From positions 1 through 64,000 of the IMG/VR virus record IMGVR_UViG_3300042894_003945: DNA of 64,000 bases; one strand, 5' to 3'. How positions within the stretch are numbered: the stretch's first letter is position 1; each line of letters begins with the position of its first letter. The translations under genes were made by a program, and so were the position numbers. The DNA comes from a virus. The notes beneath the pieces were generated by a model. It saw only the letters and a list, made by a program, of their open reading frames with translations. It did not search any database and was not told the DNA's origin. This document shows positions 1-64,000 of this stretch, piece after piece.

Positions 1-46
1 AATAAATCTAATTCATTAAAGAAAGTAAAACAGTCATATACTTTTA

Positions 47-679
47 TCATAACTTGAATTTAAGTCCAGTATTCTTTTCTATGAACTCCAAAGATACTTC
101 TCTAGATTTAATTCCCAAAGAAGAAGTTTTTTCATTTTTAAAATGGTAGGCTTTATATTCTTTTGTCTTTACAATATAGATCACTTTCCAACAATCCGTA
201 GGCACTGACATGTCTCCTAGCCTTTTTAATTCTCCCCAAGATCCTGCCCATACTTTGATCGAATCTTTCTCCATAGACATCTTTCTTGTTTCCTCTTCTA
301 AGTCTTTCCAATCTCCTCTGTTAACATTTGGATGTTGTGGGGTCATGTTAGAAAAGAAAAAGGATTCTCTCATAGCTGTAGAGTCACAGGCAGCGTCTGC
401 TGCCGCATAGTTATGTCCTCTATCGTATCCAGATCCTACGTAAAGCTTGTCTATGTTAGTATGCTTATAGAGTTTAGGGTCTGGTATAAACCTGTTAGTT
501 CTTGGATACTTTTTAGTGCATGCTAGTTTTTGTTGAGTCAACCACCAAGTTACAACTTTTGGATACTTTAAAACGGTATCGAATTCAGTTTGGTATTCTT
601 TATTAATTATTAAAACAGTGTTTTGAGATTGTGAAGATAGTGCTAAAAATACTAATACAAATGTTAATAATTGTTTCAT
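47..679 (-). CDS. DNA/RNA non-specific endonuclease (NucA/EndoG family) with signal peptide
   Basis: DRGH motif (YDRGHNYAAAD), NMTPQ..NRG.W motif, N-terminal MKQLLTFVLVFLALSSQS signal peptide. Confidence 0.9.
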   Translation of the reverse strand: MKQLLTFVLVFLALSSQSQNTVLIINKEYQTEFDTVLKYPKVVTWWLTQQKLACTKKYPRTNRFIPDPKLYKHTNIDKLYVGSGYDRGHNYAAADAACDSTAMRESFFFSNMTPQHPNVNRGDWKDLEEETRKMSMEKDSIKVWAGSWGELKRLGDMSVPTDCWKVIYIVKTKEYKAYHFKNEKTSSLGIKSREVSLEFIEKNTGLKFKL

Positions 680-1404
680 CGGTCTATTCTATAGTGTGTA
701 AATAATCCTTCTCCATGCGCAACCGTGAAATTTTGTTCTTGCCACCATCCGTCTATCTTTCCCTCCAAATCAACTCCTTGCCCAGCGAAAGGTGCTATGT
801 TCTTTAAATAAAATTCTTTTTTATATAGACAAGGATTGTTTGTTTGGTTTGCATATTTGGAATCCGCATAGTACAATCCTGTATCAATGTCTTTATATAT
901 ATATTCAGGAAAGTCTAAATCTGGATTCTCTCTCCAATGAACGCACTCAAAAAGATGTTTGGGACTATCCATTTCGCGATTTGCGAATTGCAAAGTGTAT
1001 AAAGGATCTCCAAATTTAGACCTACTTCTAAACTTAACTACGTCTGCTACACCTCTATCTATTACTGACATCCCCTTATATATCTGCTCCTTGATTATAG
1101 GAAAGAACTCTGGTAGAATAATCCAATCATTTTCTAATAAAAGAATATTATCAGTTTCTGCATTTTCCGCTAGAGTTGAAAGTCCTTTGCCTATTCCAAC
1201 ATTAGTAGGAGTCATTATAATATTTATACCATACTCCGATGCTATTTTGTAATCTATGTCACTTGCTTCCTGTGCAAACAAACACACATCGTTTACTATC
1301 TCTATTAGTCCAGACCTTTTGTAGGACTCTAAAGTATTTACTAAAGTACCATAAGATCTCCAAGTTAATATTCCTACAGATAAATTAAATAGCGACATTG
1401 TCAT
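676..1404 (-). CDS. Glycosyltransferase, GT-A/GT2-like
   Basis: N-terminal SVGILTW strand, NVGIGKG motif, ILLLENDW (DxD-like). Confidence 0.7.
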   Translation of the reverse strand: MTMSLFNLSVGILTWRSYGTLVNTLESYKRSGLIEIVNDVCLFAQEASDIDYKIASEYGINIIMTPTNVGIGKGLSTLAENAETDNILLLENDWIILPEFFPIIKEQIYKGMSVIDRGVADVVKFRSRSKFGDPLYTLQFANREMDSPKHLFECVHWRENPDLDFPEYIYKDIDTGLYYADSKYANQTNNPCLYKKEFYLKNIAPFAGQGVDLEGKIDGWWQEQNFTVAHGEGLFTHYRIDR

Positions 1405-1984
1405 ATAGTTTTAAGAACTGCTGTTCCGTTATTACAGATAGTATTTCATTCCTTTTCTCTTCGTATAGACTCCAAGTTATTTCTTCTAGTTCTAACTTAT
1501 CTATTAACTTTTGAGTACCTCTTTGAATTATTCCACAACCCCAATCATGATCCACAACTTTTATATCCAGATCATCTCTTCTTCCTTTAAGGTACACTAT
1601 AGCTTTCCAAACATCTCCAGTCCACTCCCCTCCATGATCTTCTTTAACTTGATTATTAAAGGTTTCAGGTAGACAATCATGTACTACTATAGTCCCTCCT
1701 TCATTCAAATGTTTTAAAGAGTTTTCTATATCTTTAACTACCTGATCACTATGATGAAGACCGTCTATGAATACTATATCAAATTTAACATCCTCAGATA
1801 TAGAATTGAAATACTTATCGGAAGTTCCTACAAAATCACACTTACCTCTAGGAAAAGGATCTACAGCAAATTTATGTTCTACATTAATCCTAGCACAGTT
1901 TGAGTTATAGTCTTGAACTCCTATCTCTAAATAACTTTTGTACTTATTTCTATCAACTAAATAGTTTATTATGTCCCACCTCAT
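1385..1984 (-). CDS. Class I SAM-dependent methyltransferase (Methyltransf_24-like)
   Basis: YLEIGV, FDIVFIDGLH, GGTIVVHDC motifs. Confidence 0.88.
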   Translation of the reverse strand: MRWDIINYLVDRNKYKSYLEIGVQDYNSNCARINVEHKFAVDPFPRGKCDFVGTSDKYFNSISEDVKFDIVFIDGLHHSDQVVKDIENSLKHLNEGGTIVVHDCLPETFNNQVKEDHGGEWTGDVWKAIVYLKGRRDDLDIKVVDHDWGCGIIQRGTQKLIDKLELEEITWSLYEEKRNEILSVITEQQFLKLYDNVAI

Positions 1985-1985
1985 A

Positions 1986-2594
1986 CTAAAACTTTAATCT
2001 TTCAAAATCGAATACTCTAGTTAAATCTAGAAGCTCTTTTCTGTTTTTATTAAAAACTTCCCAGCTAAGCTCAGCTTCTTCATACAATTCTGGATTGCTT
2101 ACTTCCTTCACTTTATTATCTTTTACAATGACTCCACAACCACAATCTGTATCAATAGTAAAGCAAGTATGCAAACCTTTTTTTCTAAATCTTAAAACTG
2201 ATTTGTAAACATCACCATTCCATATGCCAGATACTCTAGGGATTAAAGTATATAACTCTTCTTCAGGACTGCAATCATGAAGAACTATAACTCCATTATC
2301 AACTAGATGATTTAGGGAGTTCTCTATGTCTATATCAACTTGTTCACTATGGTGAAGTCCATCTATGAATATTACATCATACTTAAAGTCTTTATCTAAA
2401 GACTCAAAGAATTCATTTGATGTCATCCTATGAGTAACCTCTGGGGCTACATGTCCTTCTGATCCTGGGTCTACTCCATCTTTGTGTTCTACCTTTATCT
2501 CTCTTATACATTGGCCTGTATAGACTCCTATCTCTAAATACTTTTTAGCTCCTCTATCTTTTATTATCTTATTTATTATTTCGTATCTTCTCAT
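1986..2594 (-). CDS. Class I SAM-dependent methyltransferase (Methyltransf_24-like), paralogue of adjacent gene
   Basis: YLEIGV, YDVIFIDGLH, NGVIVLHDC motifs; W.GDV.K shared with 1385..1984. Confidence 0.88.
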   Translation of the reverse strand: MRRYEIINKIIKDRGAKKYLEIGVYTGQCIREIKVEHKDGVDPGSEGHVAPEVTHRMTSNEFFESLDKDFKYDVIFIDGLHHSEQVDIDIENSLNHLVDNGVIVLHDCSPEEELYTLIPRVSGIWNGDVYKSVLRFRKKGLHTCFTIDTDCGCGVIVKDNKVKEVSNPELYEEAELSWEVFNKNRKELLDLTRVFDFERLKF

Positions 2595-3253
2595 TGTATT
2601 TTATATTTTGAGTTGTACAATTCTACGTCTCTATTTTTTATAGTATCAAATGCTTTATCATCAGAAGTAGCACTCATCTTAGTTTTTATAGGAGACCCCA
2701 TGAGAGCGTTCATCTTTCCAGATTTAGCTATATTATGAAATAAATAGTCATCTCCACACCAAATCAACAGGTCTTCTGGTATTTTCACATAGTCTGCTTT
2801 CTTCATAGCCATGAATATTCCAAATCCCCAAGGACGAATCCTAGCTCCAAGTATTTCAAAAGAAGGTGTAGCAAACCTTGTAGGATTATTTACTTCTTCT
2901 ATCATAGGGTGACAGGCTCCTAAAATTCCTATTTTTTCAAAATCTACTTGACATACCCCTGTAAAAAGTTTATCTGATATTACTATATCATCATTTAAAA
3001 TGGCTATGTAATCTTGAGAAGATAGACTAACTCCTAAATTCCAAGAAGGATTAACATATAAGTTTCTTCCCTTTGCTACAATTATAAGTTTGTTATTAAG
3101 AGGAATTATTGGAAGTTTATATGATAGCTCACAGTTATTTATCAATATAACTTCGTGTACTGCAGGATCCGAATATAAAGTTTCTAAAAGTTGACTGAGT
3201 ATGTCAACTCTTCTAAACATTGTTGGGATTATTATAGAGAACTTTCTTTCCAC
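2591..3253 (-). CDS. Glycosyltransferase family 2
   Basis: FSIIIPT start, EVILINN, YIAILNDD, WCGDD motifs. Confidence 0.85.
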   Translation of the reverse strand: MERKFSIIIPTMFRRVDILSQLLETLYSDPAVHEVILINNCELSYKLPIIPLNNKLIIVAKGRNLYVNPSWNLGVSLSSQDYIAILNDDIVISDKLFTGVCQVDFEKIGILGACHPMIEEVNNPTRFATPSFEILGARIRPWGFGIFMAMKKADYVKIPEDLLIWCGDDYLFHNIAKSGKMNALMGSPIKTKMSATSDDKAFDTIKNRDVELYNSKYKIQ

Positions 3254-4200
3254 TTCAAATAATTTTTATATATAACATCAACTCTTTTGATCTGGGTGTG
3301 TCCATTTATAACTTTGTTGTACCCATTGTTTGCAATCACTTGGGCTTCTTTTTTACCCTCTTCACTAATATAGTAATTCAATTTAGAAATACATTCTGCC
3401 ACATCACTATAATATACTATATCTTCGTTTTCAACAAACAAAGAATTTATATTAGTGTGTTCAGGCAGTCTATCAGTTATAACTAATTTACCGCAAGCCA
3501 TACCTTCAAATACTCTTCTAGTAATTTCTTGCCATCTACTATGTTGAAAAACTACCACTCCACTGTTTAAGAAATCTCCATACTCCTGTCCTGATAAACC
3601 GTTTCTATTAATAAACTTATCCGGCATTACCTGAGATAGATGGTCCATTAGATGGGATCCTCCAGGTCCTCTGGTAGATCTTACAGGAGGGAGGTCATCA
3701 AAAGGAGTGTACCCACTGTACGGATTATGAATATTAGTATCAGCAAAGTGTGGCCACCATAAAGTATGGTATCCTTTATCTTTATATTTTAAATAAGAAT
3801 CATGAGCAGGGGTAAGAACTAAATCAAACTTATGAGCTTTGATTGAGTTTCTTTCAAAATTTTGAGGATCATCTCCAGATTCCATGACCCAGTACGCATT
3901 TGGAATATGCTTTTTATCTAACAAAGGAGAATCAAATCTTCCCCAATCCATATACATAACTATGTCAGGACGAAACTGACCAGAGTTATTATGTTCTATT
4001 AACAGAGATATTCCTGAGTCTACATAATTGTCATATATATCAAATAAAGAATATATAGATGTGTTACAACCCAGTCTTTTAAATTCATTAACAACGGATA
4101 AAGGAGTGGACCATACATCAGTTTCTCTGTGCGCAAATATAAATGCTACGTTACATTGTGAAAACGGCTTCATAAGTTGATCGATATTGTTCGTAATCAA
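3232..4200 (-). CDS. Glycosyltransferase GT-B (CgeB/Glyco_trans_1_2-like); true start may be ATG at 4173
   Basis: C-terminal RRVFEGMACGKLVITD..LF.E.EDIVYY..GYNKV..HT...R motif. Confidence 0.8.
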   Translation of the reverse strand: MITNNIDQLMKPFSQCNVAFIFAHRETDVWSTPLSVVNEFKRLGCNTSIYSLFDIYDNYVDSGISLLIEHNNSGQFRPDIVMYMDWGRFDSPLLDKKHIPNAYWVMESGDDPQNFERNSIKAHKFDLVLTPAHDSYLKYKDKGYHTLWWPHFADTNIHNPYSGYTPFDDLPPVRSTRGPGGSHLMDHLSQVMPDKFINRNGLSGQEYGDFLNSGVVVFQHSRWQEITRRVFEGMACGKLVITDRLPEHTNINSLFVENEDIVYYSDVAECISKLNYYISEEGKKEAQVIANNGYNKVINGHTQIKRVDVIYKNYLKWKESSL

Positions 4201-4786
4201 ATCTTTTATACCCTAAACTAAAAAGATATTCCATCATTTCTTTTTCTTTTTCCCACAATGGATTTCCTTCCACTACCCCTATTTCAACTACTATCTTTCT
4301 TGGCAGATGAGTTTTAAATAAATCCTTACACCCTTCTACGAAAAGGTACTCAGAGTTTTCAACATCTACTTTTATACAATCAGGTAGAGGCAAGTCAGCA
4401 GATTGTATAAACTGAGACAATGGAACACCTTTTATATCTTCAAAGTTACCATATTCTCTTATCTCTGACAAAGTATTATACCCTAAATTATGCCCATCTT
4501 TTGATATTTTAAGATGTCTATTAGAGTCTATTAGAGCACAGTTATATATTGCTATGCTTTGATAATCTTTGTATTTATTAACTAAGTAATTATAATAATC
4601 TAATATAGGTTCAAACAATACTACTGTTACATTATTATATTTTTTTAATATGATATCTGTAAAAACTCCTACATTAGCTCCTACGTCATAAATAACCTCC
4701 CCAGGTTTTATATCATTAAAATGTTGATCTACCAAATTAGAAACATCCTGATATAAAACTCCCTCCCAACCATTATAATCAGACAT
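4151..4786 (-). CDS. FkbM-family methyltransferase
   Basis: YDVGANVG, FEP, IKVDVE motifs. Confidence 0.9.
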   Translation of the reverse strand: MSDYNGWEGVLYQDVSNLVDQHFNDIKPGEVIYDVGANVGVFTDIILKKYNNVTVVLFEPILDYYNYLVNKYKDYQSIAIYNCALIDSNRHLKISKDGHNLGYNTLSEIREYGNFEDIKGVPLSQFIQSADLPLPDCIKVDVENSEYLFVEGCKDLFKTHLPRKIVVEIGVVEGNPLWEKEKEMMEYLFSLGYKRFDYEQYRSTYEAVFTM

Positions 4787-5693
4787 CCAAGAAACTTTTA
4801 AATTTTTTCATTACTACTTCAGGACTAAAATTACTTACTAGATCTTTTACTTTATAATCCTTTTTTTCTATAGATCCTAGTATACTATACAGTTCATTAG
4901 GAGATGCATAGTAAAATCCTTTATCTTTTAAGACATGGATATGGTTCCTATCCCTACAATTTATGTTAGTCACAACAGGTTTATTCTGATGCAAGAACTC
5001 TGCTATAGCAAGCCCAAAAGATTCACCTTCAGATCTCCCATGAATCATGGCATCGCAAGTATTTACAAAAGCAGTTTTAGTTGGAAGATCTGCTACTGGA
5101 TTAAGATATAGTATTCTGGGATGCTGCCTAGTAAGAGGTTTTGTATTCATAAGTAAAAACCACCTACCTGCTTCGGCCATAGCAAATAGTACATCAGACA
5201 AGTAAGGTATGTCAAATTGATCCGCCCCTCCGTATCTTCCAAAAACAATATCTCCTTCTGGTATATTTAATTGCCCTCTAAAGTTTTCTGTTACTGTAGG
5301 TAGACTTACTATATGAGGTAGATAGTCTACATTAAATTTATTACCTAACCATTCACTAACAGCCACATACACATCTCCATGTTTATCAGAAGCGTTAAAT
5401 ACAGCGTGTACTATATTCCTAGCCTTATTAAAAAGCAAACCATCATACTGACCTGCTTTTATGAAATAAGCAGCATCTAACTCTGTATCTGCTATATCAG
5501 AAAAAGAATTGTATAGTACTAGTCTGTCTTTAAATCTTTCTTTAAATTTATCGAAAGATGACATGTCAGAATTAGCAGGAGCGAATACATAAGAAACGTT
5601 CCCTAATACAGTTTCGTTATAGTGAGCGTAGTCGTATAACGCAACTTCTGTACCTCTTAATCCTAATTGATTTGAATGGAATCCTACTATCAT
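4779..5693 (-). CDS. Glycosyltransferase GT-B (GT4-like)
   Basis: RGTEVALYDYA N-terminus, CDAMIHGRSEGESFGLAIAE donor-binding motif. Confidence 0.85.
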   Translation of the reverse strand: MIVGFHSNQLGLRGTEVALYDYAHYNETVLGNVSYVFAPANSDMSSFDKFKERFKDRLVLYNSFSDIADTELDAAYFIKAGQYDGLLFNKARNIVHAVFNASDKHGDVYVAVSEWLGNKFNVDYLPHIVSLPTVTENFRGQLNIPEGDIVFGRYGGADQFDIPYLSDVLFAMAEAGRWFLLMNTKPLTRQHPRILYLNPVADLPTKTAFVNTCDAMIHGRSEGESFGLAIAEFLHQNKPVVTNINCRDRNHIHVLKDKGFYYASPNELYSILGSIEKKDYKVKDLVSNFSPEVVMKKFKSFLDV

Positions 5694-6313
5694 AACTTTT
5701 CATAGAAGTCGTTTTGTGACTCCTGTCTTTTTATATCTTTAATGTGAAGAAGGCAATAGTCTTCTGTTTCAAAAGGAAGTAGAGTGTGAGTAGAGTGACC
5801 TACTAATCTTTCGTGTACTTTATTCTCCCATTTAATCTCTTCTTTATTTACAACTATTCTAGTTTGTGGATCTGGGTAATTAACAAATCCTTTTTCGTTT
5901 ACGTTCCAGTTCCATCTTTGAACATGCTGTTCTGTTAATCCCTGAACTATATTAATTCTAGGAACCATAAACATTTCAATGCTAGGATTATTGTATAGAA
6001 TCTCTTTTAAAGTTATTAAAAGATTCTCATGTACATTCTCGTCTGCGTCTATAAAAAAAATATAATCTTTAGTGCATTTAGATTTAGCAAAATTTTTATG
6101 TGATGCAAAATCATTATCTAGTAAATTGAAATATAAACTAACTCTATCTCTATACTCCTCCAATATGGTCACTGTAGATTCTTCTGTAGAAAAGTCATCC
6201 ACTATTACAATCTCGTCTTCCGGCTGTAGATTCTTTAATAATCTATCTAGAAGAGGTCTTATATACGCTTGACCTTCGTTGTGAGTGGTTATACAATATG
6301 ATATTGATACCAT
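5690..6313 (-). CDS. Glycosyltransferase family 2 (beta-1,4-glucosyltransferase-like)
   Basis: ISYCITTHNE, IVIVDDFS, IFFIDADE, YPD.Q.R, VHE motifs. Confidence 0.9.
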   Translation of the reverse strand: MVSISYCITTHNEGQAYIRPLLDRLLKNLQPEDEIVIVDDFSTEESTVTILEEYRDRVSLYFNLLDNDFASHKNFAKSKCTKDYIFFIDADENVHENLLITLKEILYNNPSIEMFMVPRINIVQGLTEQHVQRWNWNVNEKGFVNYPDPQTRIVVNKEEIKWENKVHERLVGHSTHTLLPFETEDYCLLHIKDIKRQESQNDFYEKL

Positions 6314-6317
6314 AATA

Positions 6318-7070
6318 CTAAATTAAATTATATAAAAAATTCAACTCTCCTGTTAAACATTCTTTTATTTTTTCGTGATTTTTATTATCACTATGAATAA
6401 CAATACAATCTTCACAAGGAAGATTTTGATCTAATCTAGGTCTGTATATTTCATATCCCATATTCTTTAACAAAGAAACAACTAGCTCATCATTTACCAT
6501 CCCCACGTAATTCTCTAGCATCATCCAAGGTTTGTTTCTTTTTATTGTTTTTACCATACCGTTTATAGCGTGTATCTCAAAACCTTGAATATCCATTTTT
6601 ATAACATCTACATCTAAGTCCAAAGAATCAAAAGGCACTACAGTAACTACTTCTCCATCCGTCCCTTCTACTAAGCCTCTGGCTCCAAAATTATCTACAC
6701 CGTCTGGTTCTTTAAACTTATCGAGACTCTCCATTTTCATTTCACAATATTTATCTCCCAGCCCTAAATTTAAACATTCAACTTTATGTTCTACTTTGTG
6801 AAGAGATGTGTTTAATTTAAGAATCTCACACAATAAAAATTGAGGTTCAAAAGCGTATACTTTATTACCATACCTAGCCATGTTTACTGTGTGAAAGCCT
6901 ATATTAGCCCCAGCATCTAATATAACATCAGTATGTTTTATAAACTTAGAATATATGTGATAAAAAGTTATTTCCCAAAATCCTTTATCTTTTATACTCC
7001 TACCTATCAAATCTTCTAGTATAACAACATAAGATCCAAATCCTTTATTTTCGGTTTGTACTAAAGTCAT
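6318..7070 (-). CDS. FkbM-family methyltransferase
   Basis: LDAGANIG, YAFEPQ, IKMDIQGFE motifs. Confidence 0.9.
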   Translation of the reverse strand: MTLVQTENKGFGSYVVILEDLIGRSIKDKGFWEITFYHIYSKFIKHTDVILDAGANIGFHTVNMARYGNKVYAFEPQFLLCEILKLNTSLHKVEHKVECLNLGLGDKYCEMKMESLDKFKEPDGVDNFGARGLVEGTDGEVVTVVPFDSLDLDVDVIKMDIQGFEIHAINGMVKTIKRNKPWMMLENYVGMVNDELVVSLLKNMGYEIYRPRLDQNLPCEDCIVIHSDNKNHEKIKECLTGELNFLYNLI

Positions 7071-7513
7071 TATAAAAATCCAGCGGCTTCTAAAGCTTGT
7101 GAAAAATACTCTTTATCAAAATGTAAAACCTTTTTCATATCTGTCTTATACTTGTGATATGATCCGTCAGGTTTTTTAAATCTTTCTTTTTCCTCCTCGG
7201 TAACTTCTACATGTGGAGCAAACGCCCATTTCCAATCATGTTTAGACGATCCGTCAGGAAATACTATCCCGACTCCTTCTTTAGTTACTGTAGTGGGGAA
7301 CCAAACAAATCCGTCTTTATCTACAAACTTTATGTCCCTAAACAAATTAGGTAAAAGAGATTCGTATGTAACAACTCCTTCAGTATTCTCTAACAGTAAA
7401 GTGTTTGTAGTAAATCCACACTGTAAACAGTCCCAGCTTACTACACCTTCTGCGTGTCTTTCATAGCATAAAGGGCTTCCACATTTTCTACAACTTGTTA
7501 ATTGGTCTTGCAT
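7070..7513 (-). CDS. Zn-ribbon phage protein
   Basis: CRKC...CLQCG at N-terminus; translationally coupled to neighbour. Confidence 0.7.
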   Translation of the reverse strand: MQDQLTSCRKCGSPLCYERHAEGVVSWDCLQCGFTTNTLLLENTEGVVTYESLLPNLFRDIKFVDKDGFVWFPTTVTKEGVGIVFPDGSSKHDWKWAFAPHVEVTEEEKERFKKPDGSYHKYKTDMKKVLHFDKEYFSQALEAAGFL

Positions 7514-7514
7514 A

Positions 7515-7745
7515 TTAATCTAATAATTGTGTATAATTTATGTTTGTTCCCAGAGGGTAACTTGATACACTAGTTGTTCCACTTGTTGTTATTATACCGC
7601 TTGGTCCAATAGGAGCAGTTTCTTTTTTATCAGATACTTTTTCTAGTACTTCTTTTACTCTGTCCCATTGTTTAGGAGTGGCAGTAAGATCGTTACAAGC
7701 CTCCGTAAATCCTTTTAACCACATTACAAATTCTTGAGATGTCAT
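7515..7745 (-). CDS. Hypothetical phage protein
   Basis: ORF in operon with ATGA overlap; F..WL.GF N-terminus typical of small phage proteins. Confidence 0.6.
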   Translation of the reverse strand: MTSQEFVMWLKGFTEACNDLTATPKQWDRVKEVLEKVSDKKETAPIGPSGIITTSGTTSVSSYPLGTNINYTQLLD

Positions 7746-9013
7746 AATGATTTTAATTTTGGCAAATTAATAGGTTGAGCTACACTTATCTTAGGCAGTT
7801 TACTATCAAGTATTTCTTTTAGTCTATCCACCATAGAATCAAAGCTAAATTTTGTTCTTGATATGTGACCCTGTCTTTTACCCATATCAACGTACTTGTT
7901 ATAGTTTTCATATACTTCTTTTAAAGATGCCTCTACTGATTTAGGATCTGCCTTAAACCAACTAGACTCTTTTATTAAGAAAGGATTAGAAGCTGATGGA
8001 TGTATCTGATCTACCTTTCCAGTTACAAATATATTAAATTCTTCGTTTAAAAAATCAATGTGTCCACTAAAAGGTGAACAAATTATAGGTTTACTAGAGG
8101 CAGCAGAAAATTCCAAATAAGGTCTACCAAATCCTTCATTCCCTACTAAAGCAAATGCTTTAACCTTTTCGTGATTATAAAGGTGGTTCATCTCTTCATC
8201 AGTCAACTCTCCGTGAAGGAAGTATATATTTGGCATATCGCCGCCTACCAATCCACGAATAACGTCTATTTGATCTAGGATAACCTCTTCTTCCATTATA
8301 CTAAATCCAGCCATGCCAGTCTTAAGAATTAAAGCAGGCCTCTTTTTCTTGTCTTTAAAAGCTTCTAGAAATGATTTTACAAGAGTGGTTATTTGTTTTC
8401 TATCTTCTCCTAGATCTCCAGTCAACCAATGTCCCACAGTAAGAAAACAAAACTCTTCTTTTATATTAGATAAATCAAAATTAGATTTTTCAATTCTTTT
8501 ATACTTCCTATTATCAACTCCCTCAAACAAAACTTCTATAGGTTTAGAAACTTTTACAATACCTGTTTTTTGTTTTGTATTTTGATCCAACTTCTCAAAT
8601 GAAGTCTGATCAGCTACTTGCTTAACAAATTTAGAAGATACTATACTGAGGTCCATTCTGTTTATTCCTTCGATCAAATCTCCTGGTAATACTGTTGTTT
8701 CTACTAAAGCAGAAACCCCAATGTTAAATTTACCAATAGGTTGGAACTCATTAGCTACAGTTATTTGAAACCAAACATCTGGTTGCTTACTCATCTGAGG
8801 GGTATTCATAATTCTTCCTAACAGATCAGCTTCCTCAGGATCGTTTACATCCAAAGCACCGTAAGGACACTCTCCCCATCTTTGAGATATTATTTGTATA
8901 TCCCACTCTTCTCCTTTTAATTTAACTAAAGCTTTTACGAAATCTCTAGATCTTGCTCCATAACCACTAAACGTATCCACAGGACAGGACACTACGCAAT
9001 AAGGTTTATTCAT
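7742..9013 (-). CDS. Glycosyltransferase GT-B (GT4-like)
   Basis: SGYGARSRD N-terminal loop, EGFGRPYLE motif. Confidence 0.85.
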   Translation of the reverse strand: MNKPYCVVSCPVDTFSGYGARSRDFVKALVKLKGEEWDIQIISQRWGECPYGALDVNDPEEADLLGRIMNTPQMSKQPDVWFQITVANEFQPIGKFNIGVSALVETTVLPGDLIEGINRMDLSIVSSKFVKQVADQTSFEKLDQNTKQKTGIVKVSKPIEVLFEGVDNRKYKRIEKSNFDLSNIKEEFCFLTVGHWLTGDLGEDRKQITTLVKSFLEAFKDKKKRPALILKTGMAGFSIMEEEVILDQIDVIRGLVGGDMPNIYFLHGELTDEEMNHLYNHEKVKAFALVGNEGFGRPYLEFSAASSKPIICSPFSGHIDFLNEEFNIFVTGKVDQIHPSASNPFLIKESSWFKADPKSVEASLKEVYENYNKYVDMGKRQGHISRTKFSFDSMVDRLKEILDSKLPKISVAQPINLPKLKSL

Positions 9014-9018
9014 AACTA

Positions 9019-10458
9019 CTAAATTGATATATAGTTTTTAAGTGTATTTATTTTTTTATCTTCTACTTTTAGTATGTGGAATCTCTTTCTAGGTTTCCAC
9101 TTTTCAAAAGTAAGATTAACAGTTTCTATAAAGGTATCAGACATCTTTCTAGCCGACATCATAGATTCATCTGAGGTTACCCACTCTCTTGCTGAAGCTC
9201 CTCTGCTTGATCTCTCTTCTTTGGACATATCGTAGACTTCTCTGAAAGCTTTAGCAGCGTCTCTAAAGTCAGCTCTATCATCAGAAATATAAGGAGTGGG
9301 AGGAGATCCTTGAATACTTATACCGGCAGGGAAAACAGGTATAGCCCATCTTCCGCATTTTTTATATCTACCTAAATGGTTTGTACAAAAATCTTCAGTA
9401 AACTCAATCCAATTACCTTTCTCATCTTCAAATCTCATTTGATCTTGCATACCGCCTGTAACATTCGCTATAATCATTTTACCGCACATCATGCTCTCTG
9501 TTAAAGATAGTCCCCATCCTTCATTAGAAGATAGTAGTACAGACGCATCACAAGAATTGTATAGCCTGTTCATATATGCAACATCATTTCCTGGATTAGA
9601 GAACACTACTTGCTTGTTCCTATCTCCCATAAACAAATCAACCACTACAGGCAAATTGGTACCGTTATCATCTACTTTGTGTGTATGTAATACCAAACAA
9701 CACTTGTCTGCTTTATCTGCCGGTAATTGGTCTAGGAAGTATCTAAAAGCAAGTATAGTATCAGGTATTGATTTTCTTCTTATGTTTCTACTATTAAACA
9801 AAAGAACAAAGTCATACTCTACACCTCCGAACAAACCTTGTTTGAAATCCATAAGGTTTTGATATTCCTCAGTTCCTTCTTTTATAGGGTAAAAGTTATT
9901 TTCATTTATACCATGTGGAAAGTATTTAACAATTTTATCCTTGGCATACTCTCCTAATACTACTTTATTTAGTATCTCTGTCTGCTTTGAAATTGCTAGT
10001 AAAGTGTCACAAGATCTATAATAGTTTCTATTATACAAAGGTGCTGGTTCGCAATCCCAAATATTAATATACACCATAGGGATTTGTTGCCTGATCTCAT
10101 GTTCTATTTTAAACAACCACTCATAATATCTAGGATCTGTAATAAACACTAAAGCATCTGGCTTTTCTACCTGTATAAGATGCCTTATAAGATCAGGAGT
10201 TCCGTATCCATTAGTGGGGTACAGTATGATAGAAGCGTCTGGAATTCCTGCTACTTCATTTGTAGATTGGGATAGGTCTAGTCTTTTGTTTTTTTCTGGA
10301 TGATCTATAGCTCCTCCTATACAAACGTAATTGAAGGTATGCGCAGTTCCCAAAACTAATTCTCTAGATATTGTGGCTATTCCTGAAAAAAACCTAATAT
10401 CATCTCCTATTAATAGAATTTTTTTTCTATCTTCTCTTTTTATATAACCTGGTTTCAT
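9019..10458 (-). CDS. Glycosyltransferase GT-B (GT4-like)
   Basis: KILLIGDD..SGIA, RNIRRK, SNEGWGLSLTESMMCG motifs. Confidence 0.88.
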   Translation of the reverse strand: MKPGYIKREDRKKILLIGDDIRFFSGIATISRELVLGTAHTFNYVCIGGAIDHPEKNKRLDLSQSTNEVAGIPDASIILYPTNGYGTPDLIRHLIQVEKPDALVFITDPRYYEWLFKIEHEIRQQIPMVYINIWDCEPAPLYNRNYYRSCDTLLAISKQTEILNKVVLGEYAKDKIVKYFPHGINENNFYPIKEGTEEYQNLMDFKQGLFGGVEYDFVLLFNSRNIRRKSIPDTILAFRYFLDQLPADKADKCCLVLHTHKVDDNGTNLPVVVDLFMGDRNKQVVFSNPGNDVAYMNRLYNSCDASVLLSSNEGWGLSLTESMMCGKMIIANVTGGMQDQMRFEDEKGNWIEFTEDFCTNHLGRYKKCGRWAIPVFPAGISIQGSPPTPYISDDRADFRDAAKAFREVYDMSKEERSSRGASAREWVTSDESMMSARKMSDTFIETVNLTFEKWKPRKRFHILKVEDKKINTLKNYISI

Positions 10459-10474
10459 TAAATTTTTTTAAGGG

Positions 10475-10675
10475 TTAAAGACTTCCGCTTGTTGCTAATT
10501 GATTGTAAGTCAACATTTTAACTTTAAAATCAGGATCCGTCAGATATAAATGTATTGATCTATTTACAAACTTCTGAAGAGATAACCCTGTCCTTGCACT
10601 TTCTATTTTAAAATTTTCCGACAAGTCTTTGTGTATTTTTACACTTGTTAATTTTAATCTGTCTTGATAAGCCAT
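10475..10675 (-). CDS. Small putative ribbon-helix-helix DNA-binding protein
   Basis: LTSVKI strand followed by two helices (DLSENFKIES, SLQKFVNRSIHLYL); heads the glycosylation operon. Confidence 0.55.
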   Translation of the reverse strand: MAYQDRLKLTSVKIHKDLSENFKIESARTGLSLQKFVNRSIHLYLTDPDFKVKMLTYNQLATSGSL

Positions 10676-10699
10676 AGTAACTAATTTATATATTTCATA

Positions 10700-10707
10700 T
10701 ATAAATA
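10700..10707 (-). promoter_or_regulatory. Putative phage late promoter TATTTATA
   Basis: Same motif recurs upstream of many minus-strand operon starts. Confidence 0.55.
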
Positions 10708-10737
10708 TATACAGATTGATAAAAAGAATCTACTTAG

Positions 10738-11676
10738 TTAATTTTTTTTATCACATAAATCTGCAGAGTCTTTGAAGGGGCAGAATCTACAGTTATTACC
10801 ACTTGCTTTCTTTACGTATTGTTGTTCTTTAGGAGTCCCATCCTGGTTATAACAATCGTTAATGAAATTAGTAAACCTCTGAACAGCTTGATGGACTTTA
10901 CTCTTTCCATTAGCAGGCTCATGAATCTGTATCCTCGATTGGGGGAAGTCTGCATTTTCATACAACTTTCTTTTTAAAATTCTAAATCTAGGAACTATTT
11001 TATCTACTGGTACTCCAAATTGCTTTGAAAAGTAGTTTTTATATAGAAGTATCTGCGCTTGTTTTATCTCATCTTTCTTCTCATAATCTCTCCAGCCTTT
11101 AGTAGATGTTTTAAAATCTTCTATGTAAACAGTTCCATCTGTCTTATCTCTATAAATAAAGTCCACAAAACCTTGAAATAAAAAAGTATCGGTATCGTCT
11201 TTAACTTCTACCAGCAGAGGTATCTCCATACCCAACAATTCATAATCTCTTGTAGAAAAATAAGAAGTTCTTTTCTTCCTAAATTGATATAGAATATCAA
11301 TACCGTCTTCATAAAACTCTGCCATCTCTTCTTTAGTAGAGAAGTGATTGCCTCCATTATTTGCTACTTCTTTAAGATACTCTTCTCTAAATACCCTCTC
11401 AAACATCTCTACCATATTAAACTCCTCAGATTCTTTTACTGATTTGTTAAATAAAATAGTTAGATACGTCTGCAAGGTTTCGTGTATAGCAGTACCAAAA
11501 ACTGTATTGATGCTGGCAGAGAATGGATATATCCCTTTTGCATAACTGAGATACCATCTGTACGGACAGGATTCATATACAGAATACTGTGAGAATGATA
11601 TCTTTTTTTGATCATCCCTTTTATCTTCTTTTATTCTAGGTACAAGCTCCTCTGATAATCCAAGGACTTCTTTCAT
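10738..11676 (-). CDS. PD-(D/E)XK exonuclease, Cas4/RecB-like with probable Fe-S cluster
   Basis: SFSQ..CP, GTAIH, GFVD, IEDFKTS, Q..LY, C-terminal CRFCP..C. Confidence 0.88.
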   Translation of the reverse strand: MKEVLGLSEELVPRIKEDKRDDQKKISFSQYSVYESCPYRWYLSYAKGIYPFSASINTVFGTAIHETLQTYLTILFNKSVKESEEFNMVEMFERVFREEYLKEVANNGGNHFSTKEEMAEFYEDGIDILYQFRKKRTSYFSTRDYELLGMEIPLLVEVKDDTDTFLFQGFVDFIYRDKTDGTVYIEDFKTSTKGWRDYEKKDEIKQAQILLYKNYFSKQFGVPVDKIVPRFRILKRKLYENADFPQSRIQIHEPANGKSKVHQAVQRFTNFINDCYNQDGTPKEQQYVKKASGNNCRFCPFKDSADLCDKKN

Positions 11677-11867
11677 GGTATTTTAGATATGAGATTGTCT
11701 AGCTCTACTGTTACTTTTCCAATCTCTGTCATAAGATAGTTAAACTGTGCTTGTATATCATCGCTAGATGGATCATCGCTATTAGATAGAGCTTCTATCT
11801 GTATTCTATAATCATCCAACTTTCTGTTACAAGCTTCTATACCTTCGTTTATTTCTTCTAATGTCAT
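11673..11867 (-). CDS. Hypothetical coiled-coil protein
   Basis: ORF with ATGA overlaps on both sides. Confidence 0.55.
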   Translation of the reverse strand: MTLEEINEGIEACNRKLDDYRIQIEALSNSDDPSSDDIQAQFNYLMTEIGKVTVELDNLISKIP

Positions 11868-12115
11868 TCTGTATCTTTTTTAGATTCTTCTTCTATTCCT
11901 AAAGGAGAGAACTCTTTGTTAACATGTTTACAGTTTACACAGTAAAAAGTAGGTACCGGGATCAGTTGATCTTTGTCGCTGGCAGTTGCTACTAAAAACT
12001 TAGATACTTTTCTTAAATACATCGCTTCTGAGAAAATTGTTCCTCCACATTTTTCACAAACTACTCCTGTTGTCTGATCAAATCTAATATTCGCTAACGG
12101 ATTATGTTGTTGCAT
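11864..12115 (-). CDS. Zn-ribbon protein
   Basis: CEKC...CVNC. Confidence 0.7.
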   Translation of the reverse strand: MQQHNPLANIRFDQTTGVVCEKCGGTIFSEAMYLRKVSKFLVATASDKDQLIPVPTFYCVNCKHVNKEFSPLGIEEESKKDTE

Positions 12116-12125
12116 ATTTTATGTT

Positions 12126-13781
12126 TTACATGAATTGACTATAATCTACATCTTCTTTTTTATCATCTCCTACAAAGTACACAGTTGATTCTGTAGTAAG
12201 AATTGTTCCTGCTACACTTGCTGCATTTTCTATAGCAGTTCTTGTGATCTTAGTTGGATCAAGAATACCGCTAGAAAGAAAATCTTCCACTTCACCAGTC
12301 TTAGCATTGTATCCTATCCATTCTTTGTTATCTTCTTCATCAGTTGCTCTCTTATCAATTAAACTAAGAAGTTCGTATACGTTTTCTATTCCGGCATTGT
12401 AAAGTATCTTTTTAAATGGAGCAGACAAAGCCTTTTCTACTATTCCAACTCCAAGTTCTTGATCGTCATTATCACAGTTGTTATAAGCGTCTTTAATGAA
12501 CTCTTTACAGTTAATCAAAGCCATACCACCTCCAGGCACAATACCTTGATCTAAAGCCGCTTTAGTTGCGTGTAAAGCATCATCAACACGATCTTTTTTC
12601 TCTCTCATTTCCACTTCACTTAGACCACCAACGTTAATAATAGCAACACCTCCAGTAAGCTTTGACAATCTTTCTTGAAGCTTCTCTACTTCAAAATTAG
12701 ATTTAGCTATTTCTATTTGTGCTTTTAAGTCAGACAGTCTCTGTTCTATCTTTTCTATATCCCCCTTTCCATCAATGATAGTTGTGTCTTTGCTTGTTAT
12801 GTTTACAACACGAGACTTTCCAAACATCGCTTTAAACTCGTCTGGTTTCATTTTATCTATCTTGTGACCTTTGGTTGGAGATACTACAGTTCCTCCAGTA
12901 AGAATAGCTATATCTTCTAAAATAGCAGTCCTTCTATCTCCAAAGTCTGGGGCTTTTACTGCACATACTTTAATAGTATTGTTAGCTTTATTTACTACAA
13001 GCAATGCTAAGGCTTCGTTTTCTACATCTTCTGCAATAATCAAAAGAGGTAAGTTTTCCGAGTGTGCTGCTTGCAATACAGGAAGTACGTGTGCTGTTGT
13101 ATTTAATCTACCATCGTATAAGAAAATAAGAGGCTTTTCAAATACAGCTTGCATAGAAGTGTTGTCTGTAACAAAATAAGGAGATTTGTACCCACGCTCA
13201 AACATCATACCCTCAACAACTTCTAAAGTAGTTTCTCCAGTCTTAGACTCTTCTATAGCCACTACACCATCTGTTCCAACTTTATCCAAAGCTGTGGCAA
13301 TTAAGGTGCCGATCTCAGGATCATTGTTAGCTGATATTGTTGCTACTTGCTTTATCTGATCTTCAGATGAGATATCTTTTGAAATAGATTTTAGACCTTC
13401 AACAACTTTAGCTACTCCTTTATCAATACCTTTCTTAACCTCTACCGCATTTGATCCCTGAGTGATGGCTTTCATTCCGTCATTGATCATTACAGTTGCT
13501 AATAAAGTAGATGTTGTAGTACCATCTCCTGCTTTGTCTGCGGACTTAATAGAAACTTGTTTTACCATTTGAGCCCCGATATCCTCTACTGGATCTTCTA
13601 ACTTAGAGAAAGCTTTGGCTACGGTTACTCCATCTTTGGTAACCTTGATTGATCCATCAGCATCTCTAATTATTACATTCCTACCAGCAGGTCCTAATGT
13701 AGAAGATACGCTGTCATTAATTTTATTAATTCCACTTAGAATTTTCTTCTTTAATTCTGTTCCAAACTCTGTCTTTATCAT
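12126..13781 (-). CDS. groL: Chaperonin GroEL
   Basis: TLGPAGRNV, VTKDGVTVA, AGDGTTT, GIVPGGG, GILDP motifs; 551 aa. Confidence 0.97.
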   Translation of the reverse strand: MIKTEFGTELKKKILSGINKINDSVSSTLGPAGRNVIIRDADGSIKVTKDGVTVAKAFSKLEDPVEDIGAQMVKQVSIKSADKAGDGTTTSTLLATVMINDGMKAITQGSNAVEVKKGIDKGVAKVVEGLKSISKDISSEDQIKQVATISANNDPEIGTLIATALDKVGTDGVVAIEESKTGETTLEVVEGMMFERGYKSPYFVTDNTSMQAVFEKPLIFLYDGRLNTTAHVLPVLQAAHSENLPLLIIAEDVENEALALLVVNKANNTIKVCAVKAPDFGDRRTAILEDIAILTGGTVVSPTKGHKIDKMKPDEFKAMFGKSRVVNITSKDTTIIDGKGDIEKIEQRLSDLKAQIEIAKSNFEVEKLQERLSKLTGGVAIINVGGLSEVEMREKKDRVDDALHATKAALDQGIVPGGGMALINCKEFIKDAYNNCDNDDQELGVGIVEKALSAPFKKILYNAGIENVYELLSLIDKRATDEEDNKEWIGYNAKTGEVEDFLSSGILDPTKITRTAIENAASVAGTILTTESTVYFVGDDKKEDVDYSQFM

Positions 13782-13784
13782 ATA

Positions 13785-14081
13785 TTAATCTTTTATAATT
13801 GAAAGAATTTCTACCTCTCTACAAACATAGTACTCTTCTTGATCTACTATAATTTGTACTACTACTGATTTAGGCACTATTACTATATCTCCTACCTCAA
13901 CTTTCATTGGGTAGTAGTTTCCCATATGCGGATTATACATACCTTCTCCACGATCAACTACTTCAAAGTAGTTTGATTTTTCTTTACCGGTGTCTGGTAC
14001 TATAATACCCCCTACCATCTTGTCTTCTGCGTCTATTTTTTTTAAGACGACTTTGTCGTGTAATGCAACTAATTTACTCAT
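13785..14081 (-). CDS. groS: Co-chaperonin GroES
   Basis: LHDKVVLK, GGIIVPDTGKEK mobile loop, VEVGDIV; immediately upstream of groL. Confidence 0.93.
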   Translation of the reverse strand: MSKLVALHDKVVLKKIDAEDKMVGGIIVPDTGKEKSNYFEVVDRGEGMYNPHMGNYYPMKVEVGDIVIVPKSVVVQIIVDQEEYYVCREVEILSIIKD

Positions 14082-14091
14082 ATTTTATTTT

Positions 14092-16398
14092 TTAGTGACC
14101 ATCTCTCAAATTGTGTGCCAAAGCTGGCGGTGCTACTAACTCTAAAGAAAGTCTAGTAGTGTTTTCCATTCTATCTTGAACAATTTTAGAAGCTTCCTCT
14201 GCTGCGTTTTCTTCTACCTCCATAACTAATTGGTCATGGATCTGTGCTACTACTTGTCCTTTTATTCCTTTTCTTTTAAATTCTCTGTTTATTTCAATAG
14301 CTGCACGATTTACAATAGAGGCCGCTAGACTTTGAATTTGATAGTTCATTCCGTTATTAAGACCATTCTTATAATCTCTAACCATATTCAAAACAGTGTC
14401 TTTATCTAATTGCTCTTCTAGCTTTCTTTGAAATTTAAACTCTAATAGTTTGTCTCCAAACTTCTTGTAAAGATAAGAAACTTTTGGTAAATGACGAACT
14501 CTTCCTACTTGTGTTTTTATATAACCATATTTTTTTACAAACTCTTTAGAAGTCTCCATCCATTTTTTTAGATTAGGAAATCCATTAAGATATCCGTCTA
14601 TAAGTTTTTCCGCTTCTTCGGTAGACACTTCTATGCTTTTACCTAGAGCATAAGCGCCCATTCCATAAGGAATACCTAAAGAGTATGCTTTAGCTTTCTG
14701 CCTTACATTATTCGCCATCTTCTTCAAGTAATTAGGAGCTTTCTTATCTGGAGAGTATTGTTCTAGCTTTTCAGTTTTTATGGCAATGGTAGAGTAGAAA
14801 TCCCAACCATTACGAAATATGTCCTTTAATCCCTCATCATCAGCTACGTGAGAGAATACTTTAGGTTCAAGGGATTCGTAGTCGCAGTCTATGAATACTG
14901 TTCCCGGTTTGCAAACAAAGAACGCACGTATCATATTATTATACTTAAGCACTATTGGATCATCTTCCCCTTCTTCTTTGGGTCTAGGGAGCTGTTGTGC
15001 ATCGGATCCATATCTACCTGATACTGTAGCGTGCTGTTTGTAGTAAAAATAATATAGCCCGTCTTCCACTTTATCTAAAAATCTATCCATATAAGTAGAC
15101 TTTATTTTAAGAAGTCTATTGTATATTCTTAAATTTTTAGCCCACTCATGCTTTTCAGATATAGATTGTATAAAATCATCATCAAACTTATCTTTACCTT
15201 TATCAGTAGCAGATAAGGGTTTAAATCCTAATACTCCAAAAGCAATGCTACCCAAGTGATCTTTTGATTGTATATTAAAAAAATCCCCTTCTTGACTTTC
15301 TTTCCACAATCCCACACTAATTTTTACAACAATCTTTTCATCTAATAGATCTAGATTTCCAGTTAACAAGTAATTCTTTACATCAGAATCTGGTAGTTCA
15401 TTTATAAGTTTAGAAGTTAAAGAGTACTTGCCAGACTTTTCTGAAATAGGTAGCGGGAGGTTGTAGTATTCTGTTAGCTTTTGAGCGTAAGTTCCTTTAT
15501 TACTAGGAGGGTATTTTTCTAAGGCTTTATCTACAACCCACTCCTTAACGGCAGGATTTTTCAGAAGATCCGCTATAACAAGTTTTTTGTAAGTTTCTAA
15601 ATCTTTTATAATTTCCTCTCTAGACTTGTTCATCAAATCCACGTCTACCATTACTCCGTTGCTCTCCATAGGGATAGTAACTTCTTTATACAATGGCATT
15701 ACTTCATCCTCAAAGAAAAATTTCTCTAGACCTTCTTTTACAAGTTTCTGATAATAGTAGTTATATACTCTTAAAGTAAGATCGGTATCAGCACATGCAT
15801 ACTTAGAGAGAATTGGAAGATCTGCTTTCCATATTTCATAATTCTCTTTAGTTGTTGTGCCTCCATTAGATTTTATAGATTCTTTTAGTAAAACTTGCTC
15901 TTCGTTCGCTTCCTTTTCCATATCAAGCCCTAACTCAGATTGAATCGCTATGGCTATATCTTTCAAACCAAAGGATCCTCCAAACCCTTCCCCAGCACCT
16001 TCCTCAGATACTGTATGTACAAGTAGTATAGTATCAGCATGTATAGAAGGAGTTATATCTATATCATAGAAACATTTTACGAACCTAGAATCAAAAGATA
16101 AGTTGTGTCCTATTATTTTCTTGGTACACAATAGATTTATAACTTTCTTTGCTAGATCGTGACAACTCTCTCCATATATTTTACTGTCACTAAGCTCTCC
16201 ATTTTTATGTTCCATAGTAGGCATGTAATATCCTATACCAACCTCTGCTGATACTGATATGCCTATTATACTTCCTTTTCTGGGATTGAGAGATGTGGTT
16301 TCTGTGTCAAAAGCAATTATGTCATTTGCTTTTATATGACTCACCATTTCTCTTAAAGTGTCTGGGGTATCTACTGTTACGTATTTCTTTTCTTGCAT
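14092..16398 (-). CDS. polA: Family A DNA polymerase (3'-5' exonuclease + polymerase, no 5'-3' exonuclease domain)
   Basis: AFDTETT, GHNLSFD, YACAD exonuclease motifs; DYESLE (A), RQKAKAYSLGIPYG (B), QIHDQ (C). Confidence 0.95.
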   Translation of the reverse strand: MQEKKYVTVDTPDTLREMVSHIKANDIIAFDTETTSLNPRKGSIIGISVSAEVGIGYYMPTMEHKNGELSDSKIYGESCHDLAKKVINLLCTKKIIGHNLSFDSRFVKCFYDIDITPSIHADTILLVHTVSEEGAGEGFGGSFGLKDIAIAIQSELGLDMEKEANEEQVLLKESIKSNGGTTTKENYEIWKADLPILSKYACADTDLTLRVYNYYYQKLVKEGLEKFFFEDEVMPLYKEVTIPMESNGVMVDVDLMNKSREEIIKDLETYKKLVIADLLKNPAVKEWVVDKALEKYPPSNKGTYAQKLTEYYNLPLPISEKSGKYSLTSKLINELPDSDVKNYLLTGNLDLLDEKIVVKISVGLWKESQEGDFFNIQSKDHLGSIAFGVLGFKPLSATDKGKDKFDDDFIQSISEKHEWAKNLRIYNRLLKIKSTYMDRFLDKVEDGLYYFYYKQHATVSGRYGSDAQQLPRPKEEGEDDPIVLKYNNMIRAFFVCKPGTVFIDCDYESLEPKVFSHVADDEGLKDIFRNGWDFYSTIAIKTEKLEQYSPDKKAPNYLKKMANNVRQKAKAYSLGIPYGMGAYALGKSIEVSTEEAEKLIDGYLNGFPNLKKWMETSKEFVKKYGYIKTQVGRVRHLPKVSYLYKKFGDKLLEFKFQRKLEEQLDKDTVLNMVRDYKNGLNNGMNYQIQSLAASIVNRAAIEINREFKRKGIKGQVVAQIHDQLVMEVEENAAEEASKIVQDRMENTTRLSLELVAPPALAHNLRDGH

Positions 16399-16420
16399 TT
16401 CATAACCTTTATTTTTTTAA

Positions 16421-16867
16421 TTAAACTCCTGTGCTACCGAAACCACCCTCGCCTCTTATCGTTTCGGACAGCTCCTGCGTCTCGTAGAATATAGGACGTT
16501 CGGGTAGTTTCATTAGCACTCCTTGGGCTATTCTTTGACCTGTTGTAAAGATAAAAGGATAATTCCCATGATTTATAAGTATAACTTTTATTTCTCCTCT
16601 ATAATCGGAATCTACAGTTCCTGGGGAGTTTAATACTGTTATTTTATTTTTTAAAGCTAAACCGCTTCTAGGTCTAATCTGCAATTCATACCCTTGAGGG
16701 ATCTCCATAGCCAGTCCTGTGTTGACTAGTAAAACTTCATTTGGAGGTACAGATCCTGCGTGGCTGGATCTTAAATCAAACCCTGCGGCTTCTGATGTTT
16801 CATACGAGGGTATTATTGCATTTTCGTTTAGTTTAATTACTCTTATAGTAGGTATCTTAATATCCAT
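16421..16867 (-). CDS. dut: dUTPase (trimeric)
   Basis: AGFDL, RPRSGLA, GTVDSDYRGE, RIAQ, RGEGGFGSTG. Confidence 0.97.
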   Translation of the reverse strand: MDIKIPTIRVIKLNENAIIPSYETSEAAGFDLRSSHAGSVPPNEVLLVNTGLAMEIPQGYELQIRPRSGLALKNKITVLNSPGTVDSDYRGEIKVILINHGNYPFIFTTGQRIAQGVLMKLPERPIFYETQELSETIRGEGGFGSTGV

Positions 16868-16870
16868 AAC

Positions 16871-17098
16871 TTAACTTCCTATTTCAGAATTACAAATAAG
16901 GTCCATCATTATATCCTCGAAATCTCCTGGGCTTTGCACTTCTTTAAATCTCTCTTTCAAAAAGGAAGTATAAGGTTCGGGAGGAGATACTTCATGTAAG
17001 ACAATTCCTTTCCCAATATATTTTACTGTGTAGTACTGTCCTTCCTCAATAACTTCAGGGTATCCTTTGATACATTCTACGATTGATCCGATTTCCAT
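16871..17098 (-). CDS. Hypothetical phage protein
   Basis: ORF tiles operon; G..VECI..G..Y.V small beta-barrel-like pattern. Confidence 0.55.
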   Translation of the reverse strand: MEIGSIVECIKGYPEVIEEGQYYTVKYIGKGIVLHEVSPPEPYTSFLKERFKEVQSPGDFEDIMMDLICNSEIGS

Positions 17099-17104
17099 AA
17101 CCTT

Positions 17105-17314
17105 TTATTTTTTAGTTTGTTCTAGTTTCTGTTCTAGTTCTAATATCCTATCTTTAAGTTTTTCTAATTCATTTTTTATATACTCCAAAGAAGCGTTAAC
17201 TAATAGTGCATTTGTTAGAAATTCTCTATTAATATGCTGTTGTTTTTCATTAATATAAAAAAGATATCCCATTCCTAAGAGATTGATGGCAAGACAAATA
17301 ATATAAAAAATCAT
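17105..17314 (-). CDS. Small membrane-anchored coiled-coil protein
   Basis: Hydrophobic N-terminus followed by heptad-rich tail. Confidence 0.55.
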   Translation of the reverse strand: MIFYIICLAINLLGMGYLFYINEKQQHINREFLTNALLVNASLEYIKNELEKLKDRILELEQKLEQTKK

Positions 17315-17328
17315 GGTATTACTTTTAA

Positions 17329-17359
17329 CAAATATAAATATTATTTACCTTCCAACAAA
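17329..17359 (-). promoter_or_regulatory. Bacteroidota sigma-A-type promoter (TTTG-N19-TATATTTG), overlapping a TATTTATA motif
   Basis: -33 at 17356-17359 and -7 at 17329-17336 on the minus strand. Confidence 0.6.
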
Positions 17360-17514
17360 ATTTTATTTCCTTTTTCCCATTTAGGATCGTAAGGACACTC
17401 TTTACATTTATTACCACAACAATGTCCTCTTTGTTTTAAATAGTGAGCGGTGAGTACTATGTACCCAGTCCGCTCATCTATGTAAAAGTCTATATTTTCT
17501 TGAAGTTTCGACAT
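17341..17514 (-). CDS. Small Cys-rich protein (DUF5522-like); start placed at ATG 17514 overlapping the RNR stop
   Basis: GYIVLTAHYLKQRGHCCGNKCKECPY motif; TAATG coupling with nrdJ. Confidence 0.75.
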   Translation of the reverse strand: MSKLQENIDFYIDERTGYIVLTAHYLKQRGHCCGNKCKECPYDPKWEKGNKILLEGK

Positions 17515-19364
17515 TATTCTACAGCACAGGCACCACCAGCGCATGCTGCTATAGCACCAAAGTTAACAGTATCATCTTCTTCTAAAACATTGGTAAGGTC
17601 TATAGAAGTAAGGTGTTTGATCTTCTCTTCATACTGCTCTTTTGTTATATCTTCAAAAGGAGCTTGAACATATGTTCCTCCCCAATAAGGAAGCACAGAA
17701 AGTCCGTTATAATGAGCCCTGTTTTCCCACATCCAATCTCCTACTGTTTCCCACTCATCTTGTTTAATAGATACTGTAGCAGAAACGTTATGGCTGTTAT
17801 ACCCGTTTCTATGACCACTCTTAATCCAGTTTGTAGAGAAGTGTTTAACTCTTTCAAGAAGTTCTATAGGAGTTTCAGTCCTCAATAAAGATCCTGCCGG
17901 TGCTTTAATTGGAATCCTTACACACAAAGTATCGTGAGATCTCAAAGCATCGTCTTCACAAATCTCAGGATGGTTAGCCATTAGATACTTTGCAATATCT
18001 TCTGACTTATTAAAACGAACAGTTCTTAGATAGTAATCATTATGCCAAGCATGGATACCAGAAGCGGTTCCTAATACACAAGATGTAGTTCCTGAAGGTT
18101 TAATACAAGTAACACGGGCTGCCTTGTTGATCCCAATCTCCTCAGCATAGAAAGCATTTGCTTCTTTTGCCACATCTGCTGCTTTTTTCAGATCGTACTT
18201 TAAGATCTCACCGCTACCAATACCTGTCATGCCAATACCTAAAAGCGCATCCTTTTCTGTAGTCTTCTGCCAAATAGAACGTAGATAGTGGAAATCTGTA
18301 TAAGATGCCTGTAACGTTCCAAAGAAAGCTGCCACTTTAACACGTTGCATAAGATCTTCTTCGTCTACTACATCTGATACATTAACCTCGCAAAGATTAC
18401 AGAACTGATAAGGACGCAGTGCAATCTCACAACATGGATTAGTTCCCCACTCAATATTCTTTGTCCAATAGAATCCAGGCTCTCCTGAATTACTAAGTTC
18501 TATCTTTTTCCACAAAGCTCTAAACTCTTCTTCAGAGATCTGGCCTCTTTCTAATACTGCTGAGTTATTAGCTCTACCACGTTGTTCATTTAGTTCCCAC
18601 CAATTACCGAATTTACATGTAAGCATATCTTCATCATCATGGCTAAACAAAGCAATCATAGCAGCTCTTCTAATACCACCAGACAGTACGCTATTAGCAA
18701 TGTGGCACATGATATCATGAACTTCTAAAGTAGTAAGCTTTTCCCCATTCTGTTTGCGTTCAAGCATTGCTTCTATGTGGAACAAACAAGTCTTAAGTGG
18801 TTCAGGACCAGGTGCCTTACCTCCAGCTGTGATAAGTCTAGCTCCTTTAGGACGAATGTCTCTAAAGTCGAAAAGAGGTTTAGGACCTTTTCCGAAATAA
18901 GACTTCATAAGAACTTTAACTGCGTCAGCCCATCCTATGATGCTATCTTGAATCAAAAATCTTTTTTGTTTTGTAGGCTTAATTATTTCAGGAAGTTTCT
19001 CAACGTGTTGAAACTGAACCGAATATCCTACACCTGTACCTCCCAACAAAAGAAACATAGCTTCAGAAAAACAATGTACACTATCCATAGGTAGATAGCA
19101 ACAATTATAAATTCTAGCATTATTTACTTCTGCTGCGTTACCTGAAAATTGTAAAGCTCTCATTGAAGGTAGAACTTTTTTCTGTCTTATAAACTCCGCA
19201 TTTTCAGCTATTTCCTTTTTCAATTTAGGAAATTTTTGCATCATCATTACTTCATATCTGGTAACGATTTCATCCCACGTTTCTCTCCTCTGTAGCTCTG
19301 GCATATACTTTGAATACTTAGAGAAAATAGTGACTTGACTTAAGATTTCTGATCCTAATTCCAT
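17514..19364 (-). CDS. nrdJ: Class II (adenosylcobalamin-dependent) ribonucleotide reductase
   Basis: PSMR, YNC, GGTGVG, GGIRRAA, TNPCCEI, CNL, CIKPSGT, C-terminal CAGGAC; no beta-subunit gene nearby. Confidence 0.92.
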   Translation of the reverse strand: MELGSEILSQVTIFSKYSKYMPELQRRETWDEIVTRYEVMMMQKFPKLKKEIAENAEFIRQKKVLPSMRALQFSGNAAEVNNARIYNCCYLPMDSVHCFSEAMFLLLGGTGVGYSVQFQHVEKLPEIIKPTKQKRFLIQDSIIGWADAVKVLMKSYFGKGPKPLFDFRDIRPKGARLITAGGKAPGPEPLKTCLFHIEAMLERKQNGEKLTTLEVHDIMCHIANSVLSGGIRRAAMIALFSHDDEDMLTCKFGNWWELNEQRGRANNSAVLERGQISEEEFRALWKKIELSNSGEPGFYWTKNIEWGTNPCCEIALRPYQFCNLCEVNVSDVVDEEDLMQRVKVAAFFGTLQASYTDFHYLRSIWQKTTEKDALLGIGMTGIGSGEILKYDLKKAADVAKEANAFYAEEIGINKAARVTCIKPSGTTSCVLGTASGIHAWHNDYYLRTVRFNKSEDIAKYLMANHPEICEDDALRSHDTLCVRIPIKAPAGSLLRTETPIELLERVKHFSTNWIKSGHRNGYNSHNVSATVSIKQDEWETVGDWMWENRAHYNGLSVLPYWGGTYVQAPFEDITKEQYEEKIKHLTSIDLTNVLEEDDTVNFGAIAACAGGACAVE

Positions 19365-19475
19365 AGTTGTTTTTAATTAAATTTTTAAGAGAGGTAAAAA
19401 TAAATACGGTATATACAGACAAAAAAAATTGAAATTGCTCAGCTTTTTTTATCCCCCTAACCTATGCTTACGGGT

Positions 19476-20828
19476 TTAATTTCTAGTAAACTTTTTCTTA
19501 AGCATTGATATATCATCTGAACTAAAATCCCCCTTTCCTCCATCTTCTTGATTCTCAGAGTCTTCGTCATAAAGGTCTTCTGATATATCTATAAATCCTT
19601 TGTTTAGGTCTATTTTGGCAGAGTAGGTCATACCGTCTGGTCCTAATCTAGACTTCATTATATGGAATCTTCCAGTCCCATTTATCTTATCTTTCCTTTT
19701 TCTGGAAAGGGATACGCTAAAGTCTGCTATCATCATTTTTTGAAAGCTGCCTGCCACCTTGTCTCCTTCTATAATCTCATCCTTAGCTCCCATCCTATTG
19801 ATCTGGGAAGGGCATACAAAAGGTATCTTTAAATCCTTAGCCATACCTTTTAGGTCTGTATAGATGTCATCTAACTCCTCTTTGGCTTCTTTACGGGTTC
19901 TTCTAGGCTTTAAAAGATCTGGGTAGTCTATTATTATCAGATCTGGAATGAAGTCGTTATTGGCCTCTAATTGCTTTAGGTGGGATTCTATAGTGCCTAG
20001 AGAAGCCCTTCCTGGGGAATACTCCTTGATCACTATCTTTCCCTTAAGACTTTTAACTGCCGCTTCTACTTCTTTCCTGTGGTGCTTCAGCATCTTAACT
20101 TCTATCCCAGTTAAAATAGAGTCTATCTTCTTTCCCACATATCTCTCATCTAGCTCCAAAGTATAGTACACCACATTGTACCCTGTTTTCAAGCAGTGGG
20201 TAGCAATGTTACAAACCACAGTAGATTTTCCTATTCCGGGAGGCGCAAAGAGAAGCATTAGGTTACTACCGCCTACTCCTCCATCCGTAATGTCATTAAA
20301 CACTTTCCAAGGGAATGGTATCTTTTTATCCTCCTCTTCCCTAAACCGACTCTCCACATCCTTGTCGTATTCGTGTCCTATGTTTTTTTCATTACCTGCT
20401 TTCAATGCTTCATCGATCATCTTTCTAATTCCTTCAAACTCTCCTGTTTTAAGAAGATCTACTGAGGATAGTAAAGCGTCTCTAAGCTTTTGATTTTTAC
20501 AGAAGTTGAAAAACTCTTCCTTTACATAATCTACATCATCTTGAGTAGCAGTGTAAGCTTGTTTAAGTTCTTCTTTAATTGATACTTGCAGTACTTCATT
20601 CTCTTCTTTCTTTAGTTCTATTTTAAGAACCTCCATAGTAGGGTAGGTATGATACTTAGAATAATAATCTAGTATTATTCCTATGATCCACTTATGTGCA
20701 GGAGACTCAAAATAATCAGCTGTAATTACATCTGCTATGTTTTGAAGGAACGCCTTATCATTTAATAAGGAGTACAAAACTTTTATTTGAAATTGATGTC
20801 CGTACTGATTTAGTTTGTTTGCTGTCAT
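19476..20828 (-). CDS. Replicative DNA helicase (DnaB/T4 gp41-like)
   Basis: Walker A APPGIGKS, YYTLEL, IIIDYPD, SQINR, KSRLG. Confidence 0.92.
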   Translation of the reverse strand: MTANKLNQYGHQFQIKVLYSLLNDKAFLQNIADVITADYFESPAHKWIIGIILDYYSKYHTYPTMEVLKIELKKEENEVLQVSIKEELKQAYTATQDDVDYVKEEFFNFCKNQKLRDALLSSVDLLKTGEFEGIRKMIDEALKAGNEKNIGHEYDKDVESRFREEEDKKIPFPWKVFNDITDGGVGGSNLMLLFAPPGIGKSTVVCNIATHCLKTGYNVVYYTLELDERYVGKKIDSILTGIEVKMLKHHRKEVEAAVKSLKGKIVIKEYSPGRASLGTIESHLKQLEANNDFIPDLIIIDYPDLLKPRRTRKEAKEELDDIYTDLKGMAKDLKIPFVCPSQINRMGAKDEIIEGDKVAGSFQKMMIADFSVSLSRKRKDKINGTGRFHIMKSRLGPDGMTYSAKIDLNKGFIDISEDLYDEDSENQEDGGKGDFSSDDISMLKKKFTRN

Positions 20829-20834
20829 AACTTA

Positions 20835-21872
20835 TTAATAGTTGTTTAACGATGAAAATATACTAACCCAAGATTCCACATTTGGAATCGCTCCTCCCAT
20901 TCTATCGTGATGATACAACTTTATAAAATCAAATTTTTTAAGAAGAGGTGTTTTATTATGGTATTGATTTGTAATCTCCTCCTTTAAAATATCGGATATA
21001 TTCGGATTCTTTATATCCATTATTTTATAAAACACTTCAAGTTGTTTTTTAACATTCAGAACTCTCTGATATACAACTGAATTCTTAGGAGGACTTTCAC
21101 AAATTTGATAAACATCTTCTAAAGTTTTAGGGTCTTCTTTAGACATGAACTCAAAAAGCTTTATAACATTTTTCTCACCAGCCCCATGCACTCCAGGTAT
21201 GTTGTCAGAAGTATCTCCTACTAATGTTTTGTAGATTGTAAAATTATTAGGATGAACTCCAAAATGTTCTACAACACTATTTACATCATATATCTTTTTT
21301 TTAGTAGGACTATACACACTAACACGATCATTTACAAGTTGCATAAAGTCATTGTCAGATGACATTATAAAAACTTTAGAATCATCATACTCATCGTGTA
21401 TTTTTACAGATAAGTTTCCAATCACATCATCAGCTTCTAACTTATCAAAAGACATTAAAGTTATAGGCAGACATTCCAAATAAGGAATTAGCCTAGATAT
21501 TTGATTGTATTTTGAATCGTCTTCATCTGACTTGTTATTAAACGACTTGTAGTTCATTATCCTACCTGTATCTCTATTCGATTTATATTCGTTATATAGA
21601 TATTTCCTGTTTACCGACCCGCCTTCACCGTCAAAGACGATTACTATGCGAGTCGGATTTAACAGTTTAGTGGCATGTCCAAGAGACTTTAAAAAACCAA
21701 CTAATCCTCCAATATCATTTCCCAACATGTTCACTCTATCAACAACAGCAAAGCTCCTAAGAAATGTGTTCATTCCATCTACTATAAGAACTCTGCTGTT
21801 GTGGTGGAGGTTTTTTGGTTTCTCATCTTTATTAATTCTAGAAAATATGTCTAAAAGTCTTTCCTTATTCAT
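20835..21872 (-). CDS. 5'-3' exonuclease / T4 RNase H-like flap nuclease
   Basis: LIVDGMN, VFDG, YKSNR, EADDVI, SSDNDF.QL, GDTSDNIPGV. Confidence 0.93.
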   Translation of the reverse strand: MNKERLLDIFSRINKDEKPKNLHHNSRVLIVDGMNTFLRSFAVVDRVNMLGNDIGGLVGFLKSLGHATKLLNPTRIVIVFDGEGGSVNRKYLYNEYKSNRDTGRIMNYKSFNNKSDEDDSKYNQISRLIPYLECLPITLMSFDKLEADDVIGNLSVKIHDEYDDSKVFIMSSDNDFMQLVNDRVSVYSPTKKKIYDVNSVVEHFGVHPNNFTIYKTLVGDTSDNIPGVHGAGEKNVIKLFEFMSKEDPKTLEDVYQICESPPKNSVVYQRVLNVKKQLEVFYKIMDIKNPNISDILKEEITNQYHNKTPLLKKFDFIKLYHHDRMGGAIPNVESWVSIFSSLNNY

Positions 21873-22938
21873 CTCCGGAATTATTATCGACTACACTTCC
21901 ATTGTCTTCTTCTTCGATTACATCGTAGTCGTCACTTCCAAGAATCTTCAACCACTCTGCTGAATGTGCTTTCTTGTATGCGTCAATATACTTCTTGTCA
22001 TCAATGATGAAGCCGTGTGGAGTAGCGATAATCTTTCCAGTAGTAGTAACCCCTGTAATGTGGTTTTTGTCTACAGATATCTTAGTCCTTTTAGCAAACT
22101 CAACATCTTTACCGTTCTTAGTAGCTTTAATCTTGTTTGTACCTGCTCCGGTAGCATTACCGAATGTTACTACAAGCGTAGAGTCTAGGAACATTGTGTT
22201 TCCTCCTTTGTTTTTCAACTTAGGGAGTTCTCCATAAACAGAAGGCTTTTCTACCCACACCTTATTTACAATGATAAGGGTGTTGGTATACTGTGAGCTT
22301 TCTTTCCTAGATCTTACAATCCTTTGGTTTACAAAGTTGCCAAACTGAACAGACATTGCTCCTGCGTTCCATTCGTTGTTGTTCTTATTAGATTCAACAG
22401 ACATTTTACATGGAATAGATCCTACAGAGTCCCAAAGGAATACAATATCCATTGGAAGGTTTCCTTTCTCTTGTTCATCTAAAAGATCCATGATGAATCC
22501 GGCAACATCTTCAATAGTTGATAGATGATCTCTATCGACATAAATAAAGTTACCTCCGTAAGAAATTTCACCAGTTTCTTTATTTACTGTTTCATTTACT
22601 TCGAATCCCATGATCTTAGCATGATGCCAATCCCATTTCATCTCAGTTATAATAAACACTGGAAGCTTGCCCATTCTCTGGACATTCATAGCTGCTTCAA
22701 TCATTGCCGTAGTCTTTCCTGTATCGCTATGGCCTCTAAATGTAATTACGTGACCATGTGGAATTCCTGGTAAACTAATTGCTTCTTGAAATGCTTCTGA
22801 AAGTGGGATCCACTCTTGTTTTTTAAACCCTACGTTTTCAGTTAGGTTCTTTGATTTCTTAAAGTTCTCTAAACTAAAGGACGAGTTTTTCTGAAGGGCA
22901 CTTGCTACAGCACCCTTAATGTTCTTATTTTCTGCCAT
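21865..22938 (-). CDS. RecA/UvsX-like recombinase
   Basis: Walker A GHSDTGKT, FLWDSVG, IIVNK, KGG, KNH motifs. Confidence 0.88.
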   Translation of the reverse strand: MAENKNIKGAVASALQKNSSFSLENFKKSKNLTENVGFKKQEWIPLSEAFQEAISLPGIPHGHVITFRGHSDTGKTTAMIEAAMNVQRMGKLPVFIITEMKWDWHHAKIMGFEVNETVNKETGEISYGGNFIYVDRDHLSTIEDVAGFIMDLLDEQEKGNLPMDIVFLWDSVGSIPCKMSVESNKNNNEWNAGAMSVQFGNFVNQRIVRSRKESSQYTNTLIIVNKVWVEKPSVYGELPKLKNKGGNTMFLDSTLVVTFGNATGAGTNKIKATKNGKDVEFAKRTKISVDKNHITGVTTTGKIIATPHGFIIDDKKYIDAYKKAHSAEWLKILGSDDYDVIEEEDNGSVVDNNSGDE

Positions 22939-22948
22939 ATGTTACAAT

Positions 22949-23791
22949 TTAATTTTCTTCTCCGAACAAATCATCAAACTTAGAAGCAACGCTGCTCTTA
23001 TTTTCTGTATAATCAGAAGCAGGTTTGTATGGTCCATCAAAAGGAGGTTCCTCGGTAACAGACTCTTCTACGGCAGGGGTTGATACTTCAGTGGGTTCTT
23101 CTTGAGGGTTGATATAATCATGAAGCATCTTTTTGATTTCATCATAACTATACTTTTTATAAATCTCAGTAATTTCTTTCTGTGATTCTAGTACTTTCTT
23201 AACTAGGTCTGCATCTTCAGAAATAGGAGAGATATTTCTTTTTGGGGTTACGTTTACAGCAATATAGTTTACATCTCTCTTACCAATTTTAATTACATCA
23301 TTGTAACCTTCAACAGTAAGATCGGTACCGCTAGTAACATCAGCAATATCTCCAAAGTCATCATCAGCCATAATGCTGAGAAGCTTTTCGTATGTGGTCT
23401 TGTTGAACTCCCACAATCTTGCTCCCAAACCTTCTTCTCCTCTTACTAGCACTTGTGCAAAGTATTTAGTTCTTGGTTTTAGTTTTCTAGCAAGTTCTTT
23501 GCTGCTTTCTGTGTTCTCATCGTAAAGTTCTCTAACTAGTTGAACTACGGGGTCTTTCTCTCCGAAGTTCTCTAAAGAGAATACATTCTTTTTAAAAATG
23601 TTGTACTGATGAAAAGTTACTTCTGAAAATGGAAAGTCTTTATTTGTCTTTCTAGGGAGAATCCTGACAACTTGCTTTCCTAACTTTGGTTTCCAGAAAA
23701 TTGTGGTGTAATCAATTTTTTCAAAACCACCACCTGAATTTTTTGACTGAAGCTTACTAAGCCTCTCTTTGATGAGATCAATCTTGGACAT
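22949..23791 (-). CDS. Single-stranded DNA-binding protein (gp32-like)
   Basis: FWKP..GKQVVRILP, DPV, D.GDI.D...G.D, acidic FDDLF C-terminus; next to recombinase. Confidence 0.8.
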   Translation of the reverse strand: MSKIDLIKERLSKLQSKNSGGGFEKIDYTTIFWKPKLGKQVVRILPRKTNKDFPFSEVTFHQYNIFKKNVFSLENFGEKDPVVQLVRELYDENTESSKELARKLKPRTKYFAQVLVRGEEGLGARLWEFNKTTYEKLLSIMADDDFGDIADVTSGTDLTVEGYNDVIKIGKRDVNYIAVNVTPKRNISPISEDADLVKKVLESQKEITEIYKKYSYDEIKKMLHDYINPQEEPTEVSTPAVEESVTEEPPFDGPYKPASDYTENKSSVASKFDDLFGEEN

Positions 23792-23814
23792 AACTTGATT
23801 TTTTAAGTGAAAAA

Positions 23815-23845
23815 CAAAAATAGTGAATATTCGGATAATTCCAAA
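23815..23845 (-). promoter_or_regulatory. Bacteroidota sigma-A-type promoter (TTTG-N19-TATTTTTG) for the SSB/recombination operon
   Basis: -33 at 23842-23845 and -7 at 23815-23822. Confidence 0.65.
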
Positions 23846-23853
23846 TTTATTTT

Positions 23854-24294
23854 CTAGGACTTCTTTTCCACATTTATGATATCGTGGATTTTAGTCTTAA
23901 GCTGTACGAAGCTATTGTTCTGGGTTAACAGGATACTATTTTCATAGTCTTTCCAGTTAACTTTGAAGTTGTTATCCCTTACGCCGTTGTTTAAAGACTC
24001 TACAAGCTTATTGAGGGAGTTTATAGTGTATAATACGTTACACTCCTTACGGCGGTGCATCAATATCGTATTAGGAAGGATATTGTTCTTATTTATATTG
24101 TCGCTGTCAATGTTATAAGTACAAACATACTCGTTCTCATTATCTGTCTCTAATACAAATATTTTAGAGTAAATGACTTCATACCTACTTTTTATGTCGG
24201 TTATAGTCATTTGAAGGTCCTCCTTCTTTGTAAAAGTACAGAATAGCTTATTCAAGTAGTCGTATGTTAAATCAAAAAACGTATTATTTTTCAT
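23854..24294 (-). CDS. Phage hypothetical protein
   Basis: NKLFCTF, TYNI, HRRKE.N.LYTIN.LN pattern; plausible composition. Confidence 0.7.
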   Translation of the reverse strand: MKNNTFFDLTYDYLNKLFCTFTKKEDLQMTITDIKSRYEVIYSKIFVLETDNENEYVCTYNIDSDNINKNNILPNTILMHRRKECNVLYTINSLNKLVESLNNGVRDNNFKVNWKDYENSILLTQNNSFVQLKTKIHDIINVEKKS

Positions 24295-24322
24295 ATATAA
24301 ATAGTAAAAATAAGTTCAAAAA

Positions 24323-25660
24323 TTAGATATTTTTCATTTCTTGGTAGTTATATCCGAACTTACAGGAGGTTTTGTACCCGTCTTGTTCTAGAATGTCCCT
24401 GATCTCTCCTATGGTCTTCTTGCCGTCTTTTTTACTATAATCAAAAAGGAAAGAGTCATAGTTATATAACACCAATTTAGTTACTTTATTTTCTAAATAT
24501 TTTAGTAAATCGTTTATAATTAAAATATTCCTTTCTGTTTCGTAGTTCTGCAAAACATAGGGTAATATCTGTGTCTTCGAAGTTATACCTTTTATTGGAG
24601 ATTTCGATAAAAAACTTTCTATAAATCCTTGTTTTTTATAAGTTTGCCACAAAAACTTCTTAAATTCTTTAACCTTTGCGAAAAAAGGGATATCTTCTAG
24701 CTCCTCTGATATGGAGTCTGTATATAGAAGTTTAAAAGTTAGGCCCTTGCTTTCCGCATATTGTTCAGCAGTTACCGTCTCAGTACCGTAGTAAAACTTT
24801 GCTAAGTGGGTATGTATATCTTCCTCCTCAAACTTATATCCGATATGATACGCTAATATACGAATGTGATACGAAGAGTAATCAAACTCTACAAGAACGT
24901 CTTTAGATGGAACAAAAGAAGATCTACTGCCATCTTCCTTGTTCATAGCACTAAAATTGATGCCGTTAAACGCATTTGAAGGCCTGCCAGTACTGGTAAA
25001 TAAGTTGTATTGAGTGTATATTTTGTCTGATTTAATCGACATTAAAGGGTTTTTTGGGGTATAATGACTGATAAATCGGTCATTATTTATGTTTATACCC
25101 TCTGCTTCTATATTACTAAAAATCGTAGGAGCTAAGCATCCATACAGTTTATAGTACTTAGCTTTAAACCAAGATGCTTCAAACTTTATACTGGCTACTA
25201 ATCTTTCATATTTTTCAAAATGTTTGCAGATAGGTATAATTTTATTAATATCAGGTCTGCCTTCGTACTTCTGATAGAAAAATCTATGGGCTACTGTGTT
25301 ATAGTCTGTCTCTTCTATGTAATCTCCTGTTTGTAAATACTTGGCTGTTTTTACACAATATAAATCGCACTCTCTCTTTAAATAATGCCTAAGTCTTTTT
25401 CCATCTATTGCGTATATATTTCCTACTTTGCCTTGTATAAAATCAAATACTTGGTTTTTATCTAGGCTAAAAGCTTCTGTGTGGTCTATAGAAAGTATAA
25501 ATCCCATTCTAGATCTGAATGGTTTAATGTATACTAGGGACGGCTCTGATATTTTGGGGTGGTAGTTATCGTTTGTAGATATTACGTCTACAAAACAATT
25601 TGTAAAATCGTACTGTGAAAACTTTTGAAACTGTTCTTCCGTTTCTATAATGTAATACAC
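24323..25660 (-). CDS. Degenerate family A polymerase-like protein (second PolA paralogue)
   Basis: TSTGRPS, EFDYSSYHIRILA (A), DIH, SKGLTFKLLY (B), LQ..E, YNYDSFLFD (C); GTG start. Confidence 0.82.
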   Translation of the reverse strand: MYYIIETEEQFQKFSQYDFTNCFVDVISTNDNYHPKISEPSLVYIKPFRSRMGFILSIDHTEAFSLDKNQVFDFIQGKVGNIYAIDGKRLRHYLKRECDLYCVKTAKYLQTGDYIEETDYNTVAHRFFYQKYEGRPDINKIIPICKHFEKYERLVASIKFEASWFKAKYYKLYGCLAPTIFSNIEAEGININNDRFISHYTPKNPLMSIKSDKIYTQYNLFTSTGRPSNAFNGINFSAMNKEDGSRSSFVPSKDVLVEFDYSSYHIRILAYHIGYKFEEEDIHTHLAKFYYGTETVTAEQYAESKGLTFKLLYTDSISEELEDIPFFAKVKEFKKFLWQTYKKQGFIESFLSKSPIKGITSKTQILPYVLQNYETERNILIINDLLKYLENKVTKLVLYNYDSFLFDYSKKDGKKTIGEIRDILEQDGYKTSCKFGYNYQEMKNI

Positions 25661-25675
25661 GACATAACCTTTTTA

Positions 25676-25707
25676 CAAATATAGACTACTTTGCGTACTG
25701 TGCCAAA
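25676..25707 (-). promoter_or_regulatory. Bacteroidota sigma-A-type promoter (TTTG-N20-TATATTTG)
   Basis: -33 at 25704-25707 and -7 at 25676-25683, at the boundary between structural and replication modules. Confidence 0.65.
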
Positions 25708-26201
25708 TTTGTAAAATATTTTTTTACTTCTTTTATTGTTTTTTCAACTTCATCTAAAGTCTTTTGATTCTCATTGGCAATCCCAGGAATTCCTTCAGGA
25801 GTTGTATATAAAGGGCCTGTTAATTTCCAGACAAATGATTTTGTATTATAAAGAGGATCTTTAGAAGCTCTGTTAAATTCGGATTCAGATACTTCTAATA
25901 TATTATCCAAACCTCCGTTCACTCTTTTTATAACGTATCTAGTAAAAAACCCTTTTTCATAGTCAGTATCTGTAGGTTCAGAATAGTAAAAATTATAGGA
26001 GTCTTTTTTGCTAGAAGTATTGTTTGTTTGTAATGAGTATATTAATTCTTGTGTATCAGATTGATACTCTTTACCAGAAAAAAATTTACCGTCATTAGTA
26101 GAATAATAAAATCCTTTATAAAATTTTAAAGTTCTTCTTATTAAGAACTCCCCTCCAGATGTGTAATCTACTTTTAATATTTCTGACTTTGGATAGTACA
26201 T
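25686..26201 (-). CDS. Phage protein, probably baseplate-associated
   Basis: YTSGGEF..Y.G.Y, PT..DY..GF..RY, WKLTGP; last gene of the tail operon. Confidence 0.6.
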   Translation of the reverse strand: MYYPKSEILKVDYTSGGEFLIRRTLKFYKGFYYSTNDGKFFSGKEYQSDTQELIYSLQTNNTSSKKDSYNFYYSEPTDTDYEKGFFTRYVIKRVNGGLDNILEVSESEFNRASKDPLYNTKSFVWKLTGPLYTTPEGIPGIANENQKTLDEVEKTIKEVKKYFTNLAQYAK

Positions 26202-26206
26202 GTAGT

Positions 26207-29200
26207 TTATTGCTTATCTGTAAAATATGGATAGCCTGTTGCTAAAGGTGTAGATAGTATGTATCTACCAGTGATATTGTCTATTGCGTTCTCAATATTT
26301 ATTAAATTAAAAGTAGTAGATGCTATAGCTCCAAGGTATACCCCAGTAAACGTAGCATTTAACATAGCTTGACCAGTAACAGTACCGGCTGATAAAGGGT
26401 TTTTTGCAATTAAAGCCAGATAATCTAAAACTTTATATCCTGTATCAAAAACTCTAGTATAATCAGGAGGAGTAGCATGTTGCTCATAACCAGATCTTAC
26501 TTTAGTCATTTCAGATTGAAATATATTCTTTATGTCTGAATCTTTCATGTCTATATAATATGACATGTTTACTATTATATTCTCTAATATACCATTTTTA
26601 GAAATATCAGTAACTCTAGATTGTGTGGTGGTAGTTGTTTGATTAACAGCTGCTTGCCCCTCTCTAGTAGTCCCTGTAACTCTATTTATTCTAGTTTCTG
26701 TAATTTTTGGATACAGCCTTTTATACGTGCTTCGAAACTCAGTCAACAGATCTCCATATGTTATCTCAGACCCTCCACTCTCTTGAACCGCCGCTCTAGA
26801 ATATAATGCTCTAGGTCTCCCAGATTTATCTTTTTTAAAATCTAGCTCCCCCTCCACATCTTTTATAAAAATATTTTCTCTTAGAACATCCATATATAGA
26901 GCTGCCAGTATTTTATAGTATCTGATAGATCTTAAGGTGTCTCCTATATTTTTTCTTGATTGTTCTAGTAAGTCTCTTAAAAATTGGGAAGACCTTTCTA
27001 AAGATCTCAATTGTTTCTCTTGTTGATCTAATATACAAATCTGAGATCCTAAAGTTGTTTTCCAACCGTTAGTTAATATTTCATTATTTATTTTAGTAAC
27101 AATAAATCCTATAGATTTTTGTTTATAATCTTTAGGAAGTACATTTTTATCTACGGTAAAGATCTCACCTATAGTTAAACCAGAAATGCCATCTAAAGTT
27201 AGCTCTACTGATATGGGTATCACGGCTTTGTAATCAGTTGCGCAATCTAATTCAACTAACAAAGAATTTAGATATGCGTTCATTGTAGCTAAATTACCAT
27301 TATTAAAAACAGATATGTTACTATTATCAAGTACGTAATCTCTAACAAATCTAATTAATACTAGTATTTGGTTTAGTAAACTTCTTTTTGATTCTTCTTC
27401 AGATACTAAAAGATCAGTGGCTAAATTTGTTGTCTCTTTAAAAAGTCTATCCACTAGGCCTTCATTCAAATAATTGTAAGTGGAAGTCTGTAAAGATGCC
27501 ACATTCTGCCTACTTTGAGCAGCTACTGCTATCATAGTAGCTTGTGAAGGGAATATTTTAGAATTTATTTTGTGAGACCTTACTATACTGCTATTTCCTA
27601 AAATATTTACTTTAAATTTAGAAGACACACTAGATTCCGAAGGCAGCTCTGTATAATGTTTATCAATTATGCAAATCTTATTATCTGTAACAAACTTATC
27701 AAAATCATTTATAGAGCCTAAAGAAAAAGATATTTCCGATAACAATTTGGATATGTAAGTGCCAACATAGACATATCCTTGACCAGATATTGCTAATTCT
27801 TTGTATAAGGAAATTATTTTACCTATGTTAATATATAAATTTCCTATTATTCCCAAATTAGTATCAGAGTATAGATACTCTTTAAACTGGGCGCCTATTT
27901 CGCTAATCGGATCTTCTATATTATAAACGGATGGGATAAAACCAACATTATCATTTTTGTCTTTGAATATAGTAGCTTTACTGTTTCGTATAAGTACTGT
28001 ATTTGGGTTTATAGATATAGAATTAAAAGATGCTTGACATAGTCCATTAGAAAAGCTCCCAGCTCTTAAAGGACCTGATGGTATTTCTATGTTTATTAGT
28101 TTTTGACTCTTTTCCGAAAAAAGATTTTTAAAACTGTTTAATATTTGCACTAAATATGCAAATTGAATATAATAGTTGTATCTGTCATCTAAAGGAGGCT
28201 CATCTGATACCGGTATAGGGTTTAGTACAGCGCTGAGTTTTTTTGTTGTGTATATATTTCTATCTACATAAGGCTCGTCTTCTGGCTTAATATCAGCATC
28301 TATAAAAGATATAAAACTGTTCTTTTTTAAGTTTCTATTATTAGTATTGCTAAGCTTGCAATATCCATCAAATAATAATTCAAACTGGCTTTTTATTTCA
28401 GAATTTTCATTTGTATTTTGATCTTCTCCACTTACTGTCCCAGATATAGTGTCGTTCATTCTTATGGTATCAATAACATCTCCTATACTCATCAAAACAG
28501 TGGTACATTCGTAAGACCCGTTAGGCATTAATTCGTACTCAAAATTTCTTATAGATCCTAAAACCCCGTCATAATTTCCAGAATACTTATGTCTAAGTTT
28601 TTGTAAACTATCATATATACCTTCTTGTGTTATACTCTCGTTAAAACAATCTATGGTATTAAAAGGTGTATTTTTAATAGAAGAGGCACTATAATCTGTA
28701 GTCAGTATTTTAGAATTTGTTTTACTATCATGAGAGTCTCCATTATCACTAGTGTCTAAGTACATTGACCATCCCCACTCCAAAAGAACTTTGTATCCCG
28801 GCCTTAAAAAAAGAATACTGAGTTCTTCAAGCTGCGTTACATCCCATGCATAAAATTTTACAGTAGCCTCTGTCAAGGATCCATAAGCTCCTAAACTTCT
28901 AGTAGTCATGCTAGTTATACCAGGCATAGGCCTTATACCATATTGAGTACTGCTTATATCTCCTCCATACGAAGCCCCTCTTCCTCCTATACCGGACCTT
29001 AACTTTGCTGTATTTGATTCGGTATTAAAATCGTAAAGAGTTCCTCCTTGCAATATATACTTCTTTGCTAAATTAGAACTTTCTTGATAATTTACAAAAG
29101 AAGTCATTCTTATCCATGGAGTTTTGGAAGATACGTATTTTGCAAGCTCTACAGTCCTTTCTACTTTACTTAGAAGATTTTGTCTAGCTTTTATCTGCCT

Positions 29201-29239
29201 TACTACAAATGGTTTAAAAGTACTTTTAAATATTGACAT
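26207..29239 (-). CDS. Large baseplate hub/tail-associated protein
   Basis: RPMPGI, LRPGY.VLLEWGW, LTLDGISGL.IG..F motifs; follows the LysM/wedge gene. Confidence 0.65.
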   Translation of the reverse strand: MSIFKSTFKPFVVRQIKARQNLLSKVERTVELAKYVSSKTPWIRMTSFVNYQESSNLAKKYILQGGTLYDFNTESNTAKLRSGIGGRGASYGGDISSTQYGIRPMPGITSMTTRSLGAYGSLTEATVKFYAWDVTQLEELSILFLRPGYKVLLEWGWSMYLDTSDNGDSHDSKTNSKILTTDYSASSIKNTPFNTIDCFNESITQEGIYDSLQKLRHKYSGNYDGVLGSIRNFEYELMPNGSYECTTVLMSIGDVIDTIRMNDTISGTVSGEDQNTNENSEIKSQFELLFDGYCKLSNTNNRNLKKNSFISFIDADIKPEDEPYVDRNIYTTKKLSAVLNPIPVSDEPPLDDRYNYYIQFAYLVQILNSFKNLFSEKSQKLINIEIPSGPLRAGSFSNGLCQASFNSISINPNTVLIRNSKATIFKDKNDNVGFIPSVYNIEDPISEIGAQFKEYLYSDTNLGIIGNLYINIGKIISLYKELAISGQGYVYVGTYISKLLSEISFSLGSINDFDKFVTDNKICIIDKHYTELPSESSVSSKFKVNILGNSSIVRSHKINSKIFPSQATMIAVAAQSRQNVASLQTSTYNYLNEGLVDRLFKETTNLATDLLVSEEESKRSLLNQILVLIRFVRDYVLDNSNISVFNNGNLATMNAYLNSLLVELDCATDYKAVIPISVELTLDGISGLTIGEIFTVDKNVLPKDYKQKSIGFIVTKINNEILTNGWKTTLGSQICILDQQEKQLRSLERSSQFLRDLLEQSRKNIGDTLRSIRYYKILAALYMDVLRENIFIKDVEGELDFKKDKSGRPRALYSRAAVQESGGSEITYGDLLTEFRSTYKRLYPKITETRINRVTGTTREGQAAVNQTTTTTQSRVTDISKNGILENIIVNMSYYIDMKDSDIKNIFQSEMTKVRSGYEQHATPPDYTRVFDTGYKVLDYLALIAKNPLSAGTVTGQAMLNATFTGVYLGAIASTTFNLINIENAIDNITGRYILSTPLATGYPYFTDKQ

Positions 29240-29244
29240 ATAGT

Positions 29245-29550
29245 TTACACGCCATTTAATATTTCATATTCAGATAATACTCTTTCAAGATTAAAAGGAA
29301 TTCTTAATTGAGTTCCTGGTGTTACAAATATACTATCTCCTGGCAAATTATTAGCAACCATTAACACCCAATAATATTCTGTTGCTTTATAGTATTCATA
29401 AGATATCATATCAAGTCTGTCTCCATATACAGTTTCTATGTAAATGTCTTGATCAGAAAATGGTATGTCTGGATACTTGGAAGCTCTATAGTATCTTACA
29501 GAATTTTGACTTTCCTTAAGTACTTTTATATTTGAATATCTACTACTCAT
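29245..29550 (-). CDS. Baseplate wedge protein (gp53/LysM-like)
   Basis: GDRLD.ISY.YY....YWV...AN....PG.QLRIP. Confidence 0.82.
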   Translation of the reverse strand: MSSRYSNIKVLKESQNSVRYYRASKYPDIPFSDQDIYIETVYGDRLDMISYEYYKATEYYWVLMVANNLPGDSIFVTPGTQLRIPFNLERVLSEYEILNGV

Positions 29551-29552
29551 TT

Positions 29553-31382
29553 TTAATTAGTTTCTTTTGGTGCTAGTCTAGTGTCAGATAACTTTTCTGA
29601 TATTCCATTTAACCATTTTAACCCTTCTTTACTCTTATCAAATCCGTTTATTCCAAAGAAAGGAGCGCTAGCAGATTTTCTTGGAAGGAAGTTATATATT
29701 GGAATAAATGTCATAGTACACTTTATAAGTTGTGGCAGTTCGTGCATATCTGCGTCCCCTCCACTTGTATTTTCAGGCTCTGATAAAGCTATCTCCCAGT
29801 TTGAATCTTCATCCACAATCATATCAAAGCTAGTTATTATTCCTGGTTGATACAAGAAAAAGTCTCCTATGGTTAACTCTGCTATGTTACCTCTCATAAG
29901 CCCGGCACTAGAATAATCTGCTGCCATACTAGATACCAAATAGTTTAATTTCTGGTACAAAGGTTTCATTTCAGCTCTAGAAGAAGCGGCTACAATAAAA
30001 GAAAGTGTTACAGTTTCTGTAAATCCATCATAAGCGTAGAAAGATTCTCCTCTTCCTACGTACTTATAAGCATCCCATTTAGACACCACATTCCTTCGTA
30101 TATTAGATATGTAAGCTCTAAAAACTATATAGACTCCATAGTTAGCTTTTCCTGTTGGGTCTGAAGGTCTATCATTATCTAATACTTTTATTCTAAATTT
30201 AACTATGTCTCTAATAGTTTTTCCATTTACTATTCTATCATTGACATCTAAAAGATCTCCTCCGTCTGAGTCAATAGGTGACTTACTGTAATAAAGTCCT
30301 ATTAGATTTATCCTATCAGAATTTTCCACACTTCCTGTAGCAGTGTACGTCACTCTATCAACAGCTCTTCTAGGTTTTGCTACCCCTATCCTAGTTTCTA
30401 TATTATATTGTTGATAGTTAGCAATAGGAAGAACATTTCCAGCATTTCCTCCTAAATTAAAATTTATAGCATTTTTGTAATCTCTAAAATCAAAATTACT
30501 TCCTAGATTTTTTCTATTACCTTCAAATTCGTTTCCTTGAAATACAGAAGTAGGTAGATCTCTAGGGTCTGTTTCCCCTAATACAAAAGCATTAAAGATG
30601 GTTTGATCGTCTTTTTCATTCTTATTTACATCTATATAAGCAGTTCTAAAAGAATCAGCAAGTTCTCCAAATCTTTGCAAAGTTTTTACAGGTACTGATA
30701 TAAATCCACTTTTTGAATCTACTACTGGATTGTTTATAGAATAGTAGAATCTCCTTATGGTAGTACTGCCTATGCCAAGAAAGGATCCTGCTCCTCCTCC
30801 ATATTTCATTAAAACATTTTCATTTTCATTACCTAACTTTGCTACTAGATTTTGAAGTCTATTATTACCGTCTTTATCCTCAGTTAGTATATAATTTTCA
30901 TAATTTCTCTGACTTTCATTCTGTGGAATTAATCCATGTTTTGTAAATCTGGCTCCTAAAGCTCCTAATGCAACCTGAGCTAATGTGTTTAATCCTAAAG
31001 GATTGTATAATTGGGTTGGTATAATAGTTTTATCAAAGGTATTTACATCTATTTGTTTTATGTTAGGATTGCTTCTCTGAAGACCTGTTTGTTTTAACAA
31101 AAACAAAGGACCTTTAGTAGTTGTATATAAAAACTGAGTAACCCTGGACAGATCGGAAGCAGTTCTGGATGCTAAAGTTACAACTCCAAATTGAGTAAGT
31201 CCATCATCAAAATTAGAAGGAGACCATCTAGTATCAACCCCTCTTACAACAAAAGGTTGGTTACTACTCCCACCACCAGGCCTATCTTTGCCATAAGGTA
31301 GATTATTAGCCGTGAATGTACCATACCCGCTATAATACCTGTGGTTTTCTAAATTATTTGCTAAATCTTGTAATGATGGCAC
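29553..31382 (-). CDS. Baseplate/tube-initiator-like protein
   Basis: C-terminal FRAY..W..Y.GR.E.FY.Y.G, LTIGD..PG.I, WEI, LP motifs; follows tape measure. Confidence 0.65.
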   Translation of the reverse strand: MPSLQDLANNLENHRYYSGYGTFTANNLPYGKDRPGGGSSNQPFVVRGVDTRWSPSNFDDGLTQFGVVTLASRTASDLSRVTQFLYTTTKGPLFLLKQTGLQRSNPNIKQIDVNTFDKTIIPTQLYNPLGLNTLAQVALGALGARFTKHGLIPQNESQRNYENYILTEDKDGNNRLQNLVAKLGNENENVLMKYGGGAGSFLGIGSTTIRRFYYSINNPVVDSKSGFISVPVKTLQRFGELADSFRTAYIDVNKNEKDDQTIFNAFVLGETDPRDLPTSVFQGNEFEGNRKNLGSNFDFRDYKNAINFNLGGNAGNVLPIANYQQYNIETRIGVAKPRRAVDRVTYTATGSVENSDRINLIGLYYSKSPIDSDGGDLLDVNDRIVNGKTIRDIVKFRIKVLDNDRPSDPTGKANYGVYIVFRAYISNIRRNVVSKWDAYKYVGRGESFYAYDGFTETVTLSFIVAASSRAEMKPLYQKLNYLVSSMAADYSSAGLMRGNIAELTIGDFFLYQPGIITSFDMIVDEDSNWEIALSEPENTSGGDADMHELPQLIKCTMTFIPIYNFLPRKSASAPFFGINGFDKSKEGLKWLNGISEKLSDTRLAPKETN

Positions 31383-31393
31383 TTCTAATTGTT

Positions 31394-33673
31394 TTATGCG
31401 TATTTTGTATCTGTTCTTTTCTGGGCTATCCCTATTCCTATTCCGTCTACTTGTAGCACTATGTTATTTTGTATAACTGTATCTTTTTGATTAGCTCCTA
31501 AAGTTTTATCATCTCTCCTATCAGTATTATTCATTTGATTGAACGCACTTGAGCCTTCTACCCTTCTATCAGTATTGTTCATCTGTGGAGTAGGGTATGC
31601 AGTGTTTGGAGCGGAAGGCATAATAGCAGCGGAAGTATTTAAATTAGGAACAACAGAATTAGCTCCTACTTGTGGAGTATATTGAGTATCTTTTCCTGAC
31701 TCGGAGGCGGCAGCTGATATCCCTGCAACAGCGGCTACTCCTGCTAATCCTCCTAAAACTAAAGATAGGCCTCCAGTAGCCATAGCCATAGCTGTTGCTA
31801 AGGATACTGCCAAACCTACTATCACCCCTAAAACTGCTTTTAAAGCAGTGGTATTAGATAAGAACTTTACAATCCCTTCTATAATTTTGATCATAGGACC
31901 AGCAGCCATTTCTGTAAAAAGCTGCTTAATTCTTTCAACAGATTCTTCAAATCTTTTTTGTAAATCTGCTCTAGCTATATCCTGCAATAAAACCTCTCCG
32001 CCTTCTTTTTTTCTTGCTTCTTCCATTAGAGCAGCCATTCCTGCTGTATCATTTCTAGATCTAAGCAAGGCATACTGCTCTTCTAAAGCTTGTTTATTTT
32101 GAAATCCTAATTTATTTAAAACCTCTTGCTCTCTAGCAGCTTTTGTTAACTCTTCTGCTGACATACCTATTGAAGCTGCTAATCTGTCTCTTTGAATAAC
32201 ATTAAGATTTGTTAAACCATTCAGACCCCCCATTTGGTCCATTAACTCTTTAGCAGCTTCTACAGATTTACCATCCAAAGCTAACGCTCTAGCTTTTTCA
32301 AAGTTGAACCTTTTACCTATTAACAACTCAGCTTCTAATTCTCCTGCTATAGATGTTTCAAAATCTAAAAGACTTTTAGAAATTTTTTGTGTTTGTTCTA
32401 AAGATAATCCTAATTTATTTGCTTCTATTACTGCTTTAGCAATTAAATCCGGATTGTTTTTATACATTACAGATATTTCGGAATTGATTTTAGAAATATC
32501 TGATATTATTTTTCTATATGATATTGCTGTCGTGTTTTGCTTTATTGCATTTTGTAAAATATCATCAGCTGATTTTCCAGATAACAAAGATATTTTTTGT
32601 ATTCCTGCTGATTCTTCTTTAGAAAGTCCCATTTGTTTTGTTAACAAAATTTGACTTTGTACCATTTTAGAAGTAAATAAAGAGTTTGTCTCTAAAACTT
32701 CCTGTAGCTCTGCTGTAGCAGCGACTTGGTTTTTTACTGATAAAAAAGCAGAATCTAGTCCCTTTACTATGTTTCTGTTTTCATTAGATATCTGTCTGAA
32801 GTTATCTAATATTCCTATAGCTGAGTTTCTAGTAATACCTAAATTATTACTAATTTGTACTAGTTGCTTATCAAAATCAAAAGCTAATTTTACTAATGCT
32901 TTTATAGCAGCTGCTACTGCGGCTATAGCAACTAAGATTAGAAACAAAGGGCTTTTTACCACTCGCATTATTTCACTTCCTAAAGCACTAAAACCCTCTC
33001 TACTGCTTACTTTAAACGCATCAGATATTTTCTTAAAGTCCATAAAGTCTTTTAAGAAAGGTATTCCAGTCATAGAACCAAATATCTTAGCCAATGCACT
33101 AGCTTTTAATTGAGCTTCTTTTACTTTAGCGTTCCCTTTATCTAATAAATCATTTAATTTTTTTAATTCTTCAGCATTTAATTCTCTTGCATTTTTCTCT
33201 TTCATTAAAACATAAAGAGCTTGTTCATCGGCAGTTACTTTTTTTCTTACTTTCTTATCTGTTGATTCAACTCTTTTCTCAATGTCTGCATACATAGTCT
33301 TTAGATCTTGTGCAGGCTTATTACTTTTTTGCAGAGATTTATTTATATCATTTTGTATTTTGTCTATATTAGTCTGTATAACTTGTGTCTCAATTGAATT
33401 TGCATTTATTCTGGATTGTATAATTTCCTGATCTATATATTCTCTGCCTATCTTGGACGCTAAATTTCTAGTATCGTCTAATGCGTGTTTTAAATCAGTA
33501 GAGAGTTCAAAAGATGTTTTTAATAAAGTAGAACTTTTTTTAAATTCTTTTGATAAATCTTTAACAGCGTCTACAGAAGTCAATACGTTAGCCCTAATCT
33601 TAGTTATTTCAGTAGCGACATCTCTAGCTCCCTTAAGTGTATCATCAAAAGACCCTGTTCCTGAATTGGTCAT
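31394..33673 (-). CDS. Tape measure protein
   Basis: Long alpha-helical Ala/Leu/Lys-rich protein with hydrophobic segments; position after tail chaperones. Confidence 0.78.
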   Translation of the reverse strand: MTNSGTGSFDDTLKGARDVATEITKIRANVLTSVDAVKDLSKEFKKSSTLLKTSFELSTDLKHALDDTRNLASKIGREYIDQEIIQSRINANSIETQVIQTNIDKIQNDINKSLQKSNKPAQDLKTMYADIEKRVESTDKKVRKKVTADEQALYVLMKEKNARELNAEELKKLNDLLDKGNAKVKEAQLKASALAKIFGSMTGIPFLKDFMDFKKISDAFKVSSREGFSALGSEIMRVVKSPLFLILVAIAAVAAAIKALVKLAFDFDKQLVQISNNLGITRNSAIGILDNFRQISNENRNIVKGLDSAFLSVKNQVAATAELQEVLETNSLFTSKMVQSQILLTKQMGLSKEESAGIQKISLLSGKSADDILQNAIKQNTTAISYRKIISDISKINSEISVMYKNNPDLIAKAVIEANKLGLSLEQTQKISKSLLDFETSIAGELEAELLIGKRFNFEKARALALDGKSVEAAKELMDQMGGLNGLTNLNVIQRDRLAASIGMSAEELTKAAREQEVLNKLGFQNKQALEEQYALLRSRNDTAGMAALMEEARKKEGGEVLLQDIARADLQKRFEESVERIKQLFTEMAAGPMIKIIEGIVKFLSNTTALKAVLGVIVGLAVSLATAMAMATGGLSLVLGGLAGVAAVAGISAAASESGKDTQYTPQVGANSVVPNLNTSAAIMPSAPNTAYPTPQMNNTDRRVEGSSAFNQMNNTDRRDDKTLGANQKDTVIQNNIVLQVDGIGIGIAQKRTDTKYA

Positions 33674-33687
33674 CTTTAAGCTTTATA

Positions 33688-33695
33688 TATAAATA
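33688..33695 (-). promoter_or_regulatory. Putative late promoter TATTTATA
   Basis: About 15 nt upstream of the tape-measure start. Confidence 0.55.
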
Positions 33696-33704
33696 TTAAA
33701 GCCG

Positions 33705-33989
33705 CTATTTTTTACTAGCGGCTCTAGGGGATACGTAATCTGCCATATGTTCTTTTCTCTTGGCTAGGTCTTCCATGTTTAAGGTAGTACCTTTATTTTG
33801 TGCTTTTTCTATTTCATCATTATGTTTTTTAATGATATCAGATAGTTTTTTTATATTCATAAGCCTATATGATGCAGGCATATGGTAGGCTTGTTGATAA
33901 GATATTGCACCTTGGCTATTCATTGATAACCAAAGCAATTCATCAAACATATAATTTCTATACTCCGAACTCAGGCCAAAAAAAGTCAA
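33705..33989 (-). CDS. Tail assembly chaperone, downstream part (probably produced by frameshift)
   Basis: G.IS...AY.MP..YR motif; overlaps the upstream ORF across a T7 run. Confidence 0.7.
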   Translation of the reverse strand: MTFFGLSSEYRNYMFDELLWLSMNSQGAISYQQAYHMPASYRLMNIKKLSDIIKKHNDEIEKAQNKGTTLNMEDLAKRKEHMADYVSPRAASKK

Positions 33990-34722
33990 CAGTCATGGGT
34001 AGACTAAGGCCCTCCACAACCTCTCCATTAACAGTTGTAAAATCAAACTTCATTACTATGTCTGGGGTATTGTCTGCTATGTTTTTTCTAAGGCTTTGAG
34101 AATCCCTTATAGGCATTGTTTTGATAAAATCTCTAACTACTTTTTTATCTCTATCCCCATCCACCGCTACTATTGAATGTGCAAGTCTTACTGTAACGTC
34201 TGAAGAAAGGTTCTTATTTACCTTTTGTAACCCTCTTATCTCTGCATCAATAGCCATTTCATCCTTATGGGTAGCTATTTTATAAGTTATTAACTTACCT
34301 GACATAGGGAGCTGGTAATTAAATTCATTAACTCCTTTTTTAACTTTATCCCAATCTATCTCTTTTTCCTTTAATGTAGATAAATCTACCGTAACCTCTT
34401 CAGGTACTGTTGATCCTGCCGGAGTATATTTAAAAGGGTACTTGCTACCATATGCTAATATCCTAGCTCCTATCATGATAGCGTTTTTATCTCCTATAAG
34501 AAGATCATTGTAGTCAATTTTACTTGCTATAATAGCCTGTAAAAACTTGTCAATAACTACTCCTTGTTGAATAAAGTTTCTATTTGTTAAGATGTCTTCA
34601 TGCATTGCAGTAGGTAGGTATAACTCAACTTGTCCTGAACTTAGGGGGCTGCTTTCTGGGTAGAGGAACCCTTTTGAGGGAAGGTCTAAAGGTTGTGTCG
34701 GAACATTCATTAAATCTGCCAT
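33958..34722 (-). CDS. Tail/baseplate assembly chaperone (T4 gp26-like)
   Basis: LPSKG..YP, EDILT, LLIGDK.AI....R..AYG, C-terminal DFFWP. Confidence 0.8.
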   Translation of the reverse strand: MADLMNVPTQPLDLPSKGFLYPESSPLSSGQVELYLPTAMHEDILTNRNFIQQGVVIDKFLQAIIASKIDYNDLLIGDKNAIMIGARILAYGSKYPFKYTPAGSTVPEEVTVDLSTLKEKEIDWDKVKKGVNEFNYQLPMSGKLITYKIATHKDEMAIDAEIRGLQKVNKNLSSDVTVRLAHSIVAVDGDRDKKVVRDFIKTMPIRDSQSLRKNIADNTPDIVMKFDFTTVNGEVVEGLSLPMTVDFFWPEFGV

Positions 34723-34739
34723 AAACTATATTTTGTATA

Positions 34740-34747
34740 TATAAATA
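34740..34747 (-). promoter_or_regulatory. Putative late promoter TATTTATA
   Basis: Lies between the terminator and the chaperone start. Confidence 0.55.
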
Positions 34748-34766
34748 TACGAATTTATTTTTTTAT

Positions 34767-34796
34767 AAAAAAGAAACCCACCTAATATCGGTGGGT
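34767..34796 (-). terminator. Rho-independent terminator
   Basis: ACCCACC-7nt-GGTGGGT stem followed by TTCTTTTTT on the minus strand. Confidence 0.8.
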
Positions 34797-34822
34797 CTTT
34801 TGTATGGGTGTTTGGGGTATTT

Positions 34823-35449
34823 TTATTTAATCCAACCTTCTTTTAAAGAGTGTTGCAACATTACTCTAGCTAGCTTCTCTTCGTCTAATTCACCACTCTT
34901 CATTTTCCTTTTAAGATCTGCCATCTTTTGTGGGGTCATCTTAGCAGATATCTTTTCTACAGCTGCTGGTTCTTTAACCAACTTAGTCAAAGCCTTTTTA
35001 AACTTGCCTACATGCTTTTCAGCCTCTTTTTCTTCTTCAGCCTGTGCTTTCTCTTCAAGCATCATTTCATGGGCTGTAAGGGCTTCTAATGCAGCCTTAG
35101 CAGATTCCATTTGCTTCATTGCTTTTTCAGCAAGTCTTTGCTTCTTTGGATCTTCTTTAGCTTCTGCCATTGTCTTTAGCTTGTCTACTATTTCTGATAC
35201 TTGACCTGCTATGTCAGATGCTTTTACTTCGTTTTCTAGTACTTCTGTATTTGCTACTTCTTCTTCTGTTGCTTCTTTTTGCCCTTGCGTTTTAATCTCT
35301 ATAGTCTCTCCTGAAGGGGTTTTTTGTAACTCTTGTTGTTGTGCAGGAGTTAAAGTTTTCCCATCCTTAGTTACAAAAACTTTTTTTTCTTCTAATTCTT
35401 CTTTAATTATTTTCTTAATAAGACTATCAAGTTTTTGAATTTGCTTCAT
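34823..35449 (-). CDS. Highly charged helical phage protein
   Basis: E/K-rich coiled coil with its own promoter motifs and terminator. Confidence 0.7.
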   Translation of the reverse strand: MKQIQKLDSLIKKIIKEELEEKKVFVTKDGKTLTPAQQQELQKTPSGETIEIKTQGQKEATEEEVANTEVLENEVKASDIAGQVSEIVDKLKTMAEAKEDPKKQRLAEKAMKQMESAKAALEALTAHEMMLEEKAQAEEEKEAEKHVGKFKKALTKLVKEPAAVEKISAKMTPQKMADLKRKMKSGELDEEKLARVMLQHSLKEGWIK

Positions 35450-35469
35450 TTTATAATGCGATTTGTGTA

Positions 35470-35500
35470 TATAAATATCAAATTTAGTGTATAAATATCA
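35470..35500 (-). promoter_or_regulatory. Tandem pair of TGATATTTATA motifs, 20 nt apart
   Basis: TATAAATATCA at 35470-35480 and 35490-35500 (plus strand). Confidence 0.6.
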
Positions 35501-35502
35501 GA

Positions 35503-36093
35503 TTAGAAACCTTCCTCAGTAAAAATCTTCTCAATTCTCTTAGGAAGTTTTTTATAATTCATATTAAATCTAGGAGACATAGCTTCTATAAGCTTTTTAT
35601 TACTGTAAGGACTGTTTTTGGTAGTACACCACCTCCTAGAAATCAACATATAGTTGTAAAAATGCACATATGAATTAGCTTTCTTGGTATAATTTTCAAT
35701 ATCAATAGGCAATTCAAAATCTTTTATTAGCTGAACAGACCTTTTTTCATTGTCTAACTCCAGATCTCTACAGTTTGCTATGTGTTTTTTTATATTTACT
35801 ACGCTATTTCCTTCTAACCAGTAATCTAGTAAAGCCATACTCTTCATACAGGCTTTCCATAAAGGAATCTGTTCTTTCCATTGAGTCAGGTGACAATACT
35901 CATGGACTAATATTTCTACAGAATCCTTCCTACCCATAGAACAAACTAAGGTAGGTACAGTTTCGTCAAAATATCCTGAGGCTTTTATAGAATTGGTGAC
36001 TTTTACATACTTTGTCTTCCTTAAATCGCATTTAACGCCTTCTTTTCGGCATTCTGCCTTAACAAAAGCGATAAAGTACTTAAGTTTATCCAT
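35503..36093 (-). CDS. Putative zinc metallopeptidase (HExxH)
   Basis: EILVHEYCHLTQ with downstream ELDNE glutamates. Confidence 0.65.
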   Translation of the reverse strand: MDKLKYFIAFVKAECRKEGVKCDLRKTKYVKVTNSIKASGYFDETVPTLVCSMGRKDSVEILVHEYCHLTQWKEQIPLWKACMKSMALLDYWLEGNSVVNIKKHIANCRDLELDNEKRSVQLIKDFELPIDIENYTKKANSYVHFYNYMLISRRWCTTKNSPYSNKKLIEAMSPRFNMNYKKLPKRIEKIFTEEGF

Positions 36094-36105
36094 AGTATAT
36101 ACATT

Positions 36106-36136
36106 AAAAAACCCGCCATAAATAAATATGACGGGT
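36106..36136 (-). terminator. Rho-independent terminator after the tail tube gene
   Basis: ACCCGUCAUA-UUUAUU-UAUGGCGGGU stem (one G-U pair) plus U tract. Confidence 0.8.
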
Positions 36137-36160
36137 CTTTCCTTTTTAAAGATATGTTAA

Positions 36161-36652
36161 TTAGAAGTTCAAGACCATTCCTGAGTTTCCTAATGTCATT
36201 TCTATTGTGGTGTAGGCGTCCAAAGACCAGTCCCAATCACCAAAAGAAGATACATTCTTAATGTAAGCCTTCTTGATTACCCACTCATTCACTATGTTTC
36301 CTACAGGATCGATAGCGTTGAAGGTAATGTCTTTCCAGTAGAAGTCACCGTAGCCAGCACGACCTGTTACAGTTTCGTAACCAAGTCTAGCCCATTCCAT
36401 AACTGCCTGCGCACCTGAAGGAGACACTGGGTTATAGAGACTAAGGGTTACATCATTCCATCTACGCTTAGCACGAAACTTCACGTATGAGTTGATGTTG
36501 TCGATGATAACTTCTCCATCATCGTATCCTATACCTCCTACCTTTTTGATCAGGTAGGAAGGGACTCCTTGTATATACATTATGAATCTATGTTGGAGGA
36601 TTGGTTCAAACAATGTGCCCAACATTTCATCGGGAGTACTAAGTATTGCCAT
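36161..36652 (-). CDS. Tail tube protein (T4 gp19-like)
   Basis: FEP....RF, W.DVTLSLY.P..PSGAQAVMEW, GY.DFY.KD, W.IK.A; directly after sheath. Confidence 0.9.
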   Translation of the reverse strand: MAILSTPDEMLGTLFEPILQHRFIMYIQGVPSYLIKKVGGIGYDDGEVIIDNINSYVKFRAKRRWNDVTLSLYNPVSPSGAQAVMEWARLGYETVTGRAGYGDFYWKDITFNAIDPVGNIVNEWVIKKAYIKNVSSFGDWDWSLDAYTTIEMTLGNSGMVLNF

Positions 36653-36686
36653 TTTATTCTAGTTTATTCTATTAATAAATATTATA

Positions 36687-38945
36687 TTATCCGAAATTAA
36701 CCCCAGTAGCTGTGATATTGAATTCCAACAAGATGAATTCGATAGACTTCACAGGAGATACGTAGATCTTACCTACGAGTTGGTTACGATCGATTACATC
36801 ATTAGTATTCAAAGTATCATCAATCTGAATACGGAAGGCATACAAACCTTGACGAGATTGTACACTCTCCATGTAAGGAGTTATTGCTGAGATAAGATTA
36901 TTCCTAGTGGCAATAGTATTATTCTCAAACACATAGTTAAGAGCAACTCCGCTAATGTATTCACGTAAGTTGATTAACAATCTACGAACGTTGATACGAT
37001 TCAAAGCTGTATCTCTAACTTGTAGAGTCTTCTGACCCCAGATTACTACTCCGCTAGTTTGGAATTTAGCAATTGGGTTAACTCTACCATTGTAAAGAGC
37101 ATCTCTATCCGCCTTAGTCAGACGTATACGAGTGTCTATTGCTCCACCAAGACCTCCACGGTTAAGACCAGCAGGAGCAAACCACTCGGCAGCTACTCTG
37201 TCATTATATGCGTAAGCTTGTGGAACTATTACAGTTGGAGGAACGAATATATCTTTAGTGCTATTCAAATCCTTAACTTTAACCCAAGGATAGTAAGCAG
37301 CGCTGTAGCTAGAATCAAGACCAGCAGCAGTAGCTACCGCAGTAACAACTGTAGAGTTTAGACCTGTAAGATCACGGAGATATACCGCATCAGTACGCTC
37401 TTCGCACATATTCTCTGCAAGGAGTGTTACAGGCGAGTGATACTCTTCAATTACACCAGGCAAAGCCAACAAATCAAAGTTATACTCTTCTACATTAGAT
37501 AGAATGTCTATAGCTTTTTGATAAGATGCAGCTCCGGCAGCAGTTCCGCTAGATAAATTAAATCCAAACAAGTTAGATGCTGATATATCTTTTCCTTTCT
37601 TCTTTATAGTAGTGATGTTCATACCATCAGTACCACCTTGGAAAGGAAGCATAAATTTGTTATCTGCACCAGGCTTGGTGAAAGCTACGTTAGAACCAGT
37701 GCCAGCTCCTAGAGGAAGTGGGTTCAAATAGTTCCAGTTATCGCCATTAGAGTAATCAAATCCAGAGAATGAAACACTAGCAGCAGTGCTACTAAGCATT
37801 ACTGCAGCTGGTAAGAACTTACCACTAAATCCAGCAATTGGCTCATACAAAGCCTCATGTCCATTTGGATAAAGTTGAGGGAAGATAGCGCCATCAGCAA
37901 CTCCTTCAGCAAGTTCTACACGAATATAGTTAGATCTGCTATCAAAATCACCGTATTGAATAACTTTAGCAAGAGTTACGTTGTATTCAGAATACTTGTC
38001 TCCGATTGCTTTTGCTATATAATTAGGTGCATTTGGATCTAAAGAAACTCCTACAAATTGTTCGATTATAGATGGAGCCCTGTCAATATCATTCCACTGA
38101 CGTACTATGACATCAAATGTAGAATAATCTGCAGCTGTAGCTCCTTGACTAATGTTGTCTATACCAACTTTAATATCTTTGTTGGTTTTCAAACCATCAG
38201 ACCTGTGGTGGAACTTAAACAACTTAACTCCACTATCAGAAACAACCCATGGAGTAGATGCGTGATCATATCCTCCAGGATTAGAGCTAGTGAACTCACA
38301 GTTAGTAGCTGTGAATACTAATGAGTCGTTTATGCTTCCAGTATAAGAACCGTTAACAGCAAGCGCACTTCCTGTGATGTGGTTACTAAATAATAAATAA
38401 GGGAATACGGAACCAGTTTGATAGTTCTCATCTGTACCCAATACTTTAGATATATAAGTAGCAGAGGTTGGATTTAATGAAGCGCTGAAAGAAGAACTGA
38501 AAGCTCCACTTCCACTGTAGCCTATAAAAAATCCATTGAAAGCATTATAAGTGCCTCCTACGAAAGAAGCGGTACCTATACCTACTGCTGCAGTATCGTT
38601 CTTAGTTGGGTAAATTACACTAAGGATAGTGCTACCGCTAATTATAGCTGCTAAAGGTCTAGTATTAGTGTATATGTATCCACCATTACCAAGTATTCTA
38701 GTTACTTTTGCTGTATTTCCAGCTTGTAAGTAACTATAAACAGTTTGCGGAACATAGCTGTTTGCACCATCGGCACCAAACAACGCAGTAAATTGGCTGT
38801 AGCTAGTAACGTCTACTGGAACGAAAGCAGGGCCTTTTTCAGTAGGTCCTACTACAGCAAGGCCTGTTTGTTCAGTACCTTGAGAGTAGAAGCTCTGATC
38901 GTTTTCGTAGGCATAGACGCCAGCGGAAAGAATTTGTTCTGTCAT
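36687..38945 (-). CDS. Contractile tail sheath protein (gp18-like)
   Basis: SAGVY..E.D, GPT.KGP, YYPW, WFAPAGLNRG, NPIA, WGQKTLQ, RINVRRLL, FE.N. Confidence 0.96.
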   Translation of the reverse strand: MTEQILSAGVYAYENDQSFYSQGTEQTGLAVVGPTEKGPAFVPVDVTSYSQFTALFGADGANSYVPQTVYSYLQAGNTAKVTRILGNGGYIYTNTRPLAAIISGSTILSVIYPTKNDTAAVGIGTASFVGGTYNAFNGFFIGYSGSGAFSSSFSASLNPTSATYISKVLGTDENYQTGSVFPYLLFSNHITGSALAVNGSYTGSINDSLVFTATNCEFTSSNPGGYDHASTPWVVSDSGVKLFKFHHRSDGLKTNKDIKVGIDNISQGATAADYSTFDVIVRQWNDIDRAPSIIEQFVGVSLDPNAPNYIAKAIGDKYSEYNVTLAKVIQYGDFDSRSNYIRVELAEGVADGAIFPQLYPNGHEALYEPIAGFSGKFLPAAVMLSSTAASVSFSGFDYSNGDNWNYLNPLPLGAGTGSNVAFTKPGADNKFMLPFQGGTDGMNITTIKKKGKDISASNLFGFNLSSGTAAGAASYQKAIDILSNVEEYNFDLLALPGVIEEYHSPVTLLAENMCEERTDAVYLRDLTGLNSTVVTAVATAAGLDSSYSAAYYPWVKVKDLNSTKDIFVPPTVIVPQAYAYNDRVAAEWFAPAGLNRGGLGGAIDTRIRLTKADRDALYNGRVNPIAKFQTSGVVIWGQKTLQVRDTALNRINVRRLLINLREYISGVALNYVFENNTIATRNNLISAITPYMESVQSRQGLYAFRIQIDDTLNTNDVIDRNQLVGKIYVSPVKSIEFILLEFNITATGVNFG

Positions 38946-38983
38946 TTTCTATAAGATTTGAAAAATATTGTGTATTGATACGT

Positions 38984-38994
38984 TAATAAATATC
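38984..38994 (-). promoter_or_regulatory. Putative late promoter GATATTTATTA upstream of sheath
   Basis: Motif variant lying in an inverted repeat TATTGATA..TATCAATA (38973-38998). Confidence 0.5.
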
Positions 38995-39031
38995 AATAAT
39001 TTTCAGCAAAAAAATGACAGAACAATATTTA

Positions 39032-39304
39032 TTAAACCGCTTCTATCTTGCCAGCAGCAAGATCTATAGTGCCTTCACCGTACTTTTTAAGAAGTTCCTG
39101 TGAAAGTTCGCTTTCTTTTTCTCTTAATTTAGAATAATCAGCAAATAACAAATCCTTTTCTTTCTTCAACTCATCTTCTTTCTTACTGAGAAGGTTTAGT
39201 TTAATCTCAATATCTCCGATAGAGTTTAGAGTTTTACCAAACATCTCATTTAAACTTCTTAGACTATCAATCTCTTCTTGAGTCAAATCTCTAACTTCTG
39301 CCAT
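39032..39304 (-). CDS. Small coiled-coil phage protein
   Basis: Heptad pattern ending KYGEGTIDL..G. Confidence 0.7.
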   Translation of the reverse strand: MAEVRDLTQEEIDSLRSLNEMFGKTLNSIGDIEIKLNLLSKKEDELKKEKDLLFADYSKLREKESELSQELLKKYGEGTIDLAAGKIEAV

Positions 39305-39314
39305 ATTATTTATT

Positions 39315-39548
39315 TTATATTTCCCATTTTTCTAGTGGACAAGCTTGTTTGCCTGGCAAAGGAGAGAATATTTTCTTCTCCAAAGGACATCCACACTTCC
39401 CACAATAATTATATTTCAGTATCTCACTTATCTTATTTTCCTCACAATCATTACAAGTAGATATCCTCTTTTCTGCCTTTTCCTTTTCTTCTTGAGAAGG
39501 ATTAGCTGCAGATATCCAGGCTGAAGCGATCTCAAGTAGCTTGTTCAC
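39315..39548 (-). CDS. Small Cys-rich (metal-binding) protein
   Basis: R..TC..C, CGKCGCPL..K, CPLEKW. Confidence 0.72.
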   Translation of the reverse strand: MNKLLEIASAWISAANPSQEEKEKAEKRISTCNDCEENKISEILKYNYCGKCGCPLEKKIFSPLPGKQACPLEKWEI

Positions 39549-39554
39549 TCTGTA

Positions 39555-39902
39555 TTATTTTTTAGTTACTGCCTTCTTTTTTGCAACAGTTTTCTTAGCT
39601 TTTGGTTTTGCTTTTGGCTTTGGCGCCTCTGCTTGTACTTCCATAGGTGCTGCTTCAGGAAGTTTTTCAAATAAAACCTCAAGAGCTGGTGATACTTCCA
39701 ACACGGATTCTGGTTGAAACCCGCCAAAAGACTTGTCAGTTTCGTACACAAAAGAACTGTCTACAAAAGAACTGGTAGCCTCTAATGGAGGTTCTACAGG
39801 ATTTGGTGCTACCTTAGGATCTTCTTTTTTCTTTGAGGATTTAAATACAAAAAACAATACTACTGCGATTATAGCAGGAATAAGAATTAATACTGGATTC
39901 AT
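39555..39902 (-). CDS. Membrane-anchored protein with Lys/Ala-rich tail
   Basis: N-terminal transmembrane segment; C-terminal KPKAKPKAKKTVAKKK. Confidence 0.65.
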   Translation of the reverse strand: MNPVLILIPAIIAVVLFFVFKSSKKKEDPKVAPNPVEPPLEATSSFVDSSFVYETDKSFGGFQPESVLEVSPALEVLFEKLPEAAPMEVQAEAPKPKAKPKAKKTVAKKKAVTKK

Positions 39903-39997
39903 AAATTTATTTTTTTTCTACTAATAAATATATACAAATATATATTTTTTCTGTATAATTTATATATTTTTTATAAGAATTTTCTTTAAATTTAAAA

Positions 39998-40273
39998 TTA
40001 ATATTCATTAGTATCTAACCACTCTTGAAGTGGTACGTGGTCTCCATTATACAATTCTCTTCTTAAATCGTGTTCTAAACACTGTTCATAAGTAGGCATT
40101 TCTCCATTTGTTAATGGTTCAGAATGTCTTTGCCCTCTTATAAATTGGATAATATTTTCAAAACATCTAACATCATAAACAAAATTCATATACTCAAAAA
40201 GCACATCTTTTGTAAAATCTTCAGGTTGATATTCTGTTCTAATGTAAATAAAATCAGTTGTAGTGTAACTCAT
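39998..40273 (-). CDS. Hypothetical protein
   Basis: ORF tiles operon. Confidence 0.55.
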   Translation of the reverse strand: MSYTTTDFIYIRTEYQPEDFTKDVLFEYMNFVYDVRCFENIIQFIRGQRHSEPLTNGEMPTYEQCLEHDLRRELYNGDHVPLQEWLDTNEY

Positions 40274-40285
40274 ATTGTTATATTT

Positions 40286-41569
40286 TTAAATTATAAATGG
40301 ATGCCCGATTGTACCTTGCATAGGAAGTTTTGTAGCTCCGAACGCTAAATAACCCATCCATTCGTTTTCAGGACCACCAGAATCAATTTCAACGATTACT
40401 TGAAAGTTATTATATCCAAAAATATCCATATCTTGCCTTGCTTGTTCTGTACCAGTTGCACTTGGGTATGAGGATATACTATCGTATGATATAGCTAAAT
40501 CTATTTCTGAAGTTGCTAAGTTATCCTCATCTAAGACACCCATGGCTTGTCTAGTAGTTAAACCAGCGGCACTTCCTAATCCGATTCTATCTTGAACTGT
40601 AGCAGTACCTGCTGCTGATTGGGTTTTCATAGAACCCATAAATGATATACCTTTAAGATTGAAAGGAAGTCCAGTCACTGCTGCCGTTCTACCAGAATCT
40701 TGACGTATCGTATATGACCCTGCTTGCCAACCTCCACCTTTAATAGCCATATAGATAAATCTTCTATTTGTTGTACCTCTAGCTGTCCAGTTAAGTGTAA
40801 AAGTATCTGTACCAAAAGCAGACAATACAGCTCTAGCATTTGGGTTACCACCAGCTACAACTATCATGGCTAAACATTCAGTAGCACGAGCATAAGAATC
40901 TGTATCCATAGGATCAGCACCATCATCAGAGTTGCCTACTACAACTATGTTTTGTGCTGTAGCAGTTCCTGTTGCTGCACCTACACATAAACCTGAGTCA
41001 TTAACTTGTCCTGTATTTAACGCCGCTGTTGATTGTACACCAGCAAACATTACACATTGATTATCTCCTCTAGAATTAAAACCATTTGCAGTATAGTTTT
41101 GTGTTCCTGTTGCTGCTGGTTCTGCTATATCACCTATTGTTACTTGTTGAATATCATCTAAACCCCATGCTTCATAAAATATTGTTAAGTTTGCTGGTGT
41201 TGCGTCATCTACTATTAGAGTAAATCCATTTGCATCAATACTACTAATATCTAATCTACCGTCAACTGTACCAGCCCCGTCTACAGTAATACAAACACAG
41301 TTATCAGCAGCTACACTAGCGCAGTCTGCTGCGGCTGAGTTATCAGCACTAAATGTACCAACAGATCTTCTTATAGTTGGACTACTACAAAAACCAATAC
41401 CTCTTCTTTCAGATACTGTTTGAGTAAAAGAATCTGTAGCAGATTGGTGCCCCATCCAATAAAATCTAATCGCTTTAGGACTAAATCCTAAATTAGTAAC
41501 AACTTTAGTTGCATTTAAAGCATCACTTGTTAACCATTGAATTGCACCTTGTGCGTAACCAAATGCCAT
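40286..41569 (-). CDS. Virion structural/fibre-associated beta-rich protein
   Basis: G/A/T-rich; repeated GF.P/DANGFTL/DTFTLNW units; follows the fibre gene. Confidence 0.6.
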   Translation of the reverse strand: MAFGYAQGAIQWLTSDALNATKVVTNLGFSPKAIRFYWMGHQSATDSFTQTVSERRGIGFCSSPTIRRSVGTFSADNSAAADCASVAADNCVCITVDGAGTVDGRLDISSIDANGFTLIVDDATPANLTIFYEAWGLDDIQQVTIGDIAEPAATGTQNYTANGFNSRGDNQCVMFAGVQSTAALNTGQVNDSGLCVGAATGTATAQNIVVVGNSDDGADPMDTDSYARATECLAMIVVAGGNPNARAVLSAFGTDTFTLNWTARGTTNRRFIYMAIKGGGWQAGSYTIRQDSGRTAAVTGLPFNLKGISFMGSMKTQSAAGTATVQDRIGLGSAAGLTTRQAMGVLDEDNLATSEIDLAISYDSISSYPSATGTEQARQDMDIFGYNNFQVIVEIDSGGPENEWMGYLAFGATKLPMQGTIGHPFII

Positions 41570-41571
41570 AA

Positions 41572-44500
41572 TTATGCTCTTGTATAAGTTATTCTAATTG
41601 CTAATAATTCAGCCACCGCCGCTAATGTATCACCACCTGCCGCACCATCTCTATAGCATCTAAATTGCACAAAATTACTAGCTGCTGGGGTACCCCCTAG
41701 TGTTATTGCCGCTGTTGCTGCAGATATATTCACGTCTCTCGTAGCCTGGTTAGCATCGGTAACTGTTTGAGCAGTACCAAAAGCTTGGTCTATCAAATCA
41801 GAATCAGCGTATGCTCTTCCTTGGAATCCCCAAACAACAGAGTTTGTTGATGCGTTATTTGACATCCAATAGAATACTGCAGTTATTGTACCACCATTAT
41901 AATCTGATGGCATAGGCATTGCCCAGTTTGCAAAGGTTTGTGAACCGTCTGCAAAGTTTATAGAGTAAAAGTTTACTGCATTTGTTGCTGTTGCTGTTAG
42001 TGTTGGAGATTGTGCACCAGCTGTAATTGAAGGCCAACCGCCACCAGCTGTTAATATAATTTGACCTGCTACAGATGCACCATTAGCTCCTGAAGTACCT
42101 GCTGAACCAGAAGAGCCACTAGTTCCTGGAGCTCCACTAGCTCCATTTGCACCAGAAGTGCCAGAAGAGCCACTAGTTCCTGGATCTCCACTAGCTCCAT
42201 TTGCACCAGAAGTGCCAGAAGAGCCACTAGTTCCTGGAGCTCCATTGGCACCATTGGCTCCACTTGTGCCTGAACTGCCAGATGTACCAGGAGCACCGTT
42301 TGCTCCATTAGCTCCTGAGGTTCCTGATGAACCTGAAGTTCCGTTAGCTCCATTAGCACCATTGGCCCCATTAGCTCCACTAGTACCAGATGAACCAGAG
42401 GTACCATTAGCTCCGTTAGCTCCGTTTGCACCACTAGTACCACTAGATCCGGAAGTACCATTAGCACCATTGGCACCATTGGCTCCACTTGTTCCGCTTG
42501 TTCCGCTGGTACCGTTAGCACCGTTAGCTCCTGAAGTACCACTAGATCCACTCGTGCCGTTAGCTCCGTTTGCTCCATTTGCACCGGAGGTGCCTGATGT
42601 ACCAGAAGTACCATTAGCTCCATTAGCTCCATTAGCTCCTGAGGTGCCTGATGTACCGGAGGTACCGGAGGTACCGTTAGCTCCGTTAGCTCCATTAGCT
42701 CCTGAGGTACCTGAAGAACCGCTGGTACCGTTAGCACCATTAGCTCCTGAAGTTCCTGAGGTTCCATTTGCACCGTTAGCTCCTGAAGTACCGGAGGTAC
42801 CAGAAGTACCATTAGCTCCGTTAGCTCCGGAAGTTCCTGAGGTTCCTGAGGTTCCATTTGCACCATTAGCACCAGAGGTGCCTGATGTGCCATTAGCTCC
42901 GTTAGCTCCTGAAGTACCAGAAGTTCCGGTTGAACCCGATGATCCTGATGTACCATTGGCGCCATTAGCCCCGCTAGTTCCAGAAGTGCCACTAGTTCCT
43001 GTTGAACCAGAGGTACCTGTACTACCTGATGTGCCTGATGTGCCATTGGCACCATTTGCACCAGATGTTCCAGAAGTACCAGATGTTCCACTAGTTCCTG
43101 ATGTATTTGTAGTGGTTGCTCTATAGTATAGTTGTCCGCTGTTTGTATCTACTACAACGTAGTTAAGTAAAGAGTTAGCAGATAAGTTTACACTTAAAGA
43201 CCCCGTTATGGAAACACTACCACTAATATCTAATAAAGTATTGATTCCAGTTTCCTTACCTATCCCTATTCTTGATTGTGATACATAGAATACTCTCTGT
43301 CCGAATTGTCCTATTCTAACTGTATTATCAGAGAATGCTTCTATTACTGGGAGACCAGCAGCTGTGTTTACTGAGAATAAAGATCCTGAAAGGGAATCTT
43401 CTATTTGGAATAATCTTCCAGATACTCCATCTACTGTAAATACACTAGATCCGGTACCGTTTATTGCTACGGATCCTGTGAACCTGTGGGTATCTGCTGC
43501 ACTATCTCCAAAAATATTACTTCCACTACTATAAATTACTGAAGAAGATACGGTTTGTACCACTAAAGTATTTGCCGTAATATTTCCTGTAGAGGTTATA
43601 TTTCCTGCTACGGATAAGGTAGAACCATCAAATGTTAAATTAGCTTCGGCATTTGCTGTGTTAGTTGTACCTAATGAAGTTAATATTCTGTTATCTACAG
43701 CGTTTGTTATAGTATTAAACCCTGTACCTGATGTACCAGAACTACCTGATGTTCCATTAGCTCCGTTAGCTCCTGAGGTTCCGGATGTGCCGGAAGTACC
43801 AGATGTTCCTGTACTGCCACTAGTTCCACTAGTCCCATTAGCCCCGTTTGCACCACTAGTCCCAGATGAACCAGAAGTACCGTTGGCACCGTTAGCACCA
43901 GAAGTACCGGAAGAACCTGAAGTACCTGTGCTTCCACTTGATCCAGAGGTGCCGTTAGCACCATTTGCTCCGCTAGTTCCTGATGAACCAGAGGTTCCTG
44001 TTGAACCACTAGTACCCGAGGTTCCAGAGGAGCCTGAAGTACCTGATGTACCAGAACTACCAGATGTTCCACTATTGCCAGATGTGCCTGATGAACCTGA
44101 TGTACCTGTGCTACCGCTTGTACCTGTAGTTCCAGAACTTCCAGAGGTTCCATTTGCACCATTAGCACCTGAAGTACCTGAGGAACCACTTGTGCCTGTA
44201 GAACCACTAGTTCCAGAACTGCCTGAAGTACCATTTGCTCCATTAGCCCCGCTAGTTCCAGACGATCCAGATGTACCTGTACTACCACTAGTTCCAGATG
44301 TACCTGTACTACCTGAAGAGCCAGATGTTCCAGTTGAGCCTGATGTTCCAGAAGTACCGCTAGATCCGTTAGCACCAGAAGTACCTGATGTTCCAGAAGT
44401 ACCTGCCGGAGTTAAAGCCCAAGAAGCTGTAGTTGCAAAAGAAGCGGATGTAGCAAATGATGCTGTTCCAAATAATGATCCTGTTAAAAAAGCAAAACTC

Positions 44501-44724
44501 CCAGAAACTACAATAGGTTCTCTGTTAAAAGTTCCCAACCTTATTATATTGTTTGAGAATGCTTCTAATATTGGAATGCCGGAGATATCCTTTACAGCAA
44601 ATAAAGACCCTGACAGATTATCTGTAACAGAAAAAAGTTGGCCTTGGGAACCTTGTACATCTAAAATAGTGGATCCAGACCCGTTTACTACGAGTCCTTT
44701 GCGGACTTTGAATTCATTTGCCAT
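41572..44724 (-). CDS. Tail fibre/adhesin with Gly-X-Y (GTS/GSS/GAN) repeat tracts
   Basis: MANEFKVRKGL N-terminus, two long Gly-every-third tracts, beta-rich spacers, globular C-terminal domain. Confidence 0.8.
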   Translation of the reverse strand: MANEFKVRKGLVVNGSGSTILDVQGSQGQLFSVTDNLSGSLFAVKDISGIPILEAFSNNIIRLGTFNREPIVVSGSFAFLTGSLFGTASFATSASFATTASWALTPAGTSGTSGTSGANGSSGTSGTSGSTGTSGSSGSTGTSGTSGSTGTSGSSGTSGANGANGTSGSSGTSGSTGTSGSSGTSGANGANGTSGSSGTTGTSGSTGTSGSSGTSGNSGTSGSSGTSGTSGSSGTSGTSGSTGTSGSSGTSGANGANGTSGSSGSTGTSGSSGTSGANGANGTSGSSGTSGANGANGTSGTSGSTGTSGTSGTSGTSGANGANGTSGSSGTSGTGFNTITNAVDNRILTSLGTTNTANAEANLTFDGSTLSVAGNITSTGNITANTLVVQTVSSSVIYSSGSNIFGDSAADTHRFTGSVAINGTGSSVFTVDGVSGRLFQIEDSLSGSLFSVNTAAGLPVIEAFSDNTVRIGQFGQRVFYVSQSRIGIGKETGINTLLDISGSVSITGSLSVNLSANSLLNYVVVDTNSGQLYYRATTTNTSGTSGTSGTSGTSGANGANGTSGTSGSTGTSGSTGTSGTSGTSGANGANGTSGSSGSTGTSGTSGANGANGTSGTSGANGANGTSGTSGTSGANGANGTSGTSGTSGANGANGTSGTSGANGANGTSGSSGTSGANGANGANGTSGTSGTSGTSGANGANGANGTSGTSGTSGANGANGANGTSGSSGTSGANGANGTSGTSGTSGANGANGANGTSGSSGTSGANGANGANGTSGSSGTSGANGANGANGANGTSGSSGTSGANGANGAPGTSGSSGTSGANGANGAPGTSGSSGTSGANGASGDPGTSGSSGTSGANGASGAPGTSGSSGSAGTSGANGASVAGQIILTAGGGWPSITAGAQSPTLTATATNAVNFYSINFADGSQTFANWAMPMPSDYNGGTITAVFYWMSNNASTNSVVWGFQGRAYADSDLIDQAFGTAQTVTDANQATRDVNISAATAAITLGGTPAASNFVQFRCYRDGAAGGDTLAAVAELLAIRITYTRA
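42080..43105. repeat. Coding Gly-X-Y repeat tract (GAN/GTS), 9-nt periodicity
   Basis: Seen directly in the translation; boundaries approximate. Confidence 0.9.
43720..44405. repeat. Coding Gly-X-Y repeat tract (GTS/GSS/GST/GAN)
   Basis: Seen directly in the translation; boundaries approximate. Confidence 0.9.
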
Positions 44725-44775
44725 AGATATCTCCTTCTTTCATTATCCAAAAGGATCAGTAATAAATATAACAGA

Positions 44776-45033
44776 TTATGGTAATGGGTTAGGATCAGTC
44801 CACTCAGGAGTAGCTAATATTGCTAATATTTCTTCGTAGGTATAGGGACCTTCTTTAGTGGTTAAAGCCTCTACTGATGGTGGAATTGTTACTCCATCCC
44901 ACTTAACAAATGTTTTTGTCAGATCTACTGACTTTCTTACTGTGTCAGCTGATGTTTCTAATACTTCGTTGAAGTTAATTGTATCTAATTCAGATACATT
45001 AAAGATCATGAATTCTCTGTTTTCGTATGCCAT
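44776..45033 (-). CDS. Small phage protein following the lectin array
   Basis: F..V.ETS..T.RKS.D..KTFVKW..P pattern. Confidence 0.7.
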   Translation of the reverse strand: MAYENREFMIFNVSELDTINFNEVLETSADTVRKSVDLTKTFVKWDGVTIPPSVEALTTKEGPYTYEEILAILATPEWTDPNPLP

Positions 45034-45036
45034 AGT

Positions 45037-45705
45037 TTATAAATTAAAGCGTGATTTTAAAGCGTTATAATTTTGAGTCATTTCTTCTGTTGATAATATC
45101 CTATTATACATGGCAACAAATGAAAATTCCGCCGTACTGAATTCTCCAACACTAGGAACCCAATTGAGATACGCCGCACCTATAGAAAGTCCTGCGGGTG
45201 TGTTTAAACCTCCATTATTAGGTCCTGCTGATAATGTATTGTTTACATAGAGTGAATATGTATCTAAAGAAGGATTTCCATTCCCTATATACATTCTCCA
45301 ATTAGTATCTGAACCTCCAGTTGGACTACCGGATGTTACCCATCCTGATATATAATAATTTGCAACGCTGTTACCCCAGTGTCCTAAAATAGAATTATTA
45401 TAATTGCAATTTATTATTCTATTTCTAACAGCACCACTATATCTAGCAGCACCAGTCCATGTAAAATTGGTGGCAATTCCTAAATCTATATTTGTGTTAG
45501 AAGTAATATAATCATCCACTCCATCAAATGATAATACGGGTGTTGGTGATGAGGTGTTATAACTAACTCCATTATACAATGTTCCATGATATCCATTTCC
45601 TGAAATATCGTATATAGTTGTCCCAGATCCAGGATATGAATTTTTATTAGCTACATCCCATAGTACTACTAATCCACTTGTCGATATGTTAGGTCCTGTA
45701 AACAT
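45037..45705 (-). CDS. LamG/concanavalin A-like lectin domain protein (paralogue 6)
   Basis: GLV..D..N..SYPGSGT..YD.SGN, FDGVDDY, YNR.LS..E..QNYNA.KSRF. Confidence 0.85.
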   Translation of the reverse strand: MFTGPNISTSGLVVLWDVANKNSYPGSGTTIYDISGNGYHGTLYNGVSYNTSSPTPVLSFDGVDDYITSNTNIDLGIATNFTWTGAARYSGAVRNRIINCNYNNSILGHWGNSVANYYISGWVTSGSPTGGSDTNWRMYIGNGNPSLDTYSLYVNNTLSAGPNNGGLNTPAGLSIGAAYLNWVPSVGEFSTAEFSFVAMYNRILSTEEMTQNYNALKSRFNL

Positions 45706-46427
45706 TATAATCCGAATCTTGATTTTTGTGAGTTATAGTTTTGTAAAACCTCTATAGATGTTAAAGGTCTGTTATACACAACAACATTTCCCAACTTAAA
45801 TTGACAATAGCAATATCCACAATGTCTATGGTATCCGTTTATTGTGAAAGTTGATGCTATGGTAAACGTACTTTGTAGAGTAGTGGCAGAATTATATATA
45901 CCGTTTGTATAAGAAGTCATAGTGCCTGGATTGTTGTTGGCAAAAGTACACACCAAATTTAACCATGTATTTAAAGCGGATGTGCCAAAACCTAAAGAAG
46001 CCCCTGCTGGAGGGTTTGGTGCAATAGTAGGATCTTGATTGTAAATATACCAACTAGGAGCCCCATTTGATTGTAAACCAAACACATTCCAATATCCAGT
46101 AGACCAGTCTATAACACTTGTAGCTCCTGTGCAAGGGCATGAGTTGTTGGTCCACGTTTGAGCATTTACCCAAACTCCTACAGTAAAACCAGCATTACTA
46201 GAGCTGATTACTGTACTGGAGTAGCTTATGTCATCTACTCCGTCATAAGTTAAAATACCAGAGTTTGCTGAACTATATCCAACTCCATTATACAATGTTT
46301 GATTATATACATTAGAACCTATATCACTCCAAATAGTACCACTACCAGGATAAGATCTAGGATTAGCCGCATCTAGATTTAATATTAATCCACTAGTTAC
46401 TATATTTGATCCTCCTATAGTTGCCAT
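45705..46427 (-). CDS. LamG/concanavalin A-like lectin domain protein (paralogue 5)
   Basis: Same N- and C-terminal signatures; extra Cys pairs CPC and CGYCYC. Confidence 0.85.
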   Translation of the reverse strand: MATIGGSNIVTSGLILNLDAANPRSYPGSGTIWSDIGSNVYNQTLYNGVGYSSANSGILTYDGVDDISYSSTVISSSNAGFTVGVWVNAQTWTNNSCPCTGATSVIDWSTGYWNVFGLQSNGAPSWYIYNQDPTIAPNPPAGASLGFGTSALNTWLNLVCTFANNNPGTMTSYTNGIYNSATTLQSTFTIASTFTINGYHRHCGYCYCQFKLGNVVVYNRPLTSIEVLQNYNSQKSRFGL

Positions 46428-47122
46428 TATAAACCGAATCTTGCTTTTTGTGCGTTATAGTTTTGAAGTACTTCCGATGCTGAAAGGGAACGATTATATA
46501 TTTTAAGACTTGATATTCTACCATTAAAAAAATATGTCACAAATCCAGGATCTTTGTATGCTCCTAAAACAAATTCTGCAGCAGAAGTATTAGTAACTCC
46601 AGAATTTTCAGAAGGGGATAAAAGTTGACTATTAAAATATCGATATCTAGAACCTACTGAATTATTATAAGTTCCGGTGTACATATTCCATTCTGTTTTA
46701 TTTCTAGGGATACTTCCATCTTGGTCATTACTGTAGTAAGCATACATAAAATTAGTATTATTACCTGCTCTAAATCCAAAATAAAATCCTTGATTAGTAT
46801 TTTGAACACCACCACCAAACATAAGTTGAAAACTAAGATTATTAGCAGCTTTTGCTACAATTTCAACAGTGCTTGAATATATACTTTGTGCAATTGGCGG
46901 TGTTGAAGTTAGCGCAACATAATCGTTTACTCCGTCAAATACAATAGCACCGCCATCTGAAGAATCAAAAGTAGGACTGTTAGTTAAAATTCCATGATTT
47001 CCATTTCCACTTAAATCATACCACATATTTCCACTACCTGGATATGAATTTCTATCAGCAGCATCTAGTGATAACACTAGCCCGTTTGTTACTATTTTAC
47101 CAAATGCGAATTGTGTTGCCAT
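46427..47122 (-). CDS. LamG/concanavalin A-like lectin domain protein (paralogue 4)
   Basis: GLVLSLDAAD.NSYPGSG, FDGVNDY, YNRSLSASEVLQNYNAQK.RFGL. Confidence 0.88.
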   Translation of the reverse strand: MATQFAFGKIVTNGLVLSLDAADRNSYPGSGNMWYDLSGNGNHGILTNSPTFDSSDGGAIVFDGVNDYVALTSTPPIAQSIYSSTVEIVAKAANNLSFQLMFGGGVQNTNQGFYFGFRAGNNTNFMYAYYSNDQDGSIPRNKTEWNMYTGTYNNSVGSRYRYFNSQLLSPSENSGVTNTSAAEFVLGAYKDPGFVTYFFNGRISSLKIYNRSLSASEVLQNYNAQKARFGL

Positions 47123-47126
47123 AACT

Positions 47127-48650
47127 TTATATATTGAATCGTGATTTTAATTGATTGTAGTTTTGACGAACTTCTGATGCTGAGAGGGCCCTATTATATA
47201 TCCTGACTATTGGTATATTTCCAGCAACAGTATAGTTATTATCCCCATGAAATCTGCCTATCCATAATTTATTTGCTCCTGTAGTAGTAGTATTTAATGG
47301 ATTAGCTGTTCCGATCTGTACTCCATCTATATAAAGAATAGCGCTTACTCCATTAGTATTAGATACTACTATATGATGATAATTTGAATTAGGATATGAT
47401 GAATTTGTAAAAAAATTAGCACCACTATCTCCTGTATTCCAATTTATAACATTATTATAAAAAAATATATTAGGTCCAGAACCATAATTATCACTATCTA
47501 ATGAAATAGGTATTTTTACATTATAATTTGATGACTGCATAACTAATTCTAAAGTACAACTAGGTCCTAATGTTATATTAGCATTTATGTAGTCGTCTGT
47601 TCCATCAAAAGTCGCCTGTGCATTTGAATCAAATGATACGTTAGCCATACTAATACTATTGGCATTTCTAGATATATCGAGTAGAGAATTTGTAGCTAAT
47701 CTAGTACCAGTTGTAAACTGTGTAGCATGGGATTTTTGTTCAACTTGAATATTAGCTATATCTACAATCATATTCCCAGCAGATGGAAACCAATATGAAA
47801 TTAGATAGTTATGAGTAGGAGTAAATGTGTAGCTATTCCTTACCCACTGTCCTACAGCTCCCCAAGTTGCATTCATTCCAAAATAACTATATCCTGCTGG
47901 ACCTCCGTAGTTATAGTTATTAAACCCGATATAATTACCCACTGCACTAGGTGTTACTGCTCTAGCATAGAAAGAAACTGTTACAGGAGACCCAATAGTA
48001 ACAAAAGGATCTACTCCATAAGCCATTCCATCAGTTACTCCATCAGGCCTAATCCAATTTAACCTAATACAATCCGTTTTTATTCGAGGATTTGCAGTAT
48101 CATATCCATTTGGAACAATTTCTTTAATAAGTCCAGAATTTGGTAGATGTGGATATCCCCACCACATCGTTGGAAAACTAGATGCGTTAATTGAAATCCT
48201 TTGATCTAAAGCTATACTATTCCATACTACTGGATATCCTGTAGAAGGGTTTACGTATCCTTGAGATCCATCTTGTGAACTATTATACTGATGCAATGAA
48301 AACTCTGTATTGCTTATTTTTTTGACAAAATAAGTTGTACCAGCTGATAAACCACCACCTGTTGTTTCAGGCATCACTGCATCATAAGTTCTTAAAGGAT
48401 GTGATGTTGTTGTTGTTACAATATTATTAGTAACGCTAGATATTGTTCCTATACTAAAATAAGCACCTCCATTATATTGATTTGTATTATATGTACTCCA
48501 AGCATTTCCATAGGTAGGTAAAGCATTTATTGTTGCTGTAGGAAGTGCATTGGTAGTAGGCTCTCCTTTGTATGAATTGCTATCTCCTGTGTCATATATA
48601 AACACTAAGTTTTCATCTCCTATTATATTTGGTCCTCCTGATATTCCCAT
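47127..48650 (-). CDS. LamG-like protein with an inserted carbohydrate-binding-like domain (paralogue 3)
   Basis: LamG termini interrupted by about 270 aa including TVSFYAR..W.R.SYTF..IQVEQK.HATQF. Confidence 0.8.
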   Translation of the reverse strand: MGISGGPNIIGDENLVFIYDTGDSNSYKGEPTTNALPTATINALPTYGNAWSTYNTNQYNGGAYFSIGTISSVTNNIVTTTTSHPLRTYDAVMPETTGGGLSAGTTYFVKKISNTEFSLHQYNSSQDGSQGYVNPSTGYPVVWNSIALDQRISINASSFPTMWWGYPHLPNSGLIKEIVPNGYDTANPRIKTDCIRLNWIRPDGVTDGMAYGVDPFVTIGSPVTVSFYARAVTPSAVGNYIGFNNYNYGGPAGYSYFGMNATWGAVGQWVRNSYTFTPTHNYLISYWFPSAGNMIVDIANIQVEQKSHATQFTTGTRLATNSLLDISRNANSISMANVSFDSNAQATFDGTDDYINANITLGPSCTLELVMQSSNYNVKIPISLDSDNYGSGPNIFFYNNVINWNTGDSGANFFTNSSYPNSNYHHIVVSNTNGVSAILYIDGVQIGTANPLNTTTTGANKLWIGRFHGDNNYTVAGNIPIVRIYNRALSASEVRQNYNQLKSRFNI

Positions 48651-48652
48651 AG

Positions 48653-49378
48653 TTATAAGCCGAAGCGTGATTTTTGTGCGTTATAGTTTTGTAGACACTC
48701 TGCGTCTGTTAAATATCTATTATATACTACAATATTATTGACGTCTCCCCAATATTGAGAAGCGTTTGATGGGTTTGTTTGTGCTCCATTATTGTAAGCT
48801 CCTATTGAACAAAACCCATGTTTAAATCTTGCATTAGAACTATTATTAGATCCTAATATAGTTCCTGGAGCATCATTTATACTAAAACTATAATAGGGTT
48901 CGGAAGAAGCATAATATCTCCAAATTAGCATGTTCCACCTAGTAGTACCATATCCAGGTAAAGATTGTTGACTGTACCCAGAGCTATTAAACCCAGTTCC
49001 ATTAGTATTGTCATACATCCCTATTAACCATCCTCCAGATTGTATTATTATTTGATGGTCCCCGCCCGAACTTAACCCTCTCAAAAGTGTTCTCCAATTT
49101 GAAGCGCTGTTTAGAACTCTAGTCCAACATATAACAGTAACGTTTCCAGAAACTATAACATCAGAATCTACTTTTTTTGCACAACCATAAGACCCATTAA
49201 AATCCATATACTTTGGTCCTGATGAATTAAAAGCAGTTGAGTTGATATCAAAATGATTATTATTGCCACTTAAATCGTACCATTTAGTACCGCTGCCAGG
49301 ATATGAATTTGTATCCGCTGCGTCTAGTGATAATATTAATCCGTTTGTTGATACTATAGGTCCATTTGCAAATCCCAT
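48653..49378 (-). CDS. LamG/concanavalin A-like lectin domain protein (paralogue 2)
   Basis: Same terminal signatures. Confidence 0.87.
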   Translation of the reverse strand: MGFANGPIVSTNGLILSLDAADTNSYPGSGTKWYDLSGNNNHFDINSTAFNSSGPKYMDFNGSYGCAKKVDSDVIVSGNVTVICWTRVLNSASNWRTLLRGLSSGGDHQIIIQSGGWLIGMYDNTNGTGFNSSGYSQQSLPGYGTTRWNMLIWRYYASSEPYYSFSINDAPGTILGSNNSSNARFKHGFCSIGAYNNGAQTNPSNASQYWGDVNNIVVYNRYLTDAECLQNYNAQKSRFGL

Positions 49379-49388
49379 ACTCTATCAT

Positions 49389-50051
49389 TTATAAATTAAA
49401 ACGTGATTTAGTTCCGTTGTAGTTTTGTGCTACTTCTGAGAAATTAAGGACGCGATTGTATACTTTATAGGAGTAGATTCTACAATTAAAAGTTGCTCCT
49501 AGTTGCCTATTATTTTGATATCTTAAAGTAGCACTATATGTTGTATTGGATATTAAAGAAGAATTTATATAAACTATTGTATTTTTTGTAGAATCATCAA
49601 ACGTTATAACTATATTATATGTACTATTTACAGTATGTCCTAAATTACTAAGGACTATATCTGTACCTCTATGATTTGCTATCAATATATTATTGCCACT
49701 ATTTGTATTATTATATCTACACAACATATTTTGATTAAATGATGCTAAAATATAATTGTATCTTTCTGTAGCTGTATTTGTATCAAAAGTTAAAGGAGAA
49801 TATGTAATATCTATTGTAAAAGTAGTTAAAGTTGGAGTAGAATGTAATATATAATCATCTATTCCATCAAGTACAAAATTTCCTCCATTAATAGAATTAA
49901 AAGCAGGTCCGTTAGTTAAAGAACCACTATTATTATTTCCTGATAGATCAGACCAAGTAGTTCCGCTACCAGGATACGACTTAGTATTCGCCGCATCCAG
50001 TGCTAGTACTAAACCATCAGTTACAATATTTGCTCCTCTGTAAAATCCCAT
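49389..50051 (-). CDS. LamG/concanavalin A-like lectin domain protein (paralogue 1)
   Basis: GLVLALDAANTKSYPGSGTTWSDLSGNNN, YNRVL..SEV.QNYN..KSRF. Confidence 0.88.
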   Translation of the reverse strand: MGFYRGANIVTDGLVLALDAANTKSYPGSGTTWSDLSGNNNSGSLTNGPAFNSINGGNFVLDGIDDYILHSTPTLTTFTIDITYSPLTFDTNTATERYNYILASFNQNMLCRYNNTNSGNNILIANHRGTDIVLSNLGHTVNSTYNIVITFDDSTKNTIVYINSSLISNTTYSATLRYQNNRQLGATFNCRIYSYKVYNRVLNFSEVAQNYNGTKSRFNL

Positions 50052-50052
50052 A

Positions 50053-53000
50053 TTATAACAATCTTACAAGTGATTTAATAGTCCATAGTGTGTTTGATGC
50101 AGATGCTTGTAACTGTACACTGTTAGAAGTCAACGCTGCCTGTAGTATTATACCTGAAGTACTTCCGTTTACATCTGCTGTGTAGTTTTCAAACCATTCT
50201 ATAGATCCTCCTCCCCAAGTAGAGTACAATGTACCAGCTCTAGCTATAGATCCGCTATACGCTACGTAGTCAAAGAATGCTGCTCTATATGAACCTGTAA
50301 GTTGACTGGCTATTACTTGGTAACCTCCTACAGCTGGTGCTGAAGATGTTGTGTTGAACTCCGCAAGTCCTAAATCAAACGAGCCTGATACTGATAATCC
50401 GTTAGTGAAATTACCGGAACCAGACACATCCAGACTAAATTGTGGATTGGGTTGGTTAATACCTATACGGCCATTTGCAGAACCTGAGAATGGATTTCCT
50501 GTTGTTGTTGAGTAGGAACCTGTTCCAAATATTAATCCACCTAAATTGATACTATCTTGTCTTCCACTATTTAATGTAATATTAGTACCAATAATGATAT
50601 TATTGGATTTAATACTTGAAGCAGCATCAGTAGCTACGTTATCTCCTACTCGATATCCGATTAATGTAGAAAAAGATGCACTCCTTGCAAAGAAGCCAGC
50701 TCTATATCCAAAAATGTTTGAGTTACTTGCGTTTGTTGCACCACCACCAGCAATATATCCAAAGAAATTTGAATTATTAGCGTTTGCTGCATTACTACCA
50801 GCACTATATCCAAAGAAATTTGAATTATCAGCGTTTGTTGAATTACCACCAGCAGAATTTCCAAAAAAGTTTGAGCTACTTGCGTTTGTTGAACTAGCAC
50901 CAGCACTAGTTCCTAAAAATATACTATTAGTAACACTATTATTAGTTCCAGCAGCAGGACTAACAGAACGTAATGTAGTTCCTGTTACTGTAATTGGAAA
51001 AGATGAACTAACAGCATTTTGAGCCCAACTAGCAGTTCCAAATAATGAACCTGTCAGACTGTTTATAGTTGCTGGACCTGTTACTGTAAAGCTTCCAGTT
51101 ATTTTTACACTACCTGTAAACTCATGATTATCTACAACGCTGTCTCCAAACACATTACTTCCGCTACTGTATATTACAGAAGATGATACTGTTTGGACTA
51201 CTAAAGTATTGGCTGTAATGTTTCCTGTGGAAGATATGTTACCTGTTACAGTAAGAGTACTACCATCAAATGTTAAGTTAGCCTCAGCATTCGCTGTATT
51301 AGTTGTACCCAATGAAGTAAGTACTCTGTTGTCAACAGCATTAGTTATAGTATTGAAGCCTGTTCCAGAAGTACCTGATGTACCTGCCGATCCACTAGTA
51401 CCTGCAGCACCAGAAGATCCTGCACTTCCTGATGTACCAGAAGAGCCCGAAGACCCACTAGTACCGGTAGAACCTGATGTACCGGAAGATCCTGTTGATC
51501 CGCTGCTACCAGAGGTTCCTGTACTTCCACTAGATCCGCTTGTACCTGTAGAACCAGAACTGCCAGATGTACCAGTGGAACCAGATGATCCTGTACTACC
51601 AGATGAACCGGAAGTACCAGTTGATCCGCTAGAACCTGAAGAACCGCTTGTTCCACTGTTACCAGAAGTTCCGTTTGCTCCATTTGCACCAGAAGTGCCA
51701 GAAGAGCCACTAGTTCCAGTAGATCCTGATGATCCGCTAGATCCTGTAGAGCCAGAGCTACCTGATGTACCTGTACTACCACTAGACCCGCTAGTTCCAG
51801 TAGATCCTGATGATCCGCTTGTACCAGTTGATCCTGATGAACCAGAAGAACCACCACTTCCAGAAGAACCTGATGTTCCAGTCGATCCACTAGACCCAGA
51901 AGATCCAGATGTACCAGAGGTGCCACTAGATCCTGCTGCAGCTACCCAAGTAGATCCGTTATATCTATAAATGTTATTATCTGCTGTATTGTAGTATAAC
52001 TGTCCAGCAGCCGTTCCTGTTGGGTTAGAAGCTGCCGTTGGGAGTCTGAAAGATCCTGTGATTCTTACGCTACCAGTGAAATCGTGAGTATCCACTACGC
52101 TATCACCAAATATGTTACTACCGCTGGTGTAAAGTACGGAAGACGTGACAGTTTGAACAATTAAAGTTTGTGCAGTTATTGTTCCTGCTACAGTAAAGTT
52201 AGTTGCGTAAGATGATGTTAGAGAGTTTATAGCCCAACTAGCAGTGCCATGTAATGAGGCAGATACAGCTGTTGCATTTACAGTTCCAGCTCCATTTATG
52301 TCATTACCGTTCATGGACAAATCCCCAGACATAGCCCTAGTACCGTCAACTAAAAGGTACTGGGGATGGTCATCTGATAATAGTCCTAATAAGTTTCCAT
52401 GTAAAGTAACTATTCCTGTTCTAGATGGAGATGCAAAACCAAGTCTAGGTCTTTCATCGATTATAGATTGAATGCTAGCACTGGCAGGAGTTACAACAAT
52501 AGAAGCAAATAAAGCAAACTGTTCTGTTACAAAACTTGGAGGTGTAGGAAGTGATCCTGCCTCTGCTGCTTCGAGATTGTCATAAAGGTCTTGACCATAA
52601 ACAAGGAAATATCTTGTTGTAGGAAGACCAATCATGTATAATGAGTGCTTAGCGTATTTTCCAGATGGTATTGCTTGCAATGTACCAAAACTAGCACTAT
52701 CATACAAAGCATTACTTGCAGTAGTTTGATTTGCTACTCTAGTAAATCCAGATCCACCTACTCCAGTACCTACTGATCCACTTCTATAAAGTGCATCAAA
52801 AGTTATAGGAGCTGCTCCTGTAGTAGTTATTCTATGTTCAGAGAAGAAATAAATTGCAGAAGTAACATCTAGGCTTCTAGGAGTGCCTCCTTCTGTAGTT
52901 ATGCCGCCGGATTGGAATATAGGTCCTAAAGCGTCTCTAAATAATCTATCTACATAGTTAGCATAGTGGTGTGCATCTAAAGGTGTTCTGTCTATATAAA

Positions 53001-56000
53001 CTATAGAAGTTGAGTCTGTAATAACTCTTCCTAAAGGAACATTAAATCTAGAGTTAGGTTCAGTTGCAGAAGATGTTAATATACCAGAGCCATTATAATA
53101 AACATATCTATCGGAGGATGTTGGTAATGTTATTTGTCTAGATGCTGCAGTTGTTCCTCTAGTGTTAATTTTATACAGGTTGTGGTTAGAATATCCGCCC
53201 GTACTCATTACATATCCTACAGATTCTGCTACTTGAACAGTTAATACACTAGCTGTTGTTAGCGCACCGCCATCAATAATACCCATTGTACTAGCAAAGG
53301 ATACTAGATCGCCAATTTCTGTTCTAACAGCTGATGGTTCTCTGACCCAATCAATGCCTCCATAAAGAATAACTGATGCAGTTCCTATTCCTGCACCTCC
53401 GCTAGGAATTAAACTTATATTTCCAGTTGGATTTGCAAATATACTAGCAGATACTGTTTGTGCGTTTAAAGATCCCCTAACTGTGAAATTATCAGCAGAG
53501 GATGCTGTTACTGCATGAGAAGCAGAAGTAGCATTTAAAGGAGTTCCGTTTATCCAAACTCCTCCATCATAAATTAATGCTTGCCCATTAGTTGGTGTTG
53601 TAATAGTTACATCAGATAAATCCTCTAATGTTTGAGCTACAGCTCCTCCACCAGATGATCCTCCTGCTATATTTCTAAATATACCGCCATCAATTATTCG
53701 GTTATTAGCTGTATCTGTTAAACTATTTGTTTGTCCTTTTAAAACTAAATATCCAATAAATAGCAATGAGTGAGCTGTAAATTCACCTTCAACAAATGAA
53801 TCTGTTGATAAGTATTGTAAGGCGTTTAATAAAGTAGTGTACGTATTTTGTCCATAATAAACAACAACTCTACCTGTTACTGGGTTTGCAAATACTCTTT
53901 GGATTTGCCATTCACTAGAAGCCATTGTGCTTAGTACCCCAGTACCGTCATCCCAGTAATCAGGATCTACTGTTGTATAAAAAGCACCTCCATTATTGTC
54001 TAAATAAATGCCAGATCCTGATCTCCAAGCTCTAGCAATAGATGCTGTTACAAATCCGGCTGCTTCATAATGAGAAACACTATTCGGGTCTTGATTGTAG
54101 AAACCTCCTAAAGTATAGGCTATACCACTCCCAAATCCAAAGCTTAAAGACCCTGTTTGTGGAGTAATTGAAAATCCGCTTACTTTAATAGGACCAAATG
54201 CCCTTATAAAGTCGTTTTGTTGTGTATCACAATCATAAGTAGTTTGAACGTTACTACCATAACCCGTAATAGATACATAGTTAGGGTGGGTAACTCTACC
54301 TAATGGTATTGCTTGTTCATACTGTGTTTGATTAAACCAACCAGTTTGTTGATATATAGTTCCTGTATTATCAACATATAGGTAGGTATTTTGGGAAGAC
54401 GTTATATACTGGGCAGATGCTGTATAATCATTCCAATTAACGTATGTTAGTATAGGATTGATTTCAGATCCACTAGAAGCGTTCATATTATTAATAATAC
54501 CGCTACCTTTCTTTACATAAATTATACTTCCGCTATATGAAATTCCACCTCCATATAAAATACCGCTAGATACACCACCTTCAAGCCACTTAAATTTAAT
54601 TAAGTTACCATCTTGACGGTAATATAAATCATATCCTGTAGCTGTATTTGATGCTGAAGTAAATAAATAAGATGCTGTAAAATTATTAGGTCCTGGGTCT
54701 TGACCTGGGTCTAATCTTAGGTGCCCTTGTAAAGTGAAGTTTGCACTAGCGTTAGCCGATCCAGATATAACTACACTACCTGATAATACAGTATTTCCTA
54801 TTAAGGTATTATTACCTATTTGAATAGTAGATCCGCTAGTTAACAGGCTTCCTGTAACAGTTTGAGTGCCTATAAACACATTACTTCCTATAGAAGTCAG
54901 ACTTCCAGACATGATAGTGCTACCAGTAACACTAAAAGTACTTCCACTATATACTAAATTAGAAGAAGCCGTAGCAGCATTTGCTGTGCCATCTGATAAT
55001 ACTACCCTACCTAATCCTGCGTTGCTTATGGTATTAAATCCAGTTCCAGAAGTACCTGATGATCCTGAAGATCCACTTGAGCCACTAGATCCCGAACTAC
55101 CGCTAGATCCTGATGAACCAGAAGTTCCAGAAGTGCCTGTGCTACCACTAGACCCACCTAAGCCCGAGCTACCACTACTTCCTGTTAAACCGGATGAGCC
55201 AGAACTTCCGCTAGATCCTGAGGTTCCAGATGATCCTGAAGTTCCAGTTGAACCAGAGCTTCCTGATGTTCCGGTAGAACCAGAAGATCCACTAGTGCCA
55301 GTAGAACCGCTACTTCCTGATGTCCCCGTACTACCGCTGCTTCCACTAGAACCAGAAGAACCCGCACTACCCGATGTACCAGTAGAACCGCTAGAACCAG
55401 ATGATCCACTAGTTCCTGATGATCCACTGCTTCCTGTAGTGCCGCTAGAACCAGATGATCCGCCAGTTCCTGATGAACCAGAGGTTCCAGTTGAACCAGA
55501 AGAACCTGAAGTTCCGGATGATCCAGAGCTTCCTGAAGTTCCTGTATAACCTGAGCTACCTGATGTACCAGTAGATCCTGATGAACCAGAAGTTCCAGAA
55601 GACCCGCTAGTGCCTGATGATCCGTTTTCCCCCGAAGTTCCTGAGGTTCCTGATGTGGCGGCTGCAAATGAAGTACCATTTATAGATAAAGATCCTGATA
55701 TACTGACAGATCCTGTAAATTCATGAGTGTTAGTAATTATGCTCCCAAAGTGAGTAGATCCTGTTACAAATTCTACACTAGAAGTTATAGTCTGTACTAT
55801 AAGAGTCTGTGCGCTAATAGTATCAGTTACTATAAGAGATCCTGTTATATTAGTGCTGCCAGATATATTAATTGTTCCATTTCCTGCTATTAATAATGCA
55901 GACGCTGTGGCTGCGTTTGTGGTGCCATCTGATAGTAAGACCCTTCCAATTACCGGATCATGTATTGTATTAAAGCCTGTTCCGGATGTTCCGGAGCTGC

Positions 56001-58413
56001 CGGACGATCCTGATGAACCGCTAGTTCCTGAATTGCCACTAGTTCCGGTTGAACCGCTACTGCCTGAAGTTCCTGTGCTACCAGAACTGCCGCTAGATCC
56101 TGTAGATCCAGATGAACCAGATGATCCACTAGTGCCAGATGTACCTGATTCACCAGATGAACCGCTAGTTCCAGAGCTGCCAGATTCACCTGCTGTACCA
56201 CTTGATCCACTCGTACCTGAGCTACCTGACTCACCTGAGGTGCCCGAAGAACCTGAAGTTCCCGATTCTCCACTTGTACCCGAACTGCCTGATGTACCTG
56301 AGGTTCCGCTTGAGCCACTAGTACCAGCCTCACCGCTTGTGCCTGATGAACCAGAAGATCCAGAAGTTCCGGCTTCACCTGAGGTTCCGCTTGAGCCACT
56401 AGTACCAGCCTCACCGCTTGTACCGCTAGACCCTGATGATCCACTTGTACCACTTGATCCGGAAGTTCCTGATTCTCCACTTGTACCTGAAGATCCTGTT
56501 GTGCCTGATGAACCTGAAGTTCCTGTAGAACCTGAAGTTCCACTTGAGCCACTAGTACCAGACTCTCCCGACGTGCCGCTAGATCCACTAGTGCCAGATT
56601 CTCCTGATGTTCCAGAAGAGCCTGATGTGCCAGAAGACCCGCTAGTGCCGCTAGAGCCAGAGGAACCTGATTCTCCACTTGTACCTGAAGAGCCTGATGA
56701 ACCTGATGTACCCGACTCACCTGATGTTCCAGATGATCCTGAGCTACCGTCTATACCAGACGATCCACTAGTACCTGACGTACCTGTAGATCCACTGCTT
56801 CCTGATGTTCCTGTAGAACCAGATGAACCTGAGGTACCTGAAGTTCCATCAGTGCCACTAGACCCTGAGGATCCACTTGTACCACTTGTACCACTAGTAG
56901 CCGCAGTAAATGAGGTTCCATTTATAATTAATGACCCTGTTATATCGACAGATCCTGTAAATTGGTGTGTATCGCTTAGTGCATCTCCAAATATGTTACT
57001 TCCACTACTATAAATTATAGATGAACTTATAGTCTGTACTACTAATGTTTGAGCAGTTATTGTTTCTGTGACAGTCAGAGACCCCGTTATAGCAGTATTT
57101 CCTGATATGTTAAAAGATCCATTAGAATATATTAAATTGGCAGATGCTGTAGCAGCATTTGTAGAGCCATCCGATAATAACACTCTGCCTTGAGCGGGGC
57201 TATCTATGGTATTAAATCCAGTTCCAGAAGTACCTGATGATCCTGAAGATCCACTTGAACCGGAAGTTCCAGAAGTTCCATTTGATCCATTAGAGCCAGA
57301 TACACCAGAAGATCCACTACTTCCCGTAGAGCCGCTTGATCCTGCTGAACCAGACTCACCTGAGCTGCCTGATGAACCAGAAGTTCCTGTAGAACCAGAA
57401 GATCCTGAAGTACCCGTACTACCTGAAGTACCAGATGAGCCAGACGTACCAGTTGAACCAGAGCTACCACTAGTGCCAGACGAACCAGAAGTTCCGGTTG
57501 AACCGCTACTGCCTGAAGTTCCTGTGCTACCAGATGAGCCAGAAGTGCCTGTAGAACCGCTAGAACCTGAAGTTCCATCTGAACCAGATGAGCCAGAAGT
57601 GCCTGAGCTTCCAGAGGAACCTGAAGTACCGGAAGTACCGGTTGAGCCCGAAGTACCTGAGCTTCCGCTTGAACCCGAAGTACCTGCGCTACCAGAAGAT
57701 CCTTCCATACCAGAAGTGCCAGACGAACCAGAGGTTCCTGTTGAACCCGATGAGCCTGTTGAACCTGAACTACCAGATGAACCAGAGGTTCCACTTGAAC
57801 CTGAAGTACCTGAGCTACCAGAAGTGCCTGTTGATCCAGACGTTCCGCTTGAACCACTAGTACCAGTTGAACCAGAGCTACCACTACTTCCACTAGAACC
57901 TGAAGTGCCACTTGTACCAGAGGTTCCAGAAGTGCCAGAAGTACCGCTAGTTCCTGATGTTGCAGTTGTAAATGAGGCGCCGTTTATAGATAAGGATCCA
58001 GTAATATTTACCGATCCTGTAAATTGGTGTGTATTAGTTAATTCTGTACCAAATATAGTAGATCCCGTAACAAATTCTGTACTAGATGTAATAACTTGGG
58101 CTACAATTGTTTGAGCTGTTAATGTACCTCTTACTGTAAAATTATCTGCTGAAGATGCTGTTAAAGCATTTATTGCCCAACTAGATGTACCATATAATGA
58201 TCCTGTTATACTACCATTTACAATTAATGAACCTGATATAGTTTGATTACCATCAAAATTATTTGATCCACTAATCTTAGCGCTGCCTGAAATTATATCT
58301 TCATAATCTATTGTATTCCACACACGGTATTGTGGATCATAGACTGGAACATGTCTATCACTAGGAGCATTTATATTAATTTCTACTGGTTTTCTACCGT
58401 TTAATTTAGACAT
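50053..58413 (-). CDS. Giant (2786 aa) modular fibre protein with four Gly-X-Y Ser/Thr tracts and YadA-like repeats
   Basis: Uninterrupted ORF; repeated TAQT..VQT.SSS...GS..FG....TH.FTGSV module; C-terminal 14-aa NA.NSNFFG..AG repeats. Confidence 0.85.
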   Translation of the reverse strand: MSKLNGRKPVEININAPSDRHVPVYDPQYRVWNTIDYEDIISGSAKISGSNNFDGNQTISGSLIVNGSITGSLYGTSSWAINALTASSADNFTVRGTLTAQTIVAQVITSSTEFVTGSTIFGTELTNTHQFTGSVNITGSLSINGASFTTATSGTSGTSGTSGTSGTSGTSGSSGSSGSSGSTGTSGSSGTSGSTGTSGSSGTSGSSGTSGSSGSSGSTGSSGSTGTSGSSGTSGMEGSSGSAGTSGSSGSSGTSGSTGTSGTSGSSGSSGTSGSSGSDGTSGSSGSTGTSGSSGSTGTSGSSGSTGTSGSSGTSGSSGSTGTSGSSGTSGSTGTSGSSGSTGTSGSSGSSGESGSAGSSGSTGSSGSSGVSGSNGSNGTSGTSGSSGSSGSSGTSGTGFNTIDSPAQGRVLLSDGSTNAATASANLIYSNGSFNISGNTAITGSLTVTETITAQTLVVQTISSSIIYSSGSNIFGDALSDTHQFTGSVDITGSLIINGTSFTAATSGTSGTSGSSGSSGTDGTSGTSGSSGSTGTSGSSGSTGTSGTSGSSGIDGSSGSSGTSGESGTSGSSGSSGTSGESGSSGSSGTSGSSGTSGSSGTSGESGTSGSSGTSGESGTSGSSGTSGSTGTSGSSGTTGSSGTSGESGTSGSSGTSGSSGSSGTSGEAGTSGSSGTSGEAGTSGSSGSSGTSGEAGTSGSSGTSGTSGSSGTSGESGTSGSSGTSGESGSSGTSGSSGTAGESGSSGTSGSSGESGTSGTSGSSGSSGSTGSSGSSGSTGTSGSSGSTGTSGNSGTSGSSGSSGSSGTSGTGFNTIHDPVIGRVLLSDGTTNAATASALLIAGNGTINISGSTNITGSLIVTDTISAQTLIVQTITSSVEFVTGSTHFGSIITNTHEFTGSVSISGSLSINGTSFAAATSGTSGTSGENGSSGTSGSSGTSGSSGSTGTSGSSGYTGTSGSSGSSGTSGSSGSTGTSGSSGTGGSSGSSGTTGSSGSSGTSGSSGSSGSTGTSGSAGSSGSSGSSGSTGTSGSSGSTGTSGSSGSTGTSGSSGSTGTSGSSGTSGSSGSSGSSGLTGSSGSSGLGGSSGSTGTSGTSGSSGSSGSSGSSGSSGSSGSSGTSGTGFNTISNAGLGRVVLSDGTANAATASSNLVYSGSTFSVTGSTIMSGSLTSIGSNVFIGTQTVTGSLLTSGSTIQIGNNTLIGNTVLSGSVVISGSANASANFTLQGHLRLDPGQDPGPNNFTASYLFTSASNTATGYDLYYRQDGNLIKFKWLEGGVSSGILYGGGISYSGSIIYVKKGSGIINNMNASSGSEINPILTYVNWNDYTASAQYITSSQNTYLYVDNTGTIYQQTGWFNQTQYEQAIPLGRVTHPNYVSITGYGSNVQTTYDCDTQQNDFIRAFGPIKVSGFSITPQTGSLSFGFGSGIAYTLGGFYNQDPNSVSHYEAAGFVTASIARAWRSGSGIYLDNNGGAFYTTVDPDYWDDGTGVLSTMASSEWQIQRVFANPVTGRVVVYYGQNTYTTLLNALQYLSTDSFVEGEFTAHSLLFIGYLVLKGQTNSLTDTANNRIIDGGIFRNIAGGSSGGGAVAQTLEDLSDVTITTPTNGQALIYDGGVWINGTPLNATSASHAVTASSADNFTVRGSLNAQTVSASIFANPTGNISLIPSGGAGIGTASVILYGGIDWVREPSAVRTEIGDLVSFASTMGIIDGGALTTASVLTVQVAESVGYVMSTGGYSNHNLYKINTRGTTAASRQITLPTSSDRYVYYNGSGILTSSATEPNSRFNVPLGRVITDSTSIVYIDRTPLDAHHYANYVDRLFRDALGPIFQSGGITTEGGTPRSLDVTSAIYFFSEHRITTTGAAPITFDALYRSGSVGTGVGGSGFTRVANQTTASNALYDSASFGTLQAIPSGKYAKHSLYMIGLPTTRYFLVYGQDLYDNLEAAEAGSLPTPPSFVTEQFALFASIVVTPASASIQSIIDERPRLGFASPSRTGIVTLHGNLLGLLSDDHPQYLLVDGTRAMSGDLSMNGNDINGAGTVNATAVSASLHGTASWAINSLTSSYATNFTVAGTITAQTLIVQTVTSSVLYTSGSNIFGDSVVDTHDFTGSVRITGSFRLPTAASNPTGTAAGQLYYNTADNNIYRYNGSTWVAAAGSSGTSGTSGSSGSSGSTGTSGSSGSGGSSGSSGSTGTSGSSGSTGTSGSSGSTGTSGSSGSTGSSGSSGSTGTSGSSGTSGANGANGTSGNSGTSGSSGSSGSTGTSGSSGSTGSSGSTGTSGSSGSTGTSGSSGSTGTSGSSGSTGSSGTSGSTGTSGSSGSSGTSGSAGSSGAAGTSGSAGTSGTSGTGFNTITNAVDNRVLTSLGTTNTANAEANLTFDGSTLTVTGNISSTGNITANTLVVQTVSSSVIYSSGSNVFGDSVVDNHEFTGSVKITGSFTVTGPATINSLTGSLFGTASWAQNAVSSSFPITVTGTTLRSVSPAAGTNNSVTNSIFLGTSAGASSTNASSSNFFGNSAGGNSTNADNSNFFGYSAGSNAANANNSNFFGYIAGGGATNASNSNIFGYRAGFFARSASFSTLIGYRVGDNVATDAASSIKSNNIIIGTNITLNSGRQDSINLGGLIFGTGSYSTTTGNPFSGSANGRIGINQPNPQFSLDVSGSGNFTNGLSVSGSFDLGLAEFNTTSSAPAVGGYQVIASQLTGSYRAAFFDYVAYSGSIARAGTLYSTWGGGSIEWFENYTADVNGSTSGIILQAALTSNSVQLQASASNTLWTIKSLVRLL
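50680..50920. repeat. 14-residue (42-nt) repeats resembling trimeric autotransporter (YadA head) beta-roll repeats
   Basis: NASSSNFFGNSAGG, NADNSNFFGYSAGS, NANNSNFFGYIAGG, NASNSNIFGYRAG. Confidence 0.75.
51355..51935. repeat. Coding Gly-X-Y repeat tract 4 of the giant fibre
   Basis: GSS/GST/GTS triplets; boundaries approximate. Confidence 0.9.
55040..57960. repeat. Coding Gly-X-Y repeat tracts 1-3 of the giant fibre (about 57210-57960, 55975-56900, 55040-55660), separated by repeated beta modules
   Basis: GSS/GST/GTS/GES triplets, each tract ending GTGFNTI. Confidence 0.9.
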
Positions 58414-58421
58414 GTCTTATA

Positions 58422-58769
58422 TTAGCTATTTGCGTTTTCAAGAACAGATAGTACAGCATGAAGCTTATCTGCTTGGTTTGTAGTGATATAAAAAGCATCG
58501 TTTTTTTCTAAAACTAATTTACCACTTAGTGGGTTTAAAGATTCAAATGGAGGTATATACCCATTATTTAATACTGTAAATAATTGTACACTACCGCTTT
58601 TTTGAACTTGTATACTTGCGCTTTGAATGCTACCTGTTGTTACATTAGTAATTTGACAAGAAAGTATAATAGTAGAAATATCTAAATTCTCTTGATATAT
58701 AAGATTACTACCACTAGCTAATGACACTGATACTAATCTAAATCTATTTAAAGGTAACTGATCTGCCAT
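58422..58769 (-). CDS. Small virion structural protein (beta-sandwich)
   Basis: IIL..Q..N, IP...SL....GKLVLE..D, SVLE pattern; between fibre genes. Confidence 0.65.
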   Translation of the reverse strand: MADQLPLNRFRLVSVSLASGSNLIYQENLDISTIILSCQITNVTTGSIQSASIQVQKSGSVQLFTVLNNGYIPPFESLNPLSGKLVLEKNDAFYITTNQADKLHAVLSVLENANS

Positions 58770-58779
58770 ATTCTATGTT

Positions 58780-60867
58780 TTAATTCGTTTCTAATGCTAA
58801 ATTTATCGGCGTTATTTGAGCTGTAACTGATTTATAAAATGTCCTACCTTCTATAGTTCCTGTTGCTTGCCTAATTACAAAATCATTACCAGCAAAAAAA
58901 TCTCCCGTTTCGTCTCCTGATGTATGAAATACACGTCCACGATTTTCTTCTACTACTCTTAAAGCTACATTTGTTTCTCCAACGCCTCCTTGATTTATAG
59001 GTAGCGCTAAAAAATTCACTCCAGCACCAGCATATGAAAAGTCATGAGATGTTGAAGTAATAAGTGAGCCAAACTCAACTAGTAAGTCAGCCCCCGCTTG
59101 ATTTACAACCACTCTTTGTACTACGTCTATTACCACATCTAGCATCTGTCCCACTTTTTGTTTACCTGCTAATGTTACACCACTAAATATAGTGTCTGGA
59201 TCATTAACAATATACTCTTTAATATATTGATATGATTTAATAAAATCTCCTGCTAGTGACCCACTACTATTAGATATTAAAGGAAATACGGTTATAGCTC
59301 CTTCAATAAAGTTTGATCCAGTTACTATAGGTAAAGTATATAAACTGCCTGATGATACGTCTTGTCCTTTAAATAATCCTGATGCAAATTGAGAGGTTCT
59401 GGCACAAGTGGGTACTAACAAGTCATCAGAAATTGCATCTATTAGTAACCCACTATCTTTAATTGTTGACGCATAATTTGCACCACTTCCACTTATATAT
59501 GTTGTGTTATAACTACCTGATAAAGCTAATTTGTTTATCATATAGTTTTGTATACTTGTCTTTTGTGATCTTATTATTAATGATCCACTTACATCTATAG
59601 AAGAGCTAATTGCAGATATATTAGGTTTTACTAACATTCTCACCCCTTTTGATCTTAAACCATAATCACCAAACGTAGTATTAGAGTTTAATAAAGACGC
59701 CTGACCTCCTTCAATACAATACACTCCCACTCTACTAAAGTTAGTAAAGAAAGATACTAATTGAGCGTATCCCCTGCCTCTTACACAAATACCTATTCCA
59801 TTAAATGCTACCTGAGTATATGCATCTACAATCATTGATTTAAGGGGGGAGTATCCGTCTAATACAGAATCGTCTACAATCATACCACCAGGACCGTTGC
59901 CAACTAATGGGTTTGGAGGATTAGATCCTGAATCTAAAGGCGCATAAAATTTATCTGCCGGTGTGTAAATTGCAGAACAATTTTGAATATATGGAGAAGT
60001 TATAATACTTGCACTTGGAGCAAAAGCAAAAAAGAAACCATTTCTTGGATCCTCTAAATTATCAATAGTTGAACCCTCTAATCTTAATCCATAACAATAT
60101 GTACCATTGTTCATTAAAAATAAATTAGACCCACTTGTTGCTGAAGTTGGTCTAACAACAACGCTTCTTAAATCATCTCCTATAATAGATGTGCTTGAGG
60201 GAACAATAATAGGGGCTTCTTCTACATAATACCCAGTTTTTACATGAATACTTTGTCTATAAAGTGGGAATCCGGAATTAGCAGCTAATGAAGCCGATGC
60301 TGCGGTAATTGCAGCTTTGATAGTTCTAAATGGAGTAGACAGAGTTTTACCGTCATTTGTATCTAAGCCATCTTCTGCTACGTAATATACTTTTTCAATA
60401 ACACCAACATTTGCTAGCTTGCTACCATCCCCAGTAAATCCAGCTGATGCTGTTATAGAAGTAGCTATTAGGCTTTCTCTAACAACAAAGGTATCAGCAG
60501 AAGATGCTGTTTCAGCTAAGGTTGCATTTTGTGCCTGTACTACATTGTTAATATTGTAGTTTTCTGTATCTCCGTCCCCTTTAATTAATTGAATAGTGTC
60601 TGGAAATACCTGTATAGCTGTTACAAATGCGTTAGGGGTGTTAGATGCGGTTAGTGCATTTATTGCCCAACTAGCAGTTCCAAACAATGATCCTGTTATA
60701 TCAGTGCTGTACCCTATTTCTACTACCTGATCTCCGGAACTAGATGTAGTTCTCATGAATAACTTACCATCGTAAGTATTCATTGCGATTTCACCAAAGT
60801 CTAGTTGTGCTACAGTAGGTTTCGCACCAGGAATAGCACTCCTGCGAAGTTTTAATTTTTGGGCCAT
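58780..60867 (-). CDS. Tail fibre/tailspike with T4 gp37-like N-terminus and pectin-lyase-like beta-helix
   Basis: KLRRS...GAKP....L.FGEIAMN..DGKLF; YYVA.DG.D.NDG.....PFRTIKAA; I.GD.LR.V.VRP; SPYIQNC. Confidence 0.78.
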   Translation of the reverse strand: MAQKLKLRRSAIPGAKPTVAQLDFGEIAMNTYDGKLFMRTTSSSGDQVVEIGYSTDITGSLFGTASWAINALTASNTPNAFVTAIQVFPDTIQLIKGDGDTENYNINNVVQAQNATLAETASSADTFVVRESLIATSITASAGFTGDGSKLANVGVIEKVYYVAEDGLDTNDGKTLSTPFRTIKAAITAASASLAANSGFPLYRQSIHVKTGYYVEEAPIIVPSSTSIIGDDLRSVVVRPTSATSGSNLFLMNNGTYCYGLRLEGSTIDNLEDPRNGFFFAFAPSASIITSPYIQNCSAIYTPADKFYAPLDSGSNPPNPLVGNGPGGMIVDDSVLDGYSPLKSMIVDAYTQVAFNGIGICVRGRGYAQLVSFFTNFSRVGVYCIEGGQASLLNSNTTFGDYGLRSKGVRMLVKPNISAISSSIDVSGSLIIRSQKTSIQNYMINKLALSGSYNTTYISGSGANYASTIKDSGLLIDAISDDLLVPTCARTSQFASGLFKGQDVSSGSLYTLPIVTGSNFIEGAITVFPLISNSSGSLAGDFIKSYQYIKEYIVNDPDTIFSGVTLAGKQKVGQMLDVVIDVVQRVVVNQAGADLLVEFGSLITSTSHDFSYAGAGVNFLALPINQGGVGETNVALRVVEENRGRVFHTSGDETGDFFAGNDFVIRQATGTIEGRTFYKSVTAQITPINLALETN

Positions 60868-60924
60868 ATGTATGGAACGGTTCTAGTATATACTAAACAG
60901 CTTTCGCTGACCTATATAGGCGTA

Positions 60925-60932
60925 TATAAATA
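60925..60932 (-). promoter_or_regulatory. Putative late promoter TATTTATA heading the fibre operon
   Basis: Motif about 58 nt upstream of the start, followed by a hairpin-rich leader. Confidence 0.55.
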
Positions 60933-60952
60933 TCAAAGGTTCCTTACATATT

Positions 60953-63034
60953 TTACAGAAAATCAGATATTTTATCTATAACTTTTGAGGATGTTATAGT
61001 CTTAGTACACTCAAAATGTCTAGGAGTGTCTTTGTGTCTGGGACACCAGTTCCAATCTCCAGCATCTAATTGATCTGTATTGAAACACCCTTGACAGATG
61101 TTTGGTTCTGGGGATATTCTTATGCAATCTTCAAACTCTGTTTTAGGGTCTGTAAATCCAGAAATTAAACAAGTTTTAGTTCCCACAGCCCAAGATAGCC
61201 AGCTCAAACCGCTACTTATTCCTATAAACATGGCAGATCTTTGTAGTGTGTGTATAACAGTTTCAATATTGTTATCTAAAAGATACTCTATTCCTTTTGG
61301 ATGTTTATTTCCCATATACCCATCCTCCTCTTTGGATAGTAAACAAACTCTATATCCTTTAGATTTCAAATAATCTACCAATTCTTGCCAGCCATTAGGG
61401 TTATTCCAGTATTTTGTTTGTGCTGTCCCGTGTATAGCTATGCTGACTATCTTTTCTTTTTCAACATTTTTATTAAGTTTTATAGAAGGTTTTGCCTCTT
61501 TAAACTCTAAACCCAGTATATCAGAAGCAGTTTTTTGTAGAGATTGGTTTTTAAAATCAAAAGGATTCTTATCAAAGTCAACCTTCCCTTCACTTTTATA
61601 GAACCAGCCAATTGTGTACATAGCATACAAGTCGTGTACGGTATCTCCAGGTTTTACAAATTCTATTTCTGGATAATCTTCTTTAAAAAAGTGGTTCCAA
61701 AAAGTAGAACAGATAACTTTACAGTTATGCTTTTTTCTAAATTCTTCTACGTACTCAAACCAAGATAGAGTATCCCCTAAAGCCTTGGAATCCAGTGCTA
61801 TATAAACTCTTCTGTCTGTTAAATCCATTTTATATTCGTAAGAATTTACCCCATCATCTACAAAGATGTTCCAATCATTATAGTACTTGCTGGAAGTTCT
61901 TATCCAGTGGTTCTTTCTTATTGTGTCTTTATGTACAGTTTGTCCAGTTTTTTGATCTATAAACTGGACAGTATATTCTCTGTCAGGCCCTCCTACTATT
62001 TCAAAAAACGCACCGTCTATAAAATTTATATTGAATTTTGGCGCATTTTCTTTAGAAGGTATAGACAATTTTTCAGTAGAATTGTACCCTGATATTAATT
62101 GATCTTTTAAACTCATATCATATTTCTTTAATAAATCTTTTACTCTATTGGTCCAAGACAAATCAACTGCTTGTAGTCTGGCTTTCTTGGAATAAGAACT
62201 GTACGCTATGGGGTCTAAAACCTTACTAAGAGCTTCTATACCCTCCTCCAAACTCCTGTTAACCTTTATCATTCCAGACAAGTCTGCGTTATCTTCGTAG
62301 GTTCCCACTATAGGCAGTCCTGAAGCTAGGGCCTCTAGCAAAGTTAAATTAGGATGCCCCGCTTCTAGTTTTGAAAAATGTAAGAATACACTATGGGAAT
62401 TGTATAAATCCCTTAACTCTTCTTCGGACAAATTATAAAGTATAGTTGAATTTTTATACTCTATTGGAAATTTTTTAAAGTATACTTGATTATTTTGCGG
62501 TCCTGCTATCGTTATAGGAAGATCAAAATACTTAGCTAATTCTATAGCATACCCAAAGCCTTTCCTGTCCTCAGATTGATCGTGTATAAATCCATTATTA
62601 GCAACGCACAGAAGTTTATGCGTTTTCCAATCTCTTTTAGGAGTAAAATACTCCGTATTAACCCCATGAGAGAAATATTCCGGTATGTTTCCAAAATAAT
62701 CAACCAAGTATTTTGCGGGGACGAATGCTTTTTTAGCGTTTTTTATCGCAAGCATGTTTTCTTTGAATGCCTGAGAGTCCTTACCATACAGATATGCGTG
62801 GTGGTCATGCATAGTAAAGTAATAAGGAATGCCTCTTTCGTGAGCCATTATAGCCAAATTAGCAACGTGTATATGCACTACGTCATAATCACTTACTTCA
62901 TCTAGGTATTGTATCTTAGAATCATGTCCTAACTCAAGTAAAGCGTTGTGAGTTTCCCATATTATCTTTTCTACGGCTCCCCAACCATTAGGAGGTATAG
63001 GAATAAGCCCAGGAGTGACATTTATTATTTTCAT
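60953..63034 (-). CDS. Fusion of a GT4 glycosyltransferase and an AAH/TibC-like autotransporter O-heptosyltransferase
   Basis: N-terminal IPP.GWGAVE..EAGHPNLTLLEALASGLP; C-terminal LGDTLSWF.YVEEF.KKH.C, Q.KYWNNP.GW, FIGISSGLSWL.WA, CQGC.N..WCP.H..FECT. Confidence 0.87.
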   Translation of the reverse strand: MKIINVTPGLIPIPPNGWGAVEKIIWETHNALLELGHDSKIQYLDEVSDYDVVHIHVANLAIMAHERGIPYYFTMHDHHAYLYGKDSQAFKENMLAIKNAKKAFVPAKYLVDYFGNIPEYFSHGVNTEYFTPKRDWKTHKLLCVANNGFIHDQSEDRKGFGYAIELAKYFDLPITIAGPQNNQVYFKKFPIEYKNSTILYNLSEEELRDLYNSHSVFLHFSKLEAGHPNLTLLEALASGLPIVGTYEDNADLSGMIKVNRSLEEGIEALSKVLDPIAYSSYSKKARLQAVDLSWTNRVKDLLKKYDMSLKDQLISGYNSTEKLSIPSKENAPKFNINFIDGAFFEIVGGPDREYTVQFIDQKTGQTVHKDTIRKNHWIRTSSKYYNDWNIFVDDGVNSYEYKMDLTDRRVYIALDSKALGDTLSWFEYVEEFRKKHNCKVICSTFWNHFFKEDYPEIEFVKPGDTVHDLYAMYTIGWFYKSEGKVDFDKNPFDFKNQSLQKTASDILGLEFKEAKPSIKLNKNVEKEKIVSIAIHGTAQTKYWNNPNGWQELVDYLKSKGYRVCLLSKEEDGYMGNKHPKGIEYLLDNNIETVIHTLQRSAMFIGISSGLSWLSWAVGTKTCLISGFTDPKTEFEDCIRISPEPNICQGCFNTDQLDAGDWNWCPRHKDTPRHFECTKTITSSKVIDKISDFL

Positions 63035-63960
63035 GGTCTTTTAGCGTATATGAACCCAGAATTACTATTTTCATCAGAGTCTCTATACTCTGCAATGTAT
63101 CCTTCCTTTTCTAATTTATGGAACAGAGGTTTAGGATCTCCATGAAACTCTAGAAAAATTTGATTTATTTTTTTATAATAGTAGCTAGACAACGCATTTA
63201 AAACTTCATACTCTGCACCTTCTATATCTAACTTTAAAAGATTTATGTTATTTTCTAACATGAAAAAAGTAGACAATGAAAAAGACTCTATGAATATGGT
63301 ATGGGTCTCTGTCTGTTTATTATACTTATTTATTGTGCTAGAGACTGAACTCCCCAGTGAAAGATCAAAAAGGACAATATCTGTTCTATCGGATAAGGCT
63401 TTATTTAGACATATAACATTTGGATCATCTATAAAATTTTTTTCTAAACAATCAAAAGCTGACGGGTCTGGTTCTACACTGTATATTCTTTTTGCGCCTT
63501 TAGTTTTTGCAAAAGCGGTAAAAAATCCAACATTAGCTCCTGCATCTAAAATAACTCCTGAGAAATCTATTCCTCTACAAAGATCGGAATAAAAAAAATC
63601 TACATATGACGGACCCACCATATCATTATTAGGTGTTATAAATGGAAGTTTTATAGGGGCCGATGTTTTATTTAAATAAAAACTTGTAGACTGCAATAAT
63701 CTTTTATTGGACCCATATACTTTAAAATTGAACCCAGGATACGCTGGATTATTTAAAATTACCTTCATTAACTTTTCTTCTAAAGGAACTAACCAACCTG
63801 AAAAATCTGAGTTAATTTCTATATCTTCCCATAAAAAATAAACACAACCAACATGAACATCAGAAACTGTTATACTTGCCTTAAAAGTATTTTTTGTTTT
63901 TGATTTAAAAGTAAACTGAGCTGTCTTTTTATCAAAAGATATGTCTAATATACTATCCAT
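63031..63960 (-). CDS. FkbM-family methyltransferase with N-terminal extension
   Basis: LDAGANVGFF, VEP, LKLDIEGAE, LEFH. Confidence 0.9.
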   Translation of the reverse strand: MDSILDISFDKKTAQFTFKSKTKNTFKASITVSDVHVGCVYFLWEDIEINSDFSGWLVPLEEKLMKVILNNPAYPGFNFKVYGSNKRLLQSTSFYLNKTSAPIKLPFITPNNDMVGPSYVDFFYSDLCRGIDFSGVILDAGANVGFFTAFAKTKGAKRIYSVEPDPSAFDCLEKNFIDDPNVICLNKALSDRTDIVLFDLSLGSSVSSTINKYNKQTETHTIFIESFSLSTFFMLENNINLLKLDIEGAEYEVLNALSSYYYKKINQIFLEFHGDPKPLFHKLEKEGYIAEYRDSDENSNSGFIYAKRP

Positions 63961-64000
63961 TTTGCTGAATTTTTAGTAAATAATCTACTGCTTCCTCCAT
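63953..64000 (-). CDS. Possible C-terminal fragment of an upstream gene truncated by the window edge
   Basis: Open frame ...MEEAVDYLLKIQQNG* overlapping the next start. Confidence 0.3.
   Translation of the reverse strand: MEEAVDYLLKIQQNG

What the first reader, a model, noticed from the sequence alone, without database searches (positions are those of the whole stretch)
24323..25660. Second, compact PolA paralogue with an altered steric gate and a T7-RNAP-like motif C
Seen: besides a complete PolA (14092..16398), this 445-aa protein keeps both catalytic Asp residues. Motif A reads DYSSYHIR (canonical DYSQIELR), motif B reads YAESKGLTFKLLY (first Arg replaced by Tyr), and motif C reads NYDSF (canonical VHDE). 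No clear exonuclease DxE motif is visible. Established: the motif A Glu (E710 in Klenow) is the steric gate excluding rNTPs, and the related T7 RNA polymerase has HDSF in motif C. Inference: this may synthesise RNA or primers, handle modified nucleotides, or be a non-catalytic partner. It has its own host-type promoter, and no primase is seen in this window.
Basis: partly seen in the sequence, partly recalled or inferred. Interest (0 to 1): 0.72.

Follow-up and report, generated by a model that had tools for sequence, protein, structure and literature searches.

The report
Thumbless second phage DNA polymerase (divPolA1)
This lake-water phage gene encodes a miniature, proofreading-dead relative of DNA polymerase I from the already published "divPolA1" family; its odd active-site residues are real and conserved, but nobody has measured what the enzyme does.

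Summary
ORF 24323..25660(-) encodes a 445-aa family A polymerase paralogue reading DYSSYHIR, YAESKGLTFKLLY and YNYDSF. A complete PolA lies at 14092..16398.

It is not new. [quoted passage not shown] 2024, PMC11348598). That paper describes it as having a conserved palm, a truncated thumb and a dead exonuclease. This scan had already found the family on other DNA (e1-6122657).

My model (pLDDT 96.6) superposes on Pol I large fragments over its whole length (Z 27-28).

What I add, from 137 diverse members:
- The catalytic Asp residues and Lys are invariant.
- His at the steric gate is present in 135/137, Tyr-Asp in 135/137, and Ser/Ala after it in 135/137.
- The R754-equivalent Arg is kept in only 8/137.

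The case for a primase role is weak. A DnaG-type primase is present in the same record and in 5/5 related genomes. Histidine is also a proven rNTP-excluding gate in PolD.

A conserved 146-aa protein follows the gene in 78/78 loci that have downstream DNA.

The most likely reading is an accessory, distributive DNA polymerase of the replication/recombination operon. Its sugar selectivity is untested.

The parts
24323..25660 (-). divPolA1 gene: 445-aa compact family A polymerase paralogue (GTG start)
   Evidence: ORF. Pfam DNA_pol_A 36.4 bits. 35% identity over 98% of its length to immuto_3-5A gene 1. AF2 pLDDT 96.6. VIA Z 27-28 against Pol I large fragments.
25256..25660 (-). N-terminal vestigial 3'-5' exonuclease-like domain (about residues 1-135), no DxE motif
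   Evidence: The model aligns from residue 1 with Bst large fragment residue 300 onward. The N-terminus reads YYIIETEEQ. Yutin et al. report all three exonuclease Asp residues replaced. The domain boundary is approximate and inferred from the DSSP output.
24986..25096 (-). Thumb remnant (residues 189-225): 38 residues where Klenow has about 124
   Evidence: The spacing from G188 to R226 has a median of 38 (range 20-40) in 137 members. In the Klenow chain the same two landmarks are G220 and R344, as counted from the alignment. DSSP shows no long helices here.
24983..24991 (-). TGR motif (R226 = Klenow R668)
   Evidence: R226 is present in 137/137. Alignment to Klenow TATGRLSS. Coordinates checked.
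24860..24883 (-). Motif A DYSSYHIR: catalytic D260, with His265 at the steric-gate position (Klenow E710)
   Evidence: D260 137/137; H265 135/137 (Gln in 2); Y264 113/137. Alignment. Coordinates.
24722..24760 (-). Motif B / O-helix YAESKGLTFKLLY: K305, F309 and Y313 kept; Tyr301 in place of R754
   Evidence: K305 137/137; F309 131/137; Y313 134/137. Position 301 is Tyr in 97, Ile in 16 and Arg in 8 of 137.
24449..24466 (-). Motif C YNYDSF: catalytic D402, with Tyr for H881 and Ser for E883
   Evidence: D402 137/137; Y401 135/137; S403 105/137 plus Ala in 30; F404 89/137. Profile alignment to Klenow QVHDELVF.
25676..25707 (-). Promoter-like motif TTTG-N20-TATATTTG, 16 nt upstream of the start
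   Evidence: It is conserved only in a minority of relatives: 4 of 76 loci.
23854..24294 (-). Conserved 146-aa alpha/beta protein ('small146') immediately downstream; candidate accessory factor
   Evidence: A homologue directly follows divPolA1 in 78 of 78 IMG/VR loci that have downstream DNA, with a median gap of 32 nt. The same holds in immuto (51% identity), Mel-JY01 and LR756508. AF2 pLDDT 86.3. No convincing fold match.
22949..23791 (-). gp32-like ssDNA-binding protein, preceded by a second promoter-like motif at 23815-23845
   Evidence: Pfam gp32 E 3.3e-19. Promoter-like motif. Syntenic in 76 of 80 loci.
21865..22938 (-). UvsX/RecA-like recombinase
   Evidence: Pfam RecA, phrog_97.
20835..21872 (-). 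Stand-alone 5'-3' exonuclease (FEN)
   Evidence: Pfam 5_3_exonuc_N E 4.1e-30.
19476..20828 (-). DnaB-like replicative helicase
   Evidence: Pfam DnaB_C E 7.9e-20.
14092..16398 (-). 'Regular' full-length PolA (exo+ and pol, with thumb and a Glu gate)
   Evidence: 56% identical to the regular PolA of immuto.

Best explanation
The gene encodes a member of the published divPolA1 family. It is a miniaturised Pol I 'large fragment' with an inactive exonuclease-like N-domain, almost no thumb and shortened fingers, but a complete and strongly conserved polymerase active site. [quoted passage not shown] It is expressed with the replication/recombination operon that it heads: small146, gp32-type SSB, UvsX recombinase, FEN 5'-3' exonuclease and DnaB helicase. 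Shown here: homology, fold, conservation of catalytic residues, synteny, and coexistence with a regular polymerase and a DnaG-type primase. Inferred: that it performs short-patch DNA synthesis (gap filling after primer removal by the neighbouring FEN, or extension of UvsX/gp32 recombination intermediates), while the exchangeable full-length polymerase does the bulk synthesis. The family-specific His (for E710), Tyr-Asp-Ser (for His-Asp-Glu) and Tyr (for R754) reshape the nucleotide pocket. Whether they change sugar or base selectivity is unknown.
For: Family membership: 35.2% identity over 98% of the query to immuto_3-5A gene 1, E 3e-78. The gene order after it is the same as in immuto. Yutin et al. 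2024 name exactly that phage as the type example and describe a conserved palm, truncated thumb and dead exonuclease (sections 13 and 14 and found passages read).
Fold: AF2 pLDDT 96.6 and pTM 0.93. The top Foldseek rows are Pol I large fragments, with TMq 0.72-0.77. VIA gives Z 27.9, rmsd 3.4 A and 410 aligned residues (6vdd_A), and Z 27.5 with 416 aligned (4dqs_A), covering model residues 1-444.
Active site under selection in 137 members at 29-80% identity to the query: R226, D260, K305, E374 and D402 are each present in 137/137. Q371 is 136, H265 135, Y401 135, Y313 134 and F309 131 of 137.
Thumb: 38 residues against about 124 in Klenow.
Context: in the 80 IMG/VR loci, small146 is found in 78 and SSB in 76, followed by UvsX, FEN and DnaB. 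The same module is found in a Microcystis phage and in a 484-kb uncultured phage.
A separate primase exists in the same record and in 5 of 5 related records. A complete regular PolA also exists.
His is a known rNTP-excluding gate in other polymerase families.
Against: There is no biochemical datum for any member: the name divPolA1 occurs only in the 2024 paper and its preprint in the library searched. Three residues that I recall as important in Klenow are changed. The R754 equivalent is Arg in only 8 of 137. The E883 equivalent is Ser/Ala in 135 of 137. The E710 equivalent is His in 135 of 137. The enzyme may therefore be slow or have another substrate preference. A thumbless polymerase may bind primer-template poorly on its own, and no sliding-clamp family was detected in the 80%-complete record. 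The constant presence of divPolA1 while the 'regular' polymerase swaps between families A, B and C (Yutin et al.) fits a more central role than an accessory one. The specific gap-filling or recombination role is inference from neighbours only.
Confidence: 0.6

Rival explanations
1. Relaxed or inverted sugar selectivity. In this reading the His gate, with Tyr313 and a Tyr-Asp-Ser motif C, lets the enzyme incorporate ribonucleotides or make primers or RNA. This could happen de novo, as in the PolA-derived CCPol-MP primase or the T7-type RNA polymerases.
For: The Glu that defines the PolA steric gate (position A2 in Czernecki et al., passages read) is replaced in 137 of 137 members: His in 135 and Gln in 2. 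The acidic residue after the motif C Asp is Ser/Ala in 135/137. I recall that T7-type RNA polymerases are similar there, but this was not checked. There is a precedent for a truncated PolA that primes when bound to a small adjacent protein: CCPol-MP (PMC7581432 passages; PMC10061031 abstract). divPolA1 always has a small conserved neighbour (78/78). The segment equivalent to Klenow 684-692 is 2 residues shorter and forms only a 4-residue helix in the model. Bebel et al. link a shorter helix at this place to de novo initiation.
Against: A DnaG-type primase is encoded in the same record and in 5/5 related records. His acts as a steric gate that excludes rNTPs in PolD, where H931A abolishes discrimination, and it is the modelled gate of Pol III alpha. 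His is not a small residue that opens the pocket. F309 (= F762) is kept in 131/137. CCPol keeps E710 and F762 and primes with dNTPs, so priming does not require a changed gate. The small146 model is an alpha/beta sandwich by DSSP, not an obvious OB barrel like MP.
Confidence: 0.15
2. divPolA1 is the constant catalytic core of the replisome in this phage group. In this reading accessory proteins such as small146 and gp32 make it processive, and the swappable 'regular' polymerase has another job such as repair or a modified-DNA pathway.
For: [quoted passage not shown] In this window the regular PolA sits beside a Cpn60 chaperonin, a dUTPase, a glycosyltransferase and a PD-(D/E)XK nuclease. divPolA1 heads the SSB-recombinase-FEN-helicase block in all loci. 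small146 is more conserved than divPolA1 itself: 45-57% identity where divPolA1 has 33-40%.
Against: There is no proofreading domain and almost no thumb for a genome of about 160 kb. The regular PolA has intact exonuclease and polymerase motifs and is better conserved (56% identity to immuto, against 35%). No clamp was found. No fused or longer forms were found.
Confidence: 0.15
3. The protein is a polymerase specialised for modified nucleotides or damaged templates. Its reshaped pocket would suit a chemically modified phage genome or lesion bypass.
For: Exonuclease-dead, distributive PolA relatives are usually repair or bypass enzymes; APEX is discussed this way in Czernecki et al.. Nucleotide-metabolism and glycosyltransferase genes are present in the window. 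Yutin et al. mention nucleotide modification genes in these genomes.
Against: I obtained no evidence that this phage's DNA is modified. The modification-type genes sit next to the regular PolA, not next to divPolA1. The changed residues face the sugar and triphosphate rather than the base. That last point rests on recalled knowledge of Klenow residues.
Confidence: 0.07
4. The protein is a non-catalytic, decaying or purely structural paralogue.
For: Several canonical residues are replaced (E710, R754, H881, E883). The Pfam score is only marginal, and only 61 of 106 members reach E <= 1 for DNA_pol_A.
Against: Both metal-binding Asp residues, the motif B Lys and the TGR Arg are invariant in 137/137 members spanning 29-80% identity to the query. 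There are 522 clusters at 50% identity with E <= 1e-30, nearly all of 410-470 aa. The model is very confident.
Confidence: 0.03

Closest known systems
[quoted passage not shown]
   Same: Direct homologue: 35% identity over 98% of the query, E 3e-78. It has the same size and the same position at the head of the SSB-recombinase-FEN-helicase block. It has the same predicted architecture, with a conserved palm, a truncated thumb and a dead exonuclease. It coexists with a regular DNAP, and a chaperonin sits next to the regular DNAP.
   Different: Nothing of substance differs; this is a new member from a lake-water phage. The paper reports 14 phages. The paper's main text has no occurrence of 'steric', 'ribonucleotide' or 'histidine'. 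The family-wide His gate, Tyr-Asp-Ser, the loss of the R754 Arg and the universal 146-aa neighbour are therefore not discussed there. Figures and supplements were not visible to me.
Pol I large fragments (Klenow, Bst LF, Klentaq, M. smegmatis Pol1 POL domain)
   Same: Same overall fold from N- to C-terminus: Z 27-28, rmsd 3.4 A, 410-416 of 445 residues aligned. The TGR motif and motifs A, B and C are aligned. Like Bst, Taq and M. smegmatis Pol1, the exonuclease-like domain is inactive; for those three enzymes this is recalled.
   Different: It is about 135-160 residues shorter. The thumb hairpin is deleted (38 against about 124 residues) and the fingers are shorter. It has His for E710, Tyr for R754, Tyr for H881 and Ser for E883. 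Identity is only 15-17%.
CCPol-MP primase of SCCmec and related PolA-SSB pairs (Bebel et al. 2020, PMC7581432; Rice 2023, PMC10061031)
   Same: Both are truncated PolAs from mobile elements encoded next to a small conserved protein within a replication operon. Both have a shortened helix at the Klenow 684-692 position.
   Different: CCPol lacks most of the exonuclease domain but keeps E710 and F762, and its partner MP is an OB-fold ssDNA binder. divPolA1 keeps a whole vestigial exonuclease domain and has a His gate. Its neighbour models as an alpha/beta fold with no convincing match. No sequence relationship to CCPol was tested. Priming by divPolA1 is untested.
T7-type single-subunit RNA polymerases
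   Same: They belong to the same Klenow-fold superfamily, with a TGR-type motif (Czernecki et al.). They have no Glu at the gate and a Ser after the motif C Asp; both points are recalled and were not checked here.
   Different: The protein is far smaller (445 aa). It has no N-terminal promoter-binding domain or specificity loop that could fit in this length. Its best structural and sequence matches are DNA polymerases.
divPolA2 (same paper) and APEX (Czernecki et al. 2023, PMC10201439)
   Same: These are other second, exonuclease-dead PolA paralogues that coexist with a main polymerase. divPolA2 also lacks a normal thumb. APEX is thought to act in repair.
   Different: divPolA2 has an unrelated N-terminal globular domain, a variable gene context and RNA polymerase structural hits. 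APEX is actinobacterial and full-sized. Neither was compared to this protein by sequence here.

Membership tests
divPolA1 (Yutin et al. 2024) | Homology to the type example, immuto_3-5A gene 1 | tested here: met
   tblastn gives 35.2% identity over 98% coverage, E 3e-78. The record annotates it 'DNA polymerase family A'.
divPolA1 (Yutin et al. 2024) | Palm domain with the main catalytic residues conserved | tested here: met
   D260, D402, K305 and R226 are each present in 137/137.
divPolA1 (Yutin et al. 2024) | Truncated thumb | tested here: met
   38 residues between the G188 and R226 landmarks, against 124 in Klenow. There are no long helices in residues 200-244 of the model.
divPolA1 (Yutin et al. 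2024) | 3'-5' exonuclease domain present but inactivated (three catalytic Asp residues replaced) | tested here: inconclusive
   An exonuclease-like N-domain aligns with Bst LF from residue 300. No DxE motif is present at the N-terminus. No exonuclease Pfam family appears among the families listed for 106 members.
divPolA1 (Yutin et al. 2024) | Encoded in addition to a 'regular' DNAP in a phage genome of about 155-190 kb | tested here: met
   The regular PolA is at 14092..16398. The record is 136,878 bases and estimated 80% complete. A tail sheath gene marks it as a myovirus.
divPolA1 (Yutin et al. 2024) | Conserved replication genes downstream | tested here: met
   small146, gp32-type SSB, UvsX, FEN and DnaB follow, as in immuto.
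Family A DNA polymerase (canonical, 19 clusters of Czernecki et al. 2023) | TGR motif and motifs A, B and C, with two catalytic Asp residues and the motif B Lys/Tyr | tested here: met
   Pfam DNA_pol_A scores 36.4 bits against a cut-off of 34.3.
Family A DNA polymerase (canonical, 19 clusters of Czernecki et al. 2023) | Glu at the steric-gate position A2 (Klenow E710) | tested here: not met
   His in 135/137 and Gln in 2/137. The regular PolA of the same phage has Glu.
Family A DNA polymerase (canonical, 19 clusters of Czernecki et al. 2023) | First Arg of motif B (Klenow R754) and His-Asp-Glu in motif C | tested here: not met
   Position 301 is Tyr in 97, Ile in 16 and Arg in 8 of 137. Motif C is Tyr-Asp-Ser/Ala in 135/137. 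That these residues are canonical is recalled. The regular PolA of this phage itself reads HDQ.
T7-type single-subunit RNA polymerase | Closest structural relatives are RNA polymerases; N-terminal promoter-binding domain and specificity loop | tested here: inconclusive
   All rows shown by Foldseek and VIA are DNA polymerases, but a family that is not listed is not excluded. A 445-aa protein fully aligned to a Pol I large fragment leaves no room for the extra domains; this is inference.
T7-type single-subunit RNA polymerase | rNTP use and promoter-dependent de novo initiation | not testable with these tools
   This needs enzyme assays.
CCPol-MP type PolA primase | Small adjacent partner protein that binds the polymerase and ssDNA (OB fold) | tested here: inconclusive
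   An adjacent conserved 146-aa protein exists in 78/78 loci. Its model is alpha/beta by DSSP. The best VIA match is Z 6.3 over 61 residues, and Foldseek finds nothing at E <= 0.001.
CCPol-MP type PolA primase | De novo DNA primer synthesis | not testable with these tools
   This needs enzyme assays.

The most novel reading that the evidence does not exclude
divPolA1 and the 146-aa alpha/beta protein that always follows it form a two-subunit enzyme that is the invariant heart of replication in this widespread group of large phages. Its His / Tyr-Asp-Ser / Arg-less nucleotide pocket gives it a substrate range unlike any characterised PolA. That could mean ribonucleotide or 2'-modified nucleotide incorporation, or primer-independent initiation in the manner of CCPol-MP. 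This would be a natural intermediate between DNA polymerase I and the single-subunit RNA polymerases.
Probability: 0.12. Interest if true: 0.75.

Novelty: new member of a known kind. Interest (0 to 1): 0.35.

Why it matters
divPolA1 is a large and entirely uncharacterised branch of one of the best-studied enzyme families. I find at least 522 clusters at 50% identity, against 14 phages in the paper that named it. It stays constant in a group of about 160-kb aquatic phages while their 'regular' polymerase is swapped between families A, B and C. Its role therefore bears on how these replisomes are built.

Three features make it a natural experiment on what a PolA needs for DNA binding and sugar selection:
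- the family-wide replacement of the PolA steric-gate Glu by His;
- the loss of the motif B Arg;
- a missing thumb.

It could also be a compact scaffold for polymerase engineering. A cultivable host-phage pair exists (immuto on Flavobacterium sp. LMO8). For this scan the practical message is that the finding is real, already named in print and already met on other windows. It should not be scored as a discovery.

Tried and rejected
Complex prediction of divPolA1 (alignment A3) with small146 (alignment A4) gave no verdict: score 0.00, mark 0.32, controls not run. This is no evidence either way.

Fold of small146. Foldseek against PDB found nothing at E <= 0.001. The best VIA wide match was Z 6.3 over 61 residues, to a V-ATPase subunit domain, with ACT/RRM-like ferredoxin folds following. 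That is below the level that means more than a common arrangement. The ESM Atlas gave no usable hit. Pfam found nothing. PHROGs gave only phrog_6147, of unknown function, at E 0.0022.

PHROGs matched no family to divPolA1 at E <= 0.01.

Fused or longer forms. None was found for small146 among proteins of 257-2000 aa or for divPolA1 among proteins of 780-2225 aa at E <= 1e-10. The tool itself rates this as weak evidence.

RNA polymerase likeness. No T7-type or mitochondrial RNA polymerase appears among the 50 Foldseek rows, the 50 VIA rows, or the 60 shown of 63 PDB sequences matched by the family profile at E <= 10. Absence from these lists does not exclude a relationship.

Other primase families in the record. 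There was no Zn_ribbon_DnaG hit and no Prim-Pol hit. AEP small-subunit and D5-type families were not searched.

Sliding clamps. There was no DNA_pol3_beta or DNA_PPF hit in the 80%-complete record.

The sigma-70-type promoter scan was uninformative, with 16 sites against 14.9 expected. No terminator-like site follows small146 on the coding strand.

Expression. No RNA holder was listed among the 22 runs returned.

They may hold motif logos or neighbourhood tables that already show the His gate or the 146-aa neighbour.

I considered mirror-tree co-evolution of divPolA1 and small146. I rejected it because all genes of one operon share the phage phylogeny.
Full report
WHAT IS THERE. The window is part of a 136,878-base IMG/VR virus record estimated 80% complete. 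It has about 33% G+C, and nearly all genes are on the minus strand. It carries a tail sheath and collagen-like tail fibres, which marks it as a myovirus. ORF 24323..25660(-) begins with GTG and encodes 445 aa. Pfam DNA_pol_A barely passes its cut-off (36.4 against 34.3 bits) and covers only residues 198-316. PHROGs matches nothing. phmmer against PDB aligns the stretch to Klenow (E 2.1e-8). This places His265 at E710 and Tyr301 at R754, and keeps K758, F762 and Y766. The full-length PolA at 14092..16398(-) is canonical. It has an exo1 domain with DTET, motif A DYESLE with a Glu gate, motif B RQKAKAYSLGIPYG and motif C IHDQ, and its thumb region aligns.

IT IS A LARGE, CONSTRAINED FAMILY. The word-indexed search found 1660 proteins at E <= 0.001 among 4584 candidates. 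The best 120 were mostly 440-450 aa. The exhaustive search of cluster representatives found 1075 at E <= 0.001, 796 at <= 1e-10 and 522 at <= 1e-30. I aligned 137 rows: the window protein, 4 proteins, and 132 of the 150 listed. I dropped 18 fragments or split matches. Lengths are 413-471 aa and identity to the query is 29-80%.

Column counts are as follows:
- R226 (TGR), D260 (motif A), K305 (motif B), E374 and D402 (motif C) are each present in 137/137.
- Q371 is 136, H265 is 135 (Gln in 2), and Y401 is 135.
- Y313 is 134, F309 is 131, and Y264 is 113.
- S403 is 105, with Ala in another 30.
- Position 301 is Tyr in 97, Ile in 16 and Arg in 8.
- The His equivalent to Klenow H734 is His in 101 and Tyr in 35.

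The unusual residues are therefore family characters under selection and not decay.

STRUCTURE. AlphaFold2 with this alignment gave pLDDT 96.6 and pTM 0.93. The best Foldseek matches are Bst and Klenow large fragments, with E about 5e-18 and TMq 0.72-0.77. All rows shown are family A DNA polymerases. VIA-align gives Z 27.9, rmsd 3.4 A and 410 aligned residues for M. smegmatis Pol1. It gives Z 27.5 with 416 aligned for Bst LF, spanning model residues 1-444 against Bst 300-876. The protein is thus a miniature 'large fragment' with an exonuclease-like N-domain followed by the polymerase domain.

The family profile aligns its positions 170-202 to Klenow-chain residues 202-234, and positions 196-432 to residues 312-585. 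Between the conserved Gly of the E..G motif and the TGR Arg there are 124 residues in Klenow but a median of 38 (range 20-40) in the family. The model has no long helix there. The thumb hairpin is therefore gone.

No DxE motif is present at the N-terminus. No exonuclease Pfam family appears among the families listed for 106 members, and DNA_pol_A itself is found in only 61 of those 106.

IT IS ALREADY PUBLISHED. The closest phage homologue is gene 1 of Flavobacterium phage vB_FspM_immuto (35.2% identity over 98% of the query, E 3e-78). It is followed by the same genes. A look-up in this scan's earlier findings (e1-6122657) pointed to Yutin et al. 2024 (PMC11348598). I read its sections 13 and 14 and found passages.

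[quoted passage not shown] It reports a conserved replication-gene arrangement downstream, conserved palm catalytic residues, a truncated thumb and an inactivated 3'-5' exonuclease. [quoted passage not shown]

Its main text has no occurrence of 'steric', 'ribonucleotide' or 'histidine'. The name divPolA1 occurs only in that paper and its preprint in the library searched. Czernecki et al. 2023 (PMC10201439; outline and found passages) define 19 PolA clusters and call the gate position A2. divPolA1 is not among their clusters.

CONTEXT. In the window the order is: promoter-like motif, divPolA1, a 146-aa protein, a second promoter-like motif, gp32-type SSB, UvsX/RecA, FEN, DnaB. The best 80 loci were kept.

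Of these 80 loci, 78 have a homologue of the 146-aa protein directly after divPolA1, with a median gap of 32 nt. Four loci have gaps of 519-599 nt. The two loci without it end 2 and 22 nt after the polymerase match. The SSB follows in 76 of 80.

The small protein is better conserved than the polymerase, at 45-57% identity where the polymerase has 33-40%. It is also present downstream in immuto (51%), Microcystis phage Mel-JY01 (38%) and a 484-kb uncultured phage (44%). Its model (pLDDT 86.3) is an alpha/beta fold with no convincing relative.

PRIMASE AND SUGAR SELECTIVITY. The same record encodes a 313-aa DnaG-type primase at about 102 kb, with Pfam DNAG_N at 31.6 bits and Toprim_2 at 24.6 bits. 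Homologues at 44-50% identity are present in 5 of 5 related large records, including one with terminal repeats, and including immuto, where it is annotated 'DNA primase, DnaG'.

A histidine at a gate position does not imply ribonucleotide use. In family D polymerases H931 is the steric gate, and H931A abolishes discrimination (PMC7708050, passages read). [quoted passage not shown]

A precedent for priming by a PolA does exist. CCPol with its small partner MP synthesises DNA primers de novo (PMC7581432 passages; PMC10061031 abstract). However, CCPol keeps E710 and F762, and MP is an OB-fold protein. One feature those authors link to initiation is a shorter helix at Klenow 684-692. This has a parallel here: the segment is 2 residues shorter, with a 4-residue helix in the model. 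That is suggestive only.

VERDICT. The identity is a new member of the known divPolA1 family. The most likely function is an active, non-proofreading, distributive DNA polymerase working within the replication/recombination operon (confidence 0.6). The specific task of gap filling with FEN or extension of recombination intermediates is inferred from neighbours only.

The rivals are:
- altered sugar selectivity or priming (0.15);
- being the constant replicase core with accessory subunits (0.15);
- a modified-nucleotide or bypass role (0.07);
- a non-catalytic protein (0.03).

Beyond the publication, I add four things: the quantified family-wide His gate, Tyr-Asp-Ser and loss of the motif B Arg; the much larger size of the family; the universal 146-aa neighbour; and the constant DnaG-type primase. 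None of these settles the activity, which needs the assays listed under next steps.

Noticed in passing
window 23854..24294 (-): A 146-aa protein of no known family follows divPolA1 in 78 of 78 related loci with downstream DNA. It is more conserved than the polymerase, with invariant K16, F18, T20, F21, Y38, E55, T59-Y60-N61, H80-R81 and K83 in 38 sequences. Its model is an alpha/beta fold without a convincing match. It sits between two promoter-like motifs together with divPolA1, so the two genes may form a bicistronic unit.
   Followed up: partly
window 25397..25561 (-), residues H34, H60, E62, D86, K88 of the polymerase: The 'dead' exonuclease-like domain carries its own near-invariant residues. 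H34 is present in 133/137, H60 in 136/137, Glu/Asp62 in 137/137 and K88 in 126/137. This looks like a conserved site for metal binding, a partner or DNA rather than a relic.
   Followed up: no
window 14092..16398 (-): The regular PolA has Leu at the Klenow F762 position (KAYSLGIPYG) and His-Asp-Gln instead of His-Asp-Glu in motif C. The acidic residue after the motif C Asp is therefore missing in both polymerases of this phage.
   Followed up: partly
G000:C1 about 101979-102920 (-), outside the window (L004 1414..2355): The DnaG-type primase (313 aa) matches DNAG_N and Toprim, but the record has no Zn_ribbon_DnaG hit. Its first 124 or so residues are unassigned. It may have a divergent zinc-binding domain or none.
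   Followed up: no
window 12126..13781 (-) and 7742..11676: A Cpn60/GroEL-type chaperonin, a PD-(D/E)XK nuclease and a glycosyltransferase lie just past the end of the regular PolA gene, and a dUTPase and a ribonucleotide reductase-like protein (17514..19364) lie just before its start. This matches the remark of Yutin et al. that regular DNAPs of these phages sit with chaperonins and nucleotide metabolism or modification genes.
   Followed up: partly
window 50053..58413 (-) and 41572..44724 (-): Two giant ORFs (2786 and 1050 aa) match collagen-like tail-fibre PHROGs many times over. They coincide with G+C peaks of 0.41-0.49 in a genome of about 0.33. Long overlapping ORFs appear on both strands there, as expected for Gly-X-Y repeat coding.
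   Followed up: partly
window 25686..29239 (-): The 171-aa and 1010-aa genes upstream of divPolA1 have no family match but are syntenic in most related loci, including distant ones. The polymerase therefore sits at a conserved junction between an unknown, possibly structural, block and the replication block.
   Followed up: no
window 22900..26300: Near-identical DNA (half or more of the sampled words) is held by 17 of the 22 runs listed, all labelled lake-water, freshwater or plain metagenome. Leaving out 2 possible source samples, that is 15 runs in 13 coded studies.
   Followed up: no
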